A stretch of DNA of 64,000 nucleotides from positions 268,596 through 332,595 of the forward strand of contig JAHFKN010000001.1 of NCBI GenBank assembly GCA_023245355.1. Direction: 5' to 3'. Positions within the stretch are counted from its first letter, which is position 1. Each line of letters starts with the position of its first letter. Source of the stretch: Candidatus Gottesmanbacteria bacterium (GTDB taxonomy: Bacteria; Patescibacteriota; Microgenomatia; UBA10105; UBA927). Below the pieces are notes generated by a model that saw only the letters and a program-made list of their open reading frames with translations, made no database searches and was not told the origin of the DNA. The translations under genes were made by a program, and so were the position numbers. This document shows positions 1-64,000 of the stretch, piece by piece.

Positions 1-289
1 GGCCATGGGGTATACCGACGTCACCGGAACCCAAAAATAATACATAAGCATGAGAATGACCGGCAACAGCAGCGTCGTAAGCACGATGATGAGCAACCCT
101 CCGCCGACCGGGGTTCCTGCTTTGTGGTGATGAAATTTATCGAACAACGGAGTACGTTTATTAAACATATCCCGGGTGACCTGCTGCAAGCGTTGCAGCC
201 GCAGATGATACAAAAGCTTGATAAACGGAATAAACAGCACGCTGTGCGCAAGCCAGGAAAATAATACGACCCCAAGGAGTAATTGCATA
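1..289 (-). CDS. mraY: Phospho-N-acetylmuramoyl-pentapeptide transferase MraY, N-terminal part (gene continues beyond window start)
   Basis: Reverse-strand translation from ATG at 289 gives MQLLLGVVLFSWLAHSVLFIPFIKLL...FHHHKAGTPVGGGLLII. Membrane N-terminus and the K(R)GTPTMGG-like motif are typical of MraY. Not in the ORF track because it is truncated by the window edge. Confidence 0.7.
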
Positions 290-292
290 AAT

Positions 293-667
293 TTACAGTC
301 CGAACCGGGAAATAAGCTTCGGCCCCAATATAAAAGCGGCCACAACAAGCGCACCTATGGCTACCGTAAGCATCATCCCTGCCGCGACATCTTTTGCTAT
401 TTTGGCATCAGCACGCCATTCTTTCGTAATCAGATCCGTCATCGCTTCAAGCGAGGTATTTATAAGTTCCGCCGAAAGCCCCAATACGATAGTAAATACG
501 ATCACTACCCATTCGATCGGGCTCACCCCGAGAAACCAGCATAAAAATAGCGCAACAAACGAGAGCGCTATATGTACCCTGAAATTCGGCTGCGTGGTTA
601 CGGCCCACCCTAATCCGCTGAATGCGTTTTTAAACGAAATATGGTGCTGCTCTAAAATCTTTTTCAT
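293..667 (-). CDS. dgkA: Diacylglycerol kinase / undecaprenol kinase family (DgkA-like) small membrane kinase
   Basis: 124 aa, three TM segments, conserved SAELINTSLEAM motif of the DgkA/DAGK_prokar family. Confidence 0.75.
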   Translation of the reverse strand: MKKILEQHHISFKNAFSGLGWAVTTQPNFRVHIALSFVALFLCWFLGVSPIEWVVIVFTIVLGLSAELINTSLEAMTDLITKEWRADAKIAKDVAAGMMLTVAIGALVVAAFILGPKLISRFGL

Positions 668-699
668 ATCCTGATATATGCGTGTCAGCCTCCGTTATA

Positions 700-740
700 G
701 TATAGAAAGTCAGAAACGAAAATACAAACCGGCCCGGTTT
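700..740 (-). terminator. Candidate intrinsic terminator downstream of the femAB-like gene
   Basis: Minus-strand AAACCGGGCCGGTTT perfect inverted repeat followed by GTATTTTCGTTTC U-rich tract, in the 80 bp gap before dgkA. Confidence 0.35.
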
Positions 741-746
741 ATCTTC

Positions 747-1811
747 CTAATCATATCCCTTGAGCATTCTTCTTATCGTCTCTATGGTTCTGGTTATCCG
801 GTACAGGGGGGAAACCGGTAAATCCTGCGCATGCAGATATTCGACTAACCGGCCCCCGAAACCGGTTTTGAACAACGTTATCCCCCGCCACGGGTGATTT
901 GGACTGTTTTGAGGAGCAATTCCCCAAAAATTGTACACGTTCATTCCCCGTTTTTTCGCCTCGGTTATCGCTTCCCACTGGATTGCATATGAAACCGGAG
1001 ATTTAGACGGCAATGACGCTCCGTGGTGGTAAATTGCCTGGTTCCCGTAATACAAAATGATTGCGGAACCGATGGTTTTTCCGTCCGCTTTTCCTACGTA
1101 CAACATCGCCTGCTTTTGTCCGGCAAACACTTCAAATTCTTCCCGGATGCCGCCATGCGGCACGAATCCGTGACGAGCACTGGTGGAGGTATACAGATCA
1201 AAAAATTCCGTTAGATGCTTGGGGTCCGTCGTAGAATACACTTGTATCTGTTCTTTGGCAGCCCGTCTGATCTCATAGCGCGTCGTTTTCCTCATGGCGG
1301 ACAGCAGCTGTTCTTCGGAAGCCCCCAAATCCAGCACCCAACAATATTCACCGTCCATGCGGTGAATTGATGCAGGAAGCAACCCGAACGACCGGAAAAA
1401 CGCCTGATTGGCGGATGTATCTTCCACGAGCGGATTAAGGCGCACGAACCAGCATCCCAGACGCTTGGCTTCAGAAGACAAAAATGCAAGAACGCCTTTC
1501 CACAGCTTTGCATCCTGAGAAGCCAAAACGGGCCCATGGCGGACATGGAGAAATGATCCTCTCCGTGCACGGACGAGGCATGCCTGAATCACGCCGACAA
1601 GCACATCTTTTTTATAGACACCGTACCGCAAAACCGTCACTCCTGCCCGTTTCTGTACTTCTCCCCATAACCAGCTTTGGAATAACGCCTGGGGGGACGA
1701 ACGGAGCACAAACAATTCCCATGATGACCGGTCCTCAAAAACCTCAAAGCGGAGTGACATACCGCTATTGTACGTGAAAGCCGATCTCATCGCCAATTGT
1801 CGTTTCCTCAC
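747..1811 (-). CDS. FemAB-family peptidoglycan interpeptide-bridge aminoacyltransferase (FemX/MurM-like)
   Basis: 354 aa; overall length and context (dcw cluster) fit the FemAB fold family. Assignment by family-level resemblance only; real start may be an internal Met. Confidence 0.6.
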   Translation of the reverse strand: MRKRQLAMRSAFTYNSGMSLRFEVFEDRSSWELFVLRSSPQALFQSWLWGEVQKRAGVTVLRYGVYKKDVLVGVIQACLVRARRGSFLHVRHGPVLASQDAKLWKGVLAFLSSEAKRLGCWFVRLNPLVEDTSANQAFFRSFGLLPASIHRMDGEYCWVLDLGASEEQLLSAMRKTTRYEIRRAAKEQIQVYSTTDPKHLTEFFDLYTSTSARHGFVPHGGIREEFEVFAGQKQAMLYVGKADGKTIGSAIILYYGNQAIYHHGASLPSKSPVSYAIQWEAITEAKKRGMNVYNFWGIAPQNSPNHPWRGITLFKTGFGGRLVEYLHAQDLPVSPLYRITRTIETIRRMLKGYD

Positions 1812-2400
1812 CGTGCCCGGGCATCAGCCTGGTTTGAGCAGGATACGACAGTATCCGGCGCACGGAGGCAGCAAGCGTAAGGGGGCTCGCATACGAGTGG
1901 TCCGTTCTGCCGACAGAGCCGTTTGCAAATATAGTATCTCCCGTAAACAGCACACCCGAATGTTTTTCGTACAGGCAAATGCTCCCCGGCGTATGGCCCG
2001 GCGTATGAAGGACCGTAAGACGCACGGCTCCTGCCGCTATAATCCCGCGGTTGGCAAGTTTCCGGTCGACAGACGGCGCGGGGTCGACATATCTAACTTG
2101 CAAAAAATGTTTTGCGGTCTCTTCCATCCGATCTACAAGAAACGTATCGAGAGGATGAATGGCAAACGGGATGCCGAATCCCAGCTTGAGCGCATACGCT
2201 CCCATAATATGGTCGAAATGTCCGTGGGTAGCGACGATAAGCGCCGGCCTGATGCGCAACTTAAGAAGCGTGTCGCTTATATATTCCGGATCATCACCGG
2301 GATCGATAATAATTCCCTCGTGCGTATCCGGATCGGAGACAATGTAGCAATTTGCAGCCATCTGTCCCACGGCAAGCGTTGTGATAACAGGTTTTTTCAT
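1765..2400 (-). CDS. MBL-fold metallo-hydrolase (beta-lactamase-like)
   Basis: HGHFDH metal-binding motif, TPGHTPGS, typical MBL core; start placed at MKKPVITTL to avoid overlap. Confidence 0.8.
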   Translation of the reverse strand: MKKPVITTLAVGQMAANCYIVSDPDTHEGIIIDPGDDPEYISDTLLKLRIRPALIVATHGHFDHIMGAYALKLGFGIPFAIHPLDTFLVDRMEETAKHFLQVRYVDPAPSVDRKLANRGIIAAGAVRLTVLHTPGHTPGSICLYEKHSGVLFTGDTIFANGSVGRTDHSYASPLTLAASVRRILSYPAQTRLMPGHGEETTIGDEIGFHVQ

Positions 2401-2439
2401 GTGATAAGTAGGCGACTCTCTCATGAGCACAGAGAGAGA

Positions 2440-3411
2440 TTAATCGGCAAAAATTTGCGTAAACATGAGTCCGTATATCCCGCCGTCAACGATACCGATT
2501 CCGATCCGGTGAAACCGCGGCTCCAATATATTTTTCCGGTGGCCTTCGCTTGCCATAAGCCCCTGATGTGCGCTCGCTACATCGGGCGCATAGGCGAGAT
2601 TTTCCCCGACCAATGTAAATTTTACATTCGCGTCATTCATTCGGTCGGCCGCGTTTTTTCCTGCGGGGTCATAATGTGAAAAATACCGCTGCTCAAACAT
2701 GTCCGTGCTTTTACTGCGGGCGACGGCTGTTATGGCGACATCCGTACGGAGCTCGGGGATATTCAGACGGACCCGCTCTTTGTTAACCAGCAATATCATT
2801 TCTTTTTCCAGATCTTCACGGACGGTAAATTTGGATTTTTTCTGTGGGATATCCAGAGGGATCCGCTCGTTTGAGCCGGGCTCCACCGTCAGAAACTTAA
2901 GCGCTTCCCGGCTGATTTCTTCAAGTGAAGACTCCATATTCCCTCCGTACCGGTCAGACATGACGACCAGCCTGCTTCCTATGACGGATTGCCGTATATC
3001 CTGTTTGATGGAACCCCGGAGCGGCAACGATAAGGCAAGAAGCAGGAAAAACGCGATAACGAGCAATGCATTACCGGAAGAAAGCAATCCTCCTAACCAA
3101 TGATTTGCCTTTGACGAACTGAGTTTTTCCGGCAGGCGGTCCACAGCATACAAAAGCAGCGACTCGATGAGAATCTGCGACACGAAGGCAACCGCAATAT
3201 ACCCCAACACATTTGTCCATGAAGCGGGAGCACCGAATTTTTCCGTAAAAAAATTTCCGACAGGAGTGTGAAACCGGATCGCCAGCCATAACGATATGAG
3301 GAACGACCCCATATTGGCAAGCAATGAAGTAAACCCGCGCTGCCATCCGTCATATACCGCATAGCAGATAACAGCGATAATGACCCAGTCCACCCAGTTC
3401 GGCATATACAT
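2440..3411 (-). CDS. CvpA-family membrane domain fused to C-terminal CAP/SCP (PR-1-like) extracytoplasmic domain
   Basis: N-terminal 4-TM CvpA-like region (MPNWVDWVIIAVICYAVYDGWQRGF...), C-terminal GHRKNIL...IGIGI motif of CAP domain. Start trimmed to MYMPNW to abut upstream gene. Confidence 0.65.
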   Translation of the reverse strand: MYMPNWVDWVIIAVICYAVYDGWQRGFTSLLANMGSFLISLWLAIRFHTPVGNFFTEKFGAPASWTNVLGYIAVAFVSQILIESLLLYAVDRLPEKLSSSKANHWLGGLLSSGNALLVIAFFLLLALSLPLRGSIKQDIRQSVIGSRLVVMSDRYGGNMESSLEEISREALKFLTVEPGSNERIPLDIPQKKSKFTVREDLEKEMILLVNKERVRLNIPELRTDVAITAVARSKSTDMFEQRYFSHYDPAGKNAADRMNDANVKFTLVGENLAYAPDVASAHQGLMASEGHRKNILEPRFHRIGIGIVDGGIYGLMFTQIFAD

Positions 3412-4649
3412 TATGTTACACCCAATAATGAAATGATGCGCTTTGCATCGCGGGAAGGAATCAGCGTCGGAAGATTGATAATCGTTTTGGCAGCCTGTTC
3501 TGCTTGCGGACAACTTCCTGGTGTATATCCGACGGCGCGAAAATCCGTGCCTGCAGGATCGATAATATTGTGATACCAATTTCCCAACAGAATACCGCGC
3601 TTTTTGGCATCCGCCAGTATGCGTTCCGGTTCAGACAGCAGAACCGGATACCGCAATAACGACGCCCCCCGCACCTCCGGCGGCAATACTGCTTCAGGAC
3701 GTGAAAGCTGCTCCGTATACATATTGGAAATTTTTTGCCGCTGCTTCACATACCGGTCCAGTTTATTGAGCTGACCTAAAAGTAACACTGCCAAGGCATT
3801 GGGGTATTTCGCAGGAAAATCAGCCGGACGTTTTCCCAACTTTTCCTCCCGATATACGGGAACGGAAAGTGCGTGTAATTTCTGCAACAGGACAAGCAGC
3901 GCTCTCCCTATCCCGGATCCATACAGCGGGATAATGACGGAAAACGCGACCGGGTGGAATACCTGCTGTAATGTCCAGCTCCCGCGCGGAAACCGGAGCG
4001 ATGCATGATACCGCCTCATATGTGCAAACGCCGGCTCGTGTGATGCATGAATCACCGCTGCCCCGCCCCACACACTGGAAACCGCCTTGTCCCGACCAAA
4101 ACTGAAAAACGCCGCGTCACCGAGCGTTCCCAGTTTCTTCCCCTGATACTTTCCTCCTAACGCATGGGCGCAATCCTCGATTAGCAGGATGTTGTGTTTT
4201 TTTGCAAGTACCTGCAACCCATGCATATCAGCCGGAATACCGAATGTATGCTGGGCGATTATTGCTTTTGTTTTCCGCGTTATCTTTTTTTCTACATCAA
4301 CCACATCCAGATTGTATGACGCATCGATATCCGCATACACGGGAGTCGCTTTAGACCACAGGACGCTGTTGGGTACGGCAACGCAGGTAAATGCCTGGAC
4401 GATAACCTCGTCTCCCTTTCCGATATCAAATGCCTGCAGGATAGCGAGTAACGCGCTGCGCCCGCTGTTAAACAATGCCACATGAGAACAGTTAAAGTAA
4501 TTCCGGAACCATTGAGCAACTTTATGAAGATCGGTATTCTGAAACCATTTCCACGGGGATAGGGCTACCGACAGCGCGCGCCATACGTCATCCGCTTCCG
4601 TATTCGGGGAAAGAGACGCCGATATAACACGCCGCAGATATATATGCAT
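3411..4649 (-). CDS. DegT/DnrJ/EryC1/StrS-family PLP-dependent sugar aminotransferase
   Basis: 412 aa; FSFGRDK(A) lysine motif region, AHALGG, fold-type I aminotransferase pattern typical of nucleotide-sugar aminotransferases. Confidence 0.75.
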   Translation of the reverse strand: MHIYLRRVISASLSPNTEADDVWRALSVALSPWKWFQNTDLHKVAQWFRNYFNCSHVALFNSGRSALLAILQAFDIGKGDEVIVQAFTCVAVPNSVLWSKATPVYADIDASYNLDVVDVEKKITRKTKAIIAQHTFGIPADMHGLQVLAKKHNILLIEDCAHALGGKYQGKKLGTLGDAAFFSFGRDKAVSSVWGGAAVIHASHEPAFAHMRRYHASLRFPRGSWTLQQVFHPVAFSVIIPLYGSGIGRALLVLLQKLHALSVPVYREEKLGKRPADFPAKYPNALAVLLLGQLNKLDRYVKQRQKISNMYTEQLSRPEAVLPPEVRGASLLRYPVLLSEPERILADAKKRGILLGNWYHNIIDPAGTDFRAVGYTPGSCPQAEQAAKTIINLPTLIPSRDAKRIISLLGVT

Positions 4650-4654
4650 ATAGC

Positions 4655-6256
4655 TTATACCAGAATATTCAGGGTATGTTCCGTATCTTTCCCCTTAAAA
4701 AGCACGGTATCGCCTTTCCCGATGTGGCCGCGTATATAGGCAGCCGCCTGAACCGGACTGACAACCAGCACCGGCACGTCGCGGGACACACGCCGCACCC
4801 CGCGCTCAAATGCCTCCTTATAACTGTCGTTGGTAAGGAGTATCGCGTCACATGCCGCCCCTGCAAGCGCCCCCACCTCCTCGTGAGAACGTTCCGCATA
4901 CGTTCCCAACTCTATCATCGGTTGGAATACGAGTATTTTTTTGCCCTTTTGTCCCTGCAAAAATGCGATGGCTGCGCCCGCTGCATCCGGATTATTATTA
5001 AACGTATCGTCGACAAAAACCGCGCCCTGTATACCGGGAATTACCTCCATCACTTTATGCGCCGCCTGTATCCTGGAAGCGGCCGCGCACGCCTTTTCCA
5101 GTGTGAGACCGCCTGCAACGGAGGCGGCAATAGCTGCCAGTATATTTCCGGCCTGATGGATACCGACGACAGGCGAAGAAACGTGCTCTGTCGTTTTACC
5201 CGATGTACAGTCGAATTCCACCCCGTGTATATCCGTGCGTATTTTCGAAGCACGAAACAGATGATCTCCTGCTATTCCTTTATATGCATGCAAGGCGCCG
5301 CGTGTGGTCCAGCCCCAAAGCTGACATCCGTCGCGGATTGCCCATGTACCCATCGTGCGCGTTTTCTCATCGTCCAGATTCACAATGGCAATCTTTCGCC
5401 CGACCAGCCCCTGAATCAGTTCATATTTTGCCTGCATCGTAACTTCGATGGATCCGAACAAATCCTGATGCTGCGGATTGATCGCCGTAAGCACACCGAT
5501 TTCCGGTTTTACCATGGTTGCCATATACCCGATCTCTCCCCGCTTATATGCACCCATTTCCACGATAAACGCCTGGTGCGCGGACGAAAGCGAGCGGAGT
5601 ATTGTTTCGGCAATCCCGATAGGTGAATTTTTGCTCGCTTCGGTTTTGAGTGTCACTACTGAACCGGAAAGTATCGATGCCAGGTATTCTTTCACGGATG
5701 TTTTTCCGTAACTTCCCGTGATTCCGATGACAGTCATCGGTGCATGATGCGAAAGTGCGCGGACGGCACGGCTGATGATACTCATGTGATATACCCTGGT
5801 GGGAATTGTCATTCCCAGCACGACAAGGGCACTAAACGGGAACAACAGCACGTCTGCAATCGTAAGCCCGATAACGGCAGGATACGGCACGCGTACCGCC
5901 AGCCAGACGATAAACAGAACCAACATAGCACCGAGCACAATCACTTTCGGAGAAACAGGCGGCAGATGCCAGTGCCGGATGCGGCGCACATATGTGATTC
6001 CCAGTACACACAATCCGGCGGAAAACAGAATCTCCGTAACCGGCTTATACGGCAGTACAAACCATGCGAAAGCCGCAATAGCCAGCATGATCCGGGTGCG
6101 GCCCATGACAACCGTACCCCCTTGTTTGGTCCGAAGATGTATCATCATCCGGTCCCAACGGTATTCTTTACGCCACCACAAAAACAACAGGCCGGAAACC
6201 GTGTATCCGAAACGGAGCATGAATCCTAAAATCCCCAGCAGCGATGCAATTTCCAT
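4655..6256 (-). CDS. murF: UDP-MurNAc-tripeptide--D-Ala-D-Ala ligase MurF with ~170 aa N-terminal polytopic membrane domain
   Basis: GITGSYGKTS P-loop, Mur ligase middle and C-terminal domains; N-terminal 4-5 predicted TM helices replace the usual soluble N-domain. Confidence 0.8.
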   Translation of the reverse strand: MEIASLLGILGFMLRFGYTVSGLLFLWWRKEYRWDRMMIHLRTKQGGTVVMGRTRIMLAIAAFAWFVLPYKPVTEILFSAGLCVLGITYVRRIRHWHLPPVSPKVIVLGAMLVLFIVWLAVRVPYPAVIGLTIADVLLFPFSALVVLGMTIPTRVYHMSIISRAVRALSHHAPMTVIGITGSYGKTSVKEYLASILSGSVVTLKTEASKNSPIGIAETILRSLSSAHQAFIVEMGAYKRGEIGYMATMVKPEIGVLTAINPQHQDLFGSIEVTMQAKYELIQGLVGRKIAIVNLDDEKTRTMGTWAIRDGCQLWGWTTRGALHAYKGIAGDHLFRASKIRTDIHGVEFDCTSGKTTEHVSSPVVGIHQAGNILAAIAASVAGGLTLEKACAAASRIQAAHKVMEVIPGIQGAVFVDDTFNNNPDAAGAAIAFLQGQKGKKILVFQPMIELGTYAERSHEEVGALAGAACDAILLTNDSYKEAFERGVRRVSRDVPVLVVSPVQAAAYIRGHIGKGDTVLFKGKDTEHTLNILV

Positions 6257-6257
6257 A

Positions 6258-6977
6258 TTACCGGTGCAAAAAATCTTCTATGTAGGACATAAATATTTTC
6301 GGATGCTTAAACGGAACGCCGTGATCTTCTTCCGGTATCACTTTCAATACTGCCGTGGTTATGGATTCCTGCATACGCCGTGCGATGGCAACCGGCACGA
6401 TCACGTCAAATTCTCCCCATACGAGCAAACAGGGAATTTTTATCGTGGCCATGGCGGACGTGAGATCATCCTGTACGACATATTTAAACGTTTGGCCCAT
6501 CGTGCCTTCGGCACGGATAAATTCGCGCGCCCCGGCCAGATAATACAAAAACCGCCGTGCCCGGTCCGCCATAAGATTGAGCATCGGAAGTGCAAACAGC
6601 AGGCCGCCTATTTTGGAAACGACGAGAAAAAACATCAGCTTTTTCGTCGGTACCGGACTGAATCCCGGCGTTCCCGTCAGAATAAGTTCACGGACATCAT
6701 CCGGATACAGCTGGGAAAATTTCAGTGCGACCCTGCCGCCGAACGAATGCCCGATGATGACGGGGTTACGGATATGATTTTTTTCAACATATGACTTCAA
6801 AAACTCCGCATAATCCACCACATGCCATGGTTTGGCCGGCGGCGGTTCATCTCCGAAACCCGGCAAATCCGGCGCAAACACGCGATGACCGGATTTTATA
6901 AGCAGCTCGGATAGCGGGGCAAACCGCTTACCCGATAAATTCCACCCATGCAGGATAATAATATCGTCTGATTTCAT
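6258..6977 (-). CDS. Alpha/beta-hydrolase fold protein
   Basis: GHSFGG nucleophile elbow, 239 aa. Confidence 0.75.
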   Translation of the reverse strand: MKSDDIIILHGWNLSGKRFAPLSELLIKSGHRVFAPDLPGFGDEPPPAKPWHVVDYAEFLKSYVEKNHIRNPVIIGHSFGGRVALKFSQLYPDDVRELILTGTPGFSPVPTKKLMFFLVVSKIGGLLFALPMLNLMADRARRFLYYLAGAREFIRAEGTMGQTFKYVVQDDLTSAMATIKIPCLLVWGEFDVIVPVAIARRMQESITTAVLKVIPEEDHGVPFKHPKIFMSYIEDFLHR

Positions 6978-6991
6978 AAAAACTGCGGGGA

Positions 6992-8299
6992 TTACAGCTT
7001 GGCCTTATACTTGTGCCGGTCAGCCCCGATTTTTTTGGTATTAGTGGTAACGGTATACCCGCGCGAGGCCACACAAAAGGAATCTGCGGGTATATCGGCG
7101 TCCAGTACGACGCCTGATCCGATAAACGAGTTGGTTCCGATTTTGACTCCCGGCATGATGCTTGCGTTTCCTCCGATTCTGACATCACGCGCAATCATGG
7201 CGCCCAACTTGGTCCGCTGCGTGTTATGGCGTGTATCTCCTACCATGGAATATATGTCTCCCTCATCCAAACGCAGGTTCGCAAGTATCGCGCCCGATCC
7301 CATGCTTACATTTCCTTCCAATACGCTGTCGCCGATGTAATTTGCGTGGAGCCAGCATTGATCCCCGACGTAGCTGCGGGTGATATCGGTATTAAATCCG
7401 GTCACACAGTTTGCTCCGATGTAACTGTCCCTGATGATATTGTTATTTCCGATGACCGTATTGTCACCGATGTACACGGGACCCACAATTTTCGTATTTT
7501 CGAATATCCGGACATTATTGCCGATATACACGGGTCCTTCCAGACTGACATTGTTTTTGATGTCCACGTGTTTTCCCCGTCCCGGCTGCAATCCATGCGC
7601 CAGTACATATGACATGACGTCCAGTATATGCCAGGGGTATTTAAGTGACACAAACCTACCTTCATGCGGAATCAGGGTAAACCTGTGTTCCGCCATAAGA
7701 CTCGAGAGTGCCTGCTCATATATGTCGTCGGATTTCGAATCCGATGATGCGATAGCGGAAAGCAGCAAATCGGCATTTTCTATATACTGACCGCCGAAAT
7801 ATACATAATCGCTCGGGGTTTTTCCTGCTCCCGGTTTTTCACGGATTCCTATCGGGCGGTCTTCGCGGAATACAATGTATCCTCCGGGGAAATATGACTT
7901 GGATTTCCATGCCGTCAATACTCCCATGACGTCAGGACGCGCTGCTTTCAACATGGTCGTAAGAAGTCCCGGATCCGCAATGTCATCTGCGATGACGATA
8001 ACGATACTCCTGCCTGCAATTTCGTGGCTTGCCGCGACGACTGCTCCCGCCATGCCGGTGGGCTTTTCCTGGACGACGACGCGGTGCGGAACCGGAAGAG
8101 TCACATGCTCAAAATATTCCCGGTTCCCGGAGCTTGTTACGATAACACACGAGGTAATCTGCGGCGGAAATTCTTTCGGAATTGCAAAATCAAACATGGT
8201 TTTATCCAGGAAAGGAAACAGATTTTTGTCCGTCACAAACGGCCGGAACCGCTTTCCTTCTCCTGCAGCTAAAATTACCATGACGACGTCTTTTTTCAT
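6992..8299 (-). CDS. GlmU-like bifunctional sugar-1-phosphate nucleotidyltransferase / left-handed beta-helix acyltransferase
   Basis: N-terminal VMVILAAGEGKRF nucleotidyltransferase signature; C-terminal hexapeptide repeats (VYIGNNVRI..., IGANC..., IGGNASIMPGVKIG). Confidence 0.6.
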   Translation of the reverse strand: MKKDVVMVILAAGEGKRFRPFVTDKNLFPFLDKTMFDFAIPKEFPPQITSCVIVTSSGNREYFEHVTLPVPHRVVVQEKPTGMAGAVVAASHEIAGRSIVIVIADDIADPGLLTTMLKAARPDVMGVLTAWKSKSYFPGGYIVFREDRPIGIREKPGAGKTPSDYVYFGGQYIENADLLLSAIASSDSKSDDIYEQALSSLMAEHRFTLIPHEGRFVSLKYPWHILDVMSYVLAHGLQPGRGKHVDIKNNVSLEGPVYIGNNVRIFENTKIVGPVYIGDNTVIGNNNIIRDSYIGANCVTGFNTDITRSYVGDQCWLHANYIGDSVLEGNVSMGSGAILANLRLDEGDIYSMVGDTRHNTQRTKLGAMIARDVRIGGNASIMPGVKIGTNSFIGSGVVLDADIPADSFCVASRGYTVTTNTKKIGADRHKYKAKL

Positions 8300-9636
8300 G
8301 CTGTCTGCTCCTTCTTCCGCCGGATTGTCGCGCCGACTTCAGTCAGCCGCTCTTCTAAATTTTCATACCCGCGGTCAATAAGCTCGACGTTATGCAGATA
8401 ACTCTCTCCGGTAGCGGTAAGCGCCGCAAGCACCAACGATGCTCCTGCCCTGATATCATCGACCGACAATACGGCATCATGCAGTTTCGTGGGTCCCGTA
8501 ATCCGGATCCCCTGATGATATTCTTCTTTGCGGTCCTCCCAATTGAAGTTGTAAAACGCCGGCGGATTGGTAACCTGCGGATCATAAAATTCTATGGCCG
8601 CTCCCATTTTTTTAAGCTCCGACACATACGAAAACCTGCTTTCGAATACGGTCTCGTGAATCGTGGAAACGCCCTGCGCCTGTGTCATAAATACTGCCCA
8701 CGGTGCCTGCCAGTCTGTCATAAATCCGGGATGCGGAAGGGTCACGATATCGGTTTTCTGTAACTGTTTGCCCAGACTGTACCGGGTATGCGTTTCATCC
8801 AGTACTTCATACGCACCTCCCGCACGCGTAAATACCTCCAGGAATGACCCCAGATATTTGAGTTGAGATCCGCTCACGGTAAGATTGCCGCCGGTAATTG
8901 CGGCCGCTATCGCAAACGTCACTTCTTCATTCCGGTCAGGCATGATCGTATATTCCACGCCGTGAAGCGCTGATACGCCGGTAATTTCGATTGTCCGCGG
9001 GTTTACACGCCGGATATCGGCGCCCATAAGATTTAAGCACGTAATCAGATCATCAACTTCTATTTCTTCTGCGGCATTTTCGATAACCGTTTTGCCGTCC
9101 GCTAACACGGCCGCCAAAAGTATCGTCTCTGTTCCGGTATGGGTATTTTTGGGAAAATGCACGGTTGCACCGTGAAGCTTAGAAGCACTTGCATGGAAAA
9201 ATCCGTCCTCGGAATTATAGTCTATCGAAGCGCCCATATCCTTAAGGCCCTCTATATGTCTGTCTATCGGGCGAGCGCCAAGCCGGCATCCTCCCGGATT
9301 CGGAACCGTCGCACTGCCGTAACGCGCGAGTAACGGCCCCAATACCATCGACGACGTGCGGAGCCGCGCGCCGATATCCAGCGGCACTAACGGATGTTTG
9401 GCCATCGTACCGTTTTTGATTCTAAGATCGTGAGCCGTAAATTGTGCACGTACCCCGAGGCTTTTTAATACATCAATGAGCGAAAACACATCTTTAAGAT
9501 GCGGCACATTATGAATCACTATTTCCTCGTCGGTAAGAAGCGACGCGATAAGTATTTTCAGGGCGACATTTTTTGCCCCTCCGACCGGAATTTCTCCGGA
9601 AAGCGGCGTGCCCCCTTTGATGATAAATGTATCCAT
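8296..9636 (-). CDS. murA: UDP-N-acetylglucosamine 1-carboxyvinyltransferase
   Basis: 446 aa, MDTFIIKGGTPLSGEIPVGGAKNVALKIL start and EPSP-synthase-like fold motifs typical of MurA. Confidence 0.9.
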   Translation of the reverse strand: MDTFIIKGGTPLSGEIPVGGAKNVALKILIASLLTDEEIVIHNVPHLKDVFSLIDVLKSLGVRAQFTAHDLRIKNGTMAKHPLVPLDIGARLRTSSMVLGPLLARYGSATVPNPGGCRLGARPIDRHIEGLKDMGASIDYNSEDGFFHASASKLHGATVHFPKNTHTGTETILLAAVLADGKTVIENAAEEIEVDDLITCLNLMGADIRRVNPRTIEITGVSALHGVEYTIMPDRNEEVTFAIAAAITGGNLTVSGSQLKYLGSFLEVFTRAGGAYEVLDETHTRYSLGKQLQKTDIVTLPHPGFMTDWQAPWAVFMTQAQGVSTIHETVFESRFSYVSELKKMGAAIEFYDPQVTNPPAFYNFNWEDRKEEYHQGIRITGPTKLHDAVLSVDDIRAGASLVLAALTATGESYLHNVELIDRGYENLEERLTEVGATIRRKKEQTA

Positions 9637-9638
9637 AG

Positions 9639-10619
9639 TTAAAATTCTCCTACCCGCACGATCTCTTCTTCCAGCTCTACGCCGAATTTTTCATGAACTG
9701 CTTTCCTTGCTTTTTCAATTAATTCTACCACGTCGGCGGCTTTTGCATTTTTGAGGTTAATAATGAAATTGGCATGTTTTTCGGATATCTGCGCATCTCC
9801 GATCCTGTCCCCTTTAAGCCCCGCGTTGTCGACCAAAAATCCGGCGGATGTCGAAAGATTCGGCGTAGAAGCGGTAAGCGCTGCAGCTTTCGAAATATTT
9901 TTAAATGTACATCCTGCGGAAAGAACTCCCTGCGGCTGTGTTTCCCTGCGGTACGATATGCTGGAATTTGCTGTCTCCCACAGCTGGTCTTTCGCTTTTT
10001 GCATGAGTGCAAATGTGACCGAAATGACGATGTCTCCGGTTTTTTGGAGCGCGCTGTAATCGTACGCAAAATGAAAATAGTCGCGGGATACCTGACGCAC
10101 CTCACCTGTGGGAGTGACGATTGTCGCCTGATACACGACATCTCCGACATTCCCTTCGGGTTTCGTCCACTTCGAGTTCATAAACACTGCTCCCCCGACA
10201 CTTCCCGGAAGTCCCAGCTGCATTTCTATGCCGGAGAGTCCTTCTTCTATCGAAAAGCGCACGAATTTATTCATGGGAACACCTGCATCCACCTCAACAA
10301 AGACCGTCCGTGTGGTGCTGCCGGATTCCATGGTTCCCTTAACACCCCGTATGGAAATACCCTGCGAAGAATTCCGTATGACAAACGCACGGATCCCCTT
10401 ATCACCGATCAGCACATTGGTTCCGCCGCCCAAAACAAAAATCGGCAACTTGGATTTGCGCCCCAACGATACTGCTGTCACAAACTCATCGCGGGTTTTC
10501 GCGTCGAAAAAGTAATCCGCGGGTCCGCCGATTTTAAACGTCGTGTACCGGGCCAGCGGTTCGTGTTCCTTAAACCGGTCACCGAATGCTTTTTTCAGAT
10601 CATTGATATGTGGTTCCAT
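9639..10619 (-). CDS. murB: UDP-N-acetylenolpyruvoylglucosamine reductase
   Basis: FAD-binding LGGGTNVL motif, C-terminal GCTFKN...ISEKHANFIIN MurB C-domain. Confidence 0.9.
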   Translation of the reverse strand: MEPHINDLKKAFGDRFKEHEPLARYTTFKIGGPADYFFDAKTRDEFVTAVSLGRKSKLPIFVLGGGTNVLIGDKGIRAFVIRNSSQGISIRGVKGTMESGSTTRTVFVEVDAGVPMNKFVRFSIEEGLSGIEMQLGLPGSVGGAVFMNSKWTKPEGNVGDVVYQATIVTPTGEVRQVSRDYFHFAYDYSALQKTGDIVISVTFALMQKAKDQLWETANSSISYRRETQPQGVLSAGCTFKNISKAAALTASTPNLSTSAGFLVDNAGLKGDRIGDAQISEKHANFIINLKNAKAADVVELIEKARKAVHEKFGVELEEEIVRVGEF

Positions 10620-10625
10620 ATATAG

Positions 10626-12041
10626 TTACAGCGTTTCCGAAACGCTTTTTACTACATCCCTTTCCCAATTATAAATGTCTCCCGCTCCCATAAAAATTAC
10701 AACGTCCCCTGTCGACAGGTGCGCGGCAAGTGTTTGAGACACCGCAGCAGAATCTTTTGCATACAGAACGCTTTTATGATGATTCGATACCTCGGAAACG
10801 AGCGTCATGCCGGTTATTCCCAGTGTTTCATGTTCGCGGGCAGACGCATATATATCCGTAAGGACGACCGTGTCAGCATCGGTAAAACTCGTACCGAACT
10901 CGGAAAGCAATGTTTTCGTACGCGAATATGTATGCGGCTGAAACACGGCAATGATGCGCTGCTTGGGAAACCAAGTGTGCGCGGCCTTCAGCGTTGCGGC
11001 AATCTCCGCCGGGTGATGCGCATAATCGTCATAAAACGTGATGCCTGATTCGGTCGCAATCAGTTCGAAGCGGCGTTTCGTTCCAGTAAAGCGCAACAGT
11101 CCTTCGCGGAGCGCTTCCCATGAAGCGCCCGCCGTATGGGCCGCTATCATGGCTGCGACGGCGTTGGCGACATTGTGCATACCGGGAACTTTGATCGCAA
11201 ACTCACCTAATAAAACGCCACGCTCCTCCACCGTAAAAAACATCCGTCCGTCCCCGACGCCGACATGACTGATATGGAAATCCGCCGCAGGGGAAAAACC
11301 GTAGGTGATAACCGTTCCGGAAGACGCAAGGACCCGGCTGTTAGGGTCATCGCTGTTTATGATAACCAGCCTGCTTTTTTTCTGAAGTGCGAGGAATGCA
11401 TCCTGTACAGCACCAAGGCCCGGATACACATCGGGGTGATCATAATCAATATTGGTAACGACCAGAATGTCCGGCGTCAGCCAGAGAAACCGGGGGGTAG
11501 GATCGTGCGTCGGATCGGTTACATATTCGTCCCCCTCGGCGACAAACCATTCCCCGTCACCTTTTTTTCCTGCGGCTCCCAATCCCGGTATGGATCCGCA
11601 ACCGATCGCAAAACTGGGGTGGTACTGCGCGTATGAAAGCAGTACGGCAATCATGGCGCTTGTCGTCGTTTTCCCGTGACTTCCGCTCACTACAATCTGA
11701 CGCGTATCTTTCATGATGCTTCCGAGTGCCTCACCGTGCGGCATAACCGGAATTCCCATGGAAACTGCCTGCCGGACCTCCGGATTATCGCGTCCTCCGT
11801 GCGCTCCGGTATAGTAGACGGCATCGGGCGTATCCTTACCCTGCAGCCTGGACGCATCAAACCCGGAATATACGGTAATACCTTTTATACGCAGTTCCTC
11901 CTGCGTCGGAAAATCTTCCGGCACGTCAGAACCGGTCACCCGCACTCCCGATTGCGCTAGGTAAACGGCAAGGGAGGCCATGGCCACGCCTTTGATTCCT
12001 ACCAGGTGCACATGTTTTTTTATACGCGCATGTTCTTTCAT
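10626..12041 (-). CDS. murC: UDP-N-acetylmuramate--L-alanine ligase
   Basis: HLVGIKGVAMASLA N-terminal MurC motif, Mur ligase central/C domains. Confidence 0.85.
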   Translation of the reverse strand: MKEHARIKKHVHLVGIKGVAMASLAVYLAQSGVRVTGSDVPEDFPTQEELRIKGITVYSGFDASRLQGKDTPDAVYYTGAHGGRDNPEVRQAVSMGIPVMPHGEALGSIMKDTRQIVVSGSHGKTTTSAMIAVLLSYAQYHPSFAIGCGSIPGLGAAGKKGDGEWFVAEGDEYVTDPTHDPTPRFLWLTPDILVVTNIDYDHPDVYPGLGAVQDAFLALQKKSRLVIINSDDPNSRVLASSGTVITYGFSPAADFHISHVGVGDGRMFFTVEERGVLLGEFAIKVPGMHNVANAVAAMIAAHTAGASWEALREGLLRFTGTKRRFELIATESGITFYDDYAHHPAEIAATLKAAHTWFPKQRIIAVFQPHTYSRTKTLLSEFGTSFTDADTVVLTDIYASAREHETLGITGMTLVSEVSNHHKSVLYAKDSAAVSQTLAAHLSTGDVVIFMGAGDIYNWERDVVKSVSETL

Positions 12042-12048
12042 AGTCGTA

Positions 12049-12768
12049 TTATGACACTAATCCGATAACGCCGATTATTTCGCCGAATGTTTCCCTGCTG
12101 TCCTTACGAAACGAATAAAACGCATCGATCTGGCAGGACGTACAGACAATGGGCGCATCTATATGGTCCGGTACAATACCGGCATCCAGCAGCTCGAACC
12201 TGTTTGCCTGCCCGATATCCAGATGCCACTCTCCGTTTTCTTTTGCTGCAACGGGAGGCACTGTATTAAACGTCGCGAGAAATTGCTGCGCCCGACTTTC
12301 AGGAACCGTATAGCAGCACCCGCCGATATGGGGGCCTATTGAAACCAGAATATTTTTAGGTGTTGCCCCCGACTCAGTCATGCGGGCGACTGCGTTTTTT
12401 GCTATGTGTGCCAGAGTCCCTTTCCAGCCGGCATGAACAGCTGCTACAACCCGGGCCACGGGATCAAAGAATAACATCGGCACGCAGTCAGCTACATGGA
12501 CTTCCAGTAAAATATTATCGGTGCCGCTTACCAATCCATCTGCCAGAGGGACAACACCCGTTGTCGCGCTGTCAACAATTGACACCGCATTTCCGTGAAC
12601 CTGGGCCGCATGGAGCAACGGCAATGCCCGGTCTGTCAGATTCCGTACAATCATGTCTGTATTGGTTCTGATTCTTGCGTCCCCCAGCGCGCGTGTGGAA
12701 TATCCGTGCACAACACCCGGAAGTGTGAGCAGCGAAGAATACCGTATGCCGTTTTTCTGTGTCATCAT
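12049..12768 (-). CDS. pgeF: YfiH/PgeF-family (DUF152, laccase-domain) peptidoglycan editing factor
   Basis: 239 aa, GVVHGYSTR...VHG...H..W.G motifs characteristic of the YfiH/PgeF family. Confidence 0.7.
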   Translation of the reverse strand: MMTQKNGIRYSSLLTLPGVVHGYSTRALGDARIRTNTDMIVRNLTDRALPLLHAAQVHGNAVSIVDSATTGVVPLADGLVSGTDNILLEVHVADCVPMLFFDPVARVVAAVHAGWKGTLAHIAKNAVARMTESGATPKNILVSIGPHIGGCCYTVPESRAQQFLATFNTVPPVAAKENGEWHLDIGQANRFELLDAGIVPDHIDAPIVCTSCQIDAFYSFRKDSRETFGEIIGVIGLVS

Positions 12769-12795
12769 GATAGATACCTAAAAACTATCCCTGTG

Positions 12796-13971
12796 TTATG
12801 TACGCCGTTTCAGCAGTTTCCTTATTTCTTCCTGGTCGCTCCAGGGGTATTCTTTCGTACCTCTGCACAGACTTTTTTCGTGTCCTTTACCGGTTGCTAT
12901 CAGGATATCGCCGGGACGGGCCTGCGAGAGTGCAAATACGAGCGCATCCTTGCGATTTGGGAATCTGTGCACCTCTTTATCCGCCGGTATGCCGGAAGAA
13001 ATTTCGTCCATAATCGTTTCGACGTTTTCCGTCCGGTAATCCTCTTCCGTCAACACGATCACGTCGCTGTAGGTTGCCGACGCTTTCCCCATAAGCGGAC
13101 GTTTCGTAGCATCCCGTAGTCCTGCACTGCCGAATACGTGTATAACACGTTTTTTGGTCATGGCACGCACAGTAGAGAGCGCACTCACTAGCGCGTTGGG
13201 CGTATGCGCAAAATCCACAATCACGCGGAAGGGTTTTTCCGAGATGACTTCCATTCTGCCGGTCACGCCGGGAAACTGCGCTAATGCAGCTGCTGCAACT
13301 TTACGGTTCACGCCCAACACGTCGGCGACAGCCAGCGCGGCAAGAGCGTTATAGCGGTTAAATTCCCCGGGAAGCTTTGTCCTGAACGGAAATGTTTTGG
13401 GGTTGACCATGCTGTCCCGGCGTATGCCGTAGGTGACATACCGCTTCTTCTTGAGCATCGGCATGCTGGCCATATATGTGCCCGCTTCATCGCGGTTGAT
13501 CACGGCAACTTTGCTTTGTCTAAGAAGCGTAAGCTTGGTCTTGAGATAGTTTTCGTACGTCCCGTGCCAGTCCAGGTGCTCGTGCGTAACATTCGTAATC
13601 ACCGAGACATCGAAACGGACGCCGAACACGCGGTGCTGCGACAGTGCGTGACTCGTGACTTCAAGCACCATATGGGTATCGCCGTGATTTACCGCCTCCC
13701 GAAGATACTTTTGTACCCACCACGCGGACGGCGTCGTCACATGGAAACCGGTATCGTAGTCCCTTCCGGCAATCGTGGCATGTACGGAGGTGATTTTGGA
13801 CGCTTTATACCCGGCACTCTTTAATATTTCGTATATGAGTGTGGTTGTGGTCGTTTTACCGTCCGTCCCGGTCACCCCGATCACGGTAAGCTTACGGCTC
13901 GGAAATCCGAACCAGCAATTGGCTACGATTGCCACCACCAGATGATAGAGCCCTTTGAGGCTTCGGAGCAT
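12796..13971 (-). CDS. murE: MurE-type Mur ligase (UDP-MurNAc-L-Ala-D-Glu--diamino acid ligase) lacking the usual N-terminal domain
   Basis: VIGVTGTDGKTTTT P-loop, DFAHTP, GSAGLRDATKRPLMG, LTEEDYRTE (DNPR-like) and ATGKGHE C-terminal motifs match MurE; only 391 aa. Confidence 0.75.
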   Translation of the reverse strand: MLRSLKGLYHLVVAIVANCWFGFPSRKLTVIGVTGTDGKTTTTTLIYEILKSAGYKASKITSVHATIAGRDYDTGFHVTTPSAWWVQKYLREAVNHGDTHMVLEVTSHALSQHRVFGVRFDVSVITNVTHEHLDWHGTYENYLKTKLTLLRQSKVAVINRDEAGTYMASMPMLKKKRYVTYGIRRDSMVNPKTFPFRTKLPGEFNRYNALAALAVADVLGVNRKVAAAALAQFPGVTGRMEVISEKPFRVIVDFAHTPNALVSALSTVRAMTKKRVIHVFGSAGLRDATKRPLMGKASATYSDVIVLTEEDYRTENVETIMDEISSGIPADKEVHRFPNRKDALVFALSQARPGDILIATGKGHEKSLCRGTKEYPWSDQEEIRKLLKRRT

Positions 13972-14057
13972 GTGTGTATTATACCAAAAATATCCGTGCG
14001 AAGAGCAAAAGAGCCACGCTTTGATCAGCTTCAGACTACTCTCGGAAATCCGTCGTG

Positions 14058-15740
14058 CTATTGCGGAGGGATTGCCCAGTAGGTAAACAGGTCACGGGCA
14101 ATGGTAAAAAAGAGCGGAGCTGCCGTTTCCGACCCCCACTGTGAAGAGGAGGGCTCCCGAAGGGTTACCAGCATGACAAACCGCGGCTTGTCAGCAGGCG
14201 CAAAACCGACAAATGAGGCAATTGTTTTCTTATCGTCATAATGCCCGGCCACAGGAATCTGAGCAGTACCGGTTTTCCCCGCCACCCGATATCCTTTAGG
14301 CTTGGCCCATTTGGCCTCCCCGTTATCAACAGCCGACACCATCATTTCGGTGACTATTCGGGCGGTTTCCGCACTCACCACCTGCAAAGACACTTTCGGA
14401 GGCACCGCTATGGTTTTTCCTTTGGATTCGCGGATTTCCTTCACCATATGCGGCTCCATCATACGGCCGCCGTTAGCCAATGCCGCAATCGCCCTGACCA
14501 TCTGAATCGGTGTCACGGCGATACCCTGTCCGAACGAGGCGGTGTATTCATCGACTTCTGCCCAATCTTTGTCTGCCCGAAGTTCCGGTGACGATTCGTC
14601 TTCCAGGTCGATATTAGTCGGCTTCCCGAATCCGAAGCGCCGTATGGCAGACAGCAGCTTCTCTTTCCCCAGTTTTTGCGCAATAAATACCATACCGACG
14701 TTCGAGGAATTCTCCAATACCTGCGTCATGGTAATCTTGCCGTGATATTGGTTATTCCATGTCCGTATCACGTACGGGCCTATCTGTACCGGTCCTGACT
14801 CGTCCATTGTGGTATCGGGAGTTATGAGTTTTTCGTTGATGGCTGCCGCCATAATCAGCGCTTTGAATGTACTTCCGGGCTCAAACGCACTCCCGACGAC
14901 GGGATTTTTATAGAGGGACTTATCAAACTCCGAAAACCGTCTCGGGTCATAGTTCGGGAACGACGCCATGGCTAGTATCCCACCTGTTTCGGGATTCATA
15001 ACCACTACGGATCCTTCTTTGGCTCCGTACCGCTCAATTCCCTCTTTCAGTTTCCGCTCCACTATCTGCTGTACCACTTTGTCTGCGTGCAATATAAGCG
15101 TCCGTCCGTCTTCCGGCGGGAGCCGTTCTTCGGAGCCGATAAGAATCGGCGCGCCGTGCGCATCTTTCTCGAGTCTCATCATGCCGTCTATCCCGCGCAG
15201 CTGCCGGTCATAGTACCCTTCCAGCCCGAAATACCCCTGATCAACGCCGTTTACGTCACTGCCGACAAACCCCAGCAAATGTGCGGCGGTAGACGCTTCG
15301 GGATAAAACCGCTTCGGCTCTTTTTCAAACCCGAGCCCCAAAATATTCTGTGTACGCAGTGTCTGCACTTTGGTAAGTTCCACTTTGTGCGCGAGCGGCA
15401 CCCAAACCAAGTTCGGCTGGGCTAATTTACTTGCTACTTCCATAGGGTCCAGGGCAAGTTCTCCTGCCACGATTTTAGAAAATTGCGGAATATCTTTGAT
15501 GTTGCGGGGTTCTCCGTATACCAGGTAGGAAGGCTGATTGACGACCAGCGGGTTGTTCCCGTAATCCATGATTTCTCCTCTGGCGGCCGGCACGGTAAGC
15601 TGAACGAAATGCTGGCGGGAGGCTTCTTTCCCCAGACGGTCAGCGGAAAATATCTGCCAATAGATGAGGCGGAGCATCAATGCGGCAAACCCTATGACAA
15701 AAGCGCCAAAGAGTACGGAGGAACGCTGTGGAGTGGCCAT
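14058..15740 (-). CDS. ftsI: Penicillin-binding protein / division transpeptidase (FtsI-PBP2 class)
   Basis: N-terminal TM anchor, PBP dimerisation domain and transpeptidase STFK, SSN, KTGT motifs. Confidence 0.85.
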   Translation of the reverse strand: MATPQRSSVLFGAFVIGFAALMLRLIYWQIFSADRLGKEASRQHFVQLTVPAARGEIMDYGNNPLVVNQPSYLVYGEPRNIKDIPQFSKIVAGELALDPMEVASKLAQPNLVWVPLAHKVELTKVQTLRTQNILGLGFEKEPKRFYPEASTAAHLLGFVGSDVNGVDQGYFGLEGYYDRQLRGIDGMMRLEKDAHGAPILIGSEERLPPEDGRTLILHADKVVQQIVERKLKEGIERYGAKEGSVVVMNPETGGILAMASFPNYDPRRFSEFDKSLYKNPVVGSAFEPGSTFKALIMAAAINEKLITPDTTMDESGPVQIGPYVIRTWNNQYHGKITMTQVLENSSNVGMVFIAQKLGKEKLLSAIRRFGFGKPTNIDLEDESSPELRADKDWAEVDEYTASFGQGIAVTPIQMVRAIAALANGGRMMEPHMVKEIRESKGKTIAVPPKVSLQVVSAETARIVTEMMVSAVDNGEAKWAKPKGYRVAGKTGTAQIPVAGHYDDKKTIASFVGFAPADKPRFVMLVTLREPSSSQWGSETAAPLFFTIARDLFTYWAIPPQ

Positions 15741-15780
15741 GAATGTATCCTACCATGTTTCCGCGCCCATGAGATCGGAA

Positions 15781-16104
15781 TTACTCGAGAGGTAACCTGG
15801 CCGGAACATCTGACCGGTTTAAGGCCACCGGAACTTCTAAACTAAGACTGATAATCTGCTTTGCTGTCGGGTCGACAAACCCCTGAGCCTGCGCGCGCTC
15901 ACGGATAACCAACAGAGATGAAGCGGATGCCACTTCGGTCGAAAGTGCTTCACGCATATCCGCTTCTATGCGGACCTGCTGATCTAATTTTCCCAACCGT
16001 TTTCCGAGTGTGGCCAATTCATTGGATACGACGACCTGAAGAACGACTAATGTGATTGCAGCAACCGGAAGAAGAAATCCAATGATACGAATAATGTTTT
16101 TCAT
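15781..16104 (-). CDS. ftsL: FtsL-like small bitopic division protein
   Basis: 107 aa, single TM then coiled-coil-like segment, positioned between rsmH and ftsI as in canonical dcw clusters. Confidence 0.5.
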   Translation of the reverse strand: MKNIIRIIGFLLPVAAITLVVLQVVVSNELATLGKRLGKLDQQVRIEADMREALSTEVASASSLLVIRERAQAQGFVDPTAKQIISLSLEVPVALNRSDVPARLPLE

Positions 16105-17042
16105 ACTGCTTTTTTTACCGCGACGCGCATCTTTGCGCTTCTGCTGCGTATGTTTTCGTTTATTTCCCCTTCAGTCGGACGTACGGGATGCTTGGAAACA
16201 CTCTCCCATATATCCTGCCGCATATACTGTTTTACAATCCTGTCTTCCAGCGAGTGGAAGCTGATTACTACCAATCTGCCTTCCGGCTTTAACACGTTGT
16301 ATGCGCCTTTGAGTCCGTCCCGTAAACTCCCCAACTCATCGTTTACCGCTATCCGAAGCCCCTGAAACACTCTCGACAATATTCCGTACCGGGCACCTTC
16401 ATTCGGTGCGACTGTTTTTACGGCTTCGATCAAATCCCTCACCGTAACAATCGGCTTCACCGAACGCGCGCGGCAAACAGCGTCAGAAAGCTTCCGAGCC
16501 AACTGTTCTTCGCCATACGTGCTAAAAATGTCATACAATTCCTCCGCGCCTGCACGGTTTACCAATTGGGCAGCAGTGTCTCCTCCGGACTGATCAAGTC
16601 TCATATCCAGTGGAGCATCGGTAAACCGGTAACTGAATCCCCGTTCGGGTGTATCTAACTGCATACTCGATACGCCCAAATCAAACAAAATTCCGCTTAC
16701 GTTTATAAATTTCTGTTCCCGTGCTATCGTCTCTATATTCCGAAAATTCCCGTGTATTAATTTCCATGCTCCCTTTGAAACAAGTGTATTTCCCTCTCTC
16801 TCCAGTCGGTCCCTGGCAATATCGAGTGCTTTCTCATCCTGGTCAATGCCGAGCAATACGCCGCCCCGTTTCACTATTTCCAATCCGTGTCCGCCTGCTC
16901 CCGTGGTCGCATCGATATAGGTATTTCCCTGCGTTACGTTCAGCGCGTCGATTGCTTCCTGTATCAACACCGGCGTGTGGGGGATTCCGTTCATACAGCC
17001 TCCAGTTTTGCAGCGTATTGTGTCCACCGCGCCGAGTCCCAA
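16101..17042 (-). CDS. rsmH: 16S rRNA (cytosine1402-N4)-methyltransferase RsmH (MraW)
   Basis: HTPVLIQEAIDAL...YIDATTGAGGHG signature; likely true start at internal MNGIPHTPVL (about 16994). Confidence 0.9.
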   Translation of the reverse strand: MGLGAVDTIRCKTGGCMNGIPHTPVLIQEAIDALNVTQGNTYIDATTGAGGHGLEIVKRGGVLLGIDQDEKALDIARDRLEREGNTLVSKGAWKLIHGNFRNIETIAREQKFINVSGILFDLGVSSMQLDTPERGFSYRFTDAPLDMRLDQSGGDTAAQLVNRAGAEELYDIFSTYGEEQLARKLSDAVCRARSVKPIVTVRDLIEAVKTVAPNEGARYGILSRVFQGLRIAVNDELGSLRDGLKGAYNVLKPEGRLVVISFHSLEDRIVKQYMRQDIWESVSKHPVRPTEGEINENIRSRSAKMRVAVKKAV

Positions 17043-17392
17043 ATCTCAAAATGGTCTCCTGCTCCGATAACCTTGACTTCGCGGGCGATCAGACCGTGCT
17101 CTTTAAGCTGTGCGGGCAGTAAAATACGGCCAAGTTTGTCTATGTCGACTTTTTGCGCTCCAGCAAAGAGGTAACGGCGGACCTGTCGTCCTTTTTCATC
17201 GGTTACCGGTGTGTCAAGGTGCTTTCCCGCTTCCCGTTCCCAACTCTCTTTATCAAATCCGAAAATACATCCCTCATATCCCCTGGCGAGTACTAATTCC
17301 GTTCCTGTGATCTCTTGCCGAATCTTTCGTGGGAGCGTTACGCGGGCCCGATCGTCTAAACTATGGTCGTATTCTCCTAGGAACAAGTTCAT
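16991..17392 (-). CDS. mraZ: Transcriptional regulator MraZ
   Basis: 133 aa, duplicated DxxxR motifs (LDDRARVTLP / second half), first gene of the dcw operon. Confidence 0.9.
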   Translation of the reverse strand: MNLFLGEYDHSLDDRARVTLPRKIRQEITGTELVLARGYEGCIFGFDKESWEREAGKHLDTPVTDEKGRQVRRYLFAGAQKVDIDKLGRILLPAQLKEHGLIAREVKVIGAGDHFEIWDSARWTQYAAKLEAV

Positions 17393-17470
17393 GGCTCTAA
17401 TCTACCACTTCTTCCCACTAATATCCATAGTTACCCATTTTTCACGCCATGTCAATACCCATTTCACGGG
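17393..17470 (-). promoter_or_regulatory. mraZ promoter region with candidate MraZ-operator direct repeats
   Basis: Minus strand carries a direct repeat CGTGAAA(A)ATGGGTA twice plus further TGGG/TGGN boxes at about 10-12 nt spacing. A TTGACA -35 hexamer (plus 17450-17455) lies 17-18 nt from a weak -10. Confidence 0.4.
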
Positions 17471-17804
17471 TTGTTCTGTGCGTACTTGACGAGCATCAGG
17501 TAAACGAGCGAAAATCTGTGCTATTGTATGGCACACGAAGTGTTGCGCGTTCCGGTTATCAGGACAAGGAGTTCGGCTTCCCGCCGCTACCTGTTTTTCG
17601 AGCACCCGCCCGCGCTATGGATCGCGGATGAAAAAGATGAAGGACACGAGAGGATTTTACGGGCATCAGGGCGCAATAAACCGGCCGCTGCAGGGTGGAT
17701 TCTGGCGTTTCATGACGAACTTCAGGTTGATGCAACAGGCTCAATTGACCTTAACATGCCTACGAAGCACCCGAAAAGCGTATGTGTGTTCATCGCCTCT
17801 CTCC

Positions 17805-17845
17805 CGGGGAAAAGCAAACAACAGATAACCGAACACGGAATCTGA
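17805..17845 (-). terminator. Candidate intrinsic terminator after the glyQS-hypothetical transcription unit
   Basis: Imperfect hairpin CAGAUUCCG-UGUU-CGGUUAUCUG followed by UUGUUUGCUUUUCC on minus strand. Confidence 0.3.
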
Positions 17846-17858
17846 GATTTGCGGTCTG

Positions 17859-18344
17859 TTAGAGATCAAAATCTTTGGAGAACTGGCTCTTTTTGCCTGC
17901 CGTATCCGTAAATTCGAGCGCAACGGACACTTTCGCAACTCCCAGATCCGGCTTGCAGACATTGCGCGAACATGTTCCCAGGTATACTTCACGGTCAAAT
18001 CCGTCCTGAGAGGCGACTTCGATCGGCTTGGACCCGGAGTTGACCCCTTTGATAAGCCCCTGGCTGTCATATGTCAGTTCGTACCCGACAGAAGCGTATT
18101 TTGATGCAAGATTACTCACCTTGAGAACAACCGTATTGGGCTTTGCCTTGCTCAGCGTCAGATTCACGGCTATCGAGGCGTCTGCCTGGGGGAGAAGTTC
18201 GGTAACTTCCTCTTCTTTGACCGGGGCGGGTTCGTTTGACGGCGCAAGCACCCGGTATACCACGAATCCCGTGATAGCCAGTAATACTGCCAACCCTCCG
18301 TACAATAGTTTCATTTTATTATCAGTCGTACTTTTAGGTTTCAT
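17859..18344 (-). CDS. Hypothetical membrane-anchored extracytoplasmic protein
   Basis: 161 aa, N-terminal TM (LLYGGLAVLLAITGFVVY), Pro/Glu-rich linker, Cys pair in C-terminal domain; no recognisable family. Confidence 0.45.
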   Translation of the reverse strand: MKPKSTTDNKMKLLYGGLAVLLAITGFVVYRVLAPSNEPAPVKEEEVTELLPQADASIAVNLTLSKAKPNTVVLKVSNLASKYASVGYELTYDSQGLIKGVNSGSKPIEVASQDGFDREVYLGTCSRNVCKPDLGVAKVSVALEFTDTAGKKSQFSKDFDL

Positions 18345-18356
18345 ACAGATCCTCCT

Positions 18357-19733
18357 TTATATAAGTTTTTTCTGAAAATATGCGGTAAGTTCGCGTACGG
18401 GTATCCGCTCCTGTTTGGTCGTATCGCGGTCGCGAACCGTAACTGCACCGTCTTCCAGCGTAGCATAATCGACTGTCACGCACCAGGGAGTCCCGATCTC
18501 ATCCTGAGCCAGATACCGTTTTCCGATGTTACCGCGGTCATCCCACGCGACGGCAAAGGATTGCTTGAGTTCATCGTACAGCGCACGGGCTTTTTGGGTT
18601 AACTCCGGTTTGTTTGCAACAAGCGGAAATACCGCTACCTTAAAAGGAGACAGCTTCGGACTGAGTTTTAATACAATCCGCTTTTCCTCCTGCACATACG
18701 AATCGGCAAGCACCATCAGAAACAGACGGTTAATACCTACTGCGGGCTCGATCACGTGCGGAATGAATTTTTTGCCTGTCTGCGGATTCATATACCGCAA
18801 ATCCGCCCCGGAGTGTTTCGCCTGCTGCGTCAGATCATAATCAGTCCGGTACGCAATTCCCCACAATTCCTTCCATCCGAACGGAAACTGATAATCCAGA
18901 TCAAACGTGTCCTTGCTGTAATGGCTGCGTTCTTTGTCCGTGTGGCGCCTCCACCGCAGATTCGCTTCATCAACCCCCATGGTTTTGGTGATAAACGACC
19001 ACATCGCTTCTTTCCATGCATCAAAAATTTTCTGCCAGTCTTCCGTTTCCGGGTCAAAAAAATATTCTATCTCCGCCTGTTCAAGCTCTATCGTCCGGAA
19101 AATAAACTGCCCGGTCGTAATCTCATTGCGGAATGATTTTCCGATCTGGCCGACTCCGAACGGCAGCTGCACGCGGCTCGAGTCCACGATGTTTCGGAAA
19201 TTCGTAAATATTCCCTGTGCGGTCTCACCCCGCAGATAGAGCGTGGATTTTTCCCCCTCTACCACGCCTAATTTCGTTTCAAACAGCAGGTTAAACGTTT
19301 TGGGGGCACTCAACGGATTTCCGTCGGGACTTTCTACCGCATGTTTACTGATATACTCGCCCATCTGCTCGATCGTCAGATCTTCGACCACCACGCCTGA
19401 ATCAGGATGTGTCTTGAGCCATTCTTCGATGACATGGTCGGCACGGTACCGTTTGTTTGTGACGGTATCCTCCACCAGAGGATCGTTAAACGACCCGACA
19501 TGTCCGCTGGCAACCCAGGTTTGAGGGTGCAGCAATATCTGGCTGTCCAACCCGACCATATCAGCTCTGTCCTGAACAAATGTTTTCCACCAGATATTCC
19601 GGATATTCCGAAGCAGTTCGGCTCCCATCGGTCCGTAATCATACGAGCTCATGAGTCCGCCGTATATATCGCTCGTAGGATACACAAATCCCCGGCGTTT
19701 ACATAAACTTGCGATTGCGTCTAATGTGATCAT
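18357..19733 (-). CDS. glyQS: Glycine--tRNA ligase, alpha2 (GlyQS) type
   Basis: 458 aa, class II aaRS motifs, YDYGPMGAELLRNI start typical of dimeric GlyRS. Confidence 0.9.
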   Translation of the reverse strand: MITLDAIASLCKRRGFVYPTSDIYGGLMSSYDYGPMGAELLRNIRNIWWKTFVQDRADMVGLDSQILLHPQTWVASGHVGSFNDPLVEDTVTNKRYRADHVIEEWLKTHPDSGVVVEDLTIEQMGEYISKHAVESPDGNPLSAPKTFNLLFETKLGVVEGEKSTLYLRGETAQGIFTNFRNIVDSSRVQLPFGVGQIGKSFRNEITTGQFIFRTIELEQAEIEYFFDPETEDWQKIFDAWKEAMWSFITKTMGVDEANLRWRRHTDKERSHYSKDTFDLDYQFPFGWKELWGIAYRTDYDLTQQAKHSGADLRYMNPQTGKKFIPHVIEPAVGINRLFLMVLADSYVQEEKRIVLKLSPKLSPFKVAVFPLVANKPELTQKARALYDELKQSFAVAWDDRGNIGKRYLAQDEIGTPWCVTVDYATLEDGAVTVRDRDTTKQERIPVRELTAYFQKKLI

Positions 19734-19748
19734 ATATTTCCTCCTAAT

Positions 19749-19892
19749 AAAAAAGCCCCCACCACAATATGCTTGTGATAGGGGTCCAAATTATTTCGGA
19801 CGGTTCCACCCTACTTCCCCGATCGTATCGGGACAACTTCATTTATGTTCGGTAAGACTCCCCCGGAGCCACCCGGGATCACCGTCTCACAC
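19749..19892 (-). promoter_or_regulatory. T-box riboswitch leader (glycine-specific by context) with terminator
   Basis: Minus strand AGGGUGGAACCG T-box core (plus 19801-19812). Terminator stem GGACCCCUAUCACAAG/CUUGUGGUGGGGGC with UUUUUUAUU tail (plus 19749-19790). AGGAGG RBS lies 8 nt before the glyQS ATG. Confidence 0.7.
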
Positions 19893-19898
19893 AAAGAC

Positions 19899-19929
19899 AA
19901 GTGTACCGTATGCGAATTTTGTCTGTCAA
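19899..19929 (-). promoter_or_regulatory. Promoter of the glyQS T-box leader
   Basis: TTGACA (plus 19924-19929, minus orientation), 18 nt spacer, TACACT -10 (plus 19900-19905). Confidence 0.5.
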
Positions 19930-20498
19930 GCAATTTTCCCGCGCTCCTCCATAAGAAGCCGTGCAAAATGCGTACTCTTCATTCTCCGCTCCGTAATGGT
20001 TTCTATAAACTGCTGAAGGGCTTGCCCGTTTAATGTTTTGCTCCGCGGCAAAAATCCGAGCGTCCAGAGGAGCTCCAGAGTAAATGTTTTGCTCATCGGA
20101 TACATGCGGGTTCCGCTACACAGATCATCAAGCGCCCGGGTAAGAAGGGAAAATACATCCCGTTGCTCCTGCTTTTCCGGCAGCAGACTGTCTATGAGTT
20201 CGCAGAAATAATACGCCATACTTACACGCGTAAGATCGCCACGCACTGCCTGATACGCGTTTACCGGCTCTGCTTCCGAAATACTTTCAAGCGATTTGCC
20301 GCTGTGAACGACGATGTTCACCCGGGTAAATACCTCAAGATGCGGAGCACGACGGCTGGAAACCTTCCGGATCCCTTTGGCGATCACGCGCATTTTTCCG
20401 TATTCTTTGGTAAACACCGTGATAATCCTGTCTGCTTCGCCGACATTTTTCCGCTTCAGGATTATTCCTTCCGCTTTATAGACGCGTGGGGACGTCAT
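19926..20498 (-). CDS. recO: DNA repair protein RecO
   Basis: AEGIILKRKNVGEADRIITVFTKEYGK N-terminal OB-fold motif typical of RecO; start set at MTSPRVYKAEG. Confidence 0.8.
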   Translation of the reverse strand: MTSPRVYKAEGIILKRKNVGEADRIITVFTKEYGKMRVIAKGIRKVSSRRAPHLEVFTRVNIVVHSGKSLESISEAEPVNAYQAVRGDLTRVSMAYYFCELIDSLLPEKQEQRDVFSLLTRALDDLCSGTRMYPMSKTFTLELLWTLGFLPRSKTLNGQALQQFIETITERRMKSTHFARLLMEERGKIA

Positions 20499-20503
20499 GA
20501 AGA

Positions 20504-22471
20504 TTAAAGCACTACTTCCGTATCGGTATCCAATATCATTTTCTTCCGGTCTTTCCCGTTTAGGCGGATGATCCACTCCTGCCCGTTGGTACCCGACTGT
20601 TTTTGGATCAATAACCGGTATTTACCGTCAGCGGATTTGAGCGGAGACGTGTAGGTGATTTCTATACGGGCTGTTCCCATCGGGTTGACGATCAGGAATC
20701 CCTCAAATACGGTTTTCTGCAAATCAGTGTAGGTATCCACGGGTTTAGACTTACCGTCCGTCGGCGATATGATTCCCTTGCTTTCGACAAGTTTGCTGCC
20801 CGTCGGCGCGTACACCCGTACCCAGTTCCTAAGCGGCGCGTTTAAGCATAATCCTCCGCTTTCCAATCCGCAGTCGCTTCCCTTATACGGATTTTTGTAA
20901 TCAACAGTCAGCTTCGTCGTCACGCTGTCTCCGCTTACCGTGACATCTTTTGTCACTTTTTCACTGACAAACATGTTCGATTTGGCTCCTGCCATATTGC
21001 TGTTATTGAGGTGTACGTAATCCCATCCGTTATTTTCTTTATATGCCAGAAGCGTTGCCGTCTCGGAAGCCGTCATAATACGTCCGGCCATATTGAAGCT
21101 CTCAGCTGCTTTCTGTGCGCCGGGTTCCAGGAAGTACGCAAGCACGTGTTTCTGATTCACTTCGGTCAGAAGCATCTGGAATAATTTGCCCCAGTATTGT
21201 GACGGGGAAACGCCAAGCGCTTTCTGCATGAGTTGCTGCAGTAATGTTCCGATAATGTCCTTGCGTTCCGTCCGGACATAATTGACCGGCCGCGTGGAAT
21301 AATCTTCCAGCTCATAGACTGCCCTCGGGCAATCACACCGCTTGTCCGTATCGGCAGAAAATACCCGTCCGCCGATCGTCTCGGATCCCAGTATTTTCAG
21401 CACTTCGACCAGAACGTGCGTATCGACCGCGATAATACCGTCGATTTTTTCTTTGCCGGCAGCCGTGTCATACATCCTGAGAAACTGCTGCATGGACACT
21501 TTATAATCCGGATTCAGGTTACTGTCCCGGATATACAGGTTATAGACGTTTTTGTGGAATGTCGTAATCTCCCGGGGCGCGGGGAATTTCTGCTTCAATG
21601 CACTGTCGAGATCATAGATATCCGTCGATTTCTCGAGAATCATTTTCCCTTTTTCCAGACGGAACTGGGCATATGCGGTCAAAAATCCGCCCGTACTCCG
21701 GAGTTCTTTGTCATTTTGGAACAGGATAAGATACCGCCGCATCTCCGGTTCTCCCAGCATGGCCGGGAGATTGATAAGAAGCGGCTGGGCATTCACGAAC
21801 AGATTTGCCGCATTATCGATAACGTCTTTCATCTCTACCAACCGCGCACGCACGACTGTTTTGCCGATTTTCGCTGGATACCTATCCGGATTGATCTGAT
21901 CCAGCTCCTTACGCATCGTGTCGATGGAACCTGCCATTTCCGTAATCTTCGGCGTCAATGCTTTCATGGTCTTTACCGCGACTTGGATACGTTCGTCTGC
22001 CGACCCCTGAACAAATTTGCTGCCTCCGGTAAATCCCAGTAAATCCGCGTTCGGCTCCAGTGCTTCTATCGCCCGGTCAGCAGCATCGAGGGCTGCAAAT
22101 CCGGCTGCGATTCCGTGCGATCCGTCATTGACGTATGCCCCTAAGAACGGGATAAATTTAAGAGGTGCCATCTTGTTATATTCTTTTGACAATGCCGTAA
22201 ATGCAGTGCGGGTTTTGGATAACCCGTCTTTGGTAGCAGCTAAATCCTGATTCTTGAGCGCTTCAGCAGTCTGACGGCCGATTGCTGCTACGTCATTTGC
22301 CTTTACCATAACACCCCGGAGCGGCAGCAGCATAACACCGATAATTGCTACCACAACCAGAATGATTCCGAGTGGAATCAGAATAAATTTTGCGGAAAAT
22401 TTTTTCTTTGCGGGAGTCATAACAGGATCAGGTGTCGTATCAACGGTAATTTTTTTGAGTTCTTCAACCAT
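20504..22471 (-). CDS. Large membrane-anchored extracytoplasmic protein, DUF4012-like
   Basis: 655 aa, single N-terminal TM (FILIPLGIILVVVAIIGVMLL) followed by ~600 aa soluble domain; architecture and location at head of polysaccharide locus resemble DUF4012 proteins. Family call from memory, not verified. Confidence 0.45.
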   Translation of the reverse strand: MVEELKKITVDTTPDPVMTPAKKKFSAKFILIPLGIILVVVAIIGVMLLPLRGVMVKANDVAAIGRQTAEALKNQDLAATKDGLSKTRTAFTALSKEYNKMAPLKFIPFLGAYVNDGSHGIAAGFAALDAADRAIEALEPNADLLGFTGGSKFVQGSADERIQVAVKTMKALTPKITEMAGSIDTMRKELDQINPDRYPAKIGKTVVRARLVEMKDVIDNAANLFVNAQPLLINLPAMLGEPEMRRYLILFQNDKELRSTGGFLTAYAQFRLEKGKMILEKSTDIYDLDSALKQKFPAPREITTFHKNVYNLYIRDSNLNPDYKVSMQQFLRMYDTAAGKEKIDGIIAVDTHVLVEVLKILGSETIGGRVFSADTDKRCDCPRAVYELEDYSTRPVNYVRTERKDIIGTLLQQLMQKALGVSPSQYWGKLFQMLLTEVNQKHVLAYFLEPGAQKAAESFNMAGRIMTASETATLLAYKENNGWDYVHLNNSNMAGAKSNMFVSEKVTKDVTVSGDSVTTKLTVDYKNPYKGSDCGLESGGLCLNAPLRNWVRVYAPTGSKLVESKGIISPTDGKSKPVDTYTDLQKTVFEGFLIVNPMGTARIEITYTSPLKSADGKYRLLIQKQSGTNGQEWIIRLNGKDRKKMILDTDTEVVL

Positions 22472-22531
22472 GGAATTATTGTCGGGTGTAGCGGCAAAAA
22501 AGTCAACCCCGCCCGGTACGGATTGGGTTCC

Positions 22532-23167
22532 TTACACTGCTCCTCTGCCCGATATCATAGCCCAGGGGCTTTTAAGCAGAATGTATATATCCAGAAATAA
22601 TGAGCGTTTGAGTACGTAATCAGCGTCCAGTTTTATCCGTTTGTCAAAATTCACTTCGCTTCTGCCTGACACCTGCCAATACCCCGTAATTCCCGGGCGT
22701 GATGACAGCACGATCTGCACAAGTTCCTTCGTATGGGGATATTTGCGCTGCTGCTCAACCAGCTCGTCGGCATAGTACGGACGCGGGCCGACCAGACTCA
22801 TATCTCCTTTGAGCACGTTGAGAAACTGCGGGATCTCATCGAGCGAATGTTTGCGGATAAACCGGCCGACGGCAGTGACCCTGGGGTCTTCCCGGAGTTT
22901 ATAACTGTTCCGTTTATACTCGAGGTACAGTTTCTTGAGCTTCGGATCGGTACGGAGTTTTACATGCGCATTGACGATCATCGACCGGAACTTAAACAGC
23001 TTAAACGGCTTCCCGTTTTTTCCGACGCGCTGCGGCGTATCGGCAAATACCGGACCCGGACTATCAAAAACAATAGCCAGAGCGACGATAATGCTGATAG
23101 GAAGAAAAATAATTGCAAGAATCAGACTTCCGACAATATCAATAAACCGCTTTAAAATAGTGTACAT
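22532..23167 (-). CDS. Bacterial sugar transferase: monotopic polyprenyl-phosphate phosphoglycosyltransferase (PglC/WcaJ-C-terminal type)
   Basis: ILKRFIDIVGSLILAIIFLPISIIVALAIVFDSPGPVF re-entrant helix motif, KFRSM, DEIPQFLNVLKGDMSLVGPRP catalytic region. Confidence 0.85.
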   Translation of the reverse strand: MYTILKRFIDIVGSLILAIIFLPISIIVALAIVFDSPGPVFADTPQRVGKNGKPFKLFKFRSMIVNAHVKLRTDPKLKKLYLEYKRNSYKLREDPRVTAVGRFIRKHSLDEIPQFLNVLKGDMSLVGPRPYYADELVEQQRKYPHTKELVQIVLSSRPGITGYWQVSGRSEVNFDKRIKLDADYVLKRSLFLDIYILLKSPWAMISGRGAV

Positions 23168-23194
23168 AATGCCGCACCACATGACCGTTTGGTT

Positions 23195-24280
23195 TCAGGT
23201 TAAGTGGTCGTTTTCTGTGCCCTGCATGGATTCGACAAGTTTTTTCACTTTCGGTACCGATGTTTTCCGGCATACAAGCAGCACGTCATCGGTGTTGACG
23301 ACCAGTACATCTTCCATATCGATGGTAACGACCAGCTGCTTCCCGTTATAGTTATACACTAAACTGTCCTCTGTATCCGTAAGCATCACTTTTCCCTGCG
23401 TGACGTTTTTCTCTTTTGATTCTTCCAGCGCTTCCTTGAGTGCTTCCCAGGCTCCTATATCGCTCCATTCAATGTTGTCTGATATGACCAGCGCATCATT
23501 GGCATCAAGTTTTTCCAATATGGCGTTATCAAAACTGATTTTTTCCAGCGTCGGGTAGATCTCATCGAGTATGTCAGAAAACTGTGCCGTGCCCCACGCA
23601 TCGGCAATCCGGGTAATACCGGCTGCCAAATTCGGAGCAAACGCTACATACTGCTTCCATAAAAACGCCGGCGTCGTCACAAAATATCCTAAATTCCATG
23701 CATGGTGACCGCTGGCAAAGTACTTTTTGGCGGTGTCTGCATCCGGGCGGTACTGAAAATCCACAAACGAGTGGAAGGATACGCCTTCTTTTTTCATCAC
23801 TTCGCTGCCGTAGGAAATCCATCCTAAATTTTCACTGGCAAACCGGGGCTTTTGGGATACGAACACGATTTTATCCTGATTGTCTTTCACGATATCTCCG
23901 GCTATACGGAGAATTTTCCGGAATAACGCTTCTTTTCTCACCAGATGATCACTCCAGAGAATAACCATGGGTTCGTTCGGCGTTTCTTTGGCAAGCAGCG
24001 CTGTCATGAGTCCTACTGCCGGTCCGACATCGCGCACCTGAGGTTCCCCTATTACGTGTCTCGGAGGTAATTTGTTTAATTGCTCCTGTACGATGGGAAT
24101 ATATTGTTTCCCTGTGGATATAAAAATATCCTCCCAGGTAAAATCCGGGAGCAGCCGCTCAGCAGCAAGCTGCAGCGTGGACCGGTCGCCGATAATTTTT
24201 TCAAACTGTTTGGGTGACTTTTTCCGTGATAACGGCCACAGCCTTGTCCCGACTCCGCCTGCAAATATAATTGCTTTCAT
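23195..24280 (-). CDS. Mannose-1-phosphate guanylyltransferase-like sugar nucleotidyltransferase
   Basis: MKAIIFAGGVGTRLWPLSR N-terminal signature of ManC/GMP-type nucleotidyltransferases; 361 aa. Confidence 0.75.
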   Translation of the reverse strand: MKAIIFAGGVGTRLWPLSRKKSPKQFEKIIGDRSTLQLAAERLLPDFTWEDIFISTGKQYIPIVQEQLNKLPPRHVIGEPQVRDVGPAVGLMTALLAKETPNEPMVILWSDHLVRKEALFRKILRIAGDIVKDNQDKIVFVSQKPRFASENLGWISYGSEVMKKEGVSFHSFVDFQYRPDADTAKKYFASGHHAWNLGYFVTTPAFLWKQYVAFAPNLAAGITRIADAWGTAQFSDILDEIYPTLEKISFDNAILEKLDANDALVISDNIEWSDIGAWEALKEALEESKEKNVTQGKVMLTDTEDSLVYNYNGKQLVVTIDMEDVLVVNTDDVLLVCRKTSVPKVKKLVESMQGTENDHLT

Positions 24281-24338
24281 ACCTGATTATGGAAATTCCG
24301 TTTGTGTTACGGTGACGGAATTCCGTTATCCTTTCTTT

Positions 24339-25526
24339 TTACACTGCTGCCGGTATCATTGTTGTTTTTTGTTTTTGATACAGCTTCGTTACGAGACTGT
24401 GCATACGTTTGCGAAAATGTCCTTCACTCATATTACTCACCTGCGCACGGCAGTCTGACGCCGTATACTCCTGCGTCAGAAATTCCCTGACTGCAGCTAT
24501 CAGCGAATCCGCTGTTTGGTGATCATACAACACACCGGATACATGTTCCTTTACTATTTCCGCTACCCCGCTTTGCCGGTATGCTATTACCGGAACACCG
24601 ATTGCCTGCGCCTCTGCTGCGGCAAGTCCGAAGTCTTCATCGGCTGCATATACAAATGCACGACAACCCTCATAATATCGAACCAGCTCAGAATCTGTCA
24701 AATGACGGTCGATAAACCGGATGTTGGATCGGGCCTGCGATTTCAGTTCCCGCTTCTGCCAGCCGTCCCCGATGATGACAAGCGGGAGACCGAGCGCGTT
24801 AAACGCCTGAATGAGAATATCAAGCCGTTTATAACTCACTAACCGGGACACGGTAAGGAAATATGATCGTTTTTTTGTGCGCTTCCCTGACGTCCGCCGG
24901 AACAATTGCGTATCTACCGGCGGATGGATGACATCGGTCACATCACGGTGATAATACGTTTCGATCCTCTGTTTTACCCGCTGCGAAATGGCCACATAAT
25001 AATCGGGCCTGCTGGCGGAAACGATATCCCATTCCCGCAAAACCGGAGCCATCAGACGCAGTGCTGCCGCAGCTATACCACTGAATAATCCAAACCCCGG
25101 CTGATTCATATACTGTGTAAATCCGCTCCATAAGTACCGGGTGGGAGTGAGACAATAACAGATATGCAGCGTATCCGGCTTGGTAATGACGTTTTTGGCC
25201 TCTGCCGATGTCACCGAAATGACGACGTCATATTCATCAAATGTAAACGATTCAAACGCAATGGGGGTAAGCCCCAGCAACGACTCATGTGCATGGGTTG
25301 CAAACGGAATACGCTGTAAAAACGACGGGTGCACACGGAATACATCCGCCCACGATGCGCGTTTTTTATCATACACCGCCGTAAAAAGAGGAGCCGCCGG
25401 CCAGATTTTATGAAGTGCCAAAAGCACCCGCTCCGCTCCCCCCCATTTATTTACCCGGTCATACACGAATGCAACGTTCATAAATGCTTTGCGTCTCCTC
25501 TGCCATACGTTTCCATGAAAACGCAC
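24339..25526 (-). CDS. GT4-family glycosyltransferase
   Basis: GT-B C-terminal E-x7-E region (LPLVIIGDGWQKRELKS...AADEDFGLAAAEAQAIGVPVIA). Confidence 0.8.
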   Translation of the reverse strand: MRFHGNVWQRRRKAFMNVAFVYDRVNKWGGAERVLLALHKIWPAAPLFTAVYDKKRASWADVFRVHPSFLQRIPFATHAHESLLGLTPIAFESFTFDEYDVVISVTSAEAKNVITKPDTLHICYCLTPTRYLWSGFTQYMNQPGFGLFSGIAAAALRLMAPVLREWDIVSASRPDYYVAISQRVKQRIETYYHRDVTDVIHPPVDTQLFRRTSGKRTKKRSYFLTVSRLVSYKRLDILIQAFNALGLPLVIIGDGWQKRELKSQARSNIRFIDRHLTDSELVRYYEGCRAFVYAADEDFGLAAAEAQAIGVPVIAYRQSGVAEIVKEHVSGVLYDHQTADSLIAAVREFLTQEYTASDCRAQVSNMSEGHFRKRMHSLVTKLYQKQKTTMIPAAV

Positions 25527-26580
25527 TCAGAAATTTTTTATCATTGCCCTGCAATTGCATGACGGTACTGTTCTTTGCCGCTATATCCGTAAGCGCCTTT
25601 GCCAAACTCCCGGAACTGTTCGGATCAAAATATACGGCGTGAGACCCCAATATCTCATGAAATACGGGGATGTCGGAAGCGCATACGATACATCCTAAAG
25701 AAACCGCTTCCAGCGCAGGTAATCCGAACCCTTCCATCAGGGACGGAAAAACAAACGCGGATGCATGCGTATACAGACTGACAAGCTGCGGGTCATTTGC
25801 CGGACCGAAAAAAACGACGGACGAAGAAAGTCCCATCTCATGAACACGGGCATTCACCTGCCGGTAAAAGAAATCATCCGCGCCGACCAACACGAGTTTA
25901 CACGCACCGACGGATTTTTGGGTATCCATAAACTGCCGGAATCCCTCTAAGAGCATTTGGATATTTTTGTGCGGATAGGCATTTCCTACGTAGAGAAAAT
26001 AGGGTTCGTTAATCAGACGTTTTCCTTTCGAAGCGGCATGATTCATAAGCGCCGGGTCCACTCCTTCGTATGTGACGGTTATGTTCTTGCCCGGTATATG
26101 AAAATGATCCATGATTTCCCGTTTTGTCGCCTCTGAAACAGCGATGATATGGCGTGCGCGCCTGAGCCCTATCCATAATTCCAGCCAGTATCCCAGCCGT
26201 TTGAGGTAATACAGCGGCAGCGGCAGCGTCGTGGCTTTGCCGGTAGCAAAATGCAGAATAGTCAGATCGTGAATCGTGATTACCATGCGGCCGGAATATA
26301 AAACCGGCGGATTATGATACGGAACGTGCAGGAGATCCAGATGCTCCGATGCAAACAATTGCGGCATGCGGATCTGTTCTGACAGCGTATGCCAATGCGA
26401 AGGAGCCAGCACTTTCTTCCAGCGGGAAGAGGGAAGCGTAAACGAATCGTAACTTTTCGGCGACAGGAACACCACATACTCATGTCCGGAATCGCGAGCA
26501 CCAAGCTCCCCGATCAGATTCCGGATATATCTTCCTACTCCTGTTTCCTGGATAAGCCGCGCGTCTATACCTATTTTCAT
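25459..26580 (-). CDS. GT4-family glycosyltransferase
   Basis: GT-B motifs FVFPSLMEGFGLPALEAVSLGCIVCASD. Confidence 0.8.
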   Translation of the reverse strand: MKIGIDARLIQETGVGRYIRNLIGELGARDSGHEYVVFLSPKSYDSFTLPSSRWKKVLAPSHWHTLSEQIRMPQLFASEHLDLLHVPYHNPPVLYSGRMVITIHDLTILHFATGKATTLPLPLYYLKRLGYWLELWIGLRRARHIIAVSEATKREIMDHFHIPGKNITVTYEGVDPALMNHAASKGKRLINEPYFLYVGNAYPHKNIQMLLEGFRQFMDTQKSVGACKLVLVGADDFFYRQVNARVHEMGLSSSVVFFGPANDPQLVSLYTHASAFVFPSLMEGFGLPALEAVSLGCIVCASDIPVFHEILGSHAVYFDPNSSGSLAKALTDIAAKNSTVMQLQGNDKKFLSAFSWKRMAEETQSIYERCIRV

Positions 26581-26583
26581 ACC

Positions 26584-27492
26584 TCACACTCCGAATTTTT
26601 CCAACAAAAATATTCTCGTTTTATAGACGCTGTCCACAAAAAACGTAAGCCACGGACCATAGACACGCGCGTAGTTTTTGGTATAAAACAGCCAATTATA
26701 TTTGTGAAAATATATTTCCGTCGTGATACGGCGTTGTTTGAGCGTATTGGAGCGTCCGCTCTGTTTTTTTTTGTGCAGGATGGTTGCCGAGGGAGTAAAC
26801 AGAATTTTCCAGCCCTTTTGCCGTATCCTGTACGCCCAGTCTATATCCTCGCCGTACATAAAATAATCCTCGTCAAGGAATCCTACCTCCCGGAGTGTTT
26901 CCCTCCGTATGAGGAAAAATGCGCCGACAATACAGTCTACCTCGTGATCGACGGACAAATCCTTGTACCCCTGATGATATTCCCCGAATAGTTTCGTTTT
27001 CGGAAACAAACGCTCCAGTTTCAGTATGTAGGTGAGCGATACCCACGGCGTCGGAAATCCCCGGTGACAGGCAGGATCCATGGAGCCGTCGGGCAGCAGA
27101 AGCTTGCAGGTCGATGCTCCCGCTTCCGGGTGATGATCCATAAATGAAATCATCGTACGAATCGTATCGGGAGGCGTTTCCGTATCGGTATTGAGAAGCA
27201 ATATGTATCTGCCCTTTGCACGTTTGATCCCGGGATTATTTCCGGCGGCAAATCCCAGATTTTTCCCGTTCTGTATAAAAATGACGCCGGGGAATTCCTT
27301 CTTTACCATTTCCTCACTTTTGTCGGCCGATCCGTTATCAACAACGATCACTTCCATAACATACGGGCCCAATTCGGACTGAAGCAGTGTCGCAAGACAC
27401 ACGTGGGTGAGATCTCTGGTGTTGTAATTTAATATAACAACGGACAAATCCGGATTATTTTTTCTCATATGCATCTTTCCAGACTCCCTCAA
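26584..27492 (-). CDS. GT2-family glycosyltransferase
   Basis: LSVVILNYNTRDLTHVCL...VVDNGSAD, DxD region LLLNTDTE. Confidence 0.8.
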   Translation of the reverse strand: MRESGKMHMRKNNPDLSVVILNYNTRDLTHVCLATLLQSELGPYVMEVIVVDNGSADKSEEMVKKEFPGVIFIQNGKNLGFAAGNNPGIKRAKGRYILLLNTDTETPPDTIRTMISFMDHHPEAGASTCKLLLPDGSMDPACHRGFPTPWVSLTYILKLERLFPKTKLFGEYHQGYKDLSVDHEVDCIVGAFFLIRRETLREVGFLDEDYFMYGEDIDWAYRIRQKGWKILFTPSATILHKKKQSGRSNTLKQRRITTEIYFHKYNWLFYTKNYARVYGPWLTFFVDSVYKTRIFLLEKFGV

Positions 27493-28639
27493 GTGTTTTG
27501 GCTATATGCTCCCAGCCATACCGCTCTGTTACGAGAACACGCGCTTTCGCAGTCACGGCCTGGGTAAGTTTCGTATTATCCCACACCGCGGCAACCTGCG
27601 CGATAAATTCCTCGGGTGTTTCCGCCTGGAAATAATGCGTACCGGGTATTACATCCAGTCCGCTCATCCCCTGATGAGTCGTCACGACGGGAAGGCCGCT
27701 TGCCATCGCTTCCAGCATTTTAAACTTCGTCCCTCCCGAGATTGCGTGAGGGGCAACGAGAACGTCAGCGTGCGCGTATACATCCGCAATATTCTCTACG
27801 TCCTCGAGAACTTCACCGCCTGAAAGCCGCACGGCAACTGAAAAACGTTTGGGTATATCGCGGCCGACGATGCGGAGTTTCGATTGCGGGAACTGCGTTC
27901 TTATACCCGGCCAGATTCTGCTGACTAACATCTCTGCCGCTTCCCGGTTCGGGAGCCAGCGGAAATTACCGACAAACAATACGACAGGGTGCGTCTGTTT
28001 TTGTATTTTCCGGTACGGAAACAACGCACCGTCGACACCGTTTGGCGTAACCGTGACGGAGTGACTCAGATACTCTTCCATGACTGCGGCGTCTTCTTTC
28101 GACACTGCCGTCAGTTTGTCTGCAGTCCGCCAGCTTATATGTTCCCATTTTTTCAGTTTGGCTACGTCGCGGGCCAACAACTGATGCAGTCCGAACACCG
28201 AATAGAGATCCGCATACGCGCCGTATACGGCATACTCAATATTATGTTCGGACACGACGAGCGGCGTGTTGATAGGTGGGAGCGCCGGCAGCACATAAAA
28301 CGGTTCTATATGAACGACATCAAACGGCCCGCCTTTCAGAAGATCGCTGATAAGCTGCTTCATTTCCTCATTGTGGTAGGTAGCCAAAAGCCACGGATAT
28401 TTCCCGAGCAATGCGGCCAACATGTATTTAGGCTGCCATGCTCTGCCGCGCATAACCACTTCTACGTTCCGGCAAAACCCCAGATGTTTTTTATATTCGC
28501 GTTCACTTGCGTCCCGGATAAAAGAAACGAGCGTAATTTCATGACGAGCGCTTAACGCTTTGAGCAGATTATACATCCGGATTTGCCCGCCGGAATGCAG
28601 AGGCCACGGCAATACTGCGGAAACGAATAAAATTTTCAT
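27455..28639 (-). CDS. GT4-family glycosyltransferase
   Basis: GT-B fold motifs VLVAPHAISGGTKFKMLEAMASGLPVVTT. Confidence 0.8.
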   Translation of the reverse strand: MKILFVSAVLPWPLHSGGQIRMYNLLKALSARHEITLVSFIRDASEREYKKHLGFCRNVEVVMRGRAWQPKYMLAALLGKYPWLLATYHNEEMKQLISDLLKGGPFDVVHIEPFYVLPALPPINTPLVVSEHNIEYAVYGAYADLYSVFGLHQLLARDVAKLKKWEHISWRTADKLTAVSKEDAAVMEEYLSHSVTVTPNGVDGALFPYRKIQKQTHPVVLFVGNFRWLPNREAAEMLVSRIWPGIRTQFPQSKLRIVGRDIPKRFSVAVRLSGGEVLEDVENIADVYAHADVLVAPHAISGGTKFKMLEAMASGLPVVTTHQGMSGLDVIPGTHYFQAETPEEFIAQVAAVWDNTKLTQAVTAKARVLVTERYGWEHIAKTLEGVWKDAYEKK

Positions 28640-30078
28640 GGAGATTTGGGTTTGGTAAGGTCAATAATGGCAAATTTTTCGTTCCGTACAAGAACCGTAT
28701 AGGTTTTGGCAAGCGTCATGGTTTCCCAGTCGTCGTCCGTAGGTGAAACCGTGACATAATGCGTGGCTCCCATTTTGAGTTTTTTGTCTATATCAAATCC
28801 GAGCGGCCAGCCCTGACGTTTGGTTTGATACAAAAATGTCGTATCGCCGTTGTATGGGGCAATCACTTTCGCATCTTTCGGCAGCAGTTTGTCTGCCATA
28901 ATTCCTGCTTCTATAATTTCCGGCCGGTTAATCCAGTAATACGTCCGCATGGTATACCACGAAAACGCGAGCATAAATAAACAACTGGCTATCAGTACGC
29001 CGTACCGGGCAATAGGAGAAAACATTTTTTCGGTCATGAGGAACGCTATGCCGCGCGCGACATATATGCTTATAACCGGCAACAACAGTATCTGGTAATA
29101 ATCATGCTGTACGTTGCCTGCCGCAAAAACCGTAAGATACGCTAGTGCCCCTGCTGCCATGACGGAAAACAGCCAACCTTCTTTTTTACCCGGACGCACG
29201 AGAAATCCGAGAGAAAGCGGCACGATGCCCCAGTATCCCAATATGAGTTCCGCCACCCGTTTAGCAAAAATCCATTGAAACCATGCGCCTTTAAACCGGA
29301 TATTGCCTTTGTTGAGCAGCCAGTCAAATACGGGAATTCCCTCGGGATACTGCAGTATCCATACCCGCCAGCCATAAAACGGCAGCAGACAGATAAGCGC
29401 ATACAGACCGAGTCGTATCACTGAGGCAACCGACACCTTATGCCGCATCAGGATGACATATGGCACCGGCAGCAACAGAAATCCCGCAGTAGGTTTCACG
29501 AGTACGGCAATAGCTCCTGCAACCGCAGCAGCGATAATGCCCCATATACTGCTTTTCGCGCCGTTTGTCGCCGTAAGGGACAGATATATACTCAGCATCG
29601 CCCAAAACACGGCAAATGTTTCCGGCAGGATCGTCCGCCCGTAAAATACGCTGTACGGAAGTATGGCGTACACAAAACCGGCAAGTACTGCCGTAAGCGG
29701 CGAGCTCACCTCAAAAAGGAGCAGTGTTATAAGTGCGGCAGTTCCTGCTGCCGAAAAAATAGTAACCAGACGGAGCCAGATATCGACGGAAACCGAAGGG
29801 TAGAGCCGTGCGGCGGCCGCTGCAAGCCCCTGATACAGCGGAAACTCCACCATGCGCCAGCCGCTGGGATTGTCCTTACCGGACTGGATATTGGATAAAT
29901 CCTGATACCGTGGATGCAGTAAATCTATGCCGTTACGGACATACATCTGAGCTACGGAGGCCGTATCCGTCTGACGGAAACTGTGCCAGTCGGCAACGGG
30001 CGCCGTGACGCGGTAGAGCCTAAGCGCAATAGTGAGAATGACAACAAGAATAATAAATATCCAGTACCGTTTCTTCAT
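28636..30078 (-). CDS. GT-C polytopic glycosyltransferase, PMT/ArnT (GT39/GT83)-like
   Basis: 480 aa, about 11 TM. N-terminal LRLYRVTAPVADWHSFRQTDTASVAQMY loop with acidic/aromatic residues is typical of dolichyl/undecaprenyl-phosphate-sugar dependent PMT_2/ArnT proteins. Confidence 0.65.
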   Translation of the reverse strand: MKKRYWIFIILVVILTIALRLYRVTAPVADWHSFRQTDTASVAQMYVRNGIDLLHPRYQDLSNIQSGKDNPSGWRMVEFPLYQGLAAAAARLYPSVSVDIWLRLVTIFSAAGTAALITLLLFEVSSPLTAVLAGFVYAILPYSVFYGRTILPETFAVFWAMLSIYLSLTATNGAKSSIWGIIAAAVAGAIAVLVKPTAGFLLLPVPYVILMRHKVSVASVIRLGLYALICLLPFYGWRVWILQYPEGIPVFDWLLNKGNIRFKGAWFQWIFAKRVAELILGYWGIVPLSLGFLVRPGKKEGWLFSVMAAGALAYLTVFAAGNVQHDYYQILLLPVISIYVARGIAFLMTEKMFSPIARYGVLIASCLFMLAFSWYTMRTYYWINRPEIIEAGIMADKLLPKDAKVIAPYNGDTTFLYQTKRQGWPLGFDIDKKLKMGATHYVTVSPTDDDWETMTLAKTYTVLVRNEKFAIIDLTKPKSP

Positions 30079-33000
30079 GGTAGTGTAACCGGCTCCTTTT
30101 TCACTTCCCTCAGATTCCCCTGGTCGTCAAACACGAAAATCTTCTGCGTTTTGGAATCCGGGGTCACCATATTGAGAGGCTCCTCAACCGTAGACCACGA
30201 GTACAACCTGGCGTCCGGATTCCGGAAGATAAACCATAACGCATCCGACAGTCCGACCGGGAATACCCAGGCGTCGCGGTACCGGATCGGCACCGATACG
30301 AAGTGGAACTGCATCGGAGTTTCTGCCCATTCATCCTGATAATAACTTTCCATGGAAACGAAAAATCTCTGCACCCGCTCTCCCGCTTCAAACCAGTCGC
30401 GGTGCAGCTGCTGGATACTGGTAATCTGCACCATAAAAAACAGAGAGATGAAAAGGGCTACCACCCCCAGCGCCGCATCCTTCCCGCTTTCCAGCGTCAG
30501 GATATAAATTTTTTCCAGACCAAAAACCAACAGGAATACCAACCCCGCGGAGGCAAGATACCCGTACCGGGGAGAAATATTCCCGAGTCCCAAAAACGGC
30601 AACAGCGTAATAAGGAAAAACCCTGATGCAAACAGCAGAATCGTGCGGTCCCGGGGTGAGAGAAGCTGCCTGATTTTGGGAGCAATCCATACAATAACCG
30701 CTGCGATAATCAGTCCGATAGCTGCGGTCACAATGACGTGCGTGCGCATGTTCGCGCGCACAATCTGATACAACGGGGCGCCGAACGAACCGGTAAGGCC
30801 CAGTAATACATAGCCGAATGCGTTCCCGATAGTGTTAAACGGCAGCTTGAGGAGATTATAGTTATAATCGCCGTTTAACCAGTGACTGCCGGACATAAAC
30901 CGGGCGACTGCATACAAAGGAACGGGCAGCACCAACACCCAGTGCTCAAGGCGCATCCTGAAACCGGTCAGTGTAGGGCGCACTTCGGCAATCGTCCACG
31001 CATACAAGAGGTACAAAAGCGGGGTGACGACACCCAGCTCGTGAAACGTCATGGCAGCCAGGGCAGAAAGTGCCGCCAACAATACGAACCGCATCTTTTT
31101 CTTCTCGCTCCACGCGATATAGCAAAGCAGGCTTGTCAGCATGAATGCGGATGCAAACAAAAATCCGGTTGCCGAAACCCAGAATATCGCCTCCGAAAAT
31201 CCGGAGAGTCCCGCAAACAGAAAGGCGCTTATTGCAGCATGCAGTTTCCGCCGGAACACTTTTATCCCGACTAAAAACACGAGTATGCTGACGATATAGT
31301 GTAGTGTCAGTGATACGGCGTGGTATGCAGTCTGATTCAGCCATGCAAACTGATACATTCCCAGGAAGTACAGTTTGGTTCCCGGCCGATAGAAAAACCC
31401 TTGGGCGTCGGTAAAGTATCCTGCAATCCGTGAAAGACTCGGGACACAGCGCTCGGAAATCGCTGCTGCTGCGTTGCCGCAGTCTGCTGCCCACCTAAAC
31501 CAGGTGAAGTCATCTCCGACAAAGTAATTGCGCGTCATCTGCGAAAAAAGCAGTATGACGACGACAAGAAGATATATCGCGACGGCATAGGATGACATGG
31601 CCATCCGTTTTACTTCGGAAAAGAATTTAAGCGGAATCTTAACATACATCGATACCATTCCCATCACGATGCCGGTTAATAACCATAATACAAACGCTAC
31701 TTTTGACGCTTCAAACACATCGATAAATACCGCGTTGACGGCAAGTCCGGCAACTCCGGCTGCATACCCCAGCACAAAACTTCTGACGACCGGGGAATGA
31801 ATTTTGTCCCACGCGCGCACGATATACACGCCTACTATCAAAAATATCGCAACAAAGGAAATAAATCCTAAGCTCCCTACTTCCGCCAGCATCCTAAGAT
31901 AGCTGTTATCGACGGCCAGACTCACCGAGCCATACCCGCTGCCAAGCAACACGTTTCTTTTGAATGCCAAAAGCGCATTCGGCCACTCCCCCTGAAACCG
32001 CGTGGTAAACGACAGGTCGTAGGCAAACGCTTTTTTCATGAGATACTGCCCGTTTATCACATACACGTCCGCCGATGCGGTTGCCTGCCTGAGGGGAGGT
32101 TCATAGTAAAAGCTTCCCAAGCGCTTCACGACAGGAGAAAGTGTCAGATTGATATACCCGGTGCCGCTGGGCAAATCCTCACCTGTGGGGGCTGACGGCT
32201 CGGTAAGTAACACCGCGGACTCCGGCAATTGCGCAAACGGCACGACAAATGATGCCGTCGGGCTTGCTTTGGTAGCCAAGTCGCCTATGGTCAGGTAAAA
32301 CCGCTGCCATACGCGTTTATCGGCAAAATACGTATTGGGTACTTCTTTGACATGGCCGATCGGATACCCGGTTTTTGCATCGACGATGACGTCGATCGGT
32401 TTGATCGTACTGCCGAAGCGCGCCATAAGCTGAGGCGAAAGAATCAGGAACGCGATACTCCCCACAATAGCCAGCGGCAGAAGTACCATGACCGTTTTCC
32501 TGCTTTGGAAAAACAGCACTGCGGCAAACGACAAGATCAACGCAAAAAACGAAATTCGCGACACCGTCCAGAACAGCACGACGACCCCCAGAAGTACGAT
32601 AACCCCCAGTGCAACCCGCAGGAACCAGTTCCGGTATCCGAACATGAGGCTCGCGATAATCGGCAGGACCAATACGTAATAGGCGGCCAGATCATAATGC
32701 CCTGCAAACGTCGAAGATATACGGGACAACGCCGAAAGCGTGAGCGGCATGCCCTTGGCAAACTCTTCATTCATCGTAAGATATGCGGGAAACCCCAGAT
32801 ATTTCTGACCCAATCCGTACAGACTGATCAGCAGCGTCGTCACAACAACCGTTGCAATCACCGGTGTTGCCGAGTTACGGTCTTTCATCGCGGAAAACGC
32901 AATGAAAAATACGCTCATATACTCGATTCTGCGTAAGAAACTGAGTAACGCTACGTTTGCAAATACTCCTGATATCGAAGGGAAAATAAGCAGCATGCCG

Positions 33001-33263
33001 TGGATAGTTGCAGCCGCTCCGATAAGCCAAAACATAAGAAACGGCAGTGTCAGCGGTGTTTTAAACGATACTTTGTTCCGGATAAACAGGATGACCCAGG
33101 CAAGCAGGACAAACAGCACGAGAAAATCCTCAACCCGGATGTACACCCAGGTATTTTTTATGTCCAGAAGCGGCAGTTTCGGATACAGCGGTATAAACAC
33201 CAGCAAAGCGAGTGTCGCAATCTGCAACCCACGTTCCTTACACCAGTTTATAAGCTTCCGCAT
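30075..33263 (-). CDS. Giant (1062 aa) polytopic membrane protein: O-antigen ligase/polymerase (Wzy_C)-like module fused to a second GT-C-like polytopic module and C-terminal soluble tail
   Basis: First ~540 aa: >10 TM with Wzy_C-type periplasmic loop and SVSLAVDNSYLRMLAEVGSLGFISFVAIFL signature. Residues ~560-980: second set of >10 TM starting FVGDDFTWFRW. Last ~80 aa hydrophilic. Confidence 0.55.
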   Translation of the reverse strand: MRKLINWCKERGLQIATLALLVFIPLYPKLPLLDIKNTWVYIRVEDFLVLFVLLAWVILFIRNKVSFKTPLTLPFLMFWLIGAAATIHGMLLIFPSISGVFANVALLSFLRRIEYMSVFFIAFSAMKDRNSATPVIATVVVTTLLISLYGLGQKYLGFPAYLTMNEEFAKGMPLTLSALSRISSTFAGHYDLAAYYVLVLPIIASLMFGYRNWFLRVALGVIVLLGVVVLFWTVSRISFFALILSFAAVLFFQSRKTVMVLLPLAIVGSIAFLILSPQLMARFGSTIKPIDVIVDAKTGYPIGHVKEVPNTYFADKRVWQRFYLTIGDLATKASPTASFVVPFAQLPESAVLLTEPSAPTGEDLPSGTGYINLTLSPVVKRLGSFYYEPPLRQATASADVYVINGQYLMKKAFAYDLSFTTRFQGEWPNALLAFKRNVLLGSGYGSVSLAVDNSYLRMLAEVGSLGFISFVAIFLIVGVYIVRAWDKIHSPVVRSFVLGYAAGVAGLAVNAVFIDVFEASKVAFVLWLLTGIVMGMVSMYVKIPLKFFSEVKRMAMSSYAVAIYLLVVVILLFSQMTRNYFVGDDFTWFRWAADCGNAAAAISERCVPSLSRIAGYFTDAQGFFYRPGTKLYFLGMYQFAWLNQTAYHAVSLTLHYIVSILVFLVGIKVFRRKLHAAISAFLFAGLSGFSEAIFWVSATGFLFASAFMLTSLLCYIAWSEKKKMRFVLLAALSALAAMTFHELGVVTPLLYLLYAWTIAEVRPTLTGFRMRLEHWVLVLPVPLYAVARFMSGSHWLNGDYNYNLLKLPFNTIGNAFGYVLLGLTGSFGAPLYQIVRANMRTHVIVTAAIGLIIAAVIVWIAPKIRQLLSPRDRTILLFASGFFLITLLPFLGLGNISPRYGYLASAGLVFLLVFGLEKIYILTLESGKDAALGVVALFISLFFMVQITSIQQLHRDWFEAGERVQRFFVSMESYYQDEWAETPMQFHFVSVPIRYRDAWVFPVGLSDALWFIFRNPDARLYSWSTVEEPLNMVTPDSKTQKIFVFDDQGNLREVKKEPVTLP

Positions 33264-34152
33264 AGGTTTCCTTAAGATGCTCGATCCCGAGCAGCGCCCC
33301 GATGCACCAGGTGATAACAGCCTTTGCCCTGAGCATTACGCGCACCATGAACAATCCGTAGGCTGACCCGTGTTTTTTATACAGGTACAGAAATCCCCGG
33401 TAAATGTTTAACACGGGCCCTTTTCTCCTGTTGGTTGAGCTGGCTGCACCTAAGTGTACGATATGGCTCCGGGGATAGAAATAGGCGGGGTATCCTTTTT
33501 TCCTGGCCCGCATCAGAAGGTCGATTTCTTCCATGTACATGAATATCTTCTCATCAAACAGTAAATCCTGCATGAACAGCTTTTTGGGCGCCAAGATACA
33601 CGCTCCCGAAACCCAATCGACTTTCCGTGCCTGATTCGGAGACCAACGGGTAAGCCCGATCACATCGCCTTTGAGAAATAATGACGCGAAAATAACCGGA
33701 AGCGAAAAAAACGGACCGCACGAACTCTGCGGGCTCCGGTCGGGATTGAGCAATTTAGGACCGATAAAGGCATTGGGGTGCTGCCGCCCGAATGACACGA
33801 GTTTGCCGATCGCATTATTGAGGACGACCGTATCGGAATTCAGAAGCAGAATATACTCCCCCGACGCCGCCCGGATTCCCTGATTATTTCCCCGTCCGAA
33901 TCCCACATTCTCGCGGTTTAATATCGTTTTGACGACGGGGAACTTTTTCCTGAGCATCTCGCGGGTTCCGTCAGTCGATACATTATCGACCACCAGAATT
34001 TCCCACGTCAGCTTGGACCCTTTGAGACTCCGGATAGTCGAGGACAGGCAGTCTTCGGTAAGTTTTTTTGTATTGAAGCTGACGATGATAATGGATAAAT
34101 CTATAGCCATATAGAGCGTGAAGAAAACGCATTTATTGGAATAGCCTCGCAA
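33238..34152 (-). CDS. GT2-family glycosyltransferase
   Basis: LSIIIVSFNTKKLTEDCL...VVDNVSTDGT, LLLNSDT DxD region. Confidence 0.8.
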   Translation of the reverse strand: MRGYSNKCVFFTLYMAIDLSIIIVSFNTKKLTEDCLSSTIRSLKGSKLTWEILVVDNVSTDGTREMLRKKFPVVKTILNRENVGFGRGNNQGIRAASGEYILLLNSDTVVLNNAIGKLVSFGRQHPNAFIGPKLLNPDRSPQSSCGPFFSLPVIFASLFLKGDVIGLTRWSPNQARKVDWVSGACILAPKKLFMQDLLFDEKIFMYMEEIDLLMRARKKGYPAYFYPRSHIVHLGAASSTNRRKGPVLNIYRGFLYLYKKHGSAYGLFMVRVMLRAKAVITWCIGALLGIEHLKETYAEAYKLV

Positions 34153-34732
34153 ATTTAAGCCGGTATGTCAGGTTTTTGTTGCGCTGTCGGATAACTTTCG
34201 CCGGTACTCCGCCGACCACGTCATAGGGAGCCACATCATGCGTTACCACGGCTCCCGATGCGACAACTGCCCCTTTTCCGATTGTGACTCCGGGAAGTAT
34301 CGTCACCCGGGTTCCTATGACCACATAATCCTCTATCACAACCGGCCCCCCTGTTTCGGCAAAATCCGGGGAATCGATATCGTGTTCCATGGTGTATATG
34401 CGCACTTCCCCGGCCACGGAAACATTGTTGCCGATCCTAAGCGGACGGTCGCCCTTTCCGGCCAACTGCTTTATATAGCTTGCCGCTTTGCTTTCTCCGC
34501 TCCCGGCGGCCCGTTTATACCTGCCGTCTAAGAATGCATCGTTGCCGATAATCGTATTGTGGCCGATGTGTACTCCTGCCGGATTATTAAACTGTGCACG
34601 CCAGTGGATACTGGAATCCTTTCCGACCCGCACTCCGAACAGATACCGGTAGAGAAACAACCGGATGGTGTGACTCGGGATAAACCCTATAAGCGTACAA
34701 AGATATACCCAAAAATCGATAAAGAGTCTCAT
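34133..34732 (-). CDS. Left-handed beta-helix (hexapeptide) sugar O-acetyltransferase, WbbJ/WcaF/MAT-like
   Basis: Hexapeptide repeats IGHNTIIGNDAFLDG..., IGNNVSVAGEVRI, VIGTRVTILPGVTIGKGAVVASGAVVTHDV. Confidence 0.75.
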   Translation of the reverse strand: MRLFIDFWVYLCTLIGFIPSHTIRLFLYRYLFGVRVGKDSSIHWRAQFNNPAGVHIGHNTIIGNDAFLDGRYKRAAGSGESKAASYIKQLAGKGDRPLRIGNNVSVAGEVRIYTMEHDIDSPDFAETGGPVVIEDYVVIGTRVTILPGVTIGKGAVVASGAVVTHDVAPYDVVGGVPAKVIRQRNKNLTYRLKFARLFQ

Positions 34733-35859
34733 ACTGCCGATCCTTTCTTTCCGACCTCTTCCAACACGGACATCACTTTTTCGGCCGCAAGGTCCCACGT
34801 AAATGCTTTAACGCGTTTTTTTCCGGTTGCCACACGCGATAAGCGCTCTTTTACCGTTTCCGTAAGTGCCTGGGTAATGCCTGAAGCGATATTTGCCGCA
34901 TCCTCGGGATCCACATATATCCCGGCATCGCCGGCTATTTCCGGCAGACTGGAGGTAGAACTCACCACGACCGGCACGTCATAACTCATAGCCTCCAAAA
35001 CCGGCAAACCGAACCCTTCATACAGACTCGGAAGCACGAAACATGCGGCGTTTTTATACAGCTGCGGAAGTGCACTGTCCGGCACGAAATCCATAAACTG
35101 CACACGATTGCTGATACCGAATTTTTTAGGTGCTGAAAGTATTTCGTCGTACAGCCATCCCTTTTTCCCCACGATAACCAGCGAAATTTCCTTATCTTTA
35201 AGGAGACTGACAGCTTCGATCAGGCGCGCGAAGTTTTTACGCGGCTGGAGGGTTCCTACTGAGAGGATGTAGCGTTTCGGAACAGGTAGAGATGAATCAG
35301 TACTCTTTGCCATAGCATCTTTGGAGACGCTATCCGGTAATGCCGGATAGGCAACCACGACGTCCGAATCCGGAATGTGGTATGAATCGATTATAGCATG
35401 TTTGGAAAACTCGCTAATCGTTATGATTTTGGCGGCATGACGCACCGAATACGCAGTCCAATGAACCAATTTATGCAGATCCTGCGCCCTGAATAACTCA
35501 GGATACGAAAGATACGAAACGTCCATAATCGCCATCACTCTGGGAATTTTGACAAACCTCGGGATATAGTGCGTCGGGGAAAAAATCACATCCGGGCGCG
35601 TGCTGTCGGTCATAATACCTATAGGTAACCCGATAAACGTCCAGAACTGCTTGAGGGGTATGCTCCGGTAGGTAAACGTCGCTGACTCTTCGGGCATATG
35701 CGCGGCGACTTGGCCCGGCACATAGACCCGGACCATATCAAACACCCCGCGACCCGCTCGCTGCAGTTTTGCGATATGATCTATAAGTTCAAACGCGAAC
35801 CGACCTATCCCCACCCGGACTCCCGCGTTTGCTTCATACCCGTCGATTGCCAGTATCAT
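34729..35859 (-). CDS. GT4-family glycosyltransferase
   Basis: Complete GT-B: N-domain plus C-terminal FVLPSLYEGFGLPVLEAMSYDVPVVVS. Confidence 0.8.
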   Translation of the reverse strand: MILAIDGYEANAGVRVGIGRFAFELIDHIAKLQRAGRGVFDMVRVYVPGQVAAHMPEESATFTYRSIPLKQFWTFIGLPIGIMTDSTRPDVIFSPTHYIPRFVKIPRVMAIMDVSYLSYPELFRAQDLHKLVHWTAYSVRHAAKIITISEFSKHAIIDSYHIPDSDVVVAYPALPDSVSKDAMAKSTDSSLPVPKRYILSVGTLQPRKNFARLIEAVSLLKDKEISLVIVGKKGWLYDEILSAPKKFGISNRVQFMDFVPDSALPQLYKNAACFVLPSLYEGFGLPVLEAMSYDVPVVVSSTSSLPEIAGDAGIYVDPEDAANIASGITQALTETVKERLSRVATGKKRVKAFTWDLAAEKVMSVLEEVGKKGSAV

Positions 35860-36446
35860 GCTTCCCCCAATCCCGGATACACGACCGTCAGTTTACTTTG
35901 GGAAATGCCCAAGAGTTCCTGTGCATCATGCCTGGTCGCTTCTGAGTCGCAAAAAAATACGGCGCACGCTTTGGCTGCCCGCACGAGTCTTCGGGTGTGC
36001 GTTGCGACGATATTGGCAGCAATCCTGCCGCGCGCGACATCTAACACCGCCTGATTATGAGACTCCTCGGGATACCGCAGCACGGAAAGATCATGGATAG
36101 TGGTAACCCCTATGGCATGGATAAGCGGCGGGTGCGTCCAGTCGCTGCTCCAGAAAATATCCAGAGGACCGGTAAACCATTCAACAGGCACGATATGCGC
36201 GCGGTTCCACAGCCAATCGAGTACCGTAGGCGGCACGGGTATCGACACCAGGCGGACATTCGCGTGTTTTCCGCCAATCGTAGATACGAATTCGGAAAAA
36301 ACGTGCCGCTTCCGCAGGGATGAGCCGAACAACACATATTCATGTTCCGGATACTTTCTGACTAAAGAAGTAACGATACTGCGGACGTATCGTGCAACTC
36401 CGGTGCCCTGATGGGCAATTTGGCTTATATCTATGCCGATTTTCAT
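35856..36446 (-). CDS. Truncated GT4-like protein: Glyco_trans_4 N-terminal domain only (possible gene remnant)
   Basis: 196 aa, GT-B N-domain (MKIGIDISQIAHQGTGVARYVRSIV...) ending VVYPGLGEA exactly where the C-terminal catalytic domain would begin. Stop overlaps start of next complete GT4 (ATGA). Confidence 0.5.
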   Translation of the reverse strand: MKIGIDISQIAHQGTGVARYVRSIVTSLVRKYPEHEYVLFGSSLRKRHVFSEFVSTIGGKHANVRLVSIPVPPTVLDWLWNRAHIVPVEWFTGPLDIFWSSDWTHPPLIHAIGVTTIHDLSVLRYPEESHNQAVLDVARGRIAANIVATHTRRLVRAAKACAVFFCDSEATRHDAQELLGISQSKLTVVYPGLGEA

Positions 36447-36452
36447 ATGGGG

Positions 36453-37442
36453 TTATCCGGAATATCCTTCAGGATGAGTCGCATGCCATCGCATGGCTGA
36501 TTCGACTATATTACGGATATCCGAATGCTTCGGTTTCCAGCCGAATTCGCGCATGAGCTTCCTAGGATCCGATACAAGCACTGCCGGATCCCCGCTTCTC
36601 CGGTCGGATTTCCGGACGTTGAATGTCTTACCTGCGACGTCTTTTACCACGTTTACCACTTCCTGCACGCTCACGCCCTGACCGGTACCCACGTTATATA
36701 CGTCACTCTGATGGCCCGAAAACAGCGCCTCCAGAGCCAATATATGCGCTTCACACAGATCTTCTATATGGATATAGTCCCGTAATGCCGTGCCGTCGGG
36801 AGTTTTATAATCCGTGCCGAATATCATAAACTCCGGGCGTTTCCCGAGAGCCGCCGCACACGCAAGCGGAATAAGATGGGATTCCTCTGCGTGCATTTCC
36901 CCGTTGTTGCCGTCCAACGCGGCTCCTGCAGCATTAAAGTACCGGAGTGCGATGCTTCTGATTGCAAACGACCGGTCATATACCCGGAGCAATTCCTCAA
37001 ACGCCCATTTGGATAACCCATACGGAGATACCGGATCCTTCTTATGATCTTCGGAAATAAGCGGCGTTACCGGATTGCCGTAAACGGCAGCGGTAGAGGA
37101 AAAGATAATATGCTTCACCCCCGCCTCTTTCATCCCCTCAAGCAATGTCACGGGAGCGATCACGTTATTTTTCATGTATTTGATCGGCTGGCGCATTGAC
37201 TCTTCCACGCGGATGTATCCGGCAAAATGCAGGATTCCGTGTATCTTGTGCTCTGCGAAAATCCGCTGTATCAGGGATGCATCACCGACATTTCCCTGTA
37301 TGACGGTCGCTCCATTAGGAAGTGCTTGCCTGTGGCCGAATTCAAATGTATCCAGAACTATAGGCTCGTAGCCGCGGCTTGCCAGCATGCGTGTCATGTG
37401 GCTCCCTATGTAGCCGGCGCCCCCGGTTACTAAAATCTTCAT
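36453..37442 (-). CDS. galE: UDP-glucose 4-epimerase
   Basis: MKILVTGGAGYIGSH, YxxxK (PYGLSKWAFEE), LRYFNAAGA, DGTALRDYIHIEDL - close match to GalE throughout. Confidence 0.85.
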   Translation of the reverse strand: MKILVTGGAGYIGSHMTRMLASRGYEPIVLDTFEFGHRQALPNGATVIQGNVGDASLIQRIFAEHKIHGILHFAGYIRVEESMRQPIKYMKNNVIAPVTLLEGMKEAGVKHIIFSSTAAVYGNPVTPLISEDHKKDPVSPYGLSKWAFEELLRVYDRSFAIRSIALRYFNAAGAALDGNNGEMHAEESHLIPLACAAALGKRPEFMIFGTDYKTPDGTALRDYIHIEDLCEAHILALEALFSGHQSDVYNVGTGQGVSVQEVVNVVKDVAGKTFNVRKSDRRSGDPAVLVSDPRKLMREFGWKPKHSDIRNIVESAMRWHATHPEGYSG

Positions 37443-37447
37443 GCTCT

Positions 37448-37696
37448 TTATTGTACCTGATGGGGCTTCAAAGATGAAATGACGATAAACGTGATAAAAA
37501 ATGCCGCTGCGTACCAGGTAAGCCGCTCAGCGGTAAAAAACGTCCAGGTCGCAAACAACGGTATGGCAAGGGTAAGACTCGCCAGTCCTGCAATAACCAG
37601 CAGTCGGGGTTTACGAACCCCCAGCAGCGCGCCCAAAATAAGAAAAAACAATATATCCTGAGGCTTCATTTCGTTACAGCGCTTTATAATAGGCAA
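37448..37696 (-). CDS. Small hypothetical membrane protein
   Basis: 82 aa, 2-3 predicted TM segments, no recognisable family; start overlaps downstream gene end. Confidence 0.35.
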   Translation of the reverse strand: MPIIKRCNEMKPQDILFFLILGALLGVRKPRLLVIAGLASLTLAIPLFATWTFFTAERLTWYAAAFFITFIVISSLKPHQVQ

Positions 37697-38615
37697 TGGT
37701 TAGCTTGAGTCCTGCATCGACAGGTACCACCGGCGCCCACCCCAACAGCTTCTTCGCTTTGGAAATATCGGGTTTGCGCTGCGTCGGATCATCTGCCGGC
37801 AGATCCTTATGTGCTGTCTCTGACGCGGACTCTGTCATCGTTTTTATTTTGGTCGCCAAATCTACCATCGTGTATTCCTCAGGGTTTCCGAGGTTTACGA
37901 CTTCGCCTTTGGTTTGTTCTTTCTCCATAAGAGAAATAAGACCGGAAACCATATCGCTTACGAAACAAAATGACCGTGTCTGTTTGCCGTCTCCGTATAT
38001 TGTGATCGGCTCACCTTTGAGTGCCTGATTTACGAAATTGGATATCACCCGTCCGTCATCGGGCCGCATCTTCGGGCCGTAGGTATTGAATATCCGGGCG
38101 ATCCGGGCGTCGACGCCGAATTTACGCACGTATAGCATTGTCATCATCTCGCCGAACCGTTTGGACTCGTCGTAACATGCGCGAACGCCGTTAGGATTCA
38201 CATTGCCCCAATATGTTTCCTTCTGCGGATGCTCCTTGGGATCTCCATACACTTCCGACGTGGACGTAAAAAGAAACTTGGCGCCATGTGCTTTCGCAAC
38301 CTTGAGGAGCGCTCTCGTGCCGACGGTGTTAACGAGCGCCGTCTCCTCCGGATAATTCTGATAATCCGGAACCGACGCGGGTGAGGCCAGATGATAGATA
38401 TAATTGATCGGCCCCAGCACCGGCAGCTCGTTGATGACGTCGTATTTTATAAACGTAAAATCCGGATGCTTGCTGGCCTCACGGAGATTATTTTCGTTTC
38501 CGGTCAGCAGGTTATCGAGGGCAAACACTTTATAGCCTTTACTGAGCAATGCATCGACAAGATTGCTGCCGATAAATCCGGCTCCTCCGGTTACTATGCA
38601 TATTTTTTTATTCAT
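37674..38615 (-). CDS. UDP-glucuronate decarboxylase (UDP-xylose synthase, UXS)
   Basis: CIVTGGAGFIGSN, ASPASV, NPNGVRACYDESKRFGEMM, NTYGPKMRPDDGRVISNF - motifs diagnostic of UXS/ArnA-decarboxylase clade. Confidence 0.85.
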   Translation of the reverse strand: MNKKICIVTGGAGFIGSNLVDALLSKGYKVFALDNLLTGNENNLREASKHPDFTFIKYDVINELPVLGPINYIYHLASPASVPDYQNYPEETALVNTVGTRALLKVAKAHGAKFLFTSTSEVYGDPKEHPQKETYWGNVNPNGVRACYDESKRFGEMMTMLYVRKFGVDARIARIFNTYGPKMRPDDGRVISNFVNQALKGEPITIYGDGKQTRSFCFVSDMVSGLISLMEKEQTKGEVVNLGNPEEYTMVDLATKIKTMTESASETAHKDLPADDPTQRKPDISKAKKLLGWAPVVPVDAGLKLTIAYYKAL

Positions 38616-38641
38616 ACCGTATATTATACACGCCCGCGTGG

Positions 38642-41617
38642 TTACTTCAGTATGAGCGGTACTAACACCTGATACATTTTATCTGCAAGCTTTGCCTGGC
38701 TTTGTGGTGACGGATGCACCACATCCTGTAAATCGGAAGTATCCAACCAGGTATACGGATCGATATATGAAATACCCTTTAGAGAAGCTTCTGCCCGTAT
38801 CGCATTGCTGTATGAACGGATTTCCTGTTCAGAAAAATCCTTCCTCCGCAATAATCCGACGGCGATGATGCGCGTAGAGGGAGTTTCTTCCCGTATCCGT
38901 GACAGTAATGCCGCATAATTCGAACGGAATACATCAAGCGGAACCGTATGAGCCAGATCGTTGGTACCCATAAATATGAGCGCAATGTCGGGTTTGAATA
39001 CGCTTATATCGGTGCTGACACGAAGCAAAGCTGAATCCCATCCTGCAATCGGCGAAACGGACGAACCGAATATACCCGCATTATGAACTCTGTATCCTAA
39101 TTGCTTGGCAAGCATATACGAATAATTGTTTGGCCCGAACGAAGACGTGATCGAATCTCCTAAAATTGCCATGACCGGTTTTTCCAAATCCTCCGGAGGC
39201 ATCACGATGCTTCCTTTATCCGCCGATAATTTCCTGACACGCACATCACACGGCACCATTGCACTACTGCAGATTACCCGCGCCGTTACGGGCACCGGCT
39301 CTTTTGACGGTAACGGTATATCAAGGCGTTTGTTACTAAACGGAGATGCGAGTGTATACACTGCATCCCCGATGTGTAGCTCCAGCATCTGTTCGTCCGG
39401 CACGGTATTTACGCCATCTGCTTCAACACGCAGCATCGTCGCATTTTTCAACCGGAATGATACTTCGCTTCCCCCAAATCGGGAGCTTACCATTTGCTCT
39501 CCTGTTATCGGATGAATGAACCGCATCCACTCTGAAGAATACCGAGTGGCGGGACTATTCAACACATCGGATTCCTGAGGAAGAAAACGGTATGCACTAA
39601 ACATTATTCCTGCTAAAACGACGACCATCGCTCCCTTGCCCGCTATGTTCCTTATCCGTCTGTTTCTCATCAGGAAAAACAGCAGAAGAATCAAAAGTGC
39701 GATTCCCGTGCCCCGATACGACCATACCAGCAGTAATTCTTTGGAATACCAGACGGAAACCCTGCTCGTGTAGTTGGAATCGATTACAAAGCTATTCAGT
39801 CCATCTTTCGTTTTTCTGCTCCGGATATATGATTCACCATCCCAGAGTTTCCATGACGGGTCAAAGCTTTCGGAAAATATAAGTTCTACCGGCCGGTTAG
39901 ATGTGTTGATGTTGACCGTATACAACGTCGAACGAACGCGCTGCTCCTGCTGCCGTTCCAGATCAAAATTTTCCAATTCGCGGTAAAAATGTCCGGCGGG
40001 TTTTGCGTATTCATATACCGCAAGTCCGGTAAACTCGGGCAAACGCGTCATGTATGGCACCGTATCCAGCGCTTTCACCATGCGTTCCCGGAGCAAGGGG
40101 TCATACGACCGGTCGGTCAAAAATATCTCCCCCATCGAGTCCTCGGGGATTACAATATATTTAATGGAATACGACCGGATCAATTGTTGCGCTGACGGGT
40201 CAGTGAGTTCTGAAATAATCGCTTCCGGATCACTTGTTTTAAACACATCGCTGGCATTTATAAGCGGATGATGCTCCGACTGAAACACGAACCGCTGTCT
40301 CCAGGGAACGGCGAGTATACGGCTAAATCCCTGATCCGACACGGCCAGCTGTTCAAACCGGGTATAATCTGAAGCGACAGTCACAGTTCCGAATGTGCCT
40401 CGCACTTCGCCTTTCCAAAACGGCAGCAGTAACAGCATCCAGAAAGCCAGGAACGCCGGGAGCACATATGCCGAGTGATACTTCTTTACCTTGCCCAATA
40501 CCATTTCGATACTTCCGACGGCATAGGGCAACAGCACCGAAAACGACAGCGCCGTCAACAAATAAAATTTCGTAGGATCGCGGAATCCGCTAAACAAGGG
40601 AAGATGCGTAAACGCCCAGTTATACACCTGTCCGAACGGAGGATTTACTCCTTTTGCAAAAAACGCGCCGATCAGGGCGAGCATCACAAAAAAACGGTAC
40701 TGACCATGCTCATGCGTTTTCTCCTGACGTGTAAAAACAAGCGGAAGCATGGCAATAAACGGCAACAGCAGAAATTCCGGACGCATAAAATATGTTTTTC
40801 CGAATATATTCTCCGGCCAGTTAGGATGGAGAAGCGACAGTGTCTTGGAAAATTCCGCCCAACTTAAATATGACAGCCATCCGGGATCACCATAGCCGGC
40901 CGGCAATCCGAACGACGGAGCGGCCATAAGCGGGATAAACCAAAACAGATTTGCTGCAATGATCCAGAGAGCAGGGACTATATACATACGCGCCGTGGCT
41001 ATCCAGCGTGATGCAGGAATGCGTATTACGGCATACAACACTAGTGCGGCATAGAGAAGATATGCGTAGCGTATGTCAAAAATAATAAACGCGACGGATG
41101 CGATGGTAAAAAGCAGCGTGTTTCCGCGGATGAAACTGCCCAGCACAAACGGAGCCGCCGCATACGCCATCATAAGTCCGACCTGACCGCCGCCTGAAAT
41201 CATGAGTATGTAGGTATTCGTCATGTATACCAATGCGCCGATAGCAGCCAGCTTGCGTTCTTTTATGACCGACTTTACAAAATAATATGCTCCCGATAAT
41301 CCGAAAAATAAAAACGGCCAGAAAAACATGATGCGCATGGCAATCAGCCATGGGATATGAAAAACGGATACGAGGAGCCGGATTCCGACATGCAGGTAGC
41401 TATCAAGGTTCAGAATATGAAACGTACTCCCGCCCAACCCGTTCCCTGCCACCTCGCTCCATGCAAGCGGAAGCCAGGTAAAATCTCCGAGCCGCTGGGG
41501 ATATAAAAACGTGAAGTCGGGAGCGCTCAGTATTCCGCCTTTAAACCACCGGAGGTACACCGCTGTGACAATTCCAAGGCACGCCAATTTAACAAAAATC
41601 GGGATACGGAACTTCAT
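38642..41617 (-). CDS. Giant (991 aa) YfhO/AftD-like GT-C membrane module fused to C-terminal SGNH/GDSL hydrolase domain
   Basis: N-terminal ~560 aa polytopic. Then a periplasmic beta-rich segment with [16 protein letters not shown]...SFVIDSNY...[13 protein letters not shown] and TM (YfhO-type C-terminal signature). Then ILGDSITSS (block I), GTND (block III), DVVHPS (block V) SGNH motifs. Confidence 0.6.
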
Positions 41618-42210
41618 GGACGTTTTTTGATTTCTCTTGCCGGATTACCGACGACAATCATATATGGCTTCACGCTCTTCGTTACGACAGAGCCGGCACC
41701 GATTACCGCTCCCTTACCGATTCTGACACCGGGAAGAATGATGCAGTGCGCACCAATCCAGACATCATCTTCTATCACGACAGGAGCCGACGTGCACCCC
41801 TGCAGATTTATGGGAACATCACGCTTGGAAAAATTATGATTAAAATCCGTAATGAAGCTATATGCGGATATCTGTACGTGATTGCCTATCTCTATCAGCT
41901 TTTGAGCAGTGATAAAACAATTGTCGTCAATGAGAACGTCCGAGCCGATGCTGACATGCCCGCCGTATCCTGCATCGACACGAGTACATCTTCCGAACCG
42001 CACATTATCTCCGACGCGGATATGCTTTTTATGACTTTGAAAAAAACTATTACTGCCGCCCAAAAACACATCAGCGGACATATCAAAACCACGAAAGTTT
42101 AGTAATACTACATGTATGCGTGAGCAAATAAACTTTATCAACCATTTTGTGGCATGAAAAATAAGTTCAATGTATCCTTTTCTCGCTGTAATTTGTACGG
42201 TGCTGCTCAT
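41614..42210 (-). CDS. Left-handed beta-helix (hexapeptide) acetyltransferase
   Basis: Hexapeptide repeats [31 protein letters not shown]..., [30 protein letters not shown]. Confidence 0.7.
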
Positions 42211-42213
42211 AAA

Positions 42214-42600
42214 CTATTTGCGTAACTCTACTACCATTTTGATAAACACATACCACAACATAAAATAAACAATATTAGCTATTGAATCGACAAGGCTGCT
42301 ATTCAAACCCAGCGCAGGAATGATTGACACAACTAAAGCAACTAATATGCCAATCATAATTGTGCTATGTTTAATCGAAAAAAGCGACATCGCAATAAAT
42401 ACCAATATGAGGTGATATAAAAACGGTGAAATAAGCAGGTTGATATACGGTATTTGGATATATAACCTTAGAACAAACACTGCGACGACAAACAATTCAA
42501 GTTCGATCAAATGTTGCTTAATATAGATCCAAAGATTTTCAAAAAAAAGAAGCTGGCCGGAAAGCAATACTTGCTTGTATCTTTCTATTTTATTCTTCAT
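42214..42600 (-). CDS. Hypothetical small polytopic membrane protein (AT-rich island)
   Basis: 128 aa, 3-4 TM, no recognisable family; about 35-38% GC versus about 52% elsewhere. Confidence 0.35.
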   Translation of the reverse strand: MKNKIERYKQVLLSGQLLFFENLWIYIKQHLIELELFVVAVFVLRLYIQIPYINLLISPFLYHLILVFIAMSLFSIKHSTIMIGILVALVVSIIPALGLNSSLVDSIANIVYFMLWYVFIKMVVELRK

Positions 42601-45600
42601 ATATTTTTGCGTTTTATAACCATAAAAATGATTATTCCGATAATCCCGACGACTGTAACAAGTACGCCTTTATAGAAGAGGGACTGGGGATAAAATTCTA
42701 GTATAAGACTCTTTGCTGGCTTCTCTTTCAGATACCAGGCATTTGCATATCCATTTACCTGCATGTGCATGTTTTCCTCATATGTTGGCGGCCTCCAGCG
42801 TGTTATAACTTCCAGAATATTACCGGTTGAATCAATCGGGCTCAATCTCCACAATCCATTGTAATTTTCATTAAATACCAACACGAGGGGAAATGTTGCC
42901 CGGGAAAGATCGACGACATATTTCGTTTGATTAATCCTGGTGTAGGAAATATTCTGATGAACCTGCTTTTCACCCGTGCCGTTATGAATATATAGCGTTG
43001 GTTTGACTATTTCGTGAACGGAAACGCTATCCTTCAGAACGGTTTCTTCGTCGCCTATAGTGACACACTGGTATATATACGCCCCCGTGTCACCGTCTGA
43101 ACCGGAAAAATATCTTTCTTGTGGTGTCGATTTATAACGGCTGAAATTATACGCATAATCTGGTATAACGACATCATCGTCAATTGAAAATGTATCCGAA
43201 TTGATTTTGTTTTTTCTCAGATAAAACTGCGTGCTGGACGAAAGTGCGGAAGCGTTATTAATAACTAACCGATACGTACGCTCCCAATCAAAACCCTGTA
43301 TTTGCGATATCTGACACATCTGTTTCCGCGAATCAATTGTGACGGCCTTCCTTGTGGTTTCACTTAAAAGCGACTGGCGTTTCGGGAATATAAGTGTTAC
43401 CAACTCCTTTGGTTTCGCTTCATATGCACCCAATTCAAACCGATCTGATAGTGGATTCTTCGCAATTCCCGAAAGGTCGACAAAGCGATTCCCTATCATC
43501 ATGCCAATCGGTAAAACCCTCTTCCCGTCTGTTCCCGTGGCAAGGGTTAGCGGATCCAGATAAAATATCCCCTCAGATTTCTCATCGGGAAGCCGATAAA
43601 CCGCACGATCGTCGTAGACGTTCTTCAATGTTTCGATGCGTTTGATTACTACACCAAGTTGTTTCTGGAATAGAAGAGTCGCTGTTGTATATTTTGGACT
43701 ATTGCCAAGCATTTTATTTACAATTCGATCCTCTGACATAGCGAAGTCATATATACGCGCCACCACATCGATAGCCTCCGGAGAATCGAGGCTTGACGGC
43801 ATAAGAATCTGGACTGAATCCCACTGCTCTGTCAATTCTGCTATCACCGGTAATAATGCATCCGCGTCAACATTCCGCTCTCCAAGACTTGCCAGTTCGG
43901 AAATTCTCTTCAGCGACAAGCCTAGACGATGAGAAATTTTCGTTTCGACGGAAGCGGTATTTTCATCCGGAGTTTTTTCCCTCCATCGCTTTATGCGATA
44001 CAGGAGGGATCCAGGTAAAATACTTGTATAGCGAGGGACAATATCTGCTTCCTGCTTTTGCAACTCACATGTAAAGCAGGCTACACCGCTGATTACATCA
44101 CGTATGGGGAGCGACTCAAAAGAGGGATTAACAATAGATTTACCTACTATTTGCTGCAGAATAAAGTCTGTCGTGCCCCACAAAACGGCTCCCACCGCGT
44201 CTTTTGGCTGTCCGTTCAATTGTGTCAATCCAGAAACACTATAAATTTTATTTTTCGTGTACGTTGGAACTTGATATATCTGCCACGGTCCTTCATTCCA
44301 TACGAGAGGATATGTTTTCTTCTGTGATAACACATCTCTATACACATCAGGCGACTCACTGGGTATATCCGTGCTTTTATACGCTATATCTCCCGCCAGC
44401 AGAATATGTCTGATTTGAAAAAGCGTAAGCAGGTTACCTGCGAGTGTAGAATTACTCTGAATTTCTTTTGCGAGCCGGTTGAACATGGCTAACTGACTTT
44501 CATTAAGGTAATAAGAGTATTGAACGAATGGCTTTGGCCTTATAAGGTTAAGCGGGCTATATAAACTGAAATAATTCCAGCTAAATAATGCTGCTTTCCA
44601 TGTCGAATTAAAGCGAGGCAAAATAAGCGTTCTCCCCTCATCATCCAAATTATCCTTGCTCCATGAATCAAAAGATTCGATATAATCGGGAATCGTAAGT
44701 AACGTTGACAAATTCCTGTTGTAATAAAAAAAGCCACGCTGGAAATACGGGAAGTGATATAACAGTACCAAAACGAAAACTGCTGCAATCGCACTTGAGG
44801 AAAGTATTCTCCGTATGGCCGGACGGTAAAACGCAAAAAATTTACTTTCGGAAATTAGATAATTTATGGTAAATGAAATAAGGATTGCAAAGGAAAGCAG
44901 TAACGCAGGGATAAATTTATATTGGGCCGACCGAAAAACCACAAAACCCGGTACATAAAGCATGAAAAGCGAATATAGCCAACCCGTTGGGGGATGTGAT
45001 CCCGCGGAAAAGAAAATGCCCAATAAGGATAAACCGGTAAAATACAAAATAACTTTTTTCTGCTCAATCTGCCTGACCAAAAGCACCGCCGCATACGCAG
45101 CTGGAGCAAATAGCATACTGACAACAATCAATATTTTTTTCTGAAGAAACTGATTTGCATAAGGATGATACGGATTATCGTACCAATCCGGAAAACCCTG
45201 AAGCCGGAATAGATTGCTGACGCTCGTGTGAATGCTAACGGAATCCGTCCATTTCAGCACCGCGGCTTTTCCGCCTACAGCCTGCAACGTACTGTAATAG
45301 GTTGTTATCACATAATAGAGGAACGGAAATAACCAATAAGCATTGAGAAACAAGCTTGTTACAATCGCAACTCCTACAAATCGTGCCGATCGCTTATATA
45401 ATTCTTTTCGTTCACTCCCTGTGGCCAGAGCAATAAAATACACAAACACCATTACAAATGCAGTAAGTAAGCCCCCGAAAAGCGGAAGACTGAGGCCTCC
45501 CCCACCATTAAATAGGAATAACACTGCTGCGAGCAAAATTCCGGATCTTATCGTGTGCGACGATTTGCGCATGACACCAATACATATCATCACTGTAAGC

Positions 45601-46112
45601 GGAAGCGTGGTATATGCAGAGAATGTTGTTCCGGCGCCATACCTCCACAAAGCTAACAAATAAAAATTAAACACATACAAGAATGCTGCCAGCAAAGGGA
45701 ACCACCTATAACGGAAAATGTCACGCAGGGAAAATGCGAGCATATACATCCCGACTTGCATGGCAAAAAACCAAAACACAAACGTCACCCGCTCTGAGTC
45801 AGCTACCGATAGACCTATCCTGCTTGCCGCTGCCTGTATGGATAATATCGGAATCACGCTTATACTTGTGGTATTATCCAATCCGAAACTATCCTGACTA
45901 TTCCACGTAAAAAATCTGTTTTTATACGCCTCAATGACATTTATCGGATATCCCGAATCGTGTCCTGTTAGTATTTGACCATTCGGAATCCACAACAGCG
46001 GTATACAAGAAATAAATCCAATCACCACGATGTCGAATAATCTCGGAAGCGATTTTAAGAAAAATCTAGTCATATATTTTCTCGTTATAAACAAGCAGCA
46101 AACATCATACAC
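42597..46112 (-). CDS. Giant (1171 aa) AftD/YfhO-like GT-C membrane glycosyltransferase with large extracytoplasmic domain and C-terminal TM anchor
   Basis: N-terminal ~430 aa with about 12 TM. Then ~650 aa soluble region. C-terminal signature LVLVFNENYNGLWRL...NGYANAWYL...LEFYPQSLFYKG followed by a TM helix - the pattern seen in DUF3367/AftD and YfhO proteins. Markedly AT-rich. Confidence 0.55.
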   Translation of the reverse strand: MYDVCCLFITRKYMTRFFLKSLPRLFDIVVIGFISCIPLLWIPNGQILTGHDSGYPINVIEAYKNRFFTWNSQDSFGLDNTTSISVIPILSIQAAASRIGLSVADSERVTFVFWFFAMQVGMYMLAFSLRDIFRYRWFPLLAAFLYVFNFYLLALWRYGAGTTFSAYTTLPLTVMICIGVMRKSSHTIRSGILLAAVLFLFNGGGGLSLPLFGGLLTAFVMVFVYFIALATGSERKELYKRSARFVGVAIVTSLFLNAYWLFPFLYYVITTYYSTLQAVGGKAAVLKWTDSVSIHTSVSNLFRLQGFPDWYDNPYHPYANQFLQKKILIVVSMLFAPAAYAAVLLVRQIEQKKVILYFTGLSLLGIFFSAGSHPPTGWLYSLFMLYVPGFVVFRSAQYKFIPALLLSFAILISFTINYLISESKFFAFYRPAIRRILSSSAIAAVFVLVLLYHFPYFQRGFFYYNRNLSTLLTIPDYIESFDSWSKDNLDDEGRTLILPRFNSTWKAALFSWNYFSLYSPLNLIRPKPFVQYSYYLNESQLAMFNRLAKEIQSNSTLAGNLLTLFQIRHILLAGDIAYKSTDIPSESPDVYRDVLSQKKTYPLVWNEGPWQIYQVPTYTKNKIYSVSGLTQLNGQPKDAVGAVLWGTTDFILQQIVGKSIVNPSFESLPIRDVISGVACFTCELQKQEADIVPRYTSILPGSLLYRIKRWREKTPDENTASVETKISHRLGLSLKRISELASLGERNVDADALLPVIAELTEQWDSVQILMPSSLDSPEAIDVVARIYDFAMSEDRIVNKMLGNSPKYTTATLLFQKQLGVVIKRIETLKNVYDDRAVYRLPDEKSEGIFYLDPLTLATGTDGKRVLPIGMMIGNRFVDLSGIAKNPLSDRFELGAYEAKPKELVTLIFPKRQSLLSETTRKAVTIDSRKQMCQISQIQGFDWERTYRLVINNASALSSSTQFYLRKNKINSDTFSIDDDVVIPDYAYNFSRYKSTPQERYFSGSDGDTGAYIYQCVTIGDEETVLKDSVSVHEIVKPTLYIHNGTGEKQVHQNISYTRINQTKYVVDLSRATFPLVLVFNENYNGLWRLSPIDSTGNILEVITRWRPPTYEENMHMQVNGYANAWYLKEKPAKSLILEFYPQSLFYKGVLVTVVGIIGIIIFMVIKRKNI

Positions 46113-47412
46113 TCATCCTAGATGCATTACTATGACGGTGCTTCTGCATCTCATTAAACGCCCTAGTAAATTGTTGCTCCCACGTATTAGTACGAGCTAT
46201 TCTAATGGCTTCTTTACGCATACGCATATATGTTTGAGCATCGGATAACACCATTAATATTGCATTAGCGAAACTTTGTTCATCGTCATTCGCGAGTATT
46301 GCTGCACCTTGATCCGCCATTTCTTTGCCAAGAGGAGGAACCTTTGAACTGATAATAGGCAATCCCGCAGCACAATATGCTCGTATTTTTCCAGCATCTC
46401 CGTAATACCGCGGTGAGCCGGATATCGACCGGTACGGAGCAACAGCTATTGCACAAGACGTCATAATTTTAGACATTCTCGTTGCGTCGGGAATAAAACC
46501 ATGAAATATAACGGCCTCAATCTGATGATAATCCCGTATGATCGGCCGTAACCAGGCAAAAGTTTTTTCCGTTCCCCCTATAATATGGAGTGTTGCATCT
46601 TTAAATTTCTTCCTCACGAGTGCCAAAGCCCGTATTGCCACGTCAGGACCGTTTTCTGGTCCTAACGTGCCCATAAAAACAATGGAGTTAGGTATGACTT
46701 TGTTAAGAGGATTCACATGTATTTGGGACGGAAATAATCCGTTTGCAACATGAATAACCGGTGCCGCGCTATAACGGTTTAATCCTGCCTTGATACGCGC
46801 CGGATGTATCGCGCGGGAAACATCCCAGATATAATCTGCATGTTTTGCGCTGAATCGGTCGAATATCAGATACAGCGAATTGAACCACCTGTTCTTATAT
46901 CTGTTCGGTGAATAATCCGAAACGTAGTAGATCACCTTTTTCACTCTTCCTAACCTACGCAACATGATACCCGCCAATGTGTTGATACTTTCCAGACCGA
47001 TAAAATAATCGAATTGCGTTTTATCCCTGAGCGTCCAATCCATAATCGAAAGGAAGTCCCGTATCTTAAAAGAAATATGCGTGCCGTTGGTATTCCGTAA
47101 ATACAAAATGGGCTTAAGAAGCAGAAACCACCAGGAAGGTTTATACGGAATAAACTCGTGCTTTTTGTAGTAATACACTTCGATTTTGTGAAGTACGTCT
47201 TCACTGCTGGGAACAAGCTGGTCGATAAGCACCAGTTTTTTTATCCTCGGAACCAAAAAATCGCGAAGCGGTTCGACACTGCCGTTGGTCGGCATACGCT
47301 TACCGTTTGCCCATAAGGAAAATGTAGCAAACAATACAGACGTGTCTTTTGTAAGCCCGAGGTTAGCGTTTTTCATTCTTGATCCGTGCCCTCGCCTCTT
47401 CAACCATCGCAC
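46105..47412 (-). CDS. GT4-family glycosyltransferase with N-terminal extension
   Basis: C-terminal GT-B motifs AIAVAPYRSISGSPRYYGDAGKIRAYCAAGLPIIS; about 45% GC. Confidence 0.7.
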   Translation of the reverse strand: MRWLKRRGHGSRMKNANLGLTKDTSVLFATFSLWANGKRMPTNGSVEPLRDFLVPRIKKLVLIDQLVPSSEDVLHKIEVYYYKKHEFIPYKPSWWFLLLKPILYLRNTNGTHISFKIRDFLSIMDWTLRDKTQFDYFIGLESINTLAGIMLRRLGRVKKVIYYVSDYSPNRYKNRWFNSLYLIFDRFSAKHADYIWDVSRAIHPARIKAGLNRYSAAPVIHVANGLFPSQIHVNPLNKVIPNSIVFMGTLGPENGPDVAIRALALVRKKFKDATLHIIGGTEKTFAWLRPIIRDYHQIEAVIFHGFIPDATRMSKIMTSCAIAVAPYRSISGSPRYYGDAGKIRAYCAAGLPIISSKVPPLGKEMADQGAAILANDDEQSFANAILMVLSDAQTYMRMRKEAIRIARTNTWEQQFTRAFNEMQKHRHSNASRMSV

Positions 47413-48184
47413 GGATCCCGTCCCGAAGCTCGATAGTGGGTAACCACCCTGGGATACGTCCCCGGTTAGGTGAAGCTATAGGGTCATGACCGGTTTTGCT
47501 GCCCGGAACCACGACGGCTCCGGTAAAATCGGCAATCATGTTAGCGACATCGATGATCTGAGCCCATTCATAACTGCTGGCATCATACACGGTTTTCCGC
47601 AGCCCCTTGGAATGAAGCGCCATGTGAAATGCATTGGACAAATCCGTGATGTGAGTGAATTGCCGCCACTCGGCGCCGCTGGTCATCATGGTAATTTTTT
47701 TCGTTTTAAGGGCCTGGTAGATGAAGTCCGAAATCACATGGCTTTTCACATCTTCTCCCTCCATATACCCATACGCATTCCACACCCGCACGCATTTACC
47801 TCCCAAAAGGTCTGTCCACACCTCGCCCAGCCGTTTGGTCACTCCGTAGACCGTATCCACTTCTTCAGAAAGCTGGCTGGACACAAAAAGGAACGGTTTT
47901 TTGGCTTTTTCCAGCTGATCAAACACGTTTTTCATAAGAGCCAAATTCCAGTCAAGCTGATTTTTCTGAAGCTTCGGTTCGTAAAGATACTTGCTGCCTC
48001 CCACATCCCACGCGAGAAAATAGACGGCATCAGCCTTTGCCAACGGAAGTTGTGCTATCCGCGCATCTTCTTTTTCCGTACGCTTTATATCGAAACGGAT
48101 TACCGCTTCCCCTTTCGCTTCGAGGAACGCACAAAACGGCGTGCCGATAAATCCTTCTGAACCGATAACCAGATTTGTATTCAT
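47363..48184 (-). CDS. NAD(P)-dependent epimerase/reductase, short extended-SDR family
   Basis: VIGSEGFIGTPF Rossmann motif, YGVTK catalytic YxxxK; 273 aa. Confidence 0.65.
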   Translation of the reverse strand: MNTNLVIGSEGFIGTPFCAFLEAKGEAVIRFDIKRTEKEDARIAQLPLAKADAVYFLAWDVGGSKYLYEPKLQKNQLDWNLALMKNVFDQLEKAKKPFLFVSSQLSEEVDTVYGVTKRLGEVWTDLLGGKCVRVWNAYGYMEGEDVKSHVISDFIYQALKTKKITMMTSGAEWRQFTHITDLSNAFHMALHSKGLRKTVYDASSYEWAQIIDVANMIADFTGAVVVPGSKTGHDPIASPNRGRIPGWLPTIELRDGIRAMVEEARARIKNEKR

Positions 48185-49194
48185 TTGTCTTTACGTTTCA
48201 GTCTGACCTGTTCTTCTATCCATGCATATGTTTTGGAAAGACCGTCATATAGTTTGCTCGTTGGTTCCCATCCGAGTTTTTTCCGGATAAGGCGGTTATC
48301 AGAAGACCTGCCGCGTACGCCCAGCGGGCCTTTCACGTGCTTAATCGTAAGCGACTTGCCTGCAATATCCATCACCATTTCCGCCAGTTTGTTTATACTC
48401 ACCATTTCTTCTGATCCGATATTTACCGGACCGGAGAATGTACTGCTCATCAGTCTCCGTACGCCCTCCAGACACTCGTCAATATAAAGATATGAACGCG
48501 TCTGTTTGCCGTCTCCCCACATTTCCATACTCCCTCCGTCTTTGGCCTGAGCTACCTTGCGACAGATAGCTGCCGGTGACTTTTCTTTGCCATTATTCCA
48601 GCTTCCTTCCGGACCGAATATATTATGGAACCGCGCGATATGAACCTCGAGGCCGTAATTCTTTGCATACGCCTGATACATGCGTTCACCAAATATCTTT
48701 TCCCACCCATACTCGCTGTCTGGAGCAGCCGGATATGCGGAGGATTCCTCCAAATTAGGATTATTCGGGTCCAGCTGATTGTGCTCCGGATAAATACATG
48801 CGGAAGAAGAAAAGAAAATCTTTTTAATTTTTGCCAATCTTCCGAAATGGAGCGCGTTGAGGTTAATCTGCGCGGAATTATGCATCACATCTGCATCATG
48901 CTCACCGGTAAAAATATACCCTGCCCCTCCCATATCGGCTGCCAGCTGATATACCTCATCATACGGGCGGTCGAACACTTTTTGACAGAATTTCTGATCA
49001 CGCAAGTCACCCACAATAAATTCATCAGCGGGAGATTTGCTGTACTCATGCCGTTTGATATCGACTCCGCGCACCCAATAGCCTTCTTTTTTCAGACGCT
49101 TCACGAGGTGCCCGCCGATAAACCCGCCGGCACCCAATACCAATGCGTTCTTTATGCTTTTCTGCTTAGTCTTCATAATGTATGTATTTGTCAA
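48181..49194 (-). CDS. GDP-mannose 3,5-epimerase (GME)-like
   Basis: Matches my recollection of plant GME over most of its length: ADMGGAGYI, SSSACIYPE, YGWEKI, RFHNIFGPEGSWNNGKEKSPAAICRKV, MWGDGKQTRSYLYIDECLEGVRRL, PVNIGSEEMVSINKLAEMV, GVRGRSSDN. Distinct from Fcl/GMER. Confidence 0.8.
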   Translation of the reverse strand: MTNTYIMKTKQKSIKNALVLGAGGFIGGHLVKRLKKEGYWVRGVDIKRHEYSKSPADEFIVGDLRDQKFCQKVFDRPYDEVYQLAADMGGAGYIFTGEHDADVMHNSAQINLNALHFGRLAKIKKIFFSSSACIYPEHNQLDPNNPNLEESSAYPAAPDSEYGWEKIFGERMYQAYAKNYGLEVHIARFHNIFGPEGSWNNGKEKSPAAICRKVAQAKDGGSMEMWGDGKQTRSYLYIDECLEGVRRLMSSTFSGPVNIGSEEMVSINKLAEMVMDIAGKSLTIKHVKGPLGVRGRSSDNRLIRKKLGWEPTSKLYDGLSKTYAWIEEQVRLKRKDK

Positions 49195-49245
49195 TACTAT
49201 GGAGTTTCTGCAAAATCGTCAACTCATTCCTATTGGAAATTATAA
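49195..49245 (-). promoter_or_regulatory. Candidate internal promoter upstream of GME gene
   Basis: AT-rich 51 bp gap; minus strand TTGACG - 17 nt - TAGTAT. Confidence 0.3.
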
Positions 49246-49812
49246 TTAACCACTTTTAACTCTTTGAGCAGGTATGCCGACGTACACTCCCGGACGTAAA
49301 ATGTCCTTTGTTACAACCGCATTTGCGCCAATGGTAACATTATTTGTTATTGTTAATTTTCCTTTCGCAATAATCTTTGCGCCTGCTCCAATCTGAAAAT
49401 TGTCTCCAATAACAATATTAAAGTTGTTTGTTTTAAAACCTGTTCCTATGGTTACCTGCCCCATGATTGAAGAATTTTTTCCAATCACGGTATTATCGGT
49501 TATTACGATTGATCTGTTATGTAAAAAAAGCCCTCCGTTTATAGTCACTTGTGGTTCAATATGATAATCCAGAATATAATATGTGAAACAAAAATATGCC
49601 GGGTATAATAAATACCCCATTAGCCGAAATATGATAAAAGAATTAAATAATAAATATCGCTCCGCCCGATACCATAACGAAAAATGCATACCCGGACTAT
49701 GGAAAATAACCGCCAACTTATACCAAAGTGGTGCTCGCGTATCGATAAAATACCGCGAAATATCATCTCGTAATTGATCCAAACTATCTTTCAAGGAAAC
49801 AGAACTTGTCAT
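49246..49812 (-). CDS. CysE/WcaB-like hexapeptide O-acetyltransferase
   Basis: C-terminal IVITDNTVIGKNSSIMGQVTIGTG...VIGDNFQIGAGAKIIAKGKLTITNNVTIGANAVVTKD. The listed ORF 49246..50475 extends spuriously upstream; start set at MTSSVSLKD. Confidence 0.65.
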   Translation of the reverse strand: MTSSVSLKDSLDQLRDDISRYFIDTRAPLWYKLAVIFHSPGMHFSLWYRAERYLLFNSFIIFRLMGYLLYPAYFCFTYYILDYHIEPQVTINGGLFLHNRSIVITDNTVIGKNSSIMGQVTIGTGFKTNNFNIVIGDNFQIGAGAKIIAKGKLTITNNVTIGANAVVTKDILRPGVYVGIPAQRVKSG

Positions 49813-49819
49813 AACGGTT

Positions 49820-50608
49820 TTATATTTTCTTAAGTACGGCATGGAACCGGGTAGCATACCGCATATCCTTATCCAGGGTATCAATGAGTAAACCTCCAGT
49901 GTTGGTAATAAAAAATATAAACGGTGCAAACGGAAAAAGAAGTAGCTTAACCAGCCAGTTTTTCTCCATAATTTTCCGTATGACAAACTGATTGGTACCT
50001 GCGGCCATGGAGGTGCCGAAAAACGACCGCGTGTTGATGGAAACGGCGCGTAATCCGTGTTTCTTACCGAGCAAGGTAAGGCACGATTTGGTGTACCGGA
50101 AGTAATCAAATCCCGTTCCTTCGCTGTGTTCCCGGTAATAGTACGGAACGGAAATGATGCAGTGCCCTCCCTTCTTGAGGACGCGCGACGCTTCGGAAAA
50201 AAACGTGTCGGGATCAGATATATGTTCCAATACTTCAAACGAGCAGTAGGTGTCAAACGAACCGGTCTTAAACGGAAGATTGAGGGCATCCGCAACCTGA
50301 TCAACCGAGCTTTTTGTTTTCTGTTTCCCGAAAAGATACGACGACAACACACCCAATACGCTCGTGCGGTTATTGTACCGCACAAATATATCATCCCAGG
50401 ATGAATAATCAGTCGCAAGATATGATGTAATCCGTTTTCCCGCGGCCCTAAGAATCCGTTCCTTATTTTCCCCATTCCCGCATCCTGTTTCTATCACCTT
50501 TCCTTTTATATACCGTTGCATATCGGCATTCCCTAGCGCCATTTGACGAAATTCCAGCCAGTGGGGGTAAAACGGCGTGCCGGATATAAAAAATTGAAGG
50601 ATATTCAT
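49820..50608 (-). CDS. Class I SAM-dependent methyltransferase
   Basis: VIETGCGNGE motif I, FDTYCSFEVLEHI post-II. Confidence 0.75.
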   Translation of the reverse strand: MNILQFFISGTPFYPHWLEFRQMALGNADMQRYIKGKVIETGCGNGENKERILRAAGKRITSYLATDYSSWDDIFVRYNNRTSVLGVLSSYLFGKQKTKSSVDQVADALNLPFKTGSFDTYCSFEVLEHISDPDTFFSEASRVLKKGGHCIISVPYYYREHSEGTGFDYFRYTKSCLTLLGKKHGLRAVSINTRSFFGTSMAAGTNQFVIRKIMEKNWLVKLLLFPFAPFIFFITNTGGLLIDTLDKDMRYATRFHAVLKKI

Positions 50609-50613
50609 GCTGC

Positions 50614-51510
50614 TTACCGCAATAATTTCACGATCGTATCTGTCACATTATACCGCGGTTTCCATGCATAATCATGCATCAATTTGCTGCTATCGGCTTT
50701 CAGGGCGCGGACAAACCCTTTTGCTTCGGCTACATGTGATATGTGAAGTTTGTTTTGGCCGACGCTACGGAATATGTCGGCAAGTTCAGTAAGGGTCAGC
50801 ATTTCTCCTGATGAAACATTGTAAATCGTATCCTGCCAATCCCCGGAAAGCACGGATACAATGGCACTGACCAGATCTTCTACATGAATAAAATCCCTGA
50901 TTTGTTTTCCGTCGCCGGTTATGGAGATAGATCCATTCTTTCTGTATGAATCCGCCATGGTGGTAATCGCTCCCGCTTTGGCATCCTCACCGTAAATATT
51001 CGTCGGCCGGAGGATAGTGTATTTCATGGAGTAAGTGGCGGCAGAGTATTTCAATACCTGCTCTCCGAGGAGTTTAGACATCGCATACCCGGTCGTGGGA
51101 TTCGGATTATCTTTTTCCGTAGGTAATGAATTAATGGCCAGATCGCCGTAAACTGCCGCGGCGGAAATATGGATGACGCGCTTGACGCCGGCTTTGCCGG
51201 CGGACTCAAACAGTTCCATGGGAGTTACAACGTTTGTCTCAAGTTGTTCACGTAGCGGCGGGTCAAACCGGCCGATGAGGTTGATAAACACTTGGGCATC
51301 TTTGAAAAATTCAGCCAATCCCTCACCGGTCTGAATGTTTCCCTTTACGTACGAAACACCGGCAATGTTAGATACCTGGTCATCCCGGACAAGAACGCGG
51401 GGTGAAATCCCGGTTTGTACAAGTGCCAGGATCAGGTGACTGCCGACAAAGCCGCTGCCGCCTGCAATTGAAACATGCATATAAACTTCAGAGAAGCCCT
51501 TCTTTGGCAA
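50614..51510 (-). CDS. NAD-dependent epimerase/reductase (extended SDR)
   Basis: VSIAGGSGFVGSH, YAMSK YxxxK; adjacent to PseB/CapE-like dehydratase, so possibly the 4-keto reductase/epimerase partner. Confidence 0.7.
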   Translation of the reverse strand: MPKKGFSEVYMHVSIAGGSGFVGSHLILALVQTGISPRVLVRDDQVSNIAGVSYVKGNIQTGEGLAEFFKDAQVFINLIGRFDPPLREQLETNVVTPMELFESAGKAGVKRVIHISAAAVYGDLAINSLPTEKDNPNPTTGYAMSKLLGEQVLKYSAATYSMKYTILRPTNIYGEDAKAGAITTMADSYRKNGSISITGDGKQIRDFIHVEDLVSAIVSVLSGDWQDTIYNVSSGEMLTLTELADIFRSVGQNKLHISHVAEAKGFVRALKADSSKLMHDYAWKPRYNVTDTIVKLLR

Positions 51511-52495
51511 TCATTGCTTTAAGCGTAGCCACAGGTATCCGGTTGGTCGTATTGGAAGCATATACCAACGGACCGATACGCTTCATCTTCCCGTATTTTT
51601 TCGTAACTGCGGGTAAGGAAATCTGCGGAAGAATTACATAATAATCATCCATTTCTACCGCCCGGAGCGATTCGGATTCACTGATTAACACTTCATGAAT
51701 TTTTTCTCCCGGCCTGATACCGGTTACTTTGATATTCCTTTTCTGTGCGGGAATGCGTTCCAACATGATATCCAGAATATCCTGCACGGTATGTGCCGGC
51801 ATTTTTTTCACAAATACTTCACCGCCGACACCCTCGGTAAGCGCCTGCATAACCAGCGCTACGCTGTCGGAAAGTGTCATGACAAACCGGGTCATGGTAG
51901 GATCCGTAACCGTAATCGGCTTTCCGGAATCTATAAGCAAGCGGAATAACGGTACAACTGAGCCGCGGGATCCCAGGACATTTCCGTAGCGGGTAGATAC
52001 AAAGCTGATTTTTGTTTCATTGGTATATAGGTTTGCCGTAGTGATAAGCCGCTCCTGCAGGGCTTTTGTCATGCCGTATGCATTAATCGGGTCGACCGCT
52101 TTATCCGTTGAAAGCGCCACTACCTTTTCTACTCCCTCGTCACGCGCTGCGTCGATAATATTCTGGGCACCCGTAATATTTGTCTGAATTCCCTGCCACA
52201 CGTTATATTCCACCTGGGGAATCCACTTAAGGGCCGCCGCATGAACGACGATATCAACACCGCGCATGGCGTTGCGGACACTGCGGTAATCGCGCACGTC
52301 ACCGAGTATATACCGGATATTTTCGTTGCCTAAGTCAAGCTCCATTGCCCCATGCTTATTTTCATCGCGGCTGAACACGATAACCTCTGATGGTTCGTAC
52401 TCCATCAATTTCGCGACAAACATCTTGCCGAATGAACCTGTGCCGCCCGTTACGAGAATACGTTTTCCATGAAATATCGTTTTCATATTGACCAC
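51488..52495 (-). CDS. UDP-N-acetylglucosamine 4,6-dehydratase (PseB/CapE/FnlA family)
   Basis: KRILVTGGTGSFG, FSRDENK, ALSTDKAVDPINAYGMTK, RYGNVLGSRGSVVPLF, TDPTMTRF, GIRPGEKIHEVLI - near-collinear with PseB/CapE. Confidence 0.85.
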   Translation of the reverse strand: MVNMKTIFHGKRILVTGGTGSFGKMFVAKLMEYEPSEVIVFSRDENKHGAMELDLGNENIRYILGDVRDYRSVRNAMRGVDIVVHAAALKWIPQVEYNVWQGIQTNITGAQNIIDAARDEGVEKVVALSTDKAVDPINAYGMTKALQERLITTANLYTNETKISFVSTRYGNVLGSRGSVVPLFRLLIDSGKPITVTDPTMTRFVMTLSDSVALVMQALTEGVGGEVFVKKMPAHTVQDILDIMLERIPAQKRNIKVTGIRPGEKIHEVLISESESLRAVEMDDYYVILPQISLPAVTKKYGKMKRIGPLVYASNTTNRIPVATLKAMIAKEGLL

Positions 52496-52498
52496 ATA

Positions 52499-53632
52499 TT
52501 ACACGGTTATGCCCATGGCTTTCAATGGCTTACGCACCATGCGCTCAAATGAATATGCCCGTGCAGCCTGCACGGCGCGTTCTCTCATAGCCGGATATTT
52601 TCCGGTATATACGGAATCTATCGCACGTACAAAATCAGAAACTGCAGGACGTATAACGACGCCGCAGCGGAATTCGCGTATGACATCAGACGTTGAGACG
52701 ACACCCGTAGTCACGACGGGCAGACCGGCGGCGAGGTATTCGCGGATCTTCATGGAATCGCCGTACCGCGTCCACGGATCTTTATCTATATATAGCGCAA
52801 GGCCTATGCCTGCGGTAGAAAGAAACTCGTGCACTTTTTCGCGACATAGTGGTCCGTGAAGTACAACAGTTTTTTTCCTCTGCCAGCGCGTAATTTCATT
52901 TTTTATGGCTTTCGGAAAATTAAGTTCGCCGATGATGTGCAGCCGTATATCCGGATATTTTTTCGTGAGGGGCACCAGTGCATCCAGTACAACTTCGTAA
53001 TTTAAAGACGTCGTTGACGTACCGACGATGACCATCCAATGCGCATGATGCGCATCCTTACCCTCATGCACTCCGACCGGAGCATTCGGAACGAAATAAT
53101 TTTTCTCTTTGGAAACTCCCTGTGTTACGCGGTGCTCGAAAATACGCGTCGAGACATTCCACACCTGATCGGCATGACGGATACAAAATCTGTCAATGCA
53201 ATGATATATGCCGTTGAGCAGTCTGTTTCCGAACCGTGAATCAGCATAATCCGCCGTATAGTAAATCACTCTGTTAACCAGACCGGCGTACCTGCCTACA
53301 ATTCCCCAAAGGGCGTTAAGCGGATCTATCCCGATATACAAAGAAACTTTTCCGGTTTTTACAAGCGCGGTCAACACAATGTATGCCTCGATTAGTGTAC
53401 GGAGTGGTAGTAACGCCGGAGTTTTTTGCATCTGGTACCGCTGAACACCGGAAGACGCATACTGCTCGTGCAAAATTCTGTATGTGCCGTAAATCGGAAA
53501 ATGAAGAACAGTAAACGGGATTTTTTTGGAGGAAAGCAAATCGAACAATGACGCCCCCGTCCCGCTCACCGCCTTCCCATCGCCCAAAAACAACGAGTGG
53601 ATCGCGATAAGAATCGTTTTATGTTCAGCCAT
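52499..53632 (-). CDS. GT4-family glycosyltransferase
   Basis: GT-B C-domain: LHIIGELNF...REYLAAGLPVVTT. Confidence 0.75.
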   Translation of the reverse strand: MAEHKTILIAIHSLFLGDGKAVSGTGASLFDLLSSKKIPFTVLHFPIYGTYRILHEQYASSGVQRYQMQKTPALLPLRTLIEAYIVLTALVKTGKVSLYIGIDPLNALWGIVGRYAGLVNRVIYYTADYADSRFGNRLLNGIYHCIDRFCIRHADQVWNVSTRIFEHRVTQGVSKEKNYFVPNAPVGVHEGKDAHHAHWMVIVGTSTTSLNYEVVLDALVPLTKKYPDIRLHIIGELNFPKAIKNEITRWQRKKTVVLHGPLCREKVHEFLSTAGIGLALYIDKDPWTRYGDSMKIREYLAAGLPVVTTGVVSTSDVIREFRCGVVIRPAVSDFVRAIDSVYTGKYPAMRERAVQAARAYSFERMVRKPLKAMGITV

Positions 53633-53671
53633 ATAAACGGAATCAGGTCAGCGCATGCCTAATATGCGCGT

Positions 53672-54607
53672 CTACTTCTGATGAAAAGAAACGTACCACT
53701 CTATCGTTTTTCTAAGCCCGGCTTCCAGCGTGACTTTCGGCGACCATCCCAACACCTGTTTTGCCTTTAACCAGCTCACCTCCTGTTTATCCAGCTCGTT
53801 TTGTCGGCCGTCAGGGGTTTTGTGTATGGCAGAACGTTTTCCCATCAGCAGAATAATGGTCTCAATCATTTTTTTGGCAGTGACGGAATTGCCGGTCGCG
53901 AAATTAAATATCCTGTTGCGCTCGATCTGCGCATCGGATATTTTACCCAACAGATCGTACGCGCGGAGCGCGTCATCTATATACAGATAATCGCGTTTTG
54001 CTCCCCCTCCCCATAATGTCGGCTGTTTTCCCTGAAGCAATGAGCTGACAGTTTTCGGCACGATACGGGAGGAGTTCATGTCTCCCGGACCGTAAATATT
54101 TACAAACCGCGGAATAAGAACCGGTAATTCATACGTGTCGGCATACGATTGCGCTATCAGATCCGCGCATGTTTTGGACGTTTCATACGGCCGCGACGGC
54201 CGCGCAGGTTCATCTTCCTTATACGGAAACGGTGAATTTCCGTATACATGAACCGTCGAAGCCATAACAATTCTGGAAACTTTGGTGTTTCTGCATGCTT
54301 CCAATACATTGAGCGCACTTTCGATATTATTATGAAACGTATGATAGGGATCGGATTGACCCGATTCCACAAGCGCTTCGCTTGCGAGGTGAAAGAACGC
54401 ATCAGGCCTGAATGTATCCACAACGGAAAAAAGCTTCTTTCTGTCTGTAAGGTCTACGGAGACGTGATGGTCGGACGTTTTTTTACCGCGGACAATACCC
54501 AATACCTGTGCGTGACGCTTCTCAAAATATGTAAGCAGGTGGCTGCCGATAAATCCTCCGGATCCGGTAATGAGAACGCGCTTATTTGCCCAGGATGTAA
54601 TTTGCAT
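53672..54607 (-). CDS. NDP-sugar 4,6-dehydratase-like SDR (closest to CDP-glucose 4,6-dehydratase RfbG pattern)
   Basis: KRVLITGSGGFIGSHL, FHLAS, PYETSKTCADLI (versus PYSNSKGCAELV in RfbG), NIYGPGDMNSSRIVP. Confidence 0.55.
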   Translation of the reverse strand: MQITSWANKRVLITGSGGFIGSHLLTYFEKRHAQVLGIVRGKKTSDHHVSVDLTDRKKLFSVVDTFRPDAFFHLASEALVESGQSDPYHTFHNNIESALNVLEACRNTKVSRIVMASTVHVYGNSPFPYKEDEPARPSRPYETSKTCADLIAQSYADTYELPVLIPRFVNIYGPGDMNSSRIVPKTVSSLLQGKQPTLWGGGAKRDYLYIDDALRAYDLLGKISDAQIERNRIFNFATGNSVTAKKMIETIILLMGKRSAIHKTPDGRQNELDKQEVSWLKAKQVLGWSPKVTLEAGLRKTIEWYVSFHQK

Positions 54608-55634
54608 ACGAGGAGATTCGCCGATGTATTATGACAAATCCGTACAGAATTACAAGGCTAAAACACATAAGGGGGTTGAGAAACCACGCAAAATCCCTAA
54701 TCCGGATAAACCCGCGGACCGCATCTATAAACGGTACCACAACAGTGAGACTCAACAGTACAAACCGCATGGTCGGGAAAAAATCACCTTTTTCGTACAG
54801 GCTGTACCGTCGTTTACCTCCGCTCATAAAATGATATTTCTCCATAAACAGTTTTCTCCGCCGGAGGTAATCCCATATCCCCCGTTCGTCCGTTTTATGA
54901 TGAAGGGAATCTTTTATAAATGCATATCTGTTATACCCTTTGCGGATCAGATCGACATTTACGTCGATATGGAAAAACTCGTCCGGGCTGGTTTTTGCGT
55001 GTGCAAACAATACACTGCGCCGTATCATAAACCCGTTGGAACCGAGCGTGGGTATACCGTTTTTCGCAAAATCTACGGAAAAATATGAACCTTTATCCGT
55101 AACGTTCGCACGCCTGAATACTCCGTACGAAGAAGGGTCGTCATAAAAATATGCCATCCGGTCGGCTTTCCCGACGTAGAAAGCGAAAATATCATTTGCA
55201 CCGAACAACGAAAAATATCTGCCGATAAACGAATCACCGGGATTGTAGAAATAATGAAGCGTTTCAACGCCTACCATAGATGCATCGTCCTGAAACGGCC
55301 GCACCATCGCCTGCATCCATTTGGAATGCGGCAATACATTATCATGATCGACGAATAATATGATATCGTGCTTTGCTTTCCGCGCGCCGACCGCCCGGTT
55401 GTATTCTGCTCCCTGCTTATCTTTAGGAACATGCAAAACGGCAGCATGAAACCTGCGTGCTACCTCAAATGTTTTATCTCGTGACCCTCCGTCTGCCAGA
55501 ATAATTTCAATACGGTCTTTGGGGTACTCCTGCGTCCGTATACTTTCCAGACACTCCGTTAACGTTTTTGCAGAATTATATGTAGCAATGACGACGGAAA
55601 TTGTGGGGTAAGCTGATTTCATATTGTTATGTGA
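54582..55634 (-). CDS. GT2-family glycosyltransferase with C-terminal TM segments
   Basis: PTISVVIATYNSAKTLTECLESI...ILADGGSRD, DHDNV DxD; hydrophobic C-terminus. Confidence 0.75.
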   Translation of the reverse strand, partial: SHNNMKSAYPTISVVIATYNSAKTLTECLESIRTQEYPKDRIEIILADGGSRDKTFEVARRFHAAVLHVPKDKQGAEYNRAVGARKAKHDIILFVDHDNVLPHSKWMQAMVRPFQDDASMVGVETLHYFYNPGDSFIGRYFSLFGANDIFAFYVGKADRMAYFYDDPSSYGVFRRANVTDKGSYFSVDFAKNGIPTLGSNGFMIRRSVLFAHAKTSPDEFFHIDVNVDLIRKGYNRYAFIKDSLHHKTDERGIWDYLRRRKLFMEKYHFMSGGKRRYSLYEKGDFFPTMRFVLLSLTVVVPFIDAVRGFIRIRDFAWFLNPLMCFSLVILYGFVIIHRRISSYANYILGK

Positions 55635-56772
55635 GACTCCCCAAAAATATCCTAAAACTCGTTTCCCACTCAAACGTATCGGAGTATTTCTTCGCCGCAT
55701 GGGAAAGCGAAAGCAGCTTCTTTCCATCGGAAATCAGCAGTAGCATACTCTCTGCCAATTCCCCGGCTGACGGTTCTGAAGAAATATGTACTCCCGTTTT
55801 GCCGTGCAGCACTGAATCCTGTACTCCTGTCACTTTTGTAACTATACCGGGTGTGCCGCACGCTGCAGCTTCGGTCACCACCATACCCCACCCTTCTTTC
55901 ACGGATGGCAAAAGCAAGGCCCACGCCTGCTGCATAAGTTTCACTTTCTGATCTTTCGGATCCGTATCAAAAAATAAATGGTCTTTATTCACGACATATA
56001 CATTTTTTTCCAGTTTGTGAGTCTGTATCATGTCATGCAGCTTCTTCTCCATCGGTCCGTATCCCACGATGGCAAGTTTTGCAGTGGGATACTTTTGTAC
56101 GACGATACGCATCGCTTCCACGCAAAGATCCGGTCGCTTCATCGCGGTCAACCTGGCCACAAAAAGAAACAGAGGATCACGGGATTTTTTACCCGGCTTG
56201 TACCGGTTATGATCAATTCCTATCGGGAACGTCGAAATATTTGTTTCCGGAATGCCAAAGGTAGTGATGTCTTTTTTTACGCTTTCGGAATAGCAGAGAA
56301 ATTTCGTATCGCGGTATGTGAGGTATTCCAGCGGCTCCAATACGTATGCGATGTACGACAGTATTGGGGGCAATTCATAAAAAAATACTTCTTTTGCCAA
56401 TTGATTCACGTATGCGATGCGCTTTTCTTTGGGCACATACAGCGGCGTCTGCCAGCAAATCGTGTTCACACAGTCCAATACTTTATCCGGCTTCACTGAA
56501 AGCGACCGATAATATTTGTAGGCTTCCCAATAAACGGTGAACCTGTTTCCCCGGCGGATTATCCTGATACCATCGATCGTTTCTTCCGGTTTCGCACCCT
56601 TAAAACTCCGGCAGAACCAGGTAACGGTATGCCCCTCACGTACTAGGCGTTTCGATAATTCGTACAGTATGATCTCGGCCCCGCCAACATCGGGATTTTT
56701 TATATCTTTCCAGTTGAGAATAAGTGCATTCATGCGGATATAAAGCCAATTATACCGCTTTTTGTGCTGCAA
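55627..56772 (-). CDS. GT4-family glycosyltransferase
   Basis: GT-B: LLLPSVKEGWGMVVTEAAACGTPGIVT. Confidence 0.75.
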   Translation of the reverse strand: MQHKKRYNWLYIRMNALILNWKDIKNPDVGGAEIILYELSKRLVREGHTVTWFCRSFKGAKPEETIDGIRIIRRGNRFTVYWEAYKYYRSLSVKPDKVLDCVNTICWQTPLYVPKEKRIAYVNQLAKEVFFYELPPILSYIAYVLEPLEYLTYRDTKFLCYSESVKKDITTFGIPETNISTFPIGIDHNRYKPGKKSRDPLFLFVARLTAMKRPDLCVEAMRIVVQKYPTAKLAIVGYGPMEKKLHDMIQTHKLEKNVYVVNKDHLFFDTDPKDQKVKLMQQAWALLLPSVKEGWGMVVTEAAACGTPGIVTKVTGVQDSVLHGKTGVHISSEPSAGELAESMLLLISDGKKLLSLSHAAKKYSDTFEWETSFRIFLGSLT

Positions 56773-57541
56773 CGATCAGCGACGTCCCAAATGGTAAAGG
56801 GACAATTTTGGAAAAAAACATGTCGAGGGCAAATGACTGTTCCAGCAGGCGGTTAAGTATTCCCGGAGGCTGCCAAACAACTTTTTTGAGTATGGGCATC
56901 ACATCTTTGGAAGTGTTACCGGATTTAGACAGCATGAACCGCTTCATGATCAGGTGAGGAATATACTGGAAAAATCCGAAATATGAAATTGAGCGGATCC
57001 TGAAACCTCCGGCGGTAAGTACCTCAACAAGCGACCTCTTCGTGTACCGGCGTTTGTGACCGGAAATATCATCGTAAACAGACCACAACTCCGGCCTGGC
57101 AGGAACGGTAATGTAGAGTATGCCGGCTTTACCGATGAGCCGCGAACACTCTTGGATGGCTTGCTTGTCGTTTGGAATATGCTCCAGTACGTCAAACATA
57201 CCTACTGCATCAAAAAGCTTTTTGGGCCTGAACTGATCTAATTTTCCGGCAAAAAAAGACGCAGAAGGTACTCTTTGCCTGGCATATGCCAATCCCTCTT
57301 CGTGCATGTCTAACCCGGTTACCCTAAATCCTATCCGTGCCAATTCCGCCAGCACATACCCGGTTCCGCATCCCACTTCCAGAAAACTCTTCCCCTGATA
57401 CGAATGAAGTGACGACCGGATAATTTCGCGGATAACCATATTTCTGCCCCGGAACCAAAAGTGCTTTTTTTCACTTTCCGCAAGCAGTGCATAAGCCTCC
57501 GCAGGATAATCATGAAGCGACGCGGTGTTGTGAGATTTCAT
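56750..57541 (-). CDS. Class I SAM-dependent methyltransferase
   Basis: FLEVGCGTGY motif I, FDAVGMFDVLEHI. Confidence 0.75.
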   Translation of the reverse strand: MKSHNTASLHDYPAEAYALLAESEKKHFWFRGRNMVIREIIRSSLHSYQGKSFLEVGCGTGYVLAELARIGFRVTGLDMHEEGLAYARQRVPSASFFAGKLDQFRPKKLFDAVGMFDVLEHIPNDKQAIQECSRLIGKAGILYITVPARPELWSVYDDISGHKRRYTKRSLVEVLTAGGFRIRSISYFGFFQYIPHLIMKRFMLSKSGNTSKDVMPILKKVVWQPPGILNRLLEQSFALDMFFSKIVPLPFGTSLIVAAQKAV

Positions 57542-57547
57542 GGGGCA

Positions 57548-58576
57548 TCATGAGCGGAAGAGCGTTTTATTTGCTGTTATCCATTCGTACAGGGTTTTCA
57601 CTCCCGCTTCTACACTGATTGTTGGTTCCCATCCGAATTCTTTTTTTGCTTTCCGTATGTCTGCCACGAATATTTTCTGATCTCCCGGACGCCAATTCTC
57701 CGGCGTAACAGGAATATTTTTACCGAACAGATGTTCCAGCATGGGGCCGAATTCCTGCCACACCGAAAGCGTATTATGATGCCCTCCGCCGATGTTATAA
57801 ATTTTTCCGCGGGTTTTCGGTCCTGCTAGGATAGCCATATCATACGCGCGGATAAGATCATCGACGTGCAAAAGATCGCGCACCTGCTTACCGTCGCCAT
57901 ACAGGGACAATTTTTTCCCGAGTACGGTAGCGATGATAAACCACGCCACCCACCCCTGATCCTCCACTCCGAATTGCCGCGGCCCGTAGATACATGACTG
58001 CCGCATTACTACCGTATCGAGCCCGTAAATTCTGCTGTAGTCATGCACGTACTGGTCAGCCGCCCCTTTGGAACACCCGTACGGGGAATGAAAATCGAGC
58101 GGACGCTCCTCACTGGCGCCATACGGCAAATCCGCATATTCGTACCGGGTATCTTTTTCGACGACAGGGACATCGTCCATACCGCCGTATACTTTGTTTG
58201 TCGAAGAATAAATGAATTTTGCTCCACTGCCCGCTGCCCGCATGGCCTCCAGCATGTTAAATGTTCCCAAAGCATTGATTTCAAAATCTTCTCTGGGATT
58301 GGTAACGGACGTCGTCACAGCGACTTGAGCCGCCAGGTGAAGCACCGCATCTGCCGATGCCAAAAAAGAAATAAGTTTGCCCGTCTCTTTCACGGAACGC
58401 ATGTCACCTTTTATATAGGTAAGGTTGCCTCCTAGCCCTTTAAGCCAGGCAAGATTTTTATCCGTATTTTTACGGGACAGATTATCAAAAATGACGACCT
58501 CGGCTTTTTTCCCGAGATAATACGCGGCCGCGTTACTGCCGATGAATCCTGCCCCGCCTGTTATGACTATTTTCAT
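57548..58576 (-). CDS. CDP-paratose 2-epimerase (TyvE/RfbE)-like nucleotide-sugar epimerase
   Basis: FDNLSRK, HLAAQVAVTTSV, FEINALGTFNMLEA, IYSSTNKVYG, DFHSPYGCSKGAADQY, DQGWVAWF, GDGKQVRDLLH - collinear with TyvE as I recall it. Confidence 0.75.
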   Translation of the reverse strand: MKIVITGGAGFIGSNAAAYYLGKKAEVVIFDNLSRKNTDKNLAWLKGLGGNLTYIKGDMRSVKETGKLISFLASADAVLHLAAQVAVTTSVTNPREDFEINALGTFNMLEAMRAAGSGAKFIYSSTNKVYGGMDDVPVVEKDTRYEYADLPYGASEERPLDFHSPYGCSKGAADQYVHDYSRIYGLDTVVMRQSCIYGPRQFGVEDQGWVAWFIIATVLGKKLSLYGDGKQVRDLLHVDDLIRAYDMAILAGPKTRGKIYNIGGGHHNTLSVWQEFGPMLEHLFGKNIPVTPENWRPGDQKIFVADIRKAKKEFGWEPTISVEAGVKTLYEWITANKTLFRS

Positions 58577-58581
58577 ATGTG

Positions 58582-59382
58582 TTACGGGAGCGGCACGTTA
58601 AAATTCAGCTCCTTATCAAACCGCCATTTCCGTTTATTGAGGTTATCATAATAGTGCAATATATGCAGCCGGTAATACACCGCGAATGTATCCCACAGCA
58701 TGCTCGATATTGTTTTCAAAACGCTTAGCGATGTAATGCTGGATCCTCCGAAATCGAGTTCGACCGGTGATTCAAAAATACGCCGGTATCCTAAGTAGTA
58801 CGCGACGGCAAGAATTTCAATATCAAAGGCGAATTTCTTTACCACAAGTCTGGGGAGTACGTCTTCCAGCACTTCCCTGCGGTATAATTTCATGCCGACC
58901 TGGGTATCCCGGGTATTAAGCCCGAATAGCAAACGCACGAGCTGTTGATATCCCCAGGACAATATTTTGCGGGTCAACGGGTAACGGATTTTGGATACCG
59001 GATGACGCTTGCTGCCGATAATGATATCCGCGTTGTACCATTTGTAATGTTCAATCATCATTGACAGCCCTAATTCGCTCAAATCTCCGCCTGCATCTAT
59101 AAATCCCACGACATCACCGCGGCTTTTTCCCATACCAAACCGGACCGCATACCCTTTGCCGTGGTTTGTTTTATACCCGGTAACGGTAATTTTGTCGGAA
59201 CGGACTTTTTTGGCCTCCTCAAAACTTGCATCATCGAATCCGTCAATTACCACAATCACCTCATACGGAGTGGCAAGCAGTTCGAGTTCACCGAGGATAT
59301 TCTGCAGCTGTTTCCGGATCGTCCGTTCCTGACGATACACGGGAATGATGAGAGACAGCAATTTAATGGTTTTTGACCGCAT
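58582..59382 (-). CDS. GT2-family polyprenyl-phosphate glycosyltransferase (DPM1/Ppm-like)
   Basis: LSLIIPVYRQERTI...VIVVIDGFDD, small soluble GT-A of the dolichyl-phosphate sugar synthase type. Confidence 0.65.
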   Translation of the reverse strand: MRSKTIKLLSLIIPVYRQERTIRKQLQNILGELELLATPYEVIVVIDGFDDASFEEAKKVRSDKITVTGYKTNHGKGYAVRFGMGKSRGDVVGFIDAGGDLSELGLSMMIEHYKWYNADIIIGSKRHPVSKIRYPLTRKILSWGYQQLVRLLFGLNTRDTQVGMKLYRREVLEDVLPRLVVKKFAFDIEILAVAYYLGYRRIFESPVELDFGGSSITSLSVLKTISSMLWDTFAVYYRLHILHYYDNLNKRKWRFDKELNFNVPLP

Positions 59383-60622
59383 GGCGATAGTATAACAAAA
59401 GGCCGGTAAATAAACCGGTTAATGTCAGGCAATTTACCCATAAAATGGCGCTGATATCGGAGTGATACAGCGTAATTGCCGCTATCTGTATAAGCGACGC
59501 TGTTGCCACAAAAAGCCAAACCAGTACATTTCCCCGGCCAAGAAGTGTCATCATCAGAAGATAAGAAAGCGAGTACAAAGACAAGAATACGCCGAACCAT
59601 CCTAAATACGGAGCCGCGGGAAAATAGGAAGACCCGAACAGTAACAGAAGCGCCAGTTTCGGAAGCAACGCATAGCCGGCGGTAATCCCCAGGGATATTA
59701 CACCGATGGCAGCCAACGCGGAATACACCAGACGCCGGGAATCAGACTGCTCCTTCGCCCGCTCTGCCACCACGGGAAACAGCACATAGGATATACTGCT
59801 GCCGGCAAAAAATATTATTTTCCCCATGACGGAGAGCGCCGCATAATATCCTGCTTCGACAGGCGGCAGAAAATGTTTCGCCAGCAGAATATCCGTGCTA
59901 TACAGCGACGTCATCCCGAGCATGGAAATAAGCGAGGGAAACGAATATGAAACCAGTTCTTTGGTACTGATATTCGGGGGCTCCTCTTTTGCCCGGTACA
60001 GAAACCTGAGCGGAATAAAATACGCGAGCAGGCCGATCACCCCGGTGATAAGACCGGCGGCAACCGTTTCCACTACCCCCATCATCGCACCCAGTGCGCC
60101 TCCTCCCAGACGGAGAAGGGCTATGACATTTGTCAGTATCATCGCAGGGACGAACATCTGGAATCCCTGAAGCAGACTCGCCTGGATAACGGTCACGAAC
60201 CAGAGTGCGGACGTAAGATACATGAAAAGCACCGAAATATGACGATCGATATGCAGAAATCCTGAAATAATACCGGTAAGCGGCCATATGACGGCAGTAC
60301 CAATGAGGGATATGACGACGATCCGCTTCATCACAAACAGACTCAAAGACTTTGCTTTCCCGACTTCCTGCTTCGCACGGAACCCTGCAATATATTTTGT
60401 AAGCACTGTCTGCAGAACCAGGGAGGGAACGTTTAACAGATACGAAAACGAAAAAAGAGACGCCAGTTCGCCGTACTGCTGGGGGCCCAGAAGCCTGCCC
60501 ACGATGAGATGATACGCATACGCACCGATATTGGCCAGTGTCGTGCCCGCAAGCACTATCGCACTGCCCCGTGCCAGCGGATGAGAGGCCATATGCGATA
60601 TTTTTTCAGCGATGCGCTTCAT
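59363..60622 (-). CDS. Wzx-type flippase (MOP superfamily polysaccharide biosynthesis protein)
   Basis: About 12-14 TM helices, N-terminal MKRIAEKISHMASHPLARGSAIVLAGTTLANIG typical of Wzx/PST proteins; start trimmed from ORF 59363..60748. Confidence 0.7.
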   Translation of the reverse strand: MKRIAEKISHMASHPLARGSAIVLAGTTLANIGAYAYHLIVGRLLGPQQYGELASLFSFSYLLNVPSLVLQTVLTKYIAGFRAKQEVGKAKSLSLFVMKRIVVISLIGTAVIWPLTGIISGFLHIDRHISVLFMYLTSALWFVTVIQASLLQGFQMFVPAMILTNVIALLRLGGGALGAMMGVVETVAAGLITGVIGLLAYFIPLRFLYRAKEEPPNISTKELVSYSFPSLISMLGMTSLYSTDILLAKHFLPPVEAGYYAALSVMGKIIFFAGSSISYVLFPVVAERAKEQSDSRRLVYSALAAIGVISLGITAGYALLPKLALLLLFGSSYFPAAPYLGWFGVFLSLYSLSYLLMMTLLGRGNVLVWLFVATASLIQIAAITLYHSDISAILWVNCLTLTGLFTGLLLYYRHAVKNH

Positions 60623-61322
60623 GAAGGGATGATTTCGGTTTCCACCAGCGGTATTTGATAAGCGTAATAAGCGCAACGATTCCATCCCGCCAGGTAAGTT
60701 TCTTCCCCTCCTCAAATTTCCTGCCGAAGTATGAGATAGGGACTTCATAAATCTGATGGCCGCTCCGCAACAGCTTTACGGTAATCTCCGGCTCGAAGTC
60801 GAACCGCTTTGCTCTGATGTCAAAATCTTTGACTGCCGCTTTGCGGAATGCTTTGTAGCCGGTTTCCATGTCGGTAATATTTGTGTTGTAGAGGATGTTG
60901 GTAACAAATGTCACGAATTTATTTCCCAGCGCATAGACAAACATGGTTGAAAGATGTGAGCCCAGAAACCGTGATCCGTATACTGCCGTCACTCTGTCAT
61001 TTTCAAACGGTGCAAGCAGAATCGGATAATCATCAGGACTATACTCCAGATCAGCATCCTGAATAAGGATGATGTCGCCGGTAGCCCGCCGGAGCCCGGC
61101 CGTCACGGCCGCTCCCTTCCCCTGGTTGCGCAGCAGATTCACCACGGTAACGCGATCCTGCCATTTCTTAAGAATAGTGGCTGTCGTATCCACCGACCCG
61201 TCATCCACGACAATAATCTCTTTTTGCCAGCCGGGAAGTGCCGCTTTCGTCACACGCTCCAACACCTCACGGATTGTTTTTGCTTCGTTATATGTCGGAA
61301 TGATAATGGATATCGTTTTCAT
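60606..61322 (-). CDS. GT2-family polyprenyl-phosphate glycosyltransferase (DPM1/GtrB/ArnC-like)
   Basis: ISIIIPTYNEAKTIREVLERV...IIVVDDGSVDTT, QDADLEYSPDD DxD/ED region. Confidence 0.8.
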   Translation of the reverse strand: MKTISIIIPTYNEAKTIREVLERVTKAALPGWQKEIIVVDDGSVDTTATILKKWQDRVTVVNLLRNQGKGAAVTAGLRRATGDIILIQDADLEYSPDDYPILLAPFENDRVTAVYGSRFLGSHLSTMFVYALGNKFVTFVTNILYNTNITDMETGYKAFRKAAVKDFDIRAKRFDFEPEITVKLLRSGHQIYEVPISYFGRKFEEGKKLTWRDGIVALITLIKYRWWKPKSSLHEAHR

Positions 61323-61336
61323 AATATTCCTTGCAA

Positions 61337-62395
61337 TCAGCGTACCGTCCGCTCATAGACCTCTACGGTTTCCCGGGCCACCCGCCGCCAGCTGAAGTGA
61401 CTGACCCACTCAAACCCGCGTTTTACGAGTTCCTGTTTCTCGGATACATCCAGCTGTAATACCTCCAGAACGGATTTTGCAAACCCTGCAGTATCGGAAG
61501 GGTTAAATACGCGCGCCGGACCGGCTATTTCGGGCACACTTGCCCGGTTCGTCACGACGACCGGCACGCCGCAGGCCATGGCTTCCAATACCGGGAATCC
61601 GAATCCCTCGTACCACGACGGTAACACGACGCAATCGGCACCCGAATACACCCCTGCCATATCCTCGGCTTTTATAAATCCCGGGTGCACGATGTATTTT
61701 GTCAGCCCCAAAGACTCGATAAGATGAAAAATCTCACGCGTCTCCCGGATTTCCATATCCGTAAATGCCGACCCGGCCAGCACCAGTTTACAATCCCGTG
61801 ATTTAGAAAGCTTACCCCGCACTATTTTCCAGGCATTGATAAGACCGGTCACGTTTTTATTCCAATTCACGTCTCCTATGTACAGGACATATTCCTGCGG
61901 CAGATGGTACCGTTTCCGTATATCTTCCAAAGCGCTTTCACTCCGCACCTGTTTGTAATTCGGGCTCGGAGCCAACGGAACCACATGAACCCATTCAGGC
62001 TTTCTGCCGGTCAGACGCAGAATATCGTCCTTACTGCATTTGGAATCGGTTATGACTCCCGATGAACCCAGAAGCGACAGGCGCTGAATCTGCCATTTGA
62101 ATTTCCCGCGCACTCCCGGGGGAAATTTATCCGGAAACACCAACGGAATGACATCGTGAACCGTTACGACGGTCGGGAATCGTTTATTAAACGGCAGCGT
62201 CAGGAAAAAGGGGTCAAAAAAAGGATAATGCACGATATGGGTACCCCGCGGGATATCCTCTATACGGGTAAAAAACGAATATGAATGTCCTTTTTCGTAT
62301 TTTTGCAGGGCATCTATCAGATTTTTGGTATAGACGCCTGTTCCCCGCATCCGGTGTTCGGTCGAAAGCGGCAATGTATTAATCGCTATGTTCAT
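61337..62395 (-). CDS. GT4-family glycosyltransferase
   Basis: GT-B: VVLPSWYEGFGFPVLEAMACGVPVVVT. Confidence 0.8.
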   Translation of the reverse strand: MNIAINTLPLSTEHRMRGTGVYTKNLIDALQKYEKGHSYSFFTRIEDIPRGTHIVHYPFFDPFFLTLPFNKRFPTVVTVHDVIPLVFPDKFPPGVRGKFKWQIQRLSLLGSSGVITDSKCSKDDILRLTGRKPEWVHVVPLAPSPNYKQVRSESALEDIRKRYHLPQEYVLYIGDVNWNKNVTGLINAWKIVRGKLSKSRDCKLVLAGSAFTDMEIRETREIFHLIESLGLTKYIVHPGFIKAEDMAGVYSGADCVVLPSWYEGFGFPVLEAMACGVPVVVTNRASVPEIAGPARVFNPSDTAGFAKSVLEVLQLDVSEKQELVKRGFEWVSHFSWRRVARETVEVYERTVR

Positions 62396-63936
62396 AAGGG
62401 TTTATGCTTCCTGAGTATAAATGAAACGGACAAAGCGGACAACGAAAGAATGCTTATTGCTGCCGCAGCAGTCTGCAGCGGTGTTCTCCCCAACCATATG
62501 CGTATCTTGTGATCCCCTTTCGGAACAGACAGCGATACCAGTCCGTTTGCATCAGGCGAAGCGGCAATCTGTCTTTCGTCCACGCGCGCCTGCCAGCCGG
62601 GATAATACGCGACGGGGGCACTAAATACCGCAGATTCCGATGCAGTCACGGTAAATATGTATGAGGTGGGTGCCTGTTTAGTCACTCCGGTAACCGTACC
62701 GGAAAATACAGTATCTTTCCGGGGCGAACCCGCAAGCCAGACAGTCTGAAACATATCCCCGAGCGACGACGTACCGCTCGTAAATGACGGGTTCTCCAGA
62801 TACTGAGCATCAGTCCGCATCTCATACATCACCGGCCTTGCGTAATGGTAGGCAAACAACACGGAAAGCAACATCAGAATAATTCCCCATTTGGGCAGCT
62901 TACCGGTCACCAATCCGGCCAGTATCGGGGTCGCGATAACAAAAACGGACAGTAACCGCCAGGGAAACTGCATGAACCGGATAAACGGCAAAGCTGCCCA
63001 CAGGAACGCCGCATATTCGGTCATGAGAAACGCCGAAACCGTAATACCCGTCAGGGCAAGTATGCTGTACCACCGCACGGACGCGGACATCTTCGTGCGT
63101 TTGAGGACAAGTATTCCTGCGGTAACCAACACAAGAAGAGGAATAATACCTATCTGAAATGACATTTGATCCCCGAGTCCCGGTACGGAATATCCGCTTC
63201 CCCACGAAGGAAACAGCATCTGTACCAGTGCGGGAAAGTGATCTCTGTAATCTACCGTATTTAGGCCGGTAACATATGCCCGTTCCAAAAGCGCAGGCAG
63301 CCAAAAGTATGCTGAGAGACCTATACCCGCCGCCCAATACACGAGCATCTTCCTGGTTTTTGCCGCGGCAATGCATAGCACCGGAACAAATATCATGGCC
63401 AGAATGTTATGTGAAAGAATGAGCGCGCCGACTGCAAACGCAAACAAACGCGGTTTAACATAGGCAAGTGCACAGAGTGCAAGCATCACAAACGACAGCG
63501 CCCATACTTCTCCGACCGATCCGCGGACATAGATATCGACGAACCAGTACGGTACGTAGGAAAATATGACGGTTGCGATAACGGCTGTTTTCATACCGAA
63601 TTCTTTTTTTATAAACAAATAACACCACACCACGGCAGTCAGGTACCCCAATGCCATCGTCCATTTGAAACTGTCCACGAAACTCAAACCGAATACATGG
63701 AAGAAACTTCCGATATAGTTCGGGAACGGATAGTTAAAGGTAAATAACGGAATTCCCAGTCCGTTGTTTAAATCCGGCGCCCACCGCGGAAACCACTGAC
63801 CGGAGGAAAGCATGGTAAAAAACTGCCAGAACCTGATGATGTGGTATTCCCCGTCATGCGTCGGGATAAACTTTGAACCGAAAAGCGGCAATGAAGCGAT
63901 AAACGCCGGGATCAGTGCGAGGAACAATGCGGTCAT
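62392..63936 (-). CDS. Polytopic GT-C-like membrane protein (YfhO/PTPS-related type)
   Basis: 514 aa, >=12 TM, N-terminal THDGEYHIIRFWQF loop with Asp/His, periplasmic C-terminal segment then final TM. Family call tentative. Confidence 0.5.
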   Translation of the reverse strand: MTALFLALIPAFIASLPLFGSKFIPTHDGEYHIIRFWQFFTMLSSGQWFPRWAPDLNNGLGIPLFTFNYPFPNYIGSFFHVFGLSFVDSFKWTMALGYLTAVVWCYLFIKKEFGMKTAVIATVIFSYVPYWFVDIYVRGSVGEVWALSFVMLALCALAYVKPRLFAFAVGALILSHNILAMIFVPVLCIAAAKTRKMLVYWAAGIGLSAYFWLPALLERAYVTGLNTVDYRDHFPALVQMLFPSWGSGYSVPGLGDQMSFQIGIIPLLVLVTAGILVLKRTKMSASVRWYSILALTGITVSAFLMTEYAAFLWAALPFIRFMQFPWRLLSVFVIATPILAGLVTGKLPKWGIILMLLSVLFAYHYARPVMYEMRTDAQYLENPSFTSGTSSLGDMFQTVWLAGSPRKDTVFSGTVTGVTKQAPTSYIFTVTASESAVFSAPVAYYPGWQARVDERQIAASPDANGLVSLSVPKGDHKIRIWLGRTPLQTAAAAISILSLSALSVSFILRKHKPL

Positions 63937-64000
63937 AGGTACCTTTTAAGCAGAGTAAACGGCCGCAGTATTTTTTTCCGGAACCGGATACAGATATATA

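Follow-up and report, generated by a model that had tools for sequence, protein, structure and literature searches.

A predicted AftD-like GT-C module fused to a CE2-like SGNH unit in Microgenomates, with a possible role in acetyl editing during cell-surface glycan assembly

Within the window, the 64,000-nucleotide stretch of DNA analysed here, a single uninterrupted reading frame on the minus strand, with its ends at exactly 38642 and 41617, encodes a protein of 991 aa (plus stop) in which a predicted AftD-like GT-C module is followed by a CE2-like SGNH module. The host is an uncultivated ultrasmall bacterium of the Microgenomates (Patescibacteria). An AlphaFold2 model of the whole fusion, obtained at high confidence (pLDDT 93.3, pTM 0.88), splits the protein into five parts: an 11-TM GT-C core, an outer alpha/beta domain with a beta-sandwich, a two-helix TM hairpin, a second beta-sandwich, and the SGNH domain. 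The same layout of ~1000 aa was found in 36 homologous clusters (90%-identity clusters), and because these come from independent assemblies, an assembly artefact is ruled out. Homologues of exactly 991 aa occur at 94% and 87% identity, and the architecture is preserved down to 34% identity. The fusion has a single origin within the Microgenomates, and the fusion clade is monophyletic.

A sequence-only reading of this DNA had described a polytopic N-terminal part, a beta-rich domain followed by a TM helix, and an extra TM helix ahead of an SGNH domain. All of these are seen both in the hydropathy analysis and in the AlphaFold2 model, which agrees with the GT-C plus SGNH layout, and every motif that had been quoted is present: one of 10 residues at aa 583–592, one of 11 residues at aa 622–632, and GDSIT (aa 820–824), GTND (aa 884–887) and DVVHPS (aa 965–970). 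The SGNH domain had also been placed outside the cytoplasm, and the predicted topology supports this, with 13 TM helices running N-in/C-out and a K+R density of 0.32 in the predicted cytoplasmic loops compared with 0.06 in the short outer loops. An element absent from that reading is a beta-sandwich of ~130 residues (aa 678–812), which stretches from the last TM helix to the SGNH domain.

The N-terminal module begins with the transmembrane core (aa 1–401; 40415..41617, minus strand), which has 11 TM helices and a long first outer loop. D34 lies in this loop, 12 residues past TM1 (codon at 41516–41518), and is kept in 110 of 110 sequences. Other conserved motifs of the core are likewise on the outer face, namely GGGQ (142–145), D181-x-R183, an 11-residue motif (264–274), K322 and FRDPTKF (345–351). 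The chain then continues into an extracytoplasmic alpha/beta domain (aa 402–530) and a beta-sandwich (aa 533–624, which holds the 10-residue motif), encoded together at 39743..40414 on the minus strand; their counterparts in AftD are its soluble GT-C domain and structural beta-sandwich. Over 111 sequences with a mean identity of 29%, 19 columns are invariant, among them D34, D181, R183, K322, R346, D347, K350 and D493. Furthermore, the module has 43 conserved polar or aromatic residues, not one of them cytoplasmic; all lie either outside or within TM segments. The module thus displays two traits of the GT-C superfamily: an N-terminal TM bundle with a long first outer loop, and a conserved acidic residue (D34) in the first extracytoplasmic loop, which marks a candidate active site at the outer face. 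D34 may be the equivalent of the essential D41 of AftD, a match of position between unaligned sequences.

Could the module be placed in a described glycosyltransferase family? In a Pfam search of the query, no GT-C model was reached above threshold; its GT-C status therefore rests on the fold and the conservation pattern, and by the structural model the module is predicted to have a glycosyltransferase-type fold of this class. It had been called YfhO/AftD-like, and only the second half of that label stood. Weak matches to PF11847 (GT-C_AftD) were found in 7 of 55 relatives (best E = 1e-4), and the fold agrees; the query had no PF11847 match at E ≤ 1 and reached AftD in a PDB profile search only at E of about 0.8. 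YfhO (PF09586), on the other hand, was matched at E ≤ 1 by neither the query nor any of the 55 relatives, and it is on this difference that we regard the module as AftD-like rather than YfhO-like. Membership in YfhO was rejected; a BLASTP alignment with the window's own YfhO-like ORF was collinear and non-significant (E about 2). An ordinary OatA-like protein was rejected as well, since no acyltransferase-3 (PF01757) match was obtained at E ≤ 1 and the membrane module has the predicted GT-C fold. In NCBIfam, a weak match to MmpA was found over aa 299–450 (E = 6e-5). The N-module family comprises 10,472 representative clusters, most of them without any esterase.

AftD itself (PDB 6W98, 6WBX; PF11847) is a mycobacterial arabinofuranosyltransferase with about 14% identity to the fusion and no significant sequence match. 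Its 11-TM core is joined by a soluble GT-C domain, three CBMs, a beta-sandwich, and the helices TM12 and TM13–16. Of these elements, four are seen in the model of the fusion: core, soluble domain, beta-sandwich and return helix. On the other hand, the fusion has neither the three CBMs nor the ACP-binding TM13–16 bundle, AftD has no CE2-like esterase module, and the two proteins come from different phyla.

The TM12–TM13 hairpin (aa 626–677; 39587..39742, minus strand) consists of helices 626–651 and 658–677 joined by the cytoplasmic loop MRNRRIRN, where the K+R density is 0.41 across 30 family members, and it brings the chain back to the outer side. It leads into a linker and the second beta-sandwich (aa 678–812; 39182..39586, minus strand), the equivalent of the N-terminal carbohydrate-binding-like domain of CE2-type enzymes. 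This sandwich carries an invariant Cys pair (C783, C790), which we counted as support for the outer topology. The SGNH hydrolase domain follows (aa 813–991; 38645..39181, minus strand). It matches PF13472 (E = 3e-22, 80 bits against a cut-off of 32.9, aa 819–973), PF00657 (E = 3.5e-11) and PDB profiles of SGNH esterases. Block I reads G820-D-S822 (S822 codon at 39152–39154), block II contains G851, block III reads G884-T-N886-D887, and block V reads D965-V-V-H968 (H968 codon at 38714–38716). S822, N886, D965 and H968 are present in 30 of 30 fusion proteins and G851 in 29, and the block V consensus across the fusions is D-[V/G/A]-[V/L/I]-H, with no Trp. These matches and residues bear out the complete SGNH domain of the sequence-only reading; on alignment, the Ser in GDS and the His in DxxH are both invariant. 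The domain is predicted to use a classical Ser822-His968-Asp965 triad with a Gly851/Asn886 oxyanion hole.

Taken together, the hydrolase part is a two-domain CE2-like unit of beta-sandwich and SGNH. It has the order of domains of the CE2 esterases (CtCE2 2WAO, CjCE2A 2WAA, Est2A 3U37, and 4XVH), an N-terminal beta-sandwich and then the SGNH catalytic domain, at 13–17% identity; the CE2 N-domain model PF17996 gave no match in the fusion protein. The CE2 enzymes are secreted plant-polysaccharide degraders, whereas the C-module is tethered either to a putative biosynthetic enzyme of the membrane or to one TM anchor. Most CE2 members work with a dyad of Ser and His, their block V Asp being lost or displaced by Trp (PMC9487903). 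CjCE2A is known to depart from this in having a triad. In the fusions, D965 is invariant.

The nearest relatives of the C-module outside the family, found by a profile search (a single-sequence search gave two matches only), are SGNH proteins of the hydrolase type whose fusion partners are lectins or CBMs and in no case AT3. Among the ORFs of at least 150 aa in the window, there is no AT3 or MBOAT gene. Because of these two observations, we lean to an esterase as the predicted activity. The AT3-SGNH O-acetyltransferases (OatA, OafA/OafB) differ from the fusion in that they have an acyltransferase-3 membrane domain where the fusion has its GT-C module, and this module cannot carry acetyl across the membrane as proposed for AT3. 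Furthermore, the SGNH domain of the fusion is nearer to esterases than to the AT3-SGNH type and is accompanied by an extra beta-sandwich.

Directly upstream of the fusion gene lies a gene for a 198-aa hexapeptide (left-handed beta-helix) O-acetyltransferase of the WbbJ/WcaF type, without TM helix (41614..42210, minus strand). It scored E = 7e-18 for Hexapep, 4e-30 for WbbJ (NF007240) and 5e-27 for the WcaF family, in each case short of the equivalog cut-off. Its TGA stop overlaps the ATG start of the fusion (ATGA), and such overlap is usual across the fusion loci. An ortholog is present in all nine fusion loci with flanking sequence, directly upstream in eight of them, compared with none of 69 stand-alone N-module loci (score ≥ 150). 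A Fisher test of the co-occurrence gave p = 5e-12; because the fusion clade is monophyletic, we do not rely on it. For the same reason, the association amounts essentially to one acquisition followed by retention and not to many independent events. In a distant lineage, the N-module, a TM-anchored C-module and the acetyltransferase are found as an unfused trio, encoded by separate genes within about 13 kb; the C-module there has a single TM anchor and stands in the same type of glycan cluster. A counter-case is the stand-alone locus L005, which has a C-module homolog nearby and no strict acetyltransferase ortholog within 16 kb. Overall, the co-inheritance and translational coupling of the acetyltransferase and the fusion point to a shared pathway.

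Further upstream, a small membrane protein of 128 aa with about four hydrophobic helices (42214..42600, minus strand) is encoded between the acetyltransferase gene and that of a distant N-module paralog. It matches neither Pfam nor GtrA. Its homologs occupy the same position in 9 of 10 fusion loci and in the truncated locus L016, and also lie directly upstream of a few stand-alone N-module genes. The paralog (1171 aa; 42597..46112, minus strand; synteny conserved) is a second candidate for an AftD-like GT-C; its outer domain is larger, and it has no SGNH part. BLASTP aligns it with the fusion in two collinear segments (E = 1e-6 and 2e-4), and it too has a faint MmpA match. A 1062-aa neighbour (30075–33263), considered as a further paralog, showed no similarity. 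Directly downstream of the fusion is a UDP-glucuronate decarboxylase (UDP-xylose synthase, UXS; 37674..38615, minus strand; E = 1e-102 to human UXS1 4gll and 2b69). UXS was considered as another strict partner, but its presence in 5 of 10 fusion loci versus 5 of 69 stand-alone loci supports this only in part, and we keep it as context.

These genes belong to a glycan cluster of at least 43 kb, which besides UXS encodes a priming transferase, a Wzx flippase, and GT2 and GT4 enzymes, one GT2 being DPMS-like. The DPMS-like enzyme, a 238-aa candidate polyprenyl-phosphate sugar synthase (60606..61322, minus strand; PF00535, E = 1.6e-37), has its best PDB matches in DPMS (5mlz, E = 2.7e-20), ArnC (1e-16) and GtrB (6e-10), and judging by these it could supply a lipid-linked donor to the GT-C enzymes of the cluster. 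In the three-component systems of extracytoplasmic glycosylation (the GT2 CsbB/GtrB, a GtrA-type flippase and the GT-C YfhO/GtlB), a polyprenyl-phosphate sugar is made inside, flipped, and transferred outside (PMC8035078). The present cluster resembles them in its DPMS/ArnC/GtrB-like GT2 and in the small multi-TM protein that adjoins the GT-C genes. On the other hand, the fusion has no YfhO or PMT_2 match, the small protein gave no match to GtrA, and an esterase domain is found in none of the systems described.

What might such a fusion do? Outside the membrane, GT-C enzymes build major polymers of the cell surface, among them arabinogalactan, decorations of teichoic acid, and N- and O-glycans. 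On polymers of this kind, SGNH domains write or erase O-acetyl marks. We propose, with a probability of roughly 55%, that the fusion is a lipid-phosphate-sugar glycosyltransferase with a built-in outer O-acetyl esterase, which edits acetyl groups installed in the cytoplasm. It would thus be a bifunctional enzyme of cell-surface glycan assembly. Its N-terminal two thirds would form a trimmed-down AftD-type GT-C (11 TM helices, outer alpha/beta domain, beta-sandwich, return helix), with an active site at the outer membrane face that moves a sugar from a polyprenyl-phosphate carrier to the growing glycan. Catalysis or metal binding could fall to D34 of the first outer loop, D181, E269, D347 and D493, and phosphate binding to R183, K274, K322, R346 and K350. 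One extra TM helix would return the chain to the outside, where it bears the CE2-like unit. In the cytoplasm, the soluble hexapeptide enzyme would use acetyl-CoA to O-acetylate a sugar on the lipid-linked precursor. Once this precursor had been flipped, the SGNH domain would strip the acetyl, or trim it at chosen positions, on the polymer that the GT-C part extends, so that the acetyl group would be a transient or edited mark.

Four points of this proposal are inferred: which type of donor is used, that acetyl is the substrate, that it is hydrolyzed off and not transferred, and that both modules act on the same polymer. That glycosyl transfer may be tied to acetyl editing of the same polymer was the functional idea of the sequence-only reading, and it is strengthened by the conserved, translationally coupled acetyltransferase partner. 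The arrangement suggests that acetyl groups added in the cytoplasm are edited on the outer side during the assembly of a surface sugar polymer. If acetyl editing and glycosyl transfer were coupled mechanistically, the fusion would offer a compact case, found in nature, of glycan assembly that uses a transient or edited acetyl mark.

Such a transient mark is already known from trehalose mycolate export. In the trehalose monomycolate pathway of the Corynebacterineae (TmaT, MtrP, MmpA), an acetyl is added on the cytoplasmic side and, after export of the molecule, removed outside by an unidentified enzyme; MmpA, an AftD-related polytopic protein, is required for this transient acetylation (PMC8698533). 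A complex of AftD with the TmaT acetyltransferase has also been predicted (bioRxiv 10.64898/2026.07.15.738315). The pathway differs from the fusion system in that its substrate is the acyl chain of a glycolipid and its acetyltransferase is the membrane protein TmAT, not a soluble hexapeptide enzyme. We take the likeness as an analogy of logic only.

A more specific version of the proposal, which we put forward tentatively as a possible scheme, is "deprotect, then glycosylate". The acetyl added in the cytoplasm would mask one hydroxyl of the lipid-linked glycan or mark the intermediate for flipping, the esterase would bare the acceptor hydroxyl beside the GT-C site, and the same polypeptide would then glycosylate it. 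If so, the O-acetyl group would be a biosynthetic protecting group or a transport ticket, and the fusion would channel its substrate from the first step to the second. For the periplasmic deacetylase role in mycobacteria, the kind of enzyme to look for would then be an SGNH unit that is joined to an AftD-family protein or associates with one.

Could the SGNH domain transfer the acetyl instead of hydrolyzing it? SGNH domains are known as O-acetyltransferases in the C-domain of OatA, in PatB and in SsfX3. Here, an acetyl that the cytoplasmic hexapeptide enzyme had put on a lipid-linked sugar would be taken over outside through an S822 acetyl-enzyme and passed to another hydroxyl of the surface polymer. 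An extracellular glycan could in this way be O-acetylated with no need for a membrane acyltransferase of the AT3 or MBOAT kind. We consider this rather unlikely. The best structural matches, like the nearest sequence relatives, are hydrolases, and the oxyanion hole is of the canonical Gly/Asn kind, which is the esterase type, whereas PatB1-type transferases replace these residues (PMC9487903). In addition, cytoplasmic WbbJ/WcaF-type enzymes are already able to deliver a finished O-acetylated repeat unit, and a second transfer would be unneeded.

It appears improbable that the N-module is instead a scaffold or substrate handler without glycosyltransferase activity, positioning the esterase near a translocation or assembly machine as proposed for MmpA. 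This explanation would fit the weak MmpA match: MmpA, which can be aligned to the 11-TM part of AftD, is not known to catalyze any reaction, and a transient-acetylation pathway depends on it. The explanation would also fit the lack of a GT-C Pfam match, as well as the unfused C-module, whose single TM anchor implies that the membrane part could be a mere anchor. However, an anchor needs one helix, not 11 TM helices and a conserved outer domain of 220 residues. The N-module family, with its more than 10,000 representatives, is mostly esterase-free, and the conservation is enzyme-like, the listed charged residues among the invariant columns all lying on the outer face, where GT-C active sites are located.

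Least probable is an SGNH domain that acts on an unrelated target (peptidoglycan O-acetyl groups in an Ape-like manner, glycans on a host surface, or lipids that an episymbiont scavenges), with the fusion serving only to anchor it near the cell wall, since the CE2-type matches are clearly better than those to Ape1 or lipases, the strict co-inheritance and coupling involve one sugar-type O-acetyltransferase inside a glycan cluster, and the unfused trio sits in the same type of cluster.

We found no description of a GT-C/SGNH fusion in the literature searched, and a 2022 review of SGNH proteins lists AT3-SGNH as the sole fusion type; as far as could be found, a single polypeptide joining GT-C and SGNH is thus seemingly undescribed before. 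New here are a fusion of single origin kept to 34% identity, the co-inheritance of an acetyltransferase, and the unfused trio in a distant lineage. The membrane half, moreover, represents a very large Patescibacteria family of AftD-like proteins that is uncovered by any Pfam or NCBIfam model. In current annotation, such proteins are named hypothetical or, for the fusions, only "SGNH/GDSL hydrolase".

The fusion gene (window 38642–41617, minus strand) forms one ORF of 991 codons and a stop, and all motifs quoted in the sequence-only reading were located in it: a 10-residue motif at aa 583–592, an 11-residue motif at aa 622–632, GDSIT at aa 820–824, GTND at aa 884–887, and DVVHPS at aa 965–970. 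Pfam detected only the C-terminal SGNH domain (PF13472, E = 3e-22, aa 819–973; PF00657 also matches, E = 3.5e-11), with no match at E ≤ 1 in aa 1–800, YfhO and acyltransferase-3 (AT3) included. The sole addition from NCBIfam was a weak, sub-threshold match to MmpA (aa 299–450, E = 6e-5). The architecture is genuine, since the same ~1000-aa layout is repeated in 36 90%-identity clusters from independent assemblies; relatives at 94% and 87% identity have exactly the same length. Databases name these fusions "SGNH/GDSL hydrolase family protein". Hundreds of additional relatives are stand-alone N-modules of 620–700 aa, that is, the membrane module without SGNH. In an exhaustive profile search, the N-module family comprised 10,472 representative clusters at E ≤ 1e-3, of which 2,199 reached E ≤ 1e-30; SGNH fusions make up 10 of the best 150. 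Some members (L075, L013, P0031, P0032, P0035, P0154) carry an N-terminal extension of ~345 aa (one TM helix plus a beta-rich region and several more TM helices), with the SGNH module (1335–1344 aa) or without it (P0154, 1052 aa).

We ran AlphaFold2 on a 111-sequence alignment. The high-confidence model (mean pLDDT 93.3, pTM 0.88; every segment at least 50) bears out the proposed pairing of a membrane module with an SGNH domain. TM helices extend up to aa 401, followed by an alpha/beta domain (about aa 402–530), a first beta-sandwich (aa 533–624), two TM helices (aa 626–651 and 658–677), a second beta-sandwich (aa 698–806), and the alpha/beta/alpha SGNH domain (aa 815–990). Foldseek with this model retrieved CE2 enzymes (E = 1e-11 to 1e-13) and AftD (6w98, E = 7.6e-11). 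AftD structures were also the sole PDB entries touched by the N-module profile, at a non-significant E of about 0.8, in two collinear segments: the TM core, and the beta-sandwich with the return helix (AftD 1193–1276). PF11847 (GT-C_AftD) weakly matched 7 of 55 family members and PF10131 one of the 55. The YfhO HMM was silent in the fusion (E ≤ 1) and matched none of the 55 relatives, and the membrane module, first taken as YfhO-like, is AftD-like instead. The alternative of an AT3 membrane domain falls away, as the fold differs and no AT3 match appears at E ≤ 1. The published AftD plan runs from 11 TM helices through a soluble GT-C domain, three CBMs, and a structural beta-sandwich to TM12 and finally TM13–16; as modeled, the membrane half of the fusion follows the same plan minus the three CBMs and TM13–16. 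Both components belong to known superfamilies, GT-C and SGNH, and are closest by fold to AftD and the CE2 esterases; by HMM, neither part is a member of the AftD or CE2 families.

The SGNH domain is complete, as proposed: S822, N886, D965, and H968 are present in 30/30 fusion sequences and G851 in 29/30, and block V reads D-[V/G/A]-[V/L/I]-H with no Trp. It has a classical triad, like CjCE2A, whereas most CE2 enzymes use a Ser-His dyad (PMC9487903). The hydrolase part is not a single SGNH domain, however, but a two-domain CE2-like unit (the C-module). A search of sequence relatives with a C-module profile finds stand-alone proteins of ~340 aa (E = 1e-70 to 1e-100) and, past a sharp fall-off, generic hydrolase-type SGNH proteins, many of them lectin- or CBM-fused and one with a CE2 N-domain; no AT3 fusions were among the matches. 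In two fusion loci (L003, 10875–11912; L015, 8850–9893), a second, stand-alone CE2-like SGNH module lies directly downstream of the fusion gene, and the L003 copy is closer to the window's C-module than L003's own fused copy.

Does this unit remove acetyl groups or transfer them? We favor hydrolysis of an acetyl ester (probability roughly 0.55–0.6), because the unit has esterases as its structural and sequence neighbors, its oxyanion hole is of the canonical kind, and removal is the simplest fate for an acetyl group that reaches the outside already on the substrate. The same points weigh against acetyl transfer, which we regard as unlikely, although SsfX3 shows that acyl transfer is within reach of this two-domain fold.

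Helix boundaries came from the model, and charges were tallied across the 30 fusion proteins. Under a 13-TM, N-in/C-out topology, the seven segments predicted to be cytoplasmic have a K+R density of 0.32, against 0.06 for the short outer loops, and the TM12–TM13 loop (MRNRRIRN, 0.41) is among the most basic segments. This distribution places the CE2-like module outside the membrane, in agreement with the extracytoplasmic SGNH domain proposed earlier, and a Cys pair in the second beta-sandwich (C783 and C790), invariant among the fusion proteins, fits that location. The N-module has 43 polar or aromatic positions with ≥85% conservation over 111 sequences (mean identity 29%); 33 fall in outer loops or the outer domain and the other 10 in TM segments, so that cytoplasmic loops have none. 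Among the 43 are D34, which lies in the first outer loop (110/110 sequences), Q145, D181, R183, H264, E269, N270, K274, K322, R346, D347, K350, R433, and D493. Judged from the alignment, the pattern is that expected of a GT-C active site lying at the outer membrane interface, with an acidic residue in the first loop and basic residues putatively suited to lipid-phosphate binding. From position only, we infer equivalence to the essential AftD residues K39, D41, E251, K361, and D474 (AftD paper). The pattern argues against the membrane module being a non-enzymatic, MmpA-like scaffold, which we consider improbable.

Three genes lie upstream of the fusion, and the block of paralog (1171 aa), small protein (128 aa), 198-aa WbbJ/WcaF-type hexapeptide O-acetyltransferase, and fusion is kept in relatives at 87%, 47%, and 39% identity. 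The TGA stop of the acetyltransferase overlaps the ATG of the fusion. Among 80 loci fetched from species-representative genomes and scored with phmmer (10 fusions, 1 cut by a contig end, and 69 stand-alone), an acetyltransferase ortholog (score ≥180) occurs in 9/9 fusion loci with upstream sequence. It lies directly upstream in eight, and a 4-nt overlap was scored in seven of these; the ninth locus has it 2.2 kb upstream of a gene with an N-terminal extension. The truncated locus likewise has an ortholog, whereas scores at the 69 stand-alone loci all stay below 150 (maximum 145). In a neighbor-joining tree of the N-module, 30/30 fusion sequences form one clade with no stand-alone member within, so the fusion has a single origin. 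The best interpretation of the association is that one gene pair stayed together while the sequences diverged to 34% identity, rather than that it arose many times independently. An unfused trio within about 13 kb in a more distant lineage gives support of a more independent kind; it consists of an N-module (score 261), an acetyltransferase ortholog (158), and a C-module of 326 aa (P0122, 190) anchored by one N-terminal TM helix. At L005, a stand-alone N-module locus, a C-module homolog is encoded separately 6 kb off, and there is no strict acetyltransferase ortholog within 16 kb. The fusion is strictly co-inherited and translationally coupled with a soluble sugar-type acetyltransferase; the sequence-only reading holds once this conserved cytoplasmic partner is added. 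The gene linkage argues against an esterase that targets something unrelated, for example peptidoglycan or material of a host, a reading we consider very improbable.

The analysis thus shows an AftD-like GT-C fold with enzyme-like outer-face conservation, joined by one ancient fusion event to a catalytically complete CE2-like SGNH unit outside the membrane. The setting is a glycan cluster with a candidate lipid-phosphate sugar synthase, a 238-aa GT2 (60606–61322) whose best matches are the polyprenyl-phosphate sugar synthases DPMS, ArnC, and GtrB, and without a membrane acyltransferase (no AT3 or MBOAT among window ORFs of at least 150 aa). The acetyltransferase would O-acetylate a sugar of a lipid-linked precursor in the cytoplasm, the precursor would be flipped across the membrane, the GT-C module would use a polyprenyl-phosphate donor to add a sugar to the glycan, and the tethered SGNH unit would remove or trim the acetyl group on the same polymer. 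Of the original proposal of glycosyl transfer linked to acetyl editing, the architecture and the location of the SGNH unit stand, and we infer action on a shared polymer; acetyl editing coupled to GT-C glycosyl transfer is a clear, testable hypothesis.

In the known proteins that join a membrane module to SGNH, the AT3-SGNH acetyltransferases (OatA and OafA type), the membrane fold is a different one. No GT-C/SGNH fusion was described in the literature searched, and a 2022 review of carbohydrate-active SGNH enzymes mentions AT3 fusions only. MmpA, an AftD relative, is needed for the transient acetylation of trehalose monocorynomycolate, which ends in deacetylation by a periplasmic enzyme that is not known (PMC8698533), and a 2026 preprint predicts a physical complex of AftD with the acetyltransferase TmaT (bioRxiv 10.64898/2026.07.15.738315). 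Both are analogies, not evidence of orthology, and make the GT-C/acetyl-editing link plausible. The fusion, confined to one clade of uncultivated bacteria, is real, and the original reading is upheld with its three corrections (AftD-like, two-domain CE2-like, acetyltransferase partner).

Every gene of the window is on the minus strand. A cluster for peptidoglycan synthesis and cell division occupies positions 1–18 kb (Mur ligases, MurA, MurB, a PBP, MraW, GlmU, and a FemAB-family protein at 747–1811); the organism therefore makes peptidoglycan, possibly with an interpeptide bridge, and encodes this beside its surface-glycan cluster. The glycan cluster, from about 20.5 kb to the window end, encodes a priming Bac_transf, numerous GT4 and GT2 enzymes, a GT-C of the PMT type, a Wzx-type flippase, several SDR enzymes of sugar-nucleotide metabolism, three hexapeptide acetyltransferases, and one methyltransferase. 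Directly downstream of the fusion lie a UDP-glucuronate decarboxylase (UXS, UDP-xylose synthase; 37674–38615; E = 1e-102 to human UXS1) and, beyond it, a GalE-type 4-epimerase (36453–37442; TIGR01179, 404 bits, above cut-off), which hints at a pentose such as xylose in the glycan. UXS is enriched beside fusions (5/10 versus 5/69 stand-alone loci), though the linkage is not strict.

The paralog (42597–46112), a distant N-module relative (two collinear BLASTP segments, E = 1e-6 and 2e-4), gives a sub-threshold DUF5667 match, and its outer domain is much larger; it is kept beside the fusion in relatives and appears split into ~770 aa and ~330 aa in some stand-alone clusters. The 128-aa multi-TM protein (42214–42600; no Pfam match, no known family) and an 82-aa one (37448–37696; no Pfam match) hold conserved places across relatives. 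The former also lies directly 5' of some genes for stand-alone N-modules and may therefore serve this GT-C family as a subunit or flippase. A 1062-aa polytopic protein (30075–33263; no Pfam match, weak IctB-like match, E = 3.5e-6) is perhaps Wzy/O-antigen-ligase-like and ends the conserved block in both fusion and stand-alone clusters. A 514-aa membrane protein (62392–63936), with a T-H-D motif shortly past its first TM helix and a C-terminus weakly matching the end of the YfhO model (E = 2e-5, sub-threshold), is probably another GT-C-type enzyme. A split GT4 (34729–36446; a 196-aa N-terminal Glyco_transf_4 half, then a full-length 376-aa GT4) keeps the same sizes in relatives. GC content steps down across 42214–50475 (small protein 0.33, paralog 0.42, acetyltransferase 0.44, GT4 at 46105–47412 0.44, third acetyltransferase 0.41) from 0.48–0.53 in the fusion and downstream genes, and this part may be variable or exchanged. 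Named sources of relatives are all Patescibacteria of the Microgenomates group (Woesebacteria, Gottesmanbacteria, Levybacteria). Many records bearing the cluster (L007–L086) are titled "uncultured Gammaproteobacteria bacterium", and a few Limnocylindrales or Eisenbacteria; these are probably placeholder or wrong labels, as the cluster is clearly patescibacterial.

Follow-up and report, generated by a model that had tools for sequence, protein, structure and literature searches.

Does a stretch of AT-rich DNA inside an otherwise uniform operon have to be a foreign insertion? The question is raised by positions 41,800-47,400 of a 64-kb stretch of DNA (the window), which comes from a bacterium of the Patescibacteria (Microgenomates/Woesebacteria-like) and holds a very large, collinear gene cluster for a cell-envelope glycan. 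An earlier note had described a drop in GC from about 52% to 38-45% across four genes and had proposed that these genes are a horizontally acquired module. The gene content is as that note claimed (a hexapeptide acetyltransferase, a 128-aa membrane protein, a 1171-aa ORF at 42597-46112, to which we refer as the giant, and a GT4 glycosyltransferase), with all four island genes on the minus strand (Table 1). We conclude, with a probability of roughly 0.65, that the island is a homologous allelic cassette replacement within the lineage, extending from ~42,060 to 46,550-46,950, which came from a related, probably lower-GC bacterium and would have altered the surface glycan.

Table 1. Coordinates of the island genes, the proposed replaced tract and related features of the cluster (positions in the window; GC3, GC content of third codon positions, given for the four island genes)
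Feature	Position	Strand	Details	GC3
Inferred replaced (recombinant) tract	42060..46950	-	~4.5-4.9 kb; blastn, sliding and segment identity, GC	
Membrane protein, 991 aa, C-terminal SGNH/GDSL esterase domain	38642..41617	-	Pfam Lipase_GDSL_2, E 3e-22	
Hexapeptide (WbbJ/WcaF-like) sugar O-acetyltransferase, 198 aa, apparently chimeric	41614..42210	-	Pfam Hexapep, E 6.8e-18	0.432
Membrane partner, 128 aa	42214..42600	-	start overlaps stop of giant by 4 nt	0.395
Giant GT-C glycosyltransferase, AftD-like	42597..46112	-	1171 aa from GTG 46112; 1158 aa from ATG 46073	0.423
GT4 glycosyltransferase, 435 aa, apparently partly chimeric	46105..47412	-	Pfam Glyco_trans_1_4 and Glycos_transf_1	0.438
GT2 enzymes resembling polyprenyl-phosphate sugar synthases	58582-59382 and 60606-61322	-	NCBIfam similarity	
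Wzx-like MOP flippase	59363-60748	-	Pfam Polysacc_synt_3, E 1.1e-11	

The dip in GC is real and lies where it had been placed, with a background nearer 49-50%: the stretch has a GC content of 0.417 (41.7%) and the inferred replaced tract one of 0.414, compared with 0.496 (49.6%) in the remainder of the window in either case. In 1-kb windows, 42-47 kb ranges from 0.364 to 0.441, as opposed to ~0.48-0.53 outside, and the lowest-GC 4-kb window in all 64 kb is 42,001-46,000 (0.4115; mean 0.489, sd 0.027). Windows of 300 nt place the minimum (0.31-0.37) at 42,050-42,800, followed by values of 0.37-0.46 until ~47,300; the genes being on the minus strand, the AT-rich part of the acetyltransferase gene is its 5' end at the high coordinates, encoding the N-terminus, and not the 3' part as first reported. 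The shift affects synonymous positions and goes beyond amino-acid composition alone: the four island genes have z-scores of -3.5 to -5 in GC3, and each has a lower value than any of the 46 other genes of the window (0.542 +/- 0.029, minimum 0.469). The adjacent gene for the 991-aa protein, an equally fast-evolving neighbour, has no such dip (GC3 0.528). The tetranucleotide check named in the earlier note does not flag the island, the Markov-normalised signature of which is not deviant (r ~0.50 vs a median of 0.58, sd 0.085). Another AT-rich gene, stronger in this respect than the island, is located at 49,246-49,830.

In what follows, W denotes the genome of the window, and L001, L003, L004, L008, L112, L113, L115 and similar labels denote the related loci with which it was compared. 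Across 63 loci the GC content of the giant differs from that of its flanks by a median of -0.009, and low GC is therefore not intrinsic to the giant family; the extremes are W (-0.074) and L004 (-0.098). In GC-rich relatives the giant and its flanks are close (0.500 vs 0.511 in L011, 0.510 vs 0.501 in L030), and the giant of L008 is slightly below its own flanks (-0.029). One part of the GC dip in the GT4 gene, at 47,000-47,200, is common to L008 and is therefore gene-intrinsic.

The giant ORF exists as described, although its start is more likely ATG 46073, as called in a 97%-identical relative, which gives a protein of 1158 aa. The motifs NENYNGLWRL and NGYANAWYL and the C-terminal transmembrane (TM) helix that had been quoted in favor of an AftD/YfhO-like enzyme are present in its translation. 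The structural model contains a multi-helix N-terminal TM domain (~1-460) with the GT-C fold, an alpha/beta domain (~461-700), a four-helix bundle (~705-831), two beta-sandwich regions (~836-1140) and a C-terminal TM helix (1141-1170). The closest solved structure, the soluble part included, is AftD (6w98_A; Foldseek E 4.4e-17), the arabinofuranosyltransferase D of mycobacteria (PDB 6W98/6WBX; Pfam PF11847 GT-C_AftD, formerly DUF3367). Consistent with a GT-C enzyme, the first outer loop, between helices 5-34 and 81-98 of the model, would be the putative catalytic loop with conserved acidic residues: D52 (in GHDSGYP) is invariant in alignments of 38 and of 17 sequences, and D79 occurs in all of the 17 and in at least 90% of the 38. 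Among giant alleles, this loop is conserved at 85%, compared with 36% for the first beta-sandwich and 29% for the four-helix bundle.

PF11847 matches 10 of 38 homologues of the giant (best E 3.1e-11), and many database homologues carry a precomputed PF11847 annotation. The giant of the window itself matches neither PF11847 nor YfhO among Pfam and NCBIfam models, even at E <= 10, and an HMM of its family reaches AftD only at E 0.28, aligning the C-terminal beta domain only. The AftD-type GT-C assignment is accordingly sound for the fold and the family neighbourhood, with membership in AftD (PF11847) by transitivity only. The YfhO half of the earlier label finds no support in this protein: the family (PF09586) has no match in the giant or in any of the 38 homologues. 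A sub-threshold match to DUF5667 (PF18915) on residues 697-771 (20.7 bits vs a cut-off of 27, E 5.8e-4) recurs in 14 of the 38 at E <= 0.01 and coincides with the modeled four-helix bundle. With its single C-terminal TM helix in the model, the giant does not show the AftD-type ACP/phosphopantetheine site (TM15-16), and none of the scanned proteins of the window belongs to a decaprenyl-phospho-arabinose pathway (DprE1/E2, UbiA-type synthase); the only FAD_binding_4 protein among them is MurB.

The 128-aa partner, the family of which is uncharacterised, is modeled as an N-terminal helix followed by four TM helices (AF2 pLDDT 91.1). It has no Pfam, PDB-sequence or PDB-fold match, and nine orthologues match neither GtrA nor any other Pfam family at E <= 10. 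In a library of 1.8 billion proteins, the family has 30 representatives, which range from 102 to 136 aa, with 28 in the range 118-136 aa. The partner is translationally coupled to the giant, a partner homologue starts -60 to +200 nt from the stop of the giant in 65 of 90 loci, and the two genes form a conserved pair that is exchanged together.

Other genes of the cluster provide context. The acetyltransferase has WbbJ/WcaF-like NCBIfam matches below their cut-offs. The 991-aa protein, the resident downstream flank of the tract in this window, is a distant paralogue of the giant (two collinear BLASTP segments, E 9e-7 and 1e-4). Both GT2 proteins resemble ArnC, PpgS, AglJ and dolichyl-phosphate hexose transferase (E 1e-8 to 7e-36, below curated cut-offs) and, judging by these similarities, could together with the flippase supply and flip lipid-linked donors. 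A sub-cut-off similarity to the C-terminal part of YfhO (E 2.2e-5) is found in a window protein at 62392-63936.

The closest homologues of the giant and of the 991-aa flank are all from Patescibacteria (Woesebacteria, Gottesmanbacteria, Levybacteria). Gene order in L001, L003, L004, L112 and L115 is the same as in the window, and the four island genes keep their order in collinear clusters even where the giant is only ~50% identical. Among W, L001, L008 and L115, the flanking proteins epi273 and GT4 are 91-95% and 86-97% identical, respectively, and the flanking proteins of the next-closest relatives L008 and L115 are 86-95% identical to those of W. In contrast, W/L001 and L008/L115 share only 49% identity in the giant and 32-36% in the partner (36% to L008, 32% to L115), while the giants of L008 and L115 are 88% identical to each other. 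The giant of W is nearer to those of L112 and L113 (55%), though their flanks are more distant. The clade {W, L001, L008, L115} has a neighbor-joining bootstrap of 100% for the flank vs 0.5% for the giant.

The cassette slot also differs in content, L008 and L115 having an additional 211-aa methyltransferase gene that W, L003, L004 and L112 lack. The 991-aa protein of W is 87% identical to that of L008 and 58% to that of L115, in which this gene was swapped separately, with other breakpoints (57-58% vs 86-94%). Neighbouring alleles thus occur in different combinations, giants A and B being crossed with 991-aa alleles X and Y, and within this small clade no fewer than two independent swaps are seen. 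Nothing points to a very recent exchange: between W and L001, the island is at the general baseline of ~95% nucleotide identity.

The limits of the tract fall inside both neighbouring genes, and the nucleotide-identity profiles agree on this. In blastn comparison with L008, identity is 84.1% over 38,668-42,072 and 82.8% over 46,142-48,199, with only patches of at most 67% between them. The downstream junction is at ~42,000-42,070. In the acetyltransferase, identity to L008 is 34% for residues 1-50 but 93% for residues 51-198; the sequence marks the protein as a chimera, with codons 1-50 apparently from the replaced tract and codons 51-198 from the resident flank. For the upstream junction, the bounds are ~46,550 and ~46,950, and identity collapses sharply at ~46,140-46,300. 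Across GT4, nucleotide identity to L008 declines from 0.90 to 0.49, and the protein, divided into thirds, gives 95%, 89% and 73%; the first 150 residues are resident (95% to L008), while the C-terminal ~145 residues (73% to L008) are no closer to it than to any other relative. Collinear flanks, a divergent central allele and junctions within the flanking genes, the marks of homologous allelic cassette replacement, are therefore all present.

These observations bear unequally on the other ways in which the island could have arisen. As the earlier note had it, a four-gene module from a different lineage was inserted into a uniform operon, a reading that has in its favor GC and GC3 values clearly below those of all other genes of the window. 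However, every relative examined has these four genes in unchanged order, even at ~50% identity of the giant, and the named homologues are all Patescibacteria, like those of the flanks; GT4 toward its N-terminus and the bulk of the acetyltransferase are resident (93-95% to L008), and the tetranucleotide signature is unexceptional. There is no integrase or transposase, the ORFs of the region being all glycan-synthesis genes, and the window contains no tRNA gene and only imperfect chance repeats of 14-26 nt. The note had itself named closest homologues in the same lineage and syntenic context as the finding that would speak against it; this is literally what the homologues are, and an insertion from a different lineage is refuted on its own terms and retains hardly any probability. 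What stands of the proposed horizontal acquisition is that a transfer occurred, like for like and within the lineage; it neither brought in a new module nor included all four genes.

Could the cassette instead have diverged where it stands, the giant and its partner evolving fast under diversifying or relaxed selection and drifting toward AT? The membrane and exposed proteins of this cluster do diverge faster than its soluble enzymes (in comparison with L003 and L004, the giant and the 991-aa protein are ~47-52% identical and most soluble enzymes 67-83%), and the extracytoplasmic bundle and one beta-sandwich are the most variable parts of the giant. A faster rate in place does not account for the inconstant relation between the giant and the 991-aa protein (97% and 94% for W-L001, 76% and 71% for L003-L006, 49% and 87% for W-L008), the 88% that L008 and L115 retain, the steps in identity within single genes (34% vs 93% in one 198-aa protein), the methyltransferase gene in the slot, or the bootstrap values; the absence of any transfer is strongly disfavoured and quite improbable. 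An exchange did take place, and parsimony is silent on whether W/L001 or L008/L115 was the replaced branch, the flank tree splitting two vs two; replacement may have affected both. It is unlikely, albeit a reading with evidence of its own, that the replacement was on the L008/L115 branch, with the W/L001 allele ancestral and its low GC due to, for example, weak selection or low recombination: the tetranucleotide signature of the W tract is unremarkable, the methyltransferase gene, absent from W, L003, L004 and L112, looks derived, and the L008 giant is itself below its flanks in GC (-0.029). Against this, long-resident DNA should match its genome at synonymous sites, and the W tract has a GC3 of 0.42 vs 0.54; furthermore, the giants of the GC-rich L011 and L030 match their flanks, and the equally fast-evolving 991-aa neighbour is without a dip. 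It is the GC deficit by itself that points to W/L001, and not L008/L115, as the recipient.

Under the preferred reading, replacement of the allele in W/L001, homologous recombination would have brought in a deeply divergent allele of a two-gene cassette, the giant and its 128-aa partner, at the variable centre of the cluster, with one crossover near codon 50 of the conserved acetyltransferase gene and the other within the C-terminal third to two-thirds of GT4, likewise a conserved neighbour. Because the normalised tetranucleotide signature is not deviant, the donor was probably a related bacterium; it was not found among the loci compared, in which the best non-self allele of the giant is only 55% identical. 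Based on its fold only, the giant would sit in the cytoplasmic membrane and take a sugar from a polyprenyl-phosphate-linked donor, which the ArnC/PpgS-like GT2 enzymes of the cluster may make and which would then be flipped outward. The giant would add this sugar at the outer face to the growing surface glycan, the beta-sandwich and helical-bundle domains perhaps holding the acceptor. If it transfers sugar in this manner, a swap of the cassette would change the surface glycan, a process analogous to serotype conversion. More tentatively, and with the odds against it, the giant and its ~128-aa partner could be a self-contained, exchangeable "surface-glycan type" module in Microgenomates/Patescibacteria, in which the partner would serve giant GT-C enzymes as a dedicated subunit or lipid-linked-sugar flippase not recognised before, and recurrent swapping would diversify the surface of these episymbiotic bacteria under pressure from phages or host recognition.

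Patescibacteria spend their lives attached to other microbes, presumably dependent on contacts at the surface, and we know of almost no experimental work on their cell envelope. Exchange of alleles or cassettes is an ordinary bacterial route to variation of surface sugars. The glycan cluster described here has the layout of serotype loci known from well-studied bacteria, with a conserved framework and a recombining, compositionally odd centre, in which a giant AftD-like GT-C is the variable enzyme and has a small, uncharacterised membrane protein as its partner. Alleles A and B between the same flanks, together with the chimeric acetyltransferase and GT4, offer a test set for surface variation, recombination and GT-C partners in this phylum. 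For genome scanning, the lesson of the locus is that AT-rich DNA within an operon need not be a foreign insertion and can reflect the like-for-like replacement of an allele by that of a relative.

Enterobacterial and streptococcal O-antigen and capsule loci have low-GC, serotype-specific centres that are exchanged by recombination in conserved flanks. Like them, the present locus has a conserved framework, divergent central alleles of a membrane enzyme, lower central GC, crossovers in conserved flanking genes and neighbouring alleles in various combinations; it differs in that the variable enzyme is an AftD-like GT-C and not Wzy or Wzx, the host is an uncultivated Patescibacterium, and the GC deficit is found in some lineages only. 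With the YfhO family the giant shares the GT-C superfamily and the motif pattern of the C-terminal beta domain, but, as noted above, no match. AftD is the nearest solved relative at only ~10-12% sequence identity. Its essential residues are K39, D41, E251, K361 and D474, and its ACP site lies between TM15 and TM16, in helices for which the giant has one C-terminal TM helix; the giant also differs in the four-helix bundle inserted in its soluble part, in the conserved small TM partner that accompanies it, and in its setting, a Patescibacterium without arabinogalactan and a window in which no decaprenyl-phospho-arabinose genes were found among the proteins scanned. The three-component glycosylation systems (GtrA/GtrB/Gtr* of Shigella and Salmonella O-antigen, and the pentofuranose systems; Kelly et al. 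2024, PMC11127046) use an extracytoplasmic GT-C with a polyprenyl-phosphate sugar donor, the GT-C being the serotype-specific, exchangeable component. The giant is ~3x larger than Gtr* enzymes, no similarity of its 128-aa partner to GtrA, SMR, MATE or any known flippase is detectable, and the proposed exchange was by homologous replacement in a chromosomal cluster and not phage-borne. The resemblance to the Gtr systems is that here a GT-C and a small multi-TM protein make up an exchangeable pair, in a cluster that also encodes ArnC/PpgS-like GT2 enzymes, a context compatible with a polyprenyl-phosphate donor.

The AT-rich island that the earlier note had placed at 41,800-47,400 is borne out by its composition, since both GC (0.417, against 0.496 in the background) and the GC3 of four genes fall below the rest of the window. 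GC3 is 0.432 in a 198-aa acetyltransferase, 0.395 in a 128-aa membrane protein (the partner), 0.423 in a very large AftD-like GT-C protein (the giant) and 0.438 in a 435-aa GT4; in the 46 other genes it is 0.542 +/- 0.029, with none below 0.469. The composition shift sits at synonymous sites. The interval 42,001-46,000 is the lowest-GC 4-kb window of all 64 kb (0.4115; mean 0.489, sd 0.027), and local GC over 300 nt reaches as little as 0.31-0.37. In the acetyltransferase, the AT-rich part lies at the 5' end when the coding strand is read, not at the 3' end as had been described. The tetranucleotide test that had been proposed (TETRA-type, GC-normalised) was run over the window and did not return the island as an outlier. 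The lowest correlation in that test (r 0.33) is at 16,500-20,500, a region of normal GC (0.50) containing MraW, tRNA-synthetase-like and RecO genes.

Features of the window and predicted domains of the giant (residue numbers where indicated)
Feature	Position	Strand	Remarks
Peptidoglycan/division genes	1-20 kb		FemAB, Mur ligases, MurA, MurB, MraW, a PBP, RecO
Single very large glycan cluster	~22.5 kb to window end		
480-aa membrane protein	28636-30078	-	Orthologue in locus L114 with weak PMT/PMT_2 matches
1062-aa membrane protein	30075-33263	-	No Pfam match; weak IctB/O-antigen-ligase-like NCBIfam match only
376-aa GT4	34729-35859	-	Full length
196-aa ORF	35856-36446	-	Glyco_transf_4 (GT4 N-terminal-type) domain only
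991-aa membrane protein	38642-41617	-	C-terminal SGNH/GDSL esterase fusion
198-aa acetyltransferase	41614-42210	-	
128-aa partner	42214-42600	-	
Giant	42597-46112	-	1171 aa from GTG at 46112
435-aa GT4	46105-47412	-	
EpsC/CysE-like hexapeptide acetyltransferase, ~194 aa	49246-49830	-	Second, stronger AT-rich gene
514-aa membrane protein	62392-63936	-	YfhO C-terminus match, sub-threshold
Giant, membrane domain	residues ~1-460		Invariant D52 (GHDSGYP) and D79 in first outer loop; model and alignments
Giant, alpha/beta domain	residues ~461-700		Model
Giant, four-helix bundle	residues ~705-831		Model
Giant, two beta-sandwich regions	residues ~836-1140		Model
Giant, one C-terminal TM helix	residues 1141-1170		Model

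We interpret the island as a probable homologous allelic replacement of ~4.5-4.9 kb (GC 0.41), extending from ~42,060 to 46,550-46,950, because the histories of this cassette and its flanks disagree, the junctions fall inside neighbouring genes and the content of the slot differs among relatives. Judged by the flanks, the window groups closely in one clade with the related loci L001, L008 and L115, at 91-95% identity in epi273 and 86-97% in the GT4. L008 and L115 share their alleles of both the giant (88%) and the partner (78%), whereas between them and the window/L001 pair the giant is 49% and the partner 32-36% identical. The giant of the window and L001 is no nearer to L008 and L115 than to any distant relative, and is nearer to L112 and L113 (55%). 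Identities of the giant and the 991-aa protein are 97 and 94% between the window and L001, 76 and 71% between L003 and L006, but 49 and 87% between the window and L008. Likewise, the neighbor-joining bootstrap for the clade of the window, L001, L008 and L115 is 100% in the flank tree (epi273 and GT4 residues 1-290) and 0.5% in the giant tree.

The edges of the cassette can be followed against L008. Blastn identity is 84.1% over 38,668-42,072 and 82.8% over 46,142-48,199, and collapses in between. Residues 1-50 of the acetyltransferase are 34% identical and residues 51-198 are 93% identical; successive thirds of the GT4 are 95, 89 and 73% identical, the last value being the distance to all other relatives, and nucleotide identity declines from 0.90 at ~47,000 to 0.75 at 46,400-46,800 and 0.49 at 46,100. 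The junctions lie within these two neighbor genes. Between the GT4 and the giant, L008 (2069-2704) and L114/L115 (4930-5565) contain an extra gene for a 211-aa methyltransferase, which is missing from the window, L001, L003, L004 and L112.

Several other explanations were weighed. That low GC is typical of the gene family is rejected by a median gene-minus-flank GC of -0.009 in 63 loci, among which the window (-0.074), L001 (-0.060), L004 (-0.098) and L012 (-0.066) are extremes. Low GC arising from the amino-acid composition of membrane proteins or from fast evolution is rejected because the shift extends to GC3 and spares the 991-aa paralogue, which is just as divergent. The earlier note had proposed horizontal acquisition of the whole module; transfer did take place, as the discordant cassette and flank histories indicate, but as an allele swap within the lineage, with crossovers in neighbor genes. 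Against a foreign four-gene island stand a gene order identical in every relative retrieved (L001, L003, L004, L112, L114/L115), homologues of the 991-aa protein in the same lineage and on the same contigs as those of the giant, and the lack of any tRNA, integrase or meaningful repeat around the tract; the search for promoters and terminators there likewise gave nothing beyond chance. Beyond L001, the giant is 52% identical in L003 (Woesebacteria GCA_018062625.1) and 51% in L004, and a different lineage for its closest homologues, which the earlier note had suggested checking for, was not found, those of the giant and of the flanking 991-aa protein both being Patescibacteria. Several GenBank third-party MAG records (L006, L008, L010, L011 and others) are titled "uncultured Gammaproteobacteria bacterium"; these titles look unreliable, since the loci are collinear with a Woesebacteria genome and carry a Patescibacteria-type cluster.

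The donor of the replaced allele was a related bacterium. The least secure step is polarity. The GC deficit suggests that the window and L001 received the allele, from a donor of lower GC. The closest class of alleles is that of L112, a 39%-GC relative which, at 55% identity, is not the donor. Across the tract the window and L001 are ~95% identical, the general baseline of their mosaic profile, and the cassette was therefore already present in their common ancestor. Synonymous identity between them is 0.92 in the cassette vs 0.64-0.86 in the flanks; the idea that the cassette recently swept from one to the other was set aside, the sliding profile being mosaic throughout, around a baseline of ~0.93-0.95. 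In two other lineages, L004 (10001-13450) and L012 (10007-13471), the orthologous giant is also strongly AT-shifted relative to its flanks; it is unshifted in most of the 63 loci; these shifts may be independent swaps.

Exchange seems to extend beyond this cassette. The 991-aa protein is distantly paralogous to the giant (BLASTP E 9e-7). Its gene in L115 (10001-13000) is 57-58% identical to those of the window, L001 and L008, which are 86-94% identical among themselves; this reveals a second exchange, with other breakpoints, although L115 has the same giant allele as L008. The EpsC/CysE-like acetyltransferase gene (GC 0.354; GC3 0.303, z -8.1) marks the point at which the window and L001 differ most (0.68-0.78 nucleotide, 79% amino-acid identity), has no orthologue in L004, and looks like another exchangeable slot. 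A 409-aa ORF called at 49246-50475 (-) is spurious: over its upstream two-thirds it shares sequence, in another frame, with the real 262-aa methyltransferase gene (49820-50608), and relatives call a 147-187-aa acetyltransferase there. Over 33,000-56,400, window-L001 nucleotide identity is a mosaic of 0.62 to 0.99, with low patches at ~35,600-37,700, 41,500-41,900, 47,550-47,900, 49,050-49,900 and 53,400-53,700, which suggests frequent recombination along the whole cluster.

Nearly the whole window is transcribed from the minus strand. The glycan cluster encodes a Bac_transf initiating phosphoglycosyltransferase, many GT4 and GT2 enzymes, at least seven NAD-dependent epimerase/dehydratases, methyl- and acetyltransferases, a Wzx-like flippase and several very large membrane proteins; with the 1062-, 480- and 514-aa proteins, the locus contains several GT-C-like enzymes. 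The 196-aa ORF lies directly upstream of the 376-aa GT4, and this order is kept in L001, L004 and L115, so that it does not reflect a local frameshift.

The giant probably starts at an ATG at 46073, giving 1158 aa. Of its earlier description as AftD/YfhO-like, the first half is right in kind, the modeled fold and transitivity placing it among the AftD-type GT-C enzymes, and the second is not upheld. Searches of Pfam and NCBIfam up to E <= 10 gave neither GT-C_AftD (PF11847, formerly DUF3367) nor YfhO, only a sub-threshold DUF5667 match (residues 697-771). Homology search returned 134 full-length relatives, the named ones all Patescibacteria (Woesebacteria, Gottesmanbacteria, "Patescibacteria group"); many carry a precomputed PF11847 match, and NCBI labels two of them "alpha-(1->3)-arabinofuranosyltransferase family protein". 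PF11847 matches 10 of 38 aligned homologues (best E 3.1e-11) and DUF5667 14 of them. Against PDB sequences, an HMM of these 38 reached AftD at no better than E 0.28, in an alignment confined to the C-terminal beta domain, its top matches being uninformative designed helical bundles. AftD and the giant have in common a GT-C core and CBM-like beta-sandwiches, but the additional C-terminal helices that build the ACP site of AftD (bioRxiv 10.1101/2019.12.22.885152) are missing from the giant, and the window proteins scanned included none of an arabinose-donor pathway. Among alleles, the catalytic first loop is 85% conserved, whereas the four-helix bundle (29%) and first beta-sandwich (36%) are hypervariable, a pattern consistent with chemistry that stays constant while the acceptor or the exposed surface varies. 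Our literature search found no paper combining Patescibacteria, GT-C and glycosyltransferase, and glycosyltransferases go unmentioned in a paper on HGT in Patescibacteria.

The partner gene overlaps the stop codon of the giant and encodes a protein modeled (pLDDT 91) as four TM helices preceded by one N-terminal helix, with no match in Pfam, PDB sequences or PDB folds. A word-index homology search recovered only a 95% relative. When 1.8 billion representatives were searched exhaustively, no more than 30 relatives came up, 102-136 aa long and in 28 cases 118-136 aa. With an HMM built from nine orthologues, a homologue starting -60 to +200 nt from the giant stop was found in 65 of 90 loci, a pairing that persists where the giant is only 24% identical. 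Giant and partner are an old, conserved two-gene unit. The smaller protein may serve as a subunit or as a flippase.

What is established about GT-C enzymes and about three-component glycosylation (PMC11127046) suggests a likely mode of action for the giant. An ArnC/PpgS/AglJ-like GT2 enzyme of the cluster would make a polyprenyl-phosphate sugar donor, which would then be flipped outward; the giant, in the membrane, would take the sugar and add it to a surface glycan outside the cell, its beta-sandwich domains holding the acceptor. Exchange of the cassette would then change the glycan, and can be likened to the conversion of O-antigen serotypes by Gtr-type GT-C enzymes. GT-C enzymes and the replacement of cassettes in polysaccharide loci are both familiar; what gives this case some interest is a conserved partner that is still uncharacterised, and its occurrence in Patescibacteria.

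Follow-up and report, generated by a model that had tools for sequence, protein, structure and literature searches.

A very probable GDP-mannose 3,5-epimerase coupled to an uncharacterised SDR in the envelope-glycan region of a Gottesmanbacteria-like bacterium

The window studied here (the whole stretch of DNA that was analysed, 64,000 nucleotides) belongs to a Gottesmanbacteria-like bacterium of the Patescibacteria (candidate phyla radiation, CPR), and it carries the following features, all of which are discussed below:
48181..49176, minus strand: very probable GDP-mannose 3,5-epimerase (GM35E/GME, EC 5.1.3.18) orthologue, 331 aa from its ATG
47363..48184, minus strand: SDR2, an uncharacterised extended SDR (273 aa) of NDP-sugar type, whose ATG overlaps the GME stop codon (ATGA)
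46105..47376, minus strand: GT4-family glycosyltransferase, 423 aa (435 aa from an upstream GTG), overlapping the end of SDR2
23195..24280, minus strand: ManC/GMP, a monofunctional mannose-1-phosphate guanylyltransferase of 361 aa, with the NTP_transferase domain and the ManC beta-helix
22532..63936, minus strand: envelope-glycan biosynthesis region around GME, with all its genes on the minus strand

The preliminary description had placed the epimerase at 48181-49194. A minus-strand ORF is present at this position, encoding 337 aa from a mechanical TTG start at 49194, and residue numbers are given here in this 337-aa numbering. The start, on the other hand, is most likely the ATG at 49176 (MKTKQKS..., 331 aa), because the same ATG is used for the identical protein (P0001) in public gene calls and because a homologue length of 330-334 aa fits 331 aa. 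The peptides SSSACIYPE, RFHNIFGPEGSWNNGKEKSPAAICRK and MWGDGKQTRSYLYIDECLEGVRRL were all found in the translation. The surrounding region encodes an initiating Bac_transf protein, at least 13 glycosyltransferases, a PMT-like GT-C and a flippase-like Polysacc_synt_3 protein, together with two methyltransferases, four hexapeptide acyltransferases, GalE, a PseB/FnlA-like dehydratase, four further SDRs, a GDSL-domain protein and several large proteins that match no Pfam family. Recent horizontal transfer of GME found no support in composition, as the GC content of GME (0.474) and SDR2 (0.496) matches that of the window (0.489). Low GC content is confined to genes neighbouring these two. Concerning a promoter or terminator of its own around the GME cassette, consensus matches were no commoner than in shuffled sequence.

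The near-collinear resemblance to plant GME proposed in the preliminary description was borne out by phmmer, where the best PDB match is 2c59_A (E-value = 4.1e-100, 338 bits), query residues 18-333 running collinear with chain residues 33-345. The top PDB matches are five GME sequences (E-values of 1e-98 to 4e-100, 334-338 bits), all over the full length, followed at a distance by UXS (105 bits) and GDP-fucose synthase (Fcl, at most 90 bits). Identity to the plant enzyme AtGME is 50.8% over 311 aligned residues. The Pfam families matched are generic, namely Epimerase (PF01370, E-value = 5e-44, full length) and GDP_Man_Dehyd only, and public records name the protein "NAD-dependent epimerase/dehydratase family protein", while some homologues of about 80% identity carry the JGI name GDP-D-mannose 3',5'-epimerase. 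No GM35E model is among the 23 NCBIfam matches listed for the ORF and none of the 23 reached its cut-off. The top-scoring one is Fcl, which, along with the generic Pfam families and public name, could suggest that the protein is Fcl/GMER, a GDP-mannose 4,6-dehydratase or a generic SDR epimerase that happens to resemble GME. However, the Fcl equivalog NF047922 gave 113 bits (cut-off 500) and the GMD model TIGR01472 20.6 bits (cut-off 415), so that in the comparison with the characterised enzymes GME is ahead by a wide margin.

The catalytic residues point in the same direction. The Gly-rich NAD+ motif GAGGFIG occupies residues 21-27, and the triad S131, Y162 and K166 aligns with S143, Y174 and K178 of AtGME ([ST]xnYx3K). 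The acid/base pair C133 and K205 aligns with C145 and K217, R296 with R306 (the Arg that acidifies the catalytic Cys), R233 with the diphosphate-binding R243 and N191 with the conserved N203. These are the eight residues of AtGME by which GM35E is defined (S143, C145, Y174, K178, N203, K217, R243 and R306; PMC8787198); all eight are identical in the two proteins and invariant in AtGME and 86 out of 86 homologues from many phyla. The GME-specific Cys and Lys, on whose retention the preliminary description had made its proposal depend, are thus kept, and so is the Arg that acidifies the Cys. GMER differs from GM35E exactly here, with His in the place of the base Lys and Lys in the place of the Cys-acidifying Arg (PMC8787198). 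Both enzymes are extended SDRs of the same superfamily that perform a 3,5-epimerisation of a GDP-hexose with a catalytic Cys, but GMER (Fcl, WcaG) combines Cys/His with Lys, uses NADPH and takes a 4-keto-6-deoxy substrate from GMD, whereas the CPR protein has Cys/Lys with Arg. Fold comparison agrees: Foldseek ranks 1-14 for the AF2 model are all GME crystal structures (E-value about 1e-33, TM 0.80-0.85, 44-48% identity), the next family follows at E-value = 5e-22 with 23% identity, and no Fcl structure appears among the best 50 matches. The model itself has a pTM of 0.81 and a pLDDT of 77, and its active-site loops (residues 82-91 and 126-150) fall below a pLDDT of 50 because the alignment is shallow. 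Identification as Fcl/GMER, GMD or generic GalE is ruled out by the model scores and the discriminating residues, and we grant it a negligible likelihood. Judged by its sequence, the gene is very probably a bacterial GDP-mannose 3,5-epimerase orthologue.

The structures with which it shares the fold (TM 0.80-0.85) are those of AtGM35E (2C54, 2C59, 2C5A, 2C5E) and of Myrciaria dubia GME (8SG0, 8SKB). Compared with AtGME, over which it is collinear in full length with identical triad, Cys/Lys pair, acidifying Arg, diphosphate Arg and Asn, the CPR protein lacks the N- and C-terminal extensions of the plant enzyme (331 versus 377 aa) and bears the canonical GxxGxxG in GAGGFIG, where AtGME has GxxGxxA. 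Their settings differ as well, since the CPR gene lies in a glycan cluster and is coupled to SDR2, while AtGME serves the ascorbate pathway. The first bacterial GM35E to be characterised biochemically, in 2019, was MfGM35E of Methylacidiphilum fumariolicum (I0K0X9; Gevaert et al., 2019, PMC6678494). It is 50.5% identical to AtGME (PMC6678494), which is the level of the CPR protein, and going by its published description it has the same catalytic residues. Its gene adjoins glycosyltransferase and methyltransferase genes (PMC6678494), therefore a role in an envelope glycan is indicated there too. MfGM35E comes from the Verrucomicrobiota and no partner of the SDR2 type has been reported for it, in contrast to the SDR2-coupled GME studied here, which is from the Patescibacteria.

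The preliminary description had also held GME to be rare in bacteria, and this does not hold, as at least 8,000 clusters at 90% identity were counted among the matches listed. Representatives of clusters at 50% identity that match at E-value ≤ 1e-30 number 1,023, the 150th best still scoring 257 bits, and a limited pattern scan retrieved the enzyme in 144 species genomes of many phyla, including Patescibacteria, Bacteroidota, Acidobacteriota, Desulfobacterota, Nitrospirota, Ignavibacteriota and DPANN archaea. The apparent scarcity is an annotation artefact: thousands of homologues are labelled generically because NCBIfam apparently holds no GM35E model and the Pfam families are generic. In one homologue the enzyme is joined to a NodZ-like GT23 domain, and transferases of this type use GDP-beta-L-sugars. 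Some other members of the family carry a fused UDP-Glc/GDP-Man dehydrogenase, and therefore not all members need use GDP-mannose itself. The dehydrogenase fusions would suit a protein acting on a GDP-mannose derivative, e.g., GDP-mannuronate, although the window contains no sugar dehydrogenase of the UDPG_MGDP_dh family. In a related reading the protein would be a single epimerase or one biased to one product, for instance a C5-epimerase yielding mainly GDP-L-gulose, as proposed for BlmG of bleomycin biosynthesis, which is 42% identical to AtGME and has been linked to L-gulose. A review of the field leaves single 3- or 5-epimerases in the GM35E family possible (PMC8787198). Yet AtGME and the CPR protein agree at the two acid/base positions and at all other pocket positions tested, the CPR protein is closer to AtGME (50.8% identity) than BlmG is, and we consider departures of either kind improbable.

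The supply of substrate had been expected from a ManC-like gene in the same cluster, and such a gene is present in full length at 23195..24280, 24 kb downstream of GME on the same strand and within the same 40-kb glycan region. Its product matches Thermotoga maritima GMP (2x5s) with an E-value of 1e-44 over the full length (query 1-352, chain 2-332), and it scores 226 bits with the bifunctional model TIGR01479, below the cut-off and limited to model positions 2-350 of 467, which is consistent with a ManC without the PMI domain. Its presence makes a supply of GDP-mannose to GME plausible.

The reading of GME rests on homology, catalytic residues, fold and a gene context that is itself conserved, and from these we infer its activity and substrate, the ratio of its products and where the sugar goes. 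ManC would provide GDP-alpha-D-mannose, which GME, holding NAD+ tightly, would transiently oxidise at C4 via Tyr162, Lys166 and Ser131. Cys133, its pKa lowered by Arg296, and Lys205 would then take protons from C5 and C3 and return them, acting on opposite faces, and reduction of the 4-keto group would lead to an equilibrium of GDP-mannose, GDP-beta-L-galactose and GDP-beta-L-gulose. This unfavourable equilibrium could be pulled forward by the coupled downstream SDR2 and GT4, and the L-hexose would pass into an envelope glycan or glycoconjugate. It is reasonable to infer that the envelope glycan comes to contain L-hexoses. We assign a probability of roughly 85% to the reading of a functional GME in this Gottesmanbacteria-like CPR bacterium that is fed by ManC and whose product reaches an envelope glycan or glycoconjugate via SDR2 and GT4. 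Since plants commit to ascorbate synthesis at the GME step and there are scattered reports of vitamin C synthesis in prokaryotes (PMC9602106), the enzyme might instead feed a bacterial pathway of the Smirnoff-Wheeler type. Nevertheless, GDP-L-galactose phosphorylase, L-galactose dehydrogenase and aldonolactone oxidase are all absent from the 64-kb window, which speaks against this role, and GME is embedded in, and translationally coupled to, genes of glycan assembly; the ascorbate pathway is thus a most unlikely destination.

What is new here is the translational coupling of GME to the uncharacterised SDR2 in this CPR clade. The pair is kept in 15 related loci as well as in P0238 and P0240, and no complete locus among those examined in the clade lacks it, with SDR2 members reaching down to 60-62% identity. 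A GT4 gene follows the pair in most related loci, usually directly downstream, and since it also overlaps the end of SDR2 here, GT4 is the candidate transferase for the product of the cassette. SDR2 harbors the Gly-rich motif GSEGFIG, D32 (typical of NAD binding) and the triad S103, Y113 and K117, along with equivalents of GME residues in K147 (the Lys base), R174 (the diphosphate Arg) and R243 (R296 of GME). Its wall motif LA-x-D-x-GG aligns with LAADMGG of the GME family, and a deletion of about 21 residues takes out the Cys-bearing loop. The structure of SDR2 is modelled with confidence (pLDDT 90) and shows the fold of NDP-sugar SDRs.

Concerning the function of SDR2, it is equidistant from UDP-GlcA 4-epimerase, UXS, Mth375 and GME (35-41 bits, about 20% identity), and for this reason its reaction and substrate are not readable from homology. 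Foldseek TM values of 0.7-0.8 are similar over all NDP-sugar SDRs, and assignment to one known family by fold or profile was dropped, the fold being generic and several families equidistant. The 4,6-dehydratase motif has an acidic pair after the catalytic Ser. In SDR2 the alignment has S-S-Q-L at that place, the acidic pair being absent, which tells against a 4,6-dehydratase. A GDP-L-galactose mutase (MtdL) was likewise dropped, MtdL being a GT75 and not an SDR (PMC9937993). The archaeal GDP-sugar 4-epimerases of the PhGal4E_1 subgroup (8RDG/8RDH, 3EHE, 3AW9) are only weakly similar, with profile scores of 28-37 bits that are not above those of UXS, UDP-GlcA 4-epimerase and GME, and SDR2 is about 40 residues shorter and has lost, uniquely, a stretch between its catalytic Ser and Tyr. 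SDR2 is a separate family, found mainly in Patescibacteria.

As SDR2 lacks the Cys loop and is usually followed by GT4, the sugar finally made may be something other than plain L-galactose, and the conservation of this partner suggests that the end product in the cell may not be one of the plain GM35E products. The unit of function could then be the pair itself, with SDR2 turning GDP-L-galactose, GDP-L-gulose or the 4-keto intermediate into a rarer GDP-L-hexose that GT4 transfers; for example, epimerisation at C4 or C2 might give GDP-L-glucose or the L-allose, L-talose or L-idose counterparts. The ATGA overlap, the retention of the pair, the neighbouring GT4, the conserved nucleotide-sugar features of SDR2 and its confident model all speak for such a unit, and an SDR acting on GDP-L-Gal has a precedent in the archaeal GDP-sugar 4-epimerase PhGal4E_1 (PMC12171764). 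Conversely, SDR2 stands no closer to one SDR family than to several others, its substrate may be some other, unrelated nucleotide sugar for the same glycan, and GME genes of other phyla occur without it. We put forward this role of the pair as a tentative possibility. The more specific proposal that GME, the undescribed Cys-loop-deleted SDR2 and GT4 form a translationally coupled module that makes a rare L-hexose, neither L-galactose nor L-gulose, and installs it in the cell envelope of the ultra-small, host-dependent Gottesmanbacteria-like CPR bacteria is somewhat more doubtful still; if true, it would represent a new step in a nucleotide-sugar pathway, following that of GM35E.

Regardless of which sugar is formed, SDR2 offers a concrete lead, open to testing, to what may be a new enzyme modifying GDP-L-sugars, and the GM35E family constitutes a large untapped pool of variants for biocatalysis, of the kind that a 2022 review of the field asked for. 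With the very probable epimerase reported here the CPR gains a well-supported GM35E. Its presence would mean that a genome of about 1 Mb still spends on surface L-hexose chemistry, which bears on how CPR episymbionts present themselves to hosts and phages.

The gene under study (GME) lies on the minus strand, where the ORF at 48181..49194 encodes 337 aa counted from the first in-frame TTG and contains the peptide strings quoted in the preliminary description. Direct reading of the DNA revealed an in-frame ATG at 49176 (MKTKQKS...), 18 nt 3' of the TTG. Public annotation places the start of the identical protein P0001 (331 aa), and of homologues 330-334 aa long, at this ATG, and the gene is therefore taken as 48181..49176; residue numbers follow the 337-aa version. 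Two overlapping plus-strand ORFs (48185..48487 and 48625..49245) are without support and were regarded as shadows.

We assign this gene to GDP-mannose 3,5-epimerase (GM35E) with a probability of about 85%. Pfam matches of the protein are confined to generic extended-SDR families, Epimerase (PF01370, E-value = 5e-44) and GDP_Man_Dehyd. [quoted passage not shown] No GM35E model is among the 23 NCBIfam matches listed, so NCBIfam appears to be without one. In a search of the complete PDB sequence set, GDP-mannose 3,5-epimerases of Arabidopsis and Myrciaria dubia filled the first five ranks (E-values from 1e-98 to 4e-100, 334-338 bits), aligned collinearly across residues 18-333, in agreement with the near-collinearity with plant GME claimed previously. 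UDP-xylose synthase follows with 105 bits and GDP-fucose synthase with at most 90. Identity to the Arabidopsis thaliana enzyme (AtGME) is 50.8% over 311 aligned positions, matching the 50.5% reported for the enzyme of Methylacidiphilum fumariolicum, the only biochemically characterised bacterial GM35E (PMC6678494). The AlphaFold2 model, built from a shallow alignment, has a pLDDT of 77 and a pTM of 0.81, with low confidence in loops 82-91 and 126-150. Its top 14 Foldseek matches are GME crystal structures (E-value about 1e-33, TM 0.80-0.85, 44-48% identity). The family ranked after them reaches 5e-22 and 23% identity, and no Fcl structure occurs among the best 50.

The features separating GM35E from GalE and GMER have been itemised in a 2022 family review (PMC8787198): a Ser/Tyr/Lys triad (S143, Y174, K178), a Cys/Lys acid-base pair (C145, K217; Cys/His in GMER), a Cys-acidifying Arg (R306; Lys in GMER), a diphosphate Arg (R243) and a conserved Asn (N203). 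Mapped by HMMER, each of these eight residues has an identical counterpart in the window protein (S131, Y162, K166, C133, K205, R296, R233, N191), including both catalytic residues, C133 and K205, whose loss had been named as grounds for refutation; the protein thus bears Lys (K205) and Arg (R296) where GMER has His and Lys. They are also invariant in each of 86 aligned sequences, a set that combines AtGME with homologues taken from 80 species genomes and with additional relatives. With these residues intact and PDB and Foldseek scores favouring GME, the original identification holds, and nothing assigns the protein to Fcl or to a different SDR clade.

The accompanying view of GME as a rarity among bacteria does not hold in the light of homologue counts and of 144 species genomes. 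A word-indexed search matched at least 8,000 clusters at 90% identity (E-value ≤ 1e-20), the best 120 being 76-100% identical, while exhaustive searching of 1.84 billion 50%-identity representatives returned 1,023 with E-value ≤ 1e-30, the 150th-best at 257 bits and 41-44% identity. Scanning one genome per species with six peptide patterns, all derived from the window protein alone, confirmed GME in 144 genomes, including Patescibacteria, Bacteroidota (Crocinitomicaceae, Saprospiraceae), Acidobacteriota, Nitrospirota and DPANN archaea, as well as Desulfobulbus rhabdoformis and Rosettibacter primus, both of them cultured. The best named relatives are Gottesmanbacteria UBA5942 and UBA6580 (86-88%). 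Only 18 bacterial UniProt entries bore the GM35E name in 2019 (PMC6678494), and the 88%-identical homologue P0010 is named merely "NAD-dependent epimerase/dehydratase family protein"; the apparent scarcity is an annotation effect. Besides the one characterised bacterial enzyme (PMC6678494), GM35E roles are on record for the bleomycin and A201A pathways. Among the closest relatives, several (L007, L009, L012, L018, L056 and P0392) come from MAGs that carry the label "uncultured Gammaproteobacteria" or "Planctomycetes", yet GME, its downstream SDR gene and neighbours share 85-91% identity with Patescibacteria sequences there, and the bins are probably chimeric or wrongly labelled.

Concerning distant members of the family, P0241 (665 aa) fuses GME to a NodZ-like GT23 fucosyltransferase-type domain, consistent with the use of a GDP-beta-L-sugar. 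P0244 and P0312 carry a UDP-Glc/GDP-Man dehydrogenase at the N-terminus and a GME-like domain at the C-terminus, which hints at uronate substrates, or GDP-uronate epimerisation, in other lineages. P0249 carries a LAGLIDADG intein, and the N-terminal regions of P0243 and P0250 (about 440 aa) have no Pfam match. In the related contig L087 (3053-4023 and 8402-8822) GME is split into calls of 92 and 230 aa, either by a frameshift or by an assembly error; a GT11 (alpha-1,2-fucosyltransferase family) gene, again a GDP-beta-L-sugar-type transferase, lies nearby.

All substantial ORFs of the window are on the minus strand, cumulative GC skew falls monotonically over all 64 kb, and no tRNA genes were found in it. 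Its GlyRS is most similar to proteins labelled Candidatus Gottesmanbacteria (81%), Woesebacteria (76%) and Patescibacteria; with the GME relatives, this assigns the window to a Microgenomates-type CPR bacterium. The main features are as follows.

Features of the window (all minus strand)
747..17042, peptidoglycan/cell-division cluster: FemAB-family protein, Mur ligases, MurA-like EPSP-synthase-family gene, MurB, PBP transpeptidase, MraW, GlmU-like NTP-transferase/hexapeptide protein, DegT-type aminotransferase
18357..19733, GlyRS
22.5 kb to window end, glycan-assembly region: initiating Bac_transf, ManC, many GT2 and GT4, PMT-like GT-C, flippase-like protein, methyltransferases, hexapeptide acyltransferases, GalE, PseB/FnlA-like dehydratase, several other SDRs, GDSL-domain protein, large proteins without Pfam match
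23195..24280, ManC-like gene: nucleotidyltransferase and ManC beta-helix domains
30075..33263, 1062-aa protein, no Pfam match
38642..41617, 991-aa protein, only a C-terminal GDSL lipase/acylhydrolase domain
42597..46112, 1171-aa protein, no Pfam match
47363..48184, SDR2, 273-aa extended SDR, start overlapping the GME stop codon (ATGA)
49246..49620, hexapeptide-repeat acyltransferase, 124 aa, called in the identical public contig
49820..50608, methyltransferase, 262 aa
50614..52495, PseB/FnlA-like UDP-GlcNAc 4,6-dehydratase and overlapping 298-aa reductase-like SDR, just upstream of GME
62392..63936, 514-aa protein, no Pfam match

The mechanical ORF of 409 aa at 49246..50475 is artefactual: in the identical public contig its C-terminal 124 aa alone are called as a gene, and the methyltransferase overlapping it is the real upstream gene. 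With 353 bits the dehydratase falls slightly short of the PseB cut-off (408 bits); together with the reductase-like SDR it suggests a second pathway, to a 6-deoxy-hexosamine, for the same glycan. In related CPR loci, the 1171-aa and GDSL proteins again have relatives beside the GME cassette. GME (GC 0.474) and SDR2 (0.496) are typical of the window (0.489) and are flanked by a low-GC patch (41614..47412 and 49246..49620) with Hexa198 (0.439), orf128 (128 aa, 0.331), the 1171-aa ORF (0.420), GT4_435 (0.437) and, upstream of GME, the small acyltransferase Hexa124 (0.352). This pattern suggests that part of the glycan locus is variable or has been exchanged, and it fits a variable locus rather than a recent gain of GME. 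Promoter- and terminator-like matches around the cassette were no commoner than in shuffled sequence.

The ManC-like gene placed by the preliminary description in the same cluster was located in this glycan region, though 24 kb from GME. Its product matches the monofunctional mannose-1-phosphate guanylyltransferase of Thermotoga over the full length (E-value = 1e-44) and stays below the cut-off of the bifunctional TIGR01479, matching only model positions 2-350 of 467, as would fit a protein that lacks the isomerase domain. With ManC in the region, a supply of GDP-mannose from within it is plausible.

In every complete locus of the GME clade closest to the window (L001-L006, L008, L010, L011, L013, L014, L018, L031, L053, L057), SDR2 directly follows GME at a distance of 0-37 nt, and a GT4 gene usually comes immediately after the pair. 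Approached in reverse from SDR2 members of 60-62% identity, GME was found immediately upstream of P0240, and a 329-aa Epimerase-family gene occupies the GME position upstream of P0238. In the loci examined, no SDR2 accompanies GME in Bacteroidota, Acidobacteriota and other phyla. The SDR2 family has 844 members at E-value ≤ 1e-5 with generic product names, and the few with an informative source label are designated Patescibacteria. SDR2 matches Pfam Epimerase weakly, and its best PDB match reaches 33 bits. GSxGxxG, D32, S103, Y113 and K117 are invariant in the family alignment, which also shows WRQF and NxGR motifs, and the AlphaFold2 model is confident (pLDDT 90); on these motifs and fold, SDR2 is a predicted NAD-type NDP-sugar SDR. 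In a profile-profile comparison with the GME family (probability 99.2%, 26% identity), K147 takes the position of the Lys base, R174 that of the diphosphate Arg and R243 that of the acidifying Arg, and LAWDVGG stands opposite LAADMGG. SDR2 lacks about 21 residues in this comparison, and with them the loop that bears the catalytic Cys in GME. According to Foldseek and profile searches, SDR2 is equidistant from UXS, UDP-GlcA 4-epimerase, Mth375, GalE, GME and GMER (about 20% identity, 35-41 bits). A role as GDP-L-galactose mutase was rejected, that mutase being GT75. A promiscuous archaeal GDP-sugar 4-epimerase that takes GDP-L-galactose offers a functional precedent, but SDR2 is not demonstrably a member of that subgroup.

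In the proposed pathway, which goes beyond the homology, catalytic residues, fold and conserved synteny established here, ManC would provide GDP-mannose, the putative substrate. GME, with tightly bound NAD+, would oxidise C4, epimerise C5 and C3 via Cys133/Lys205 and re-reduce C4. SDR2 and the GT4 would be natural candidates for pulling the equilibrium forward, by prior modification or direct transfer of the predicted product, and the sugar would enter a lipid-linked glycan assembled by the surrounding genes. Bacterial GM35Es are already known, characterised once and widespread, and the GME find itself is thus modest. The part worth following is the GME-SDR2-GT4 module, which is confined to this CPR clade and could, as a tentative and rather doubtful proposal, represent an undescribed step in GDP-L-hexose metabolism.
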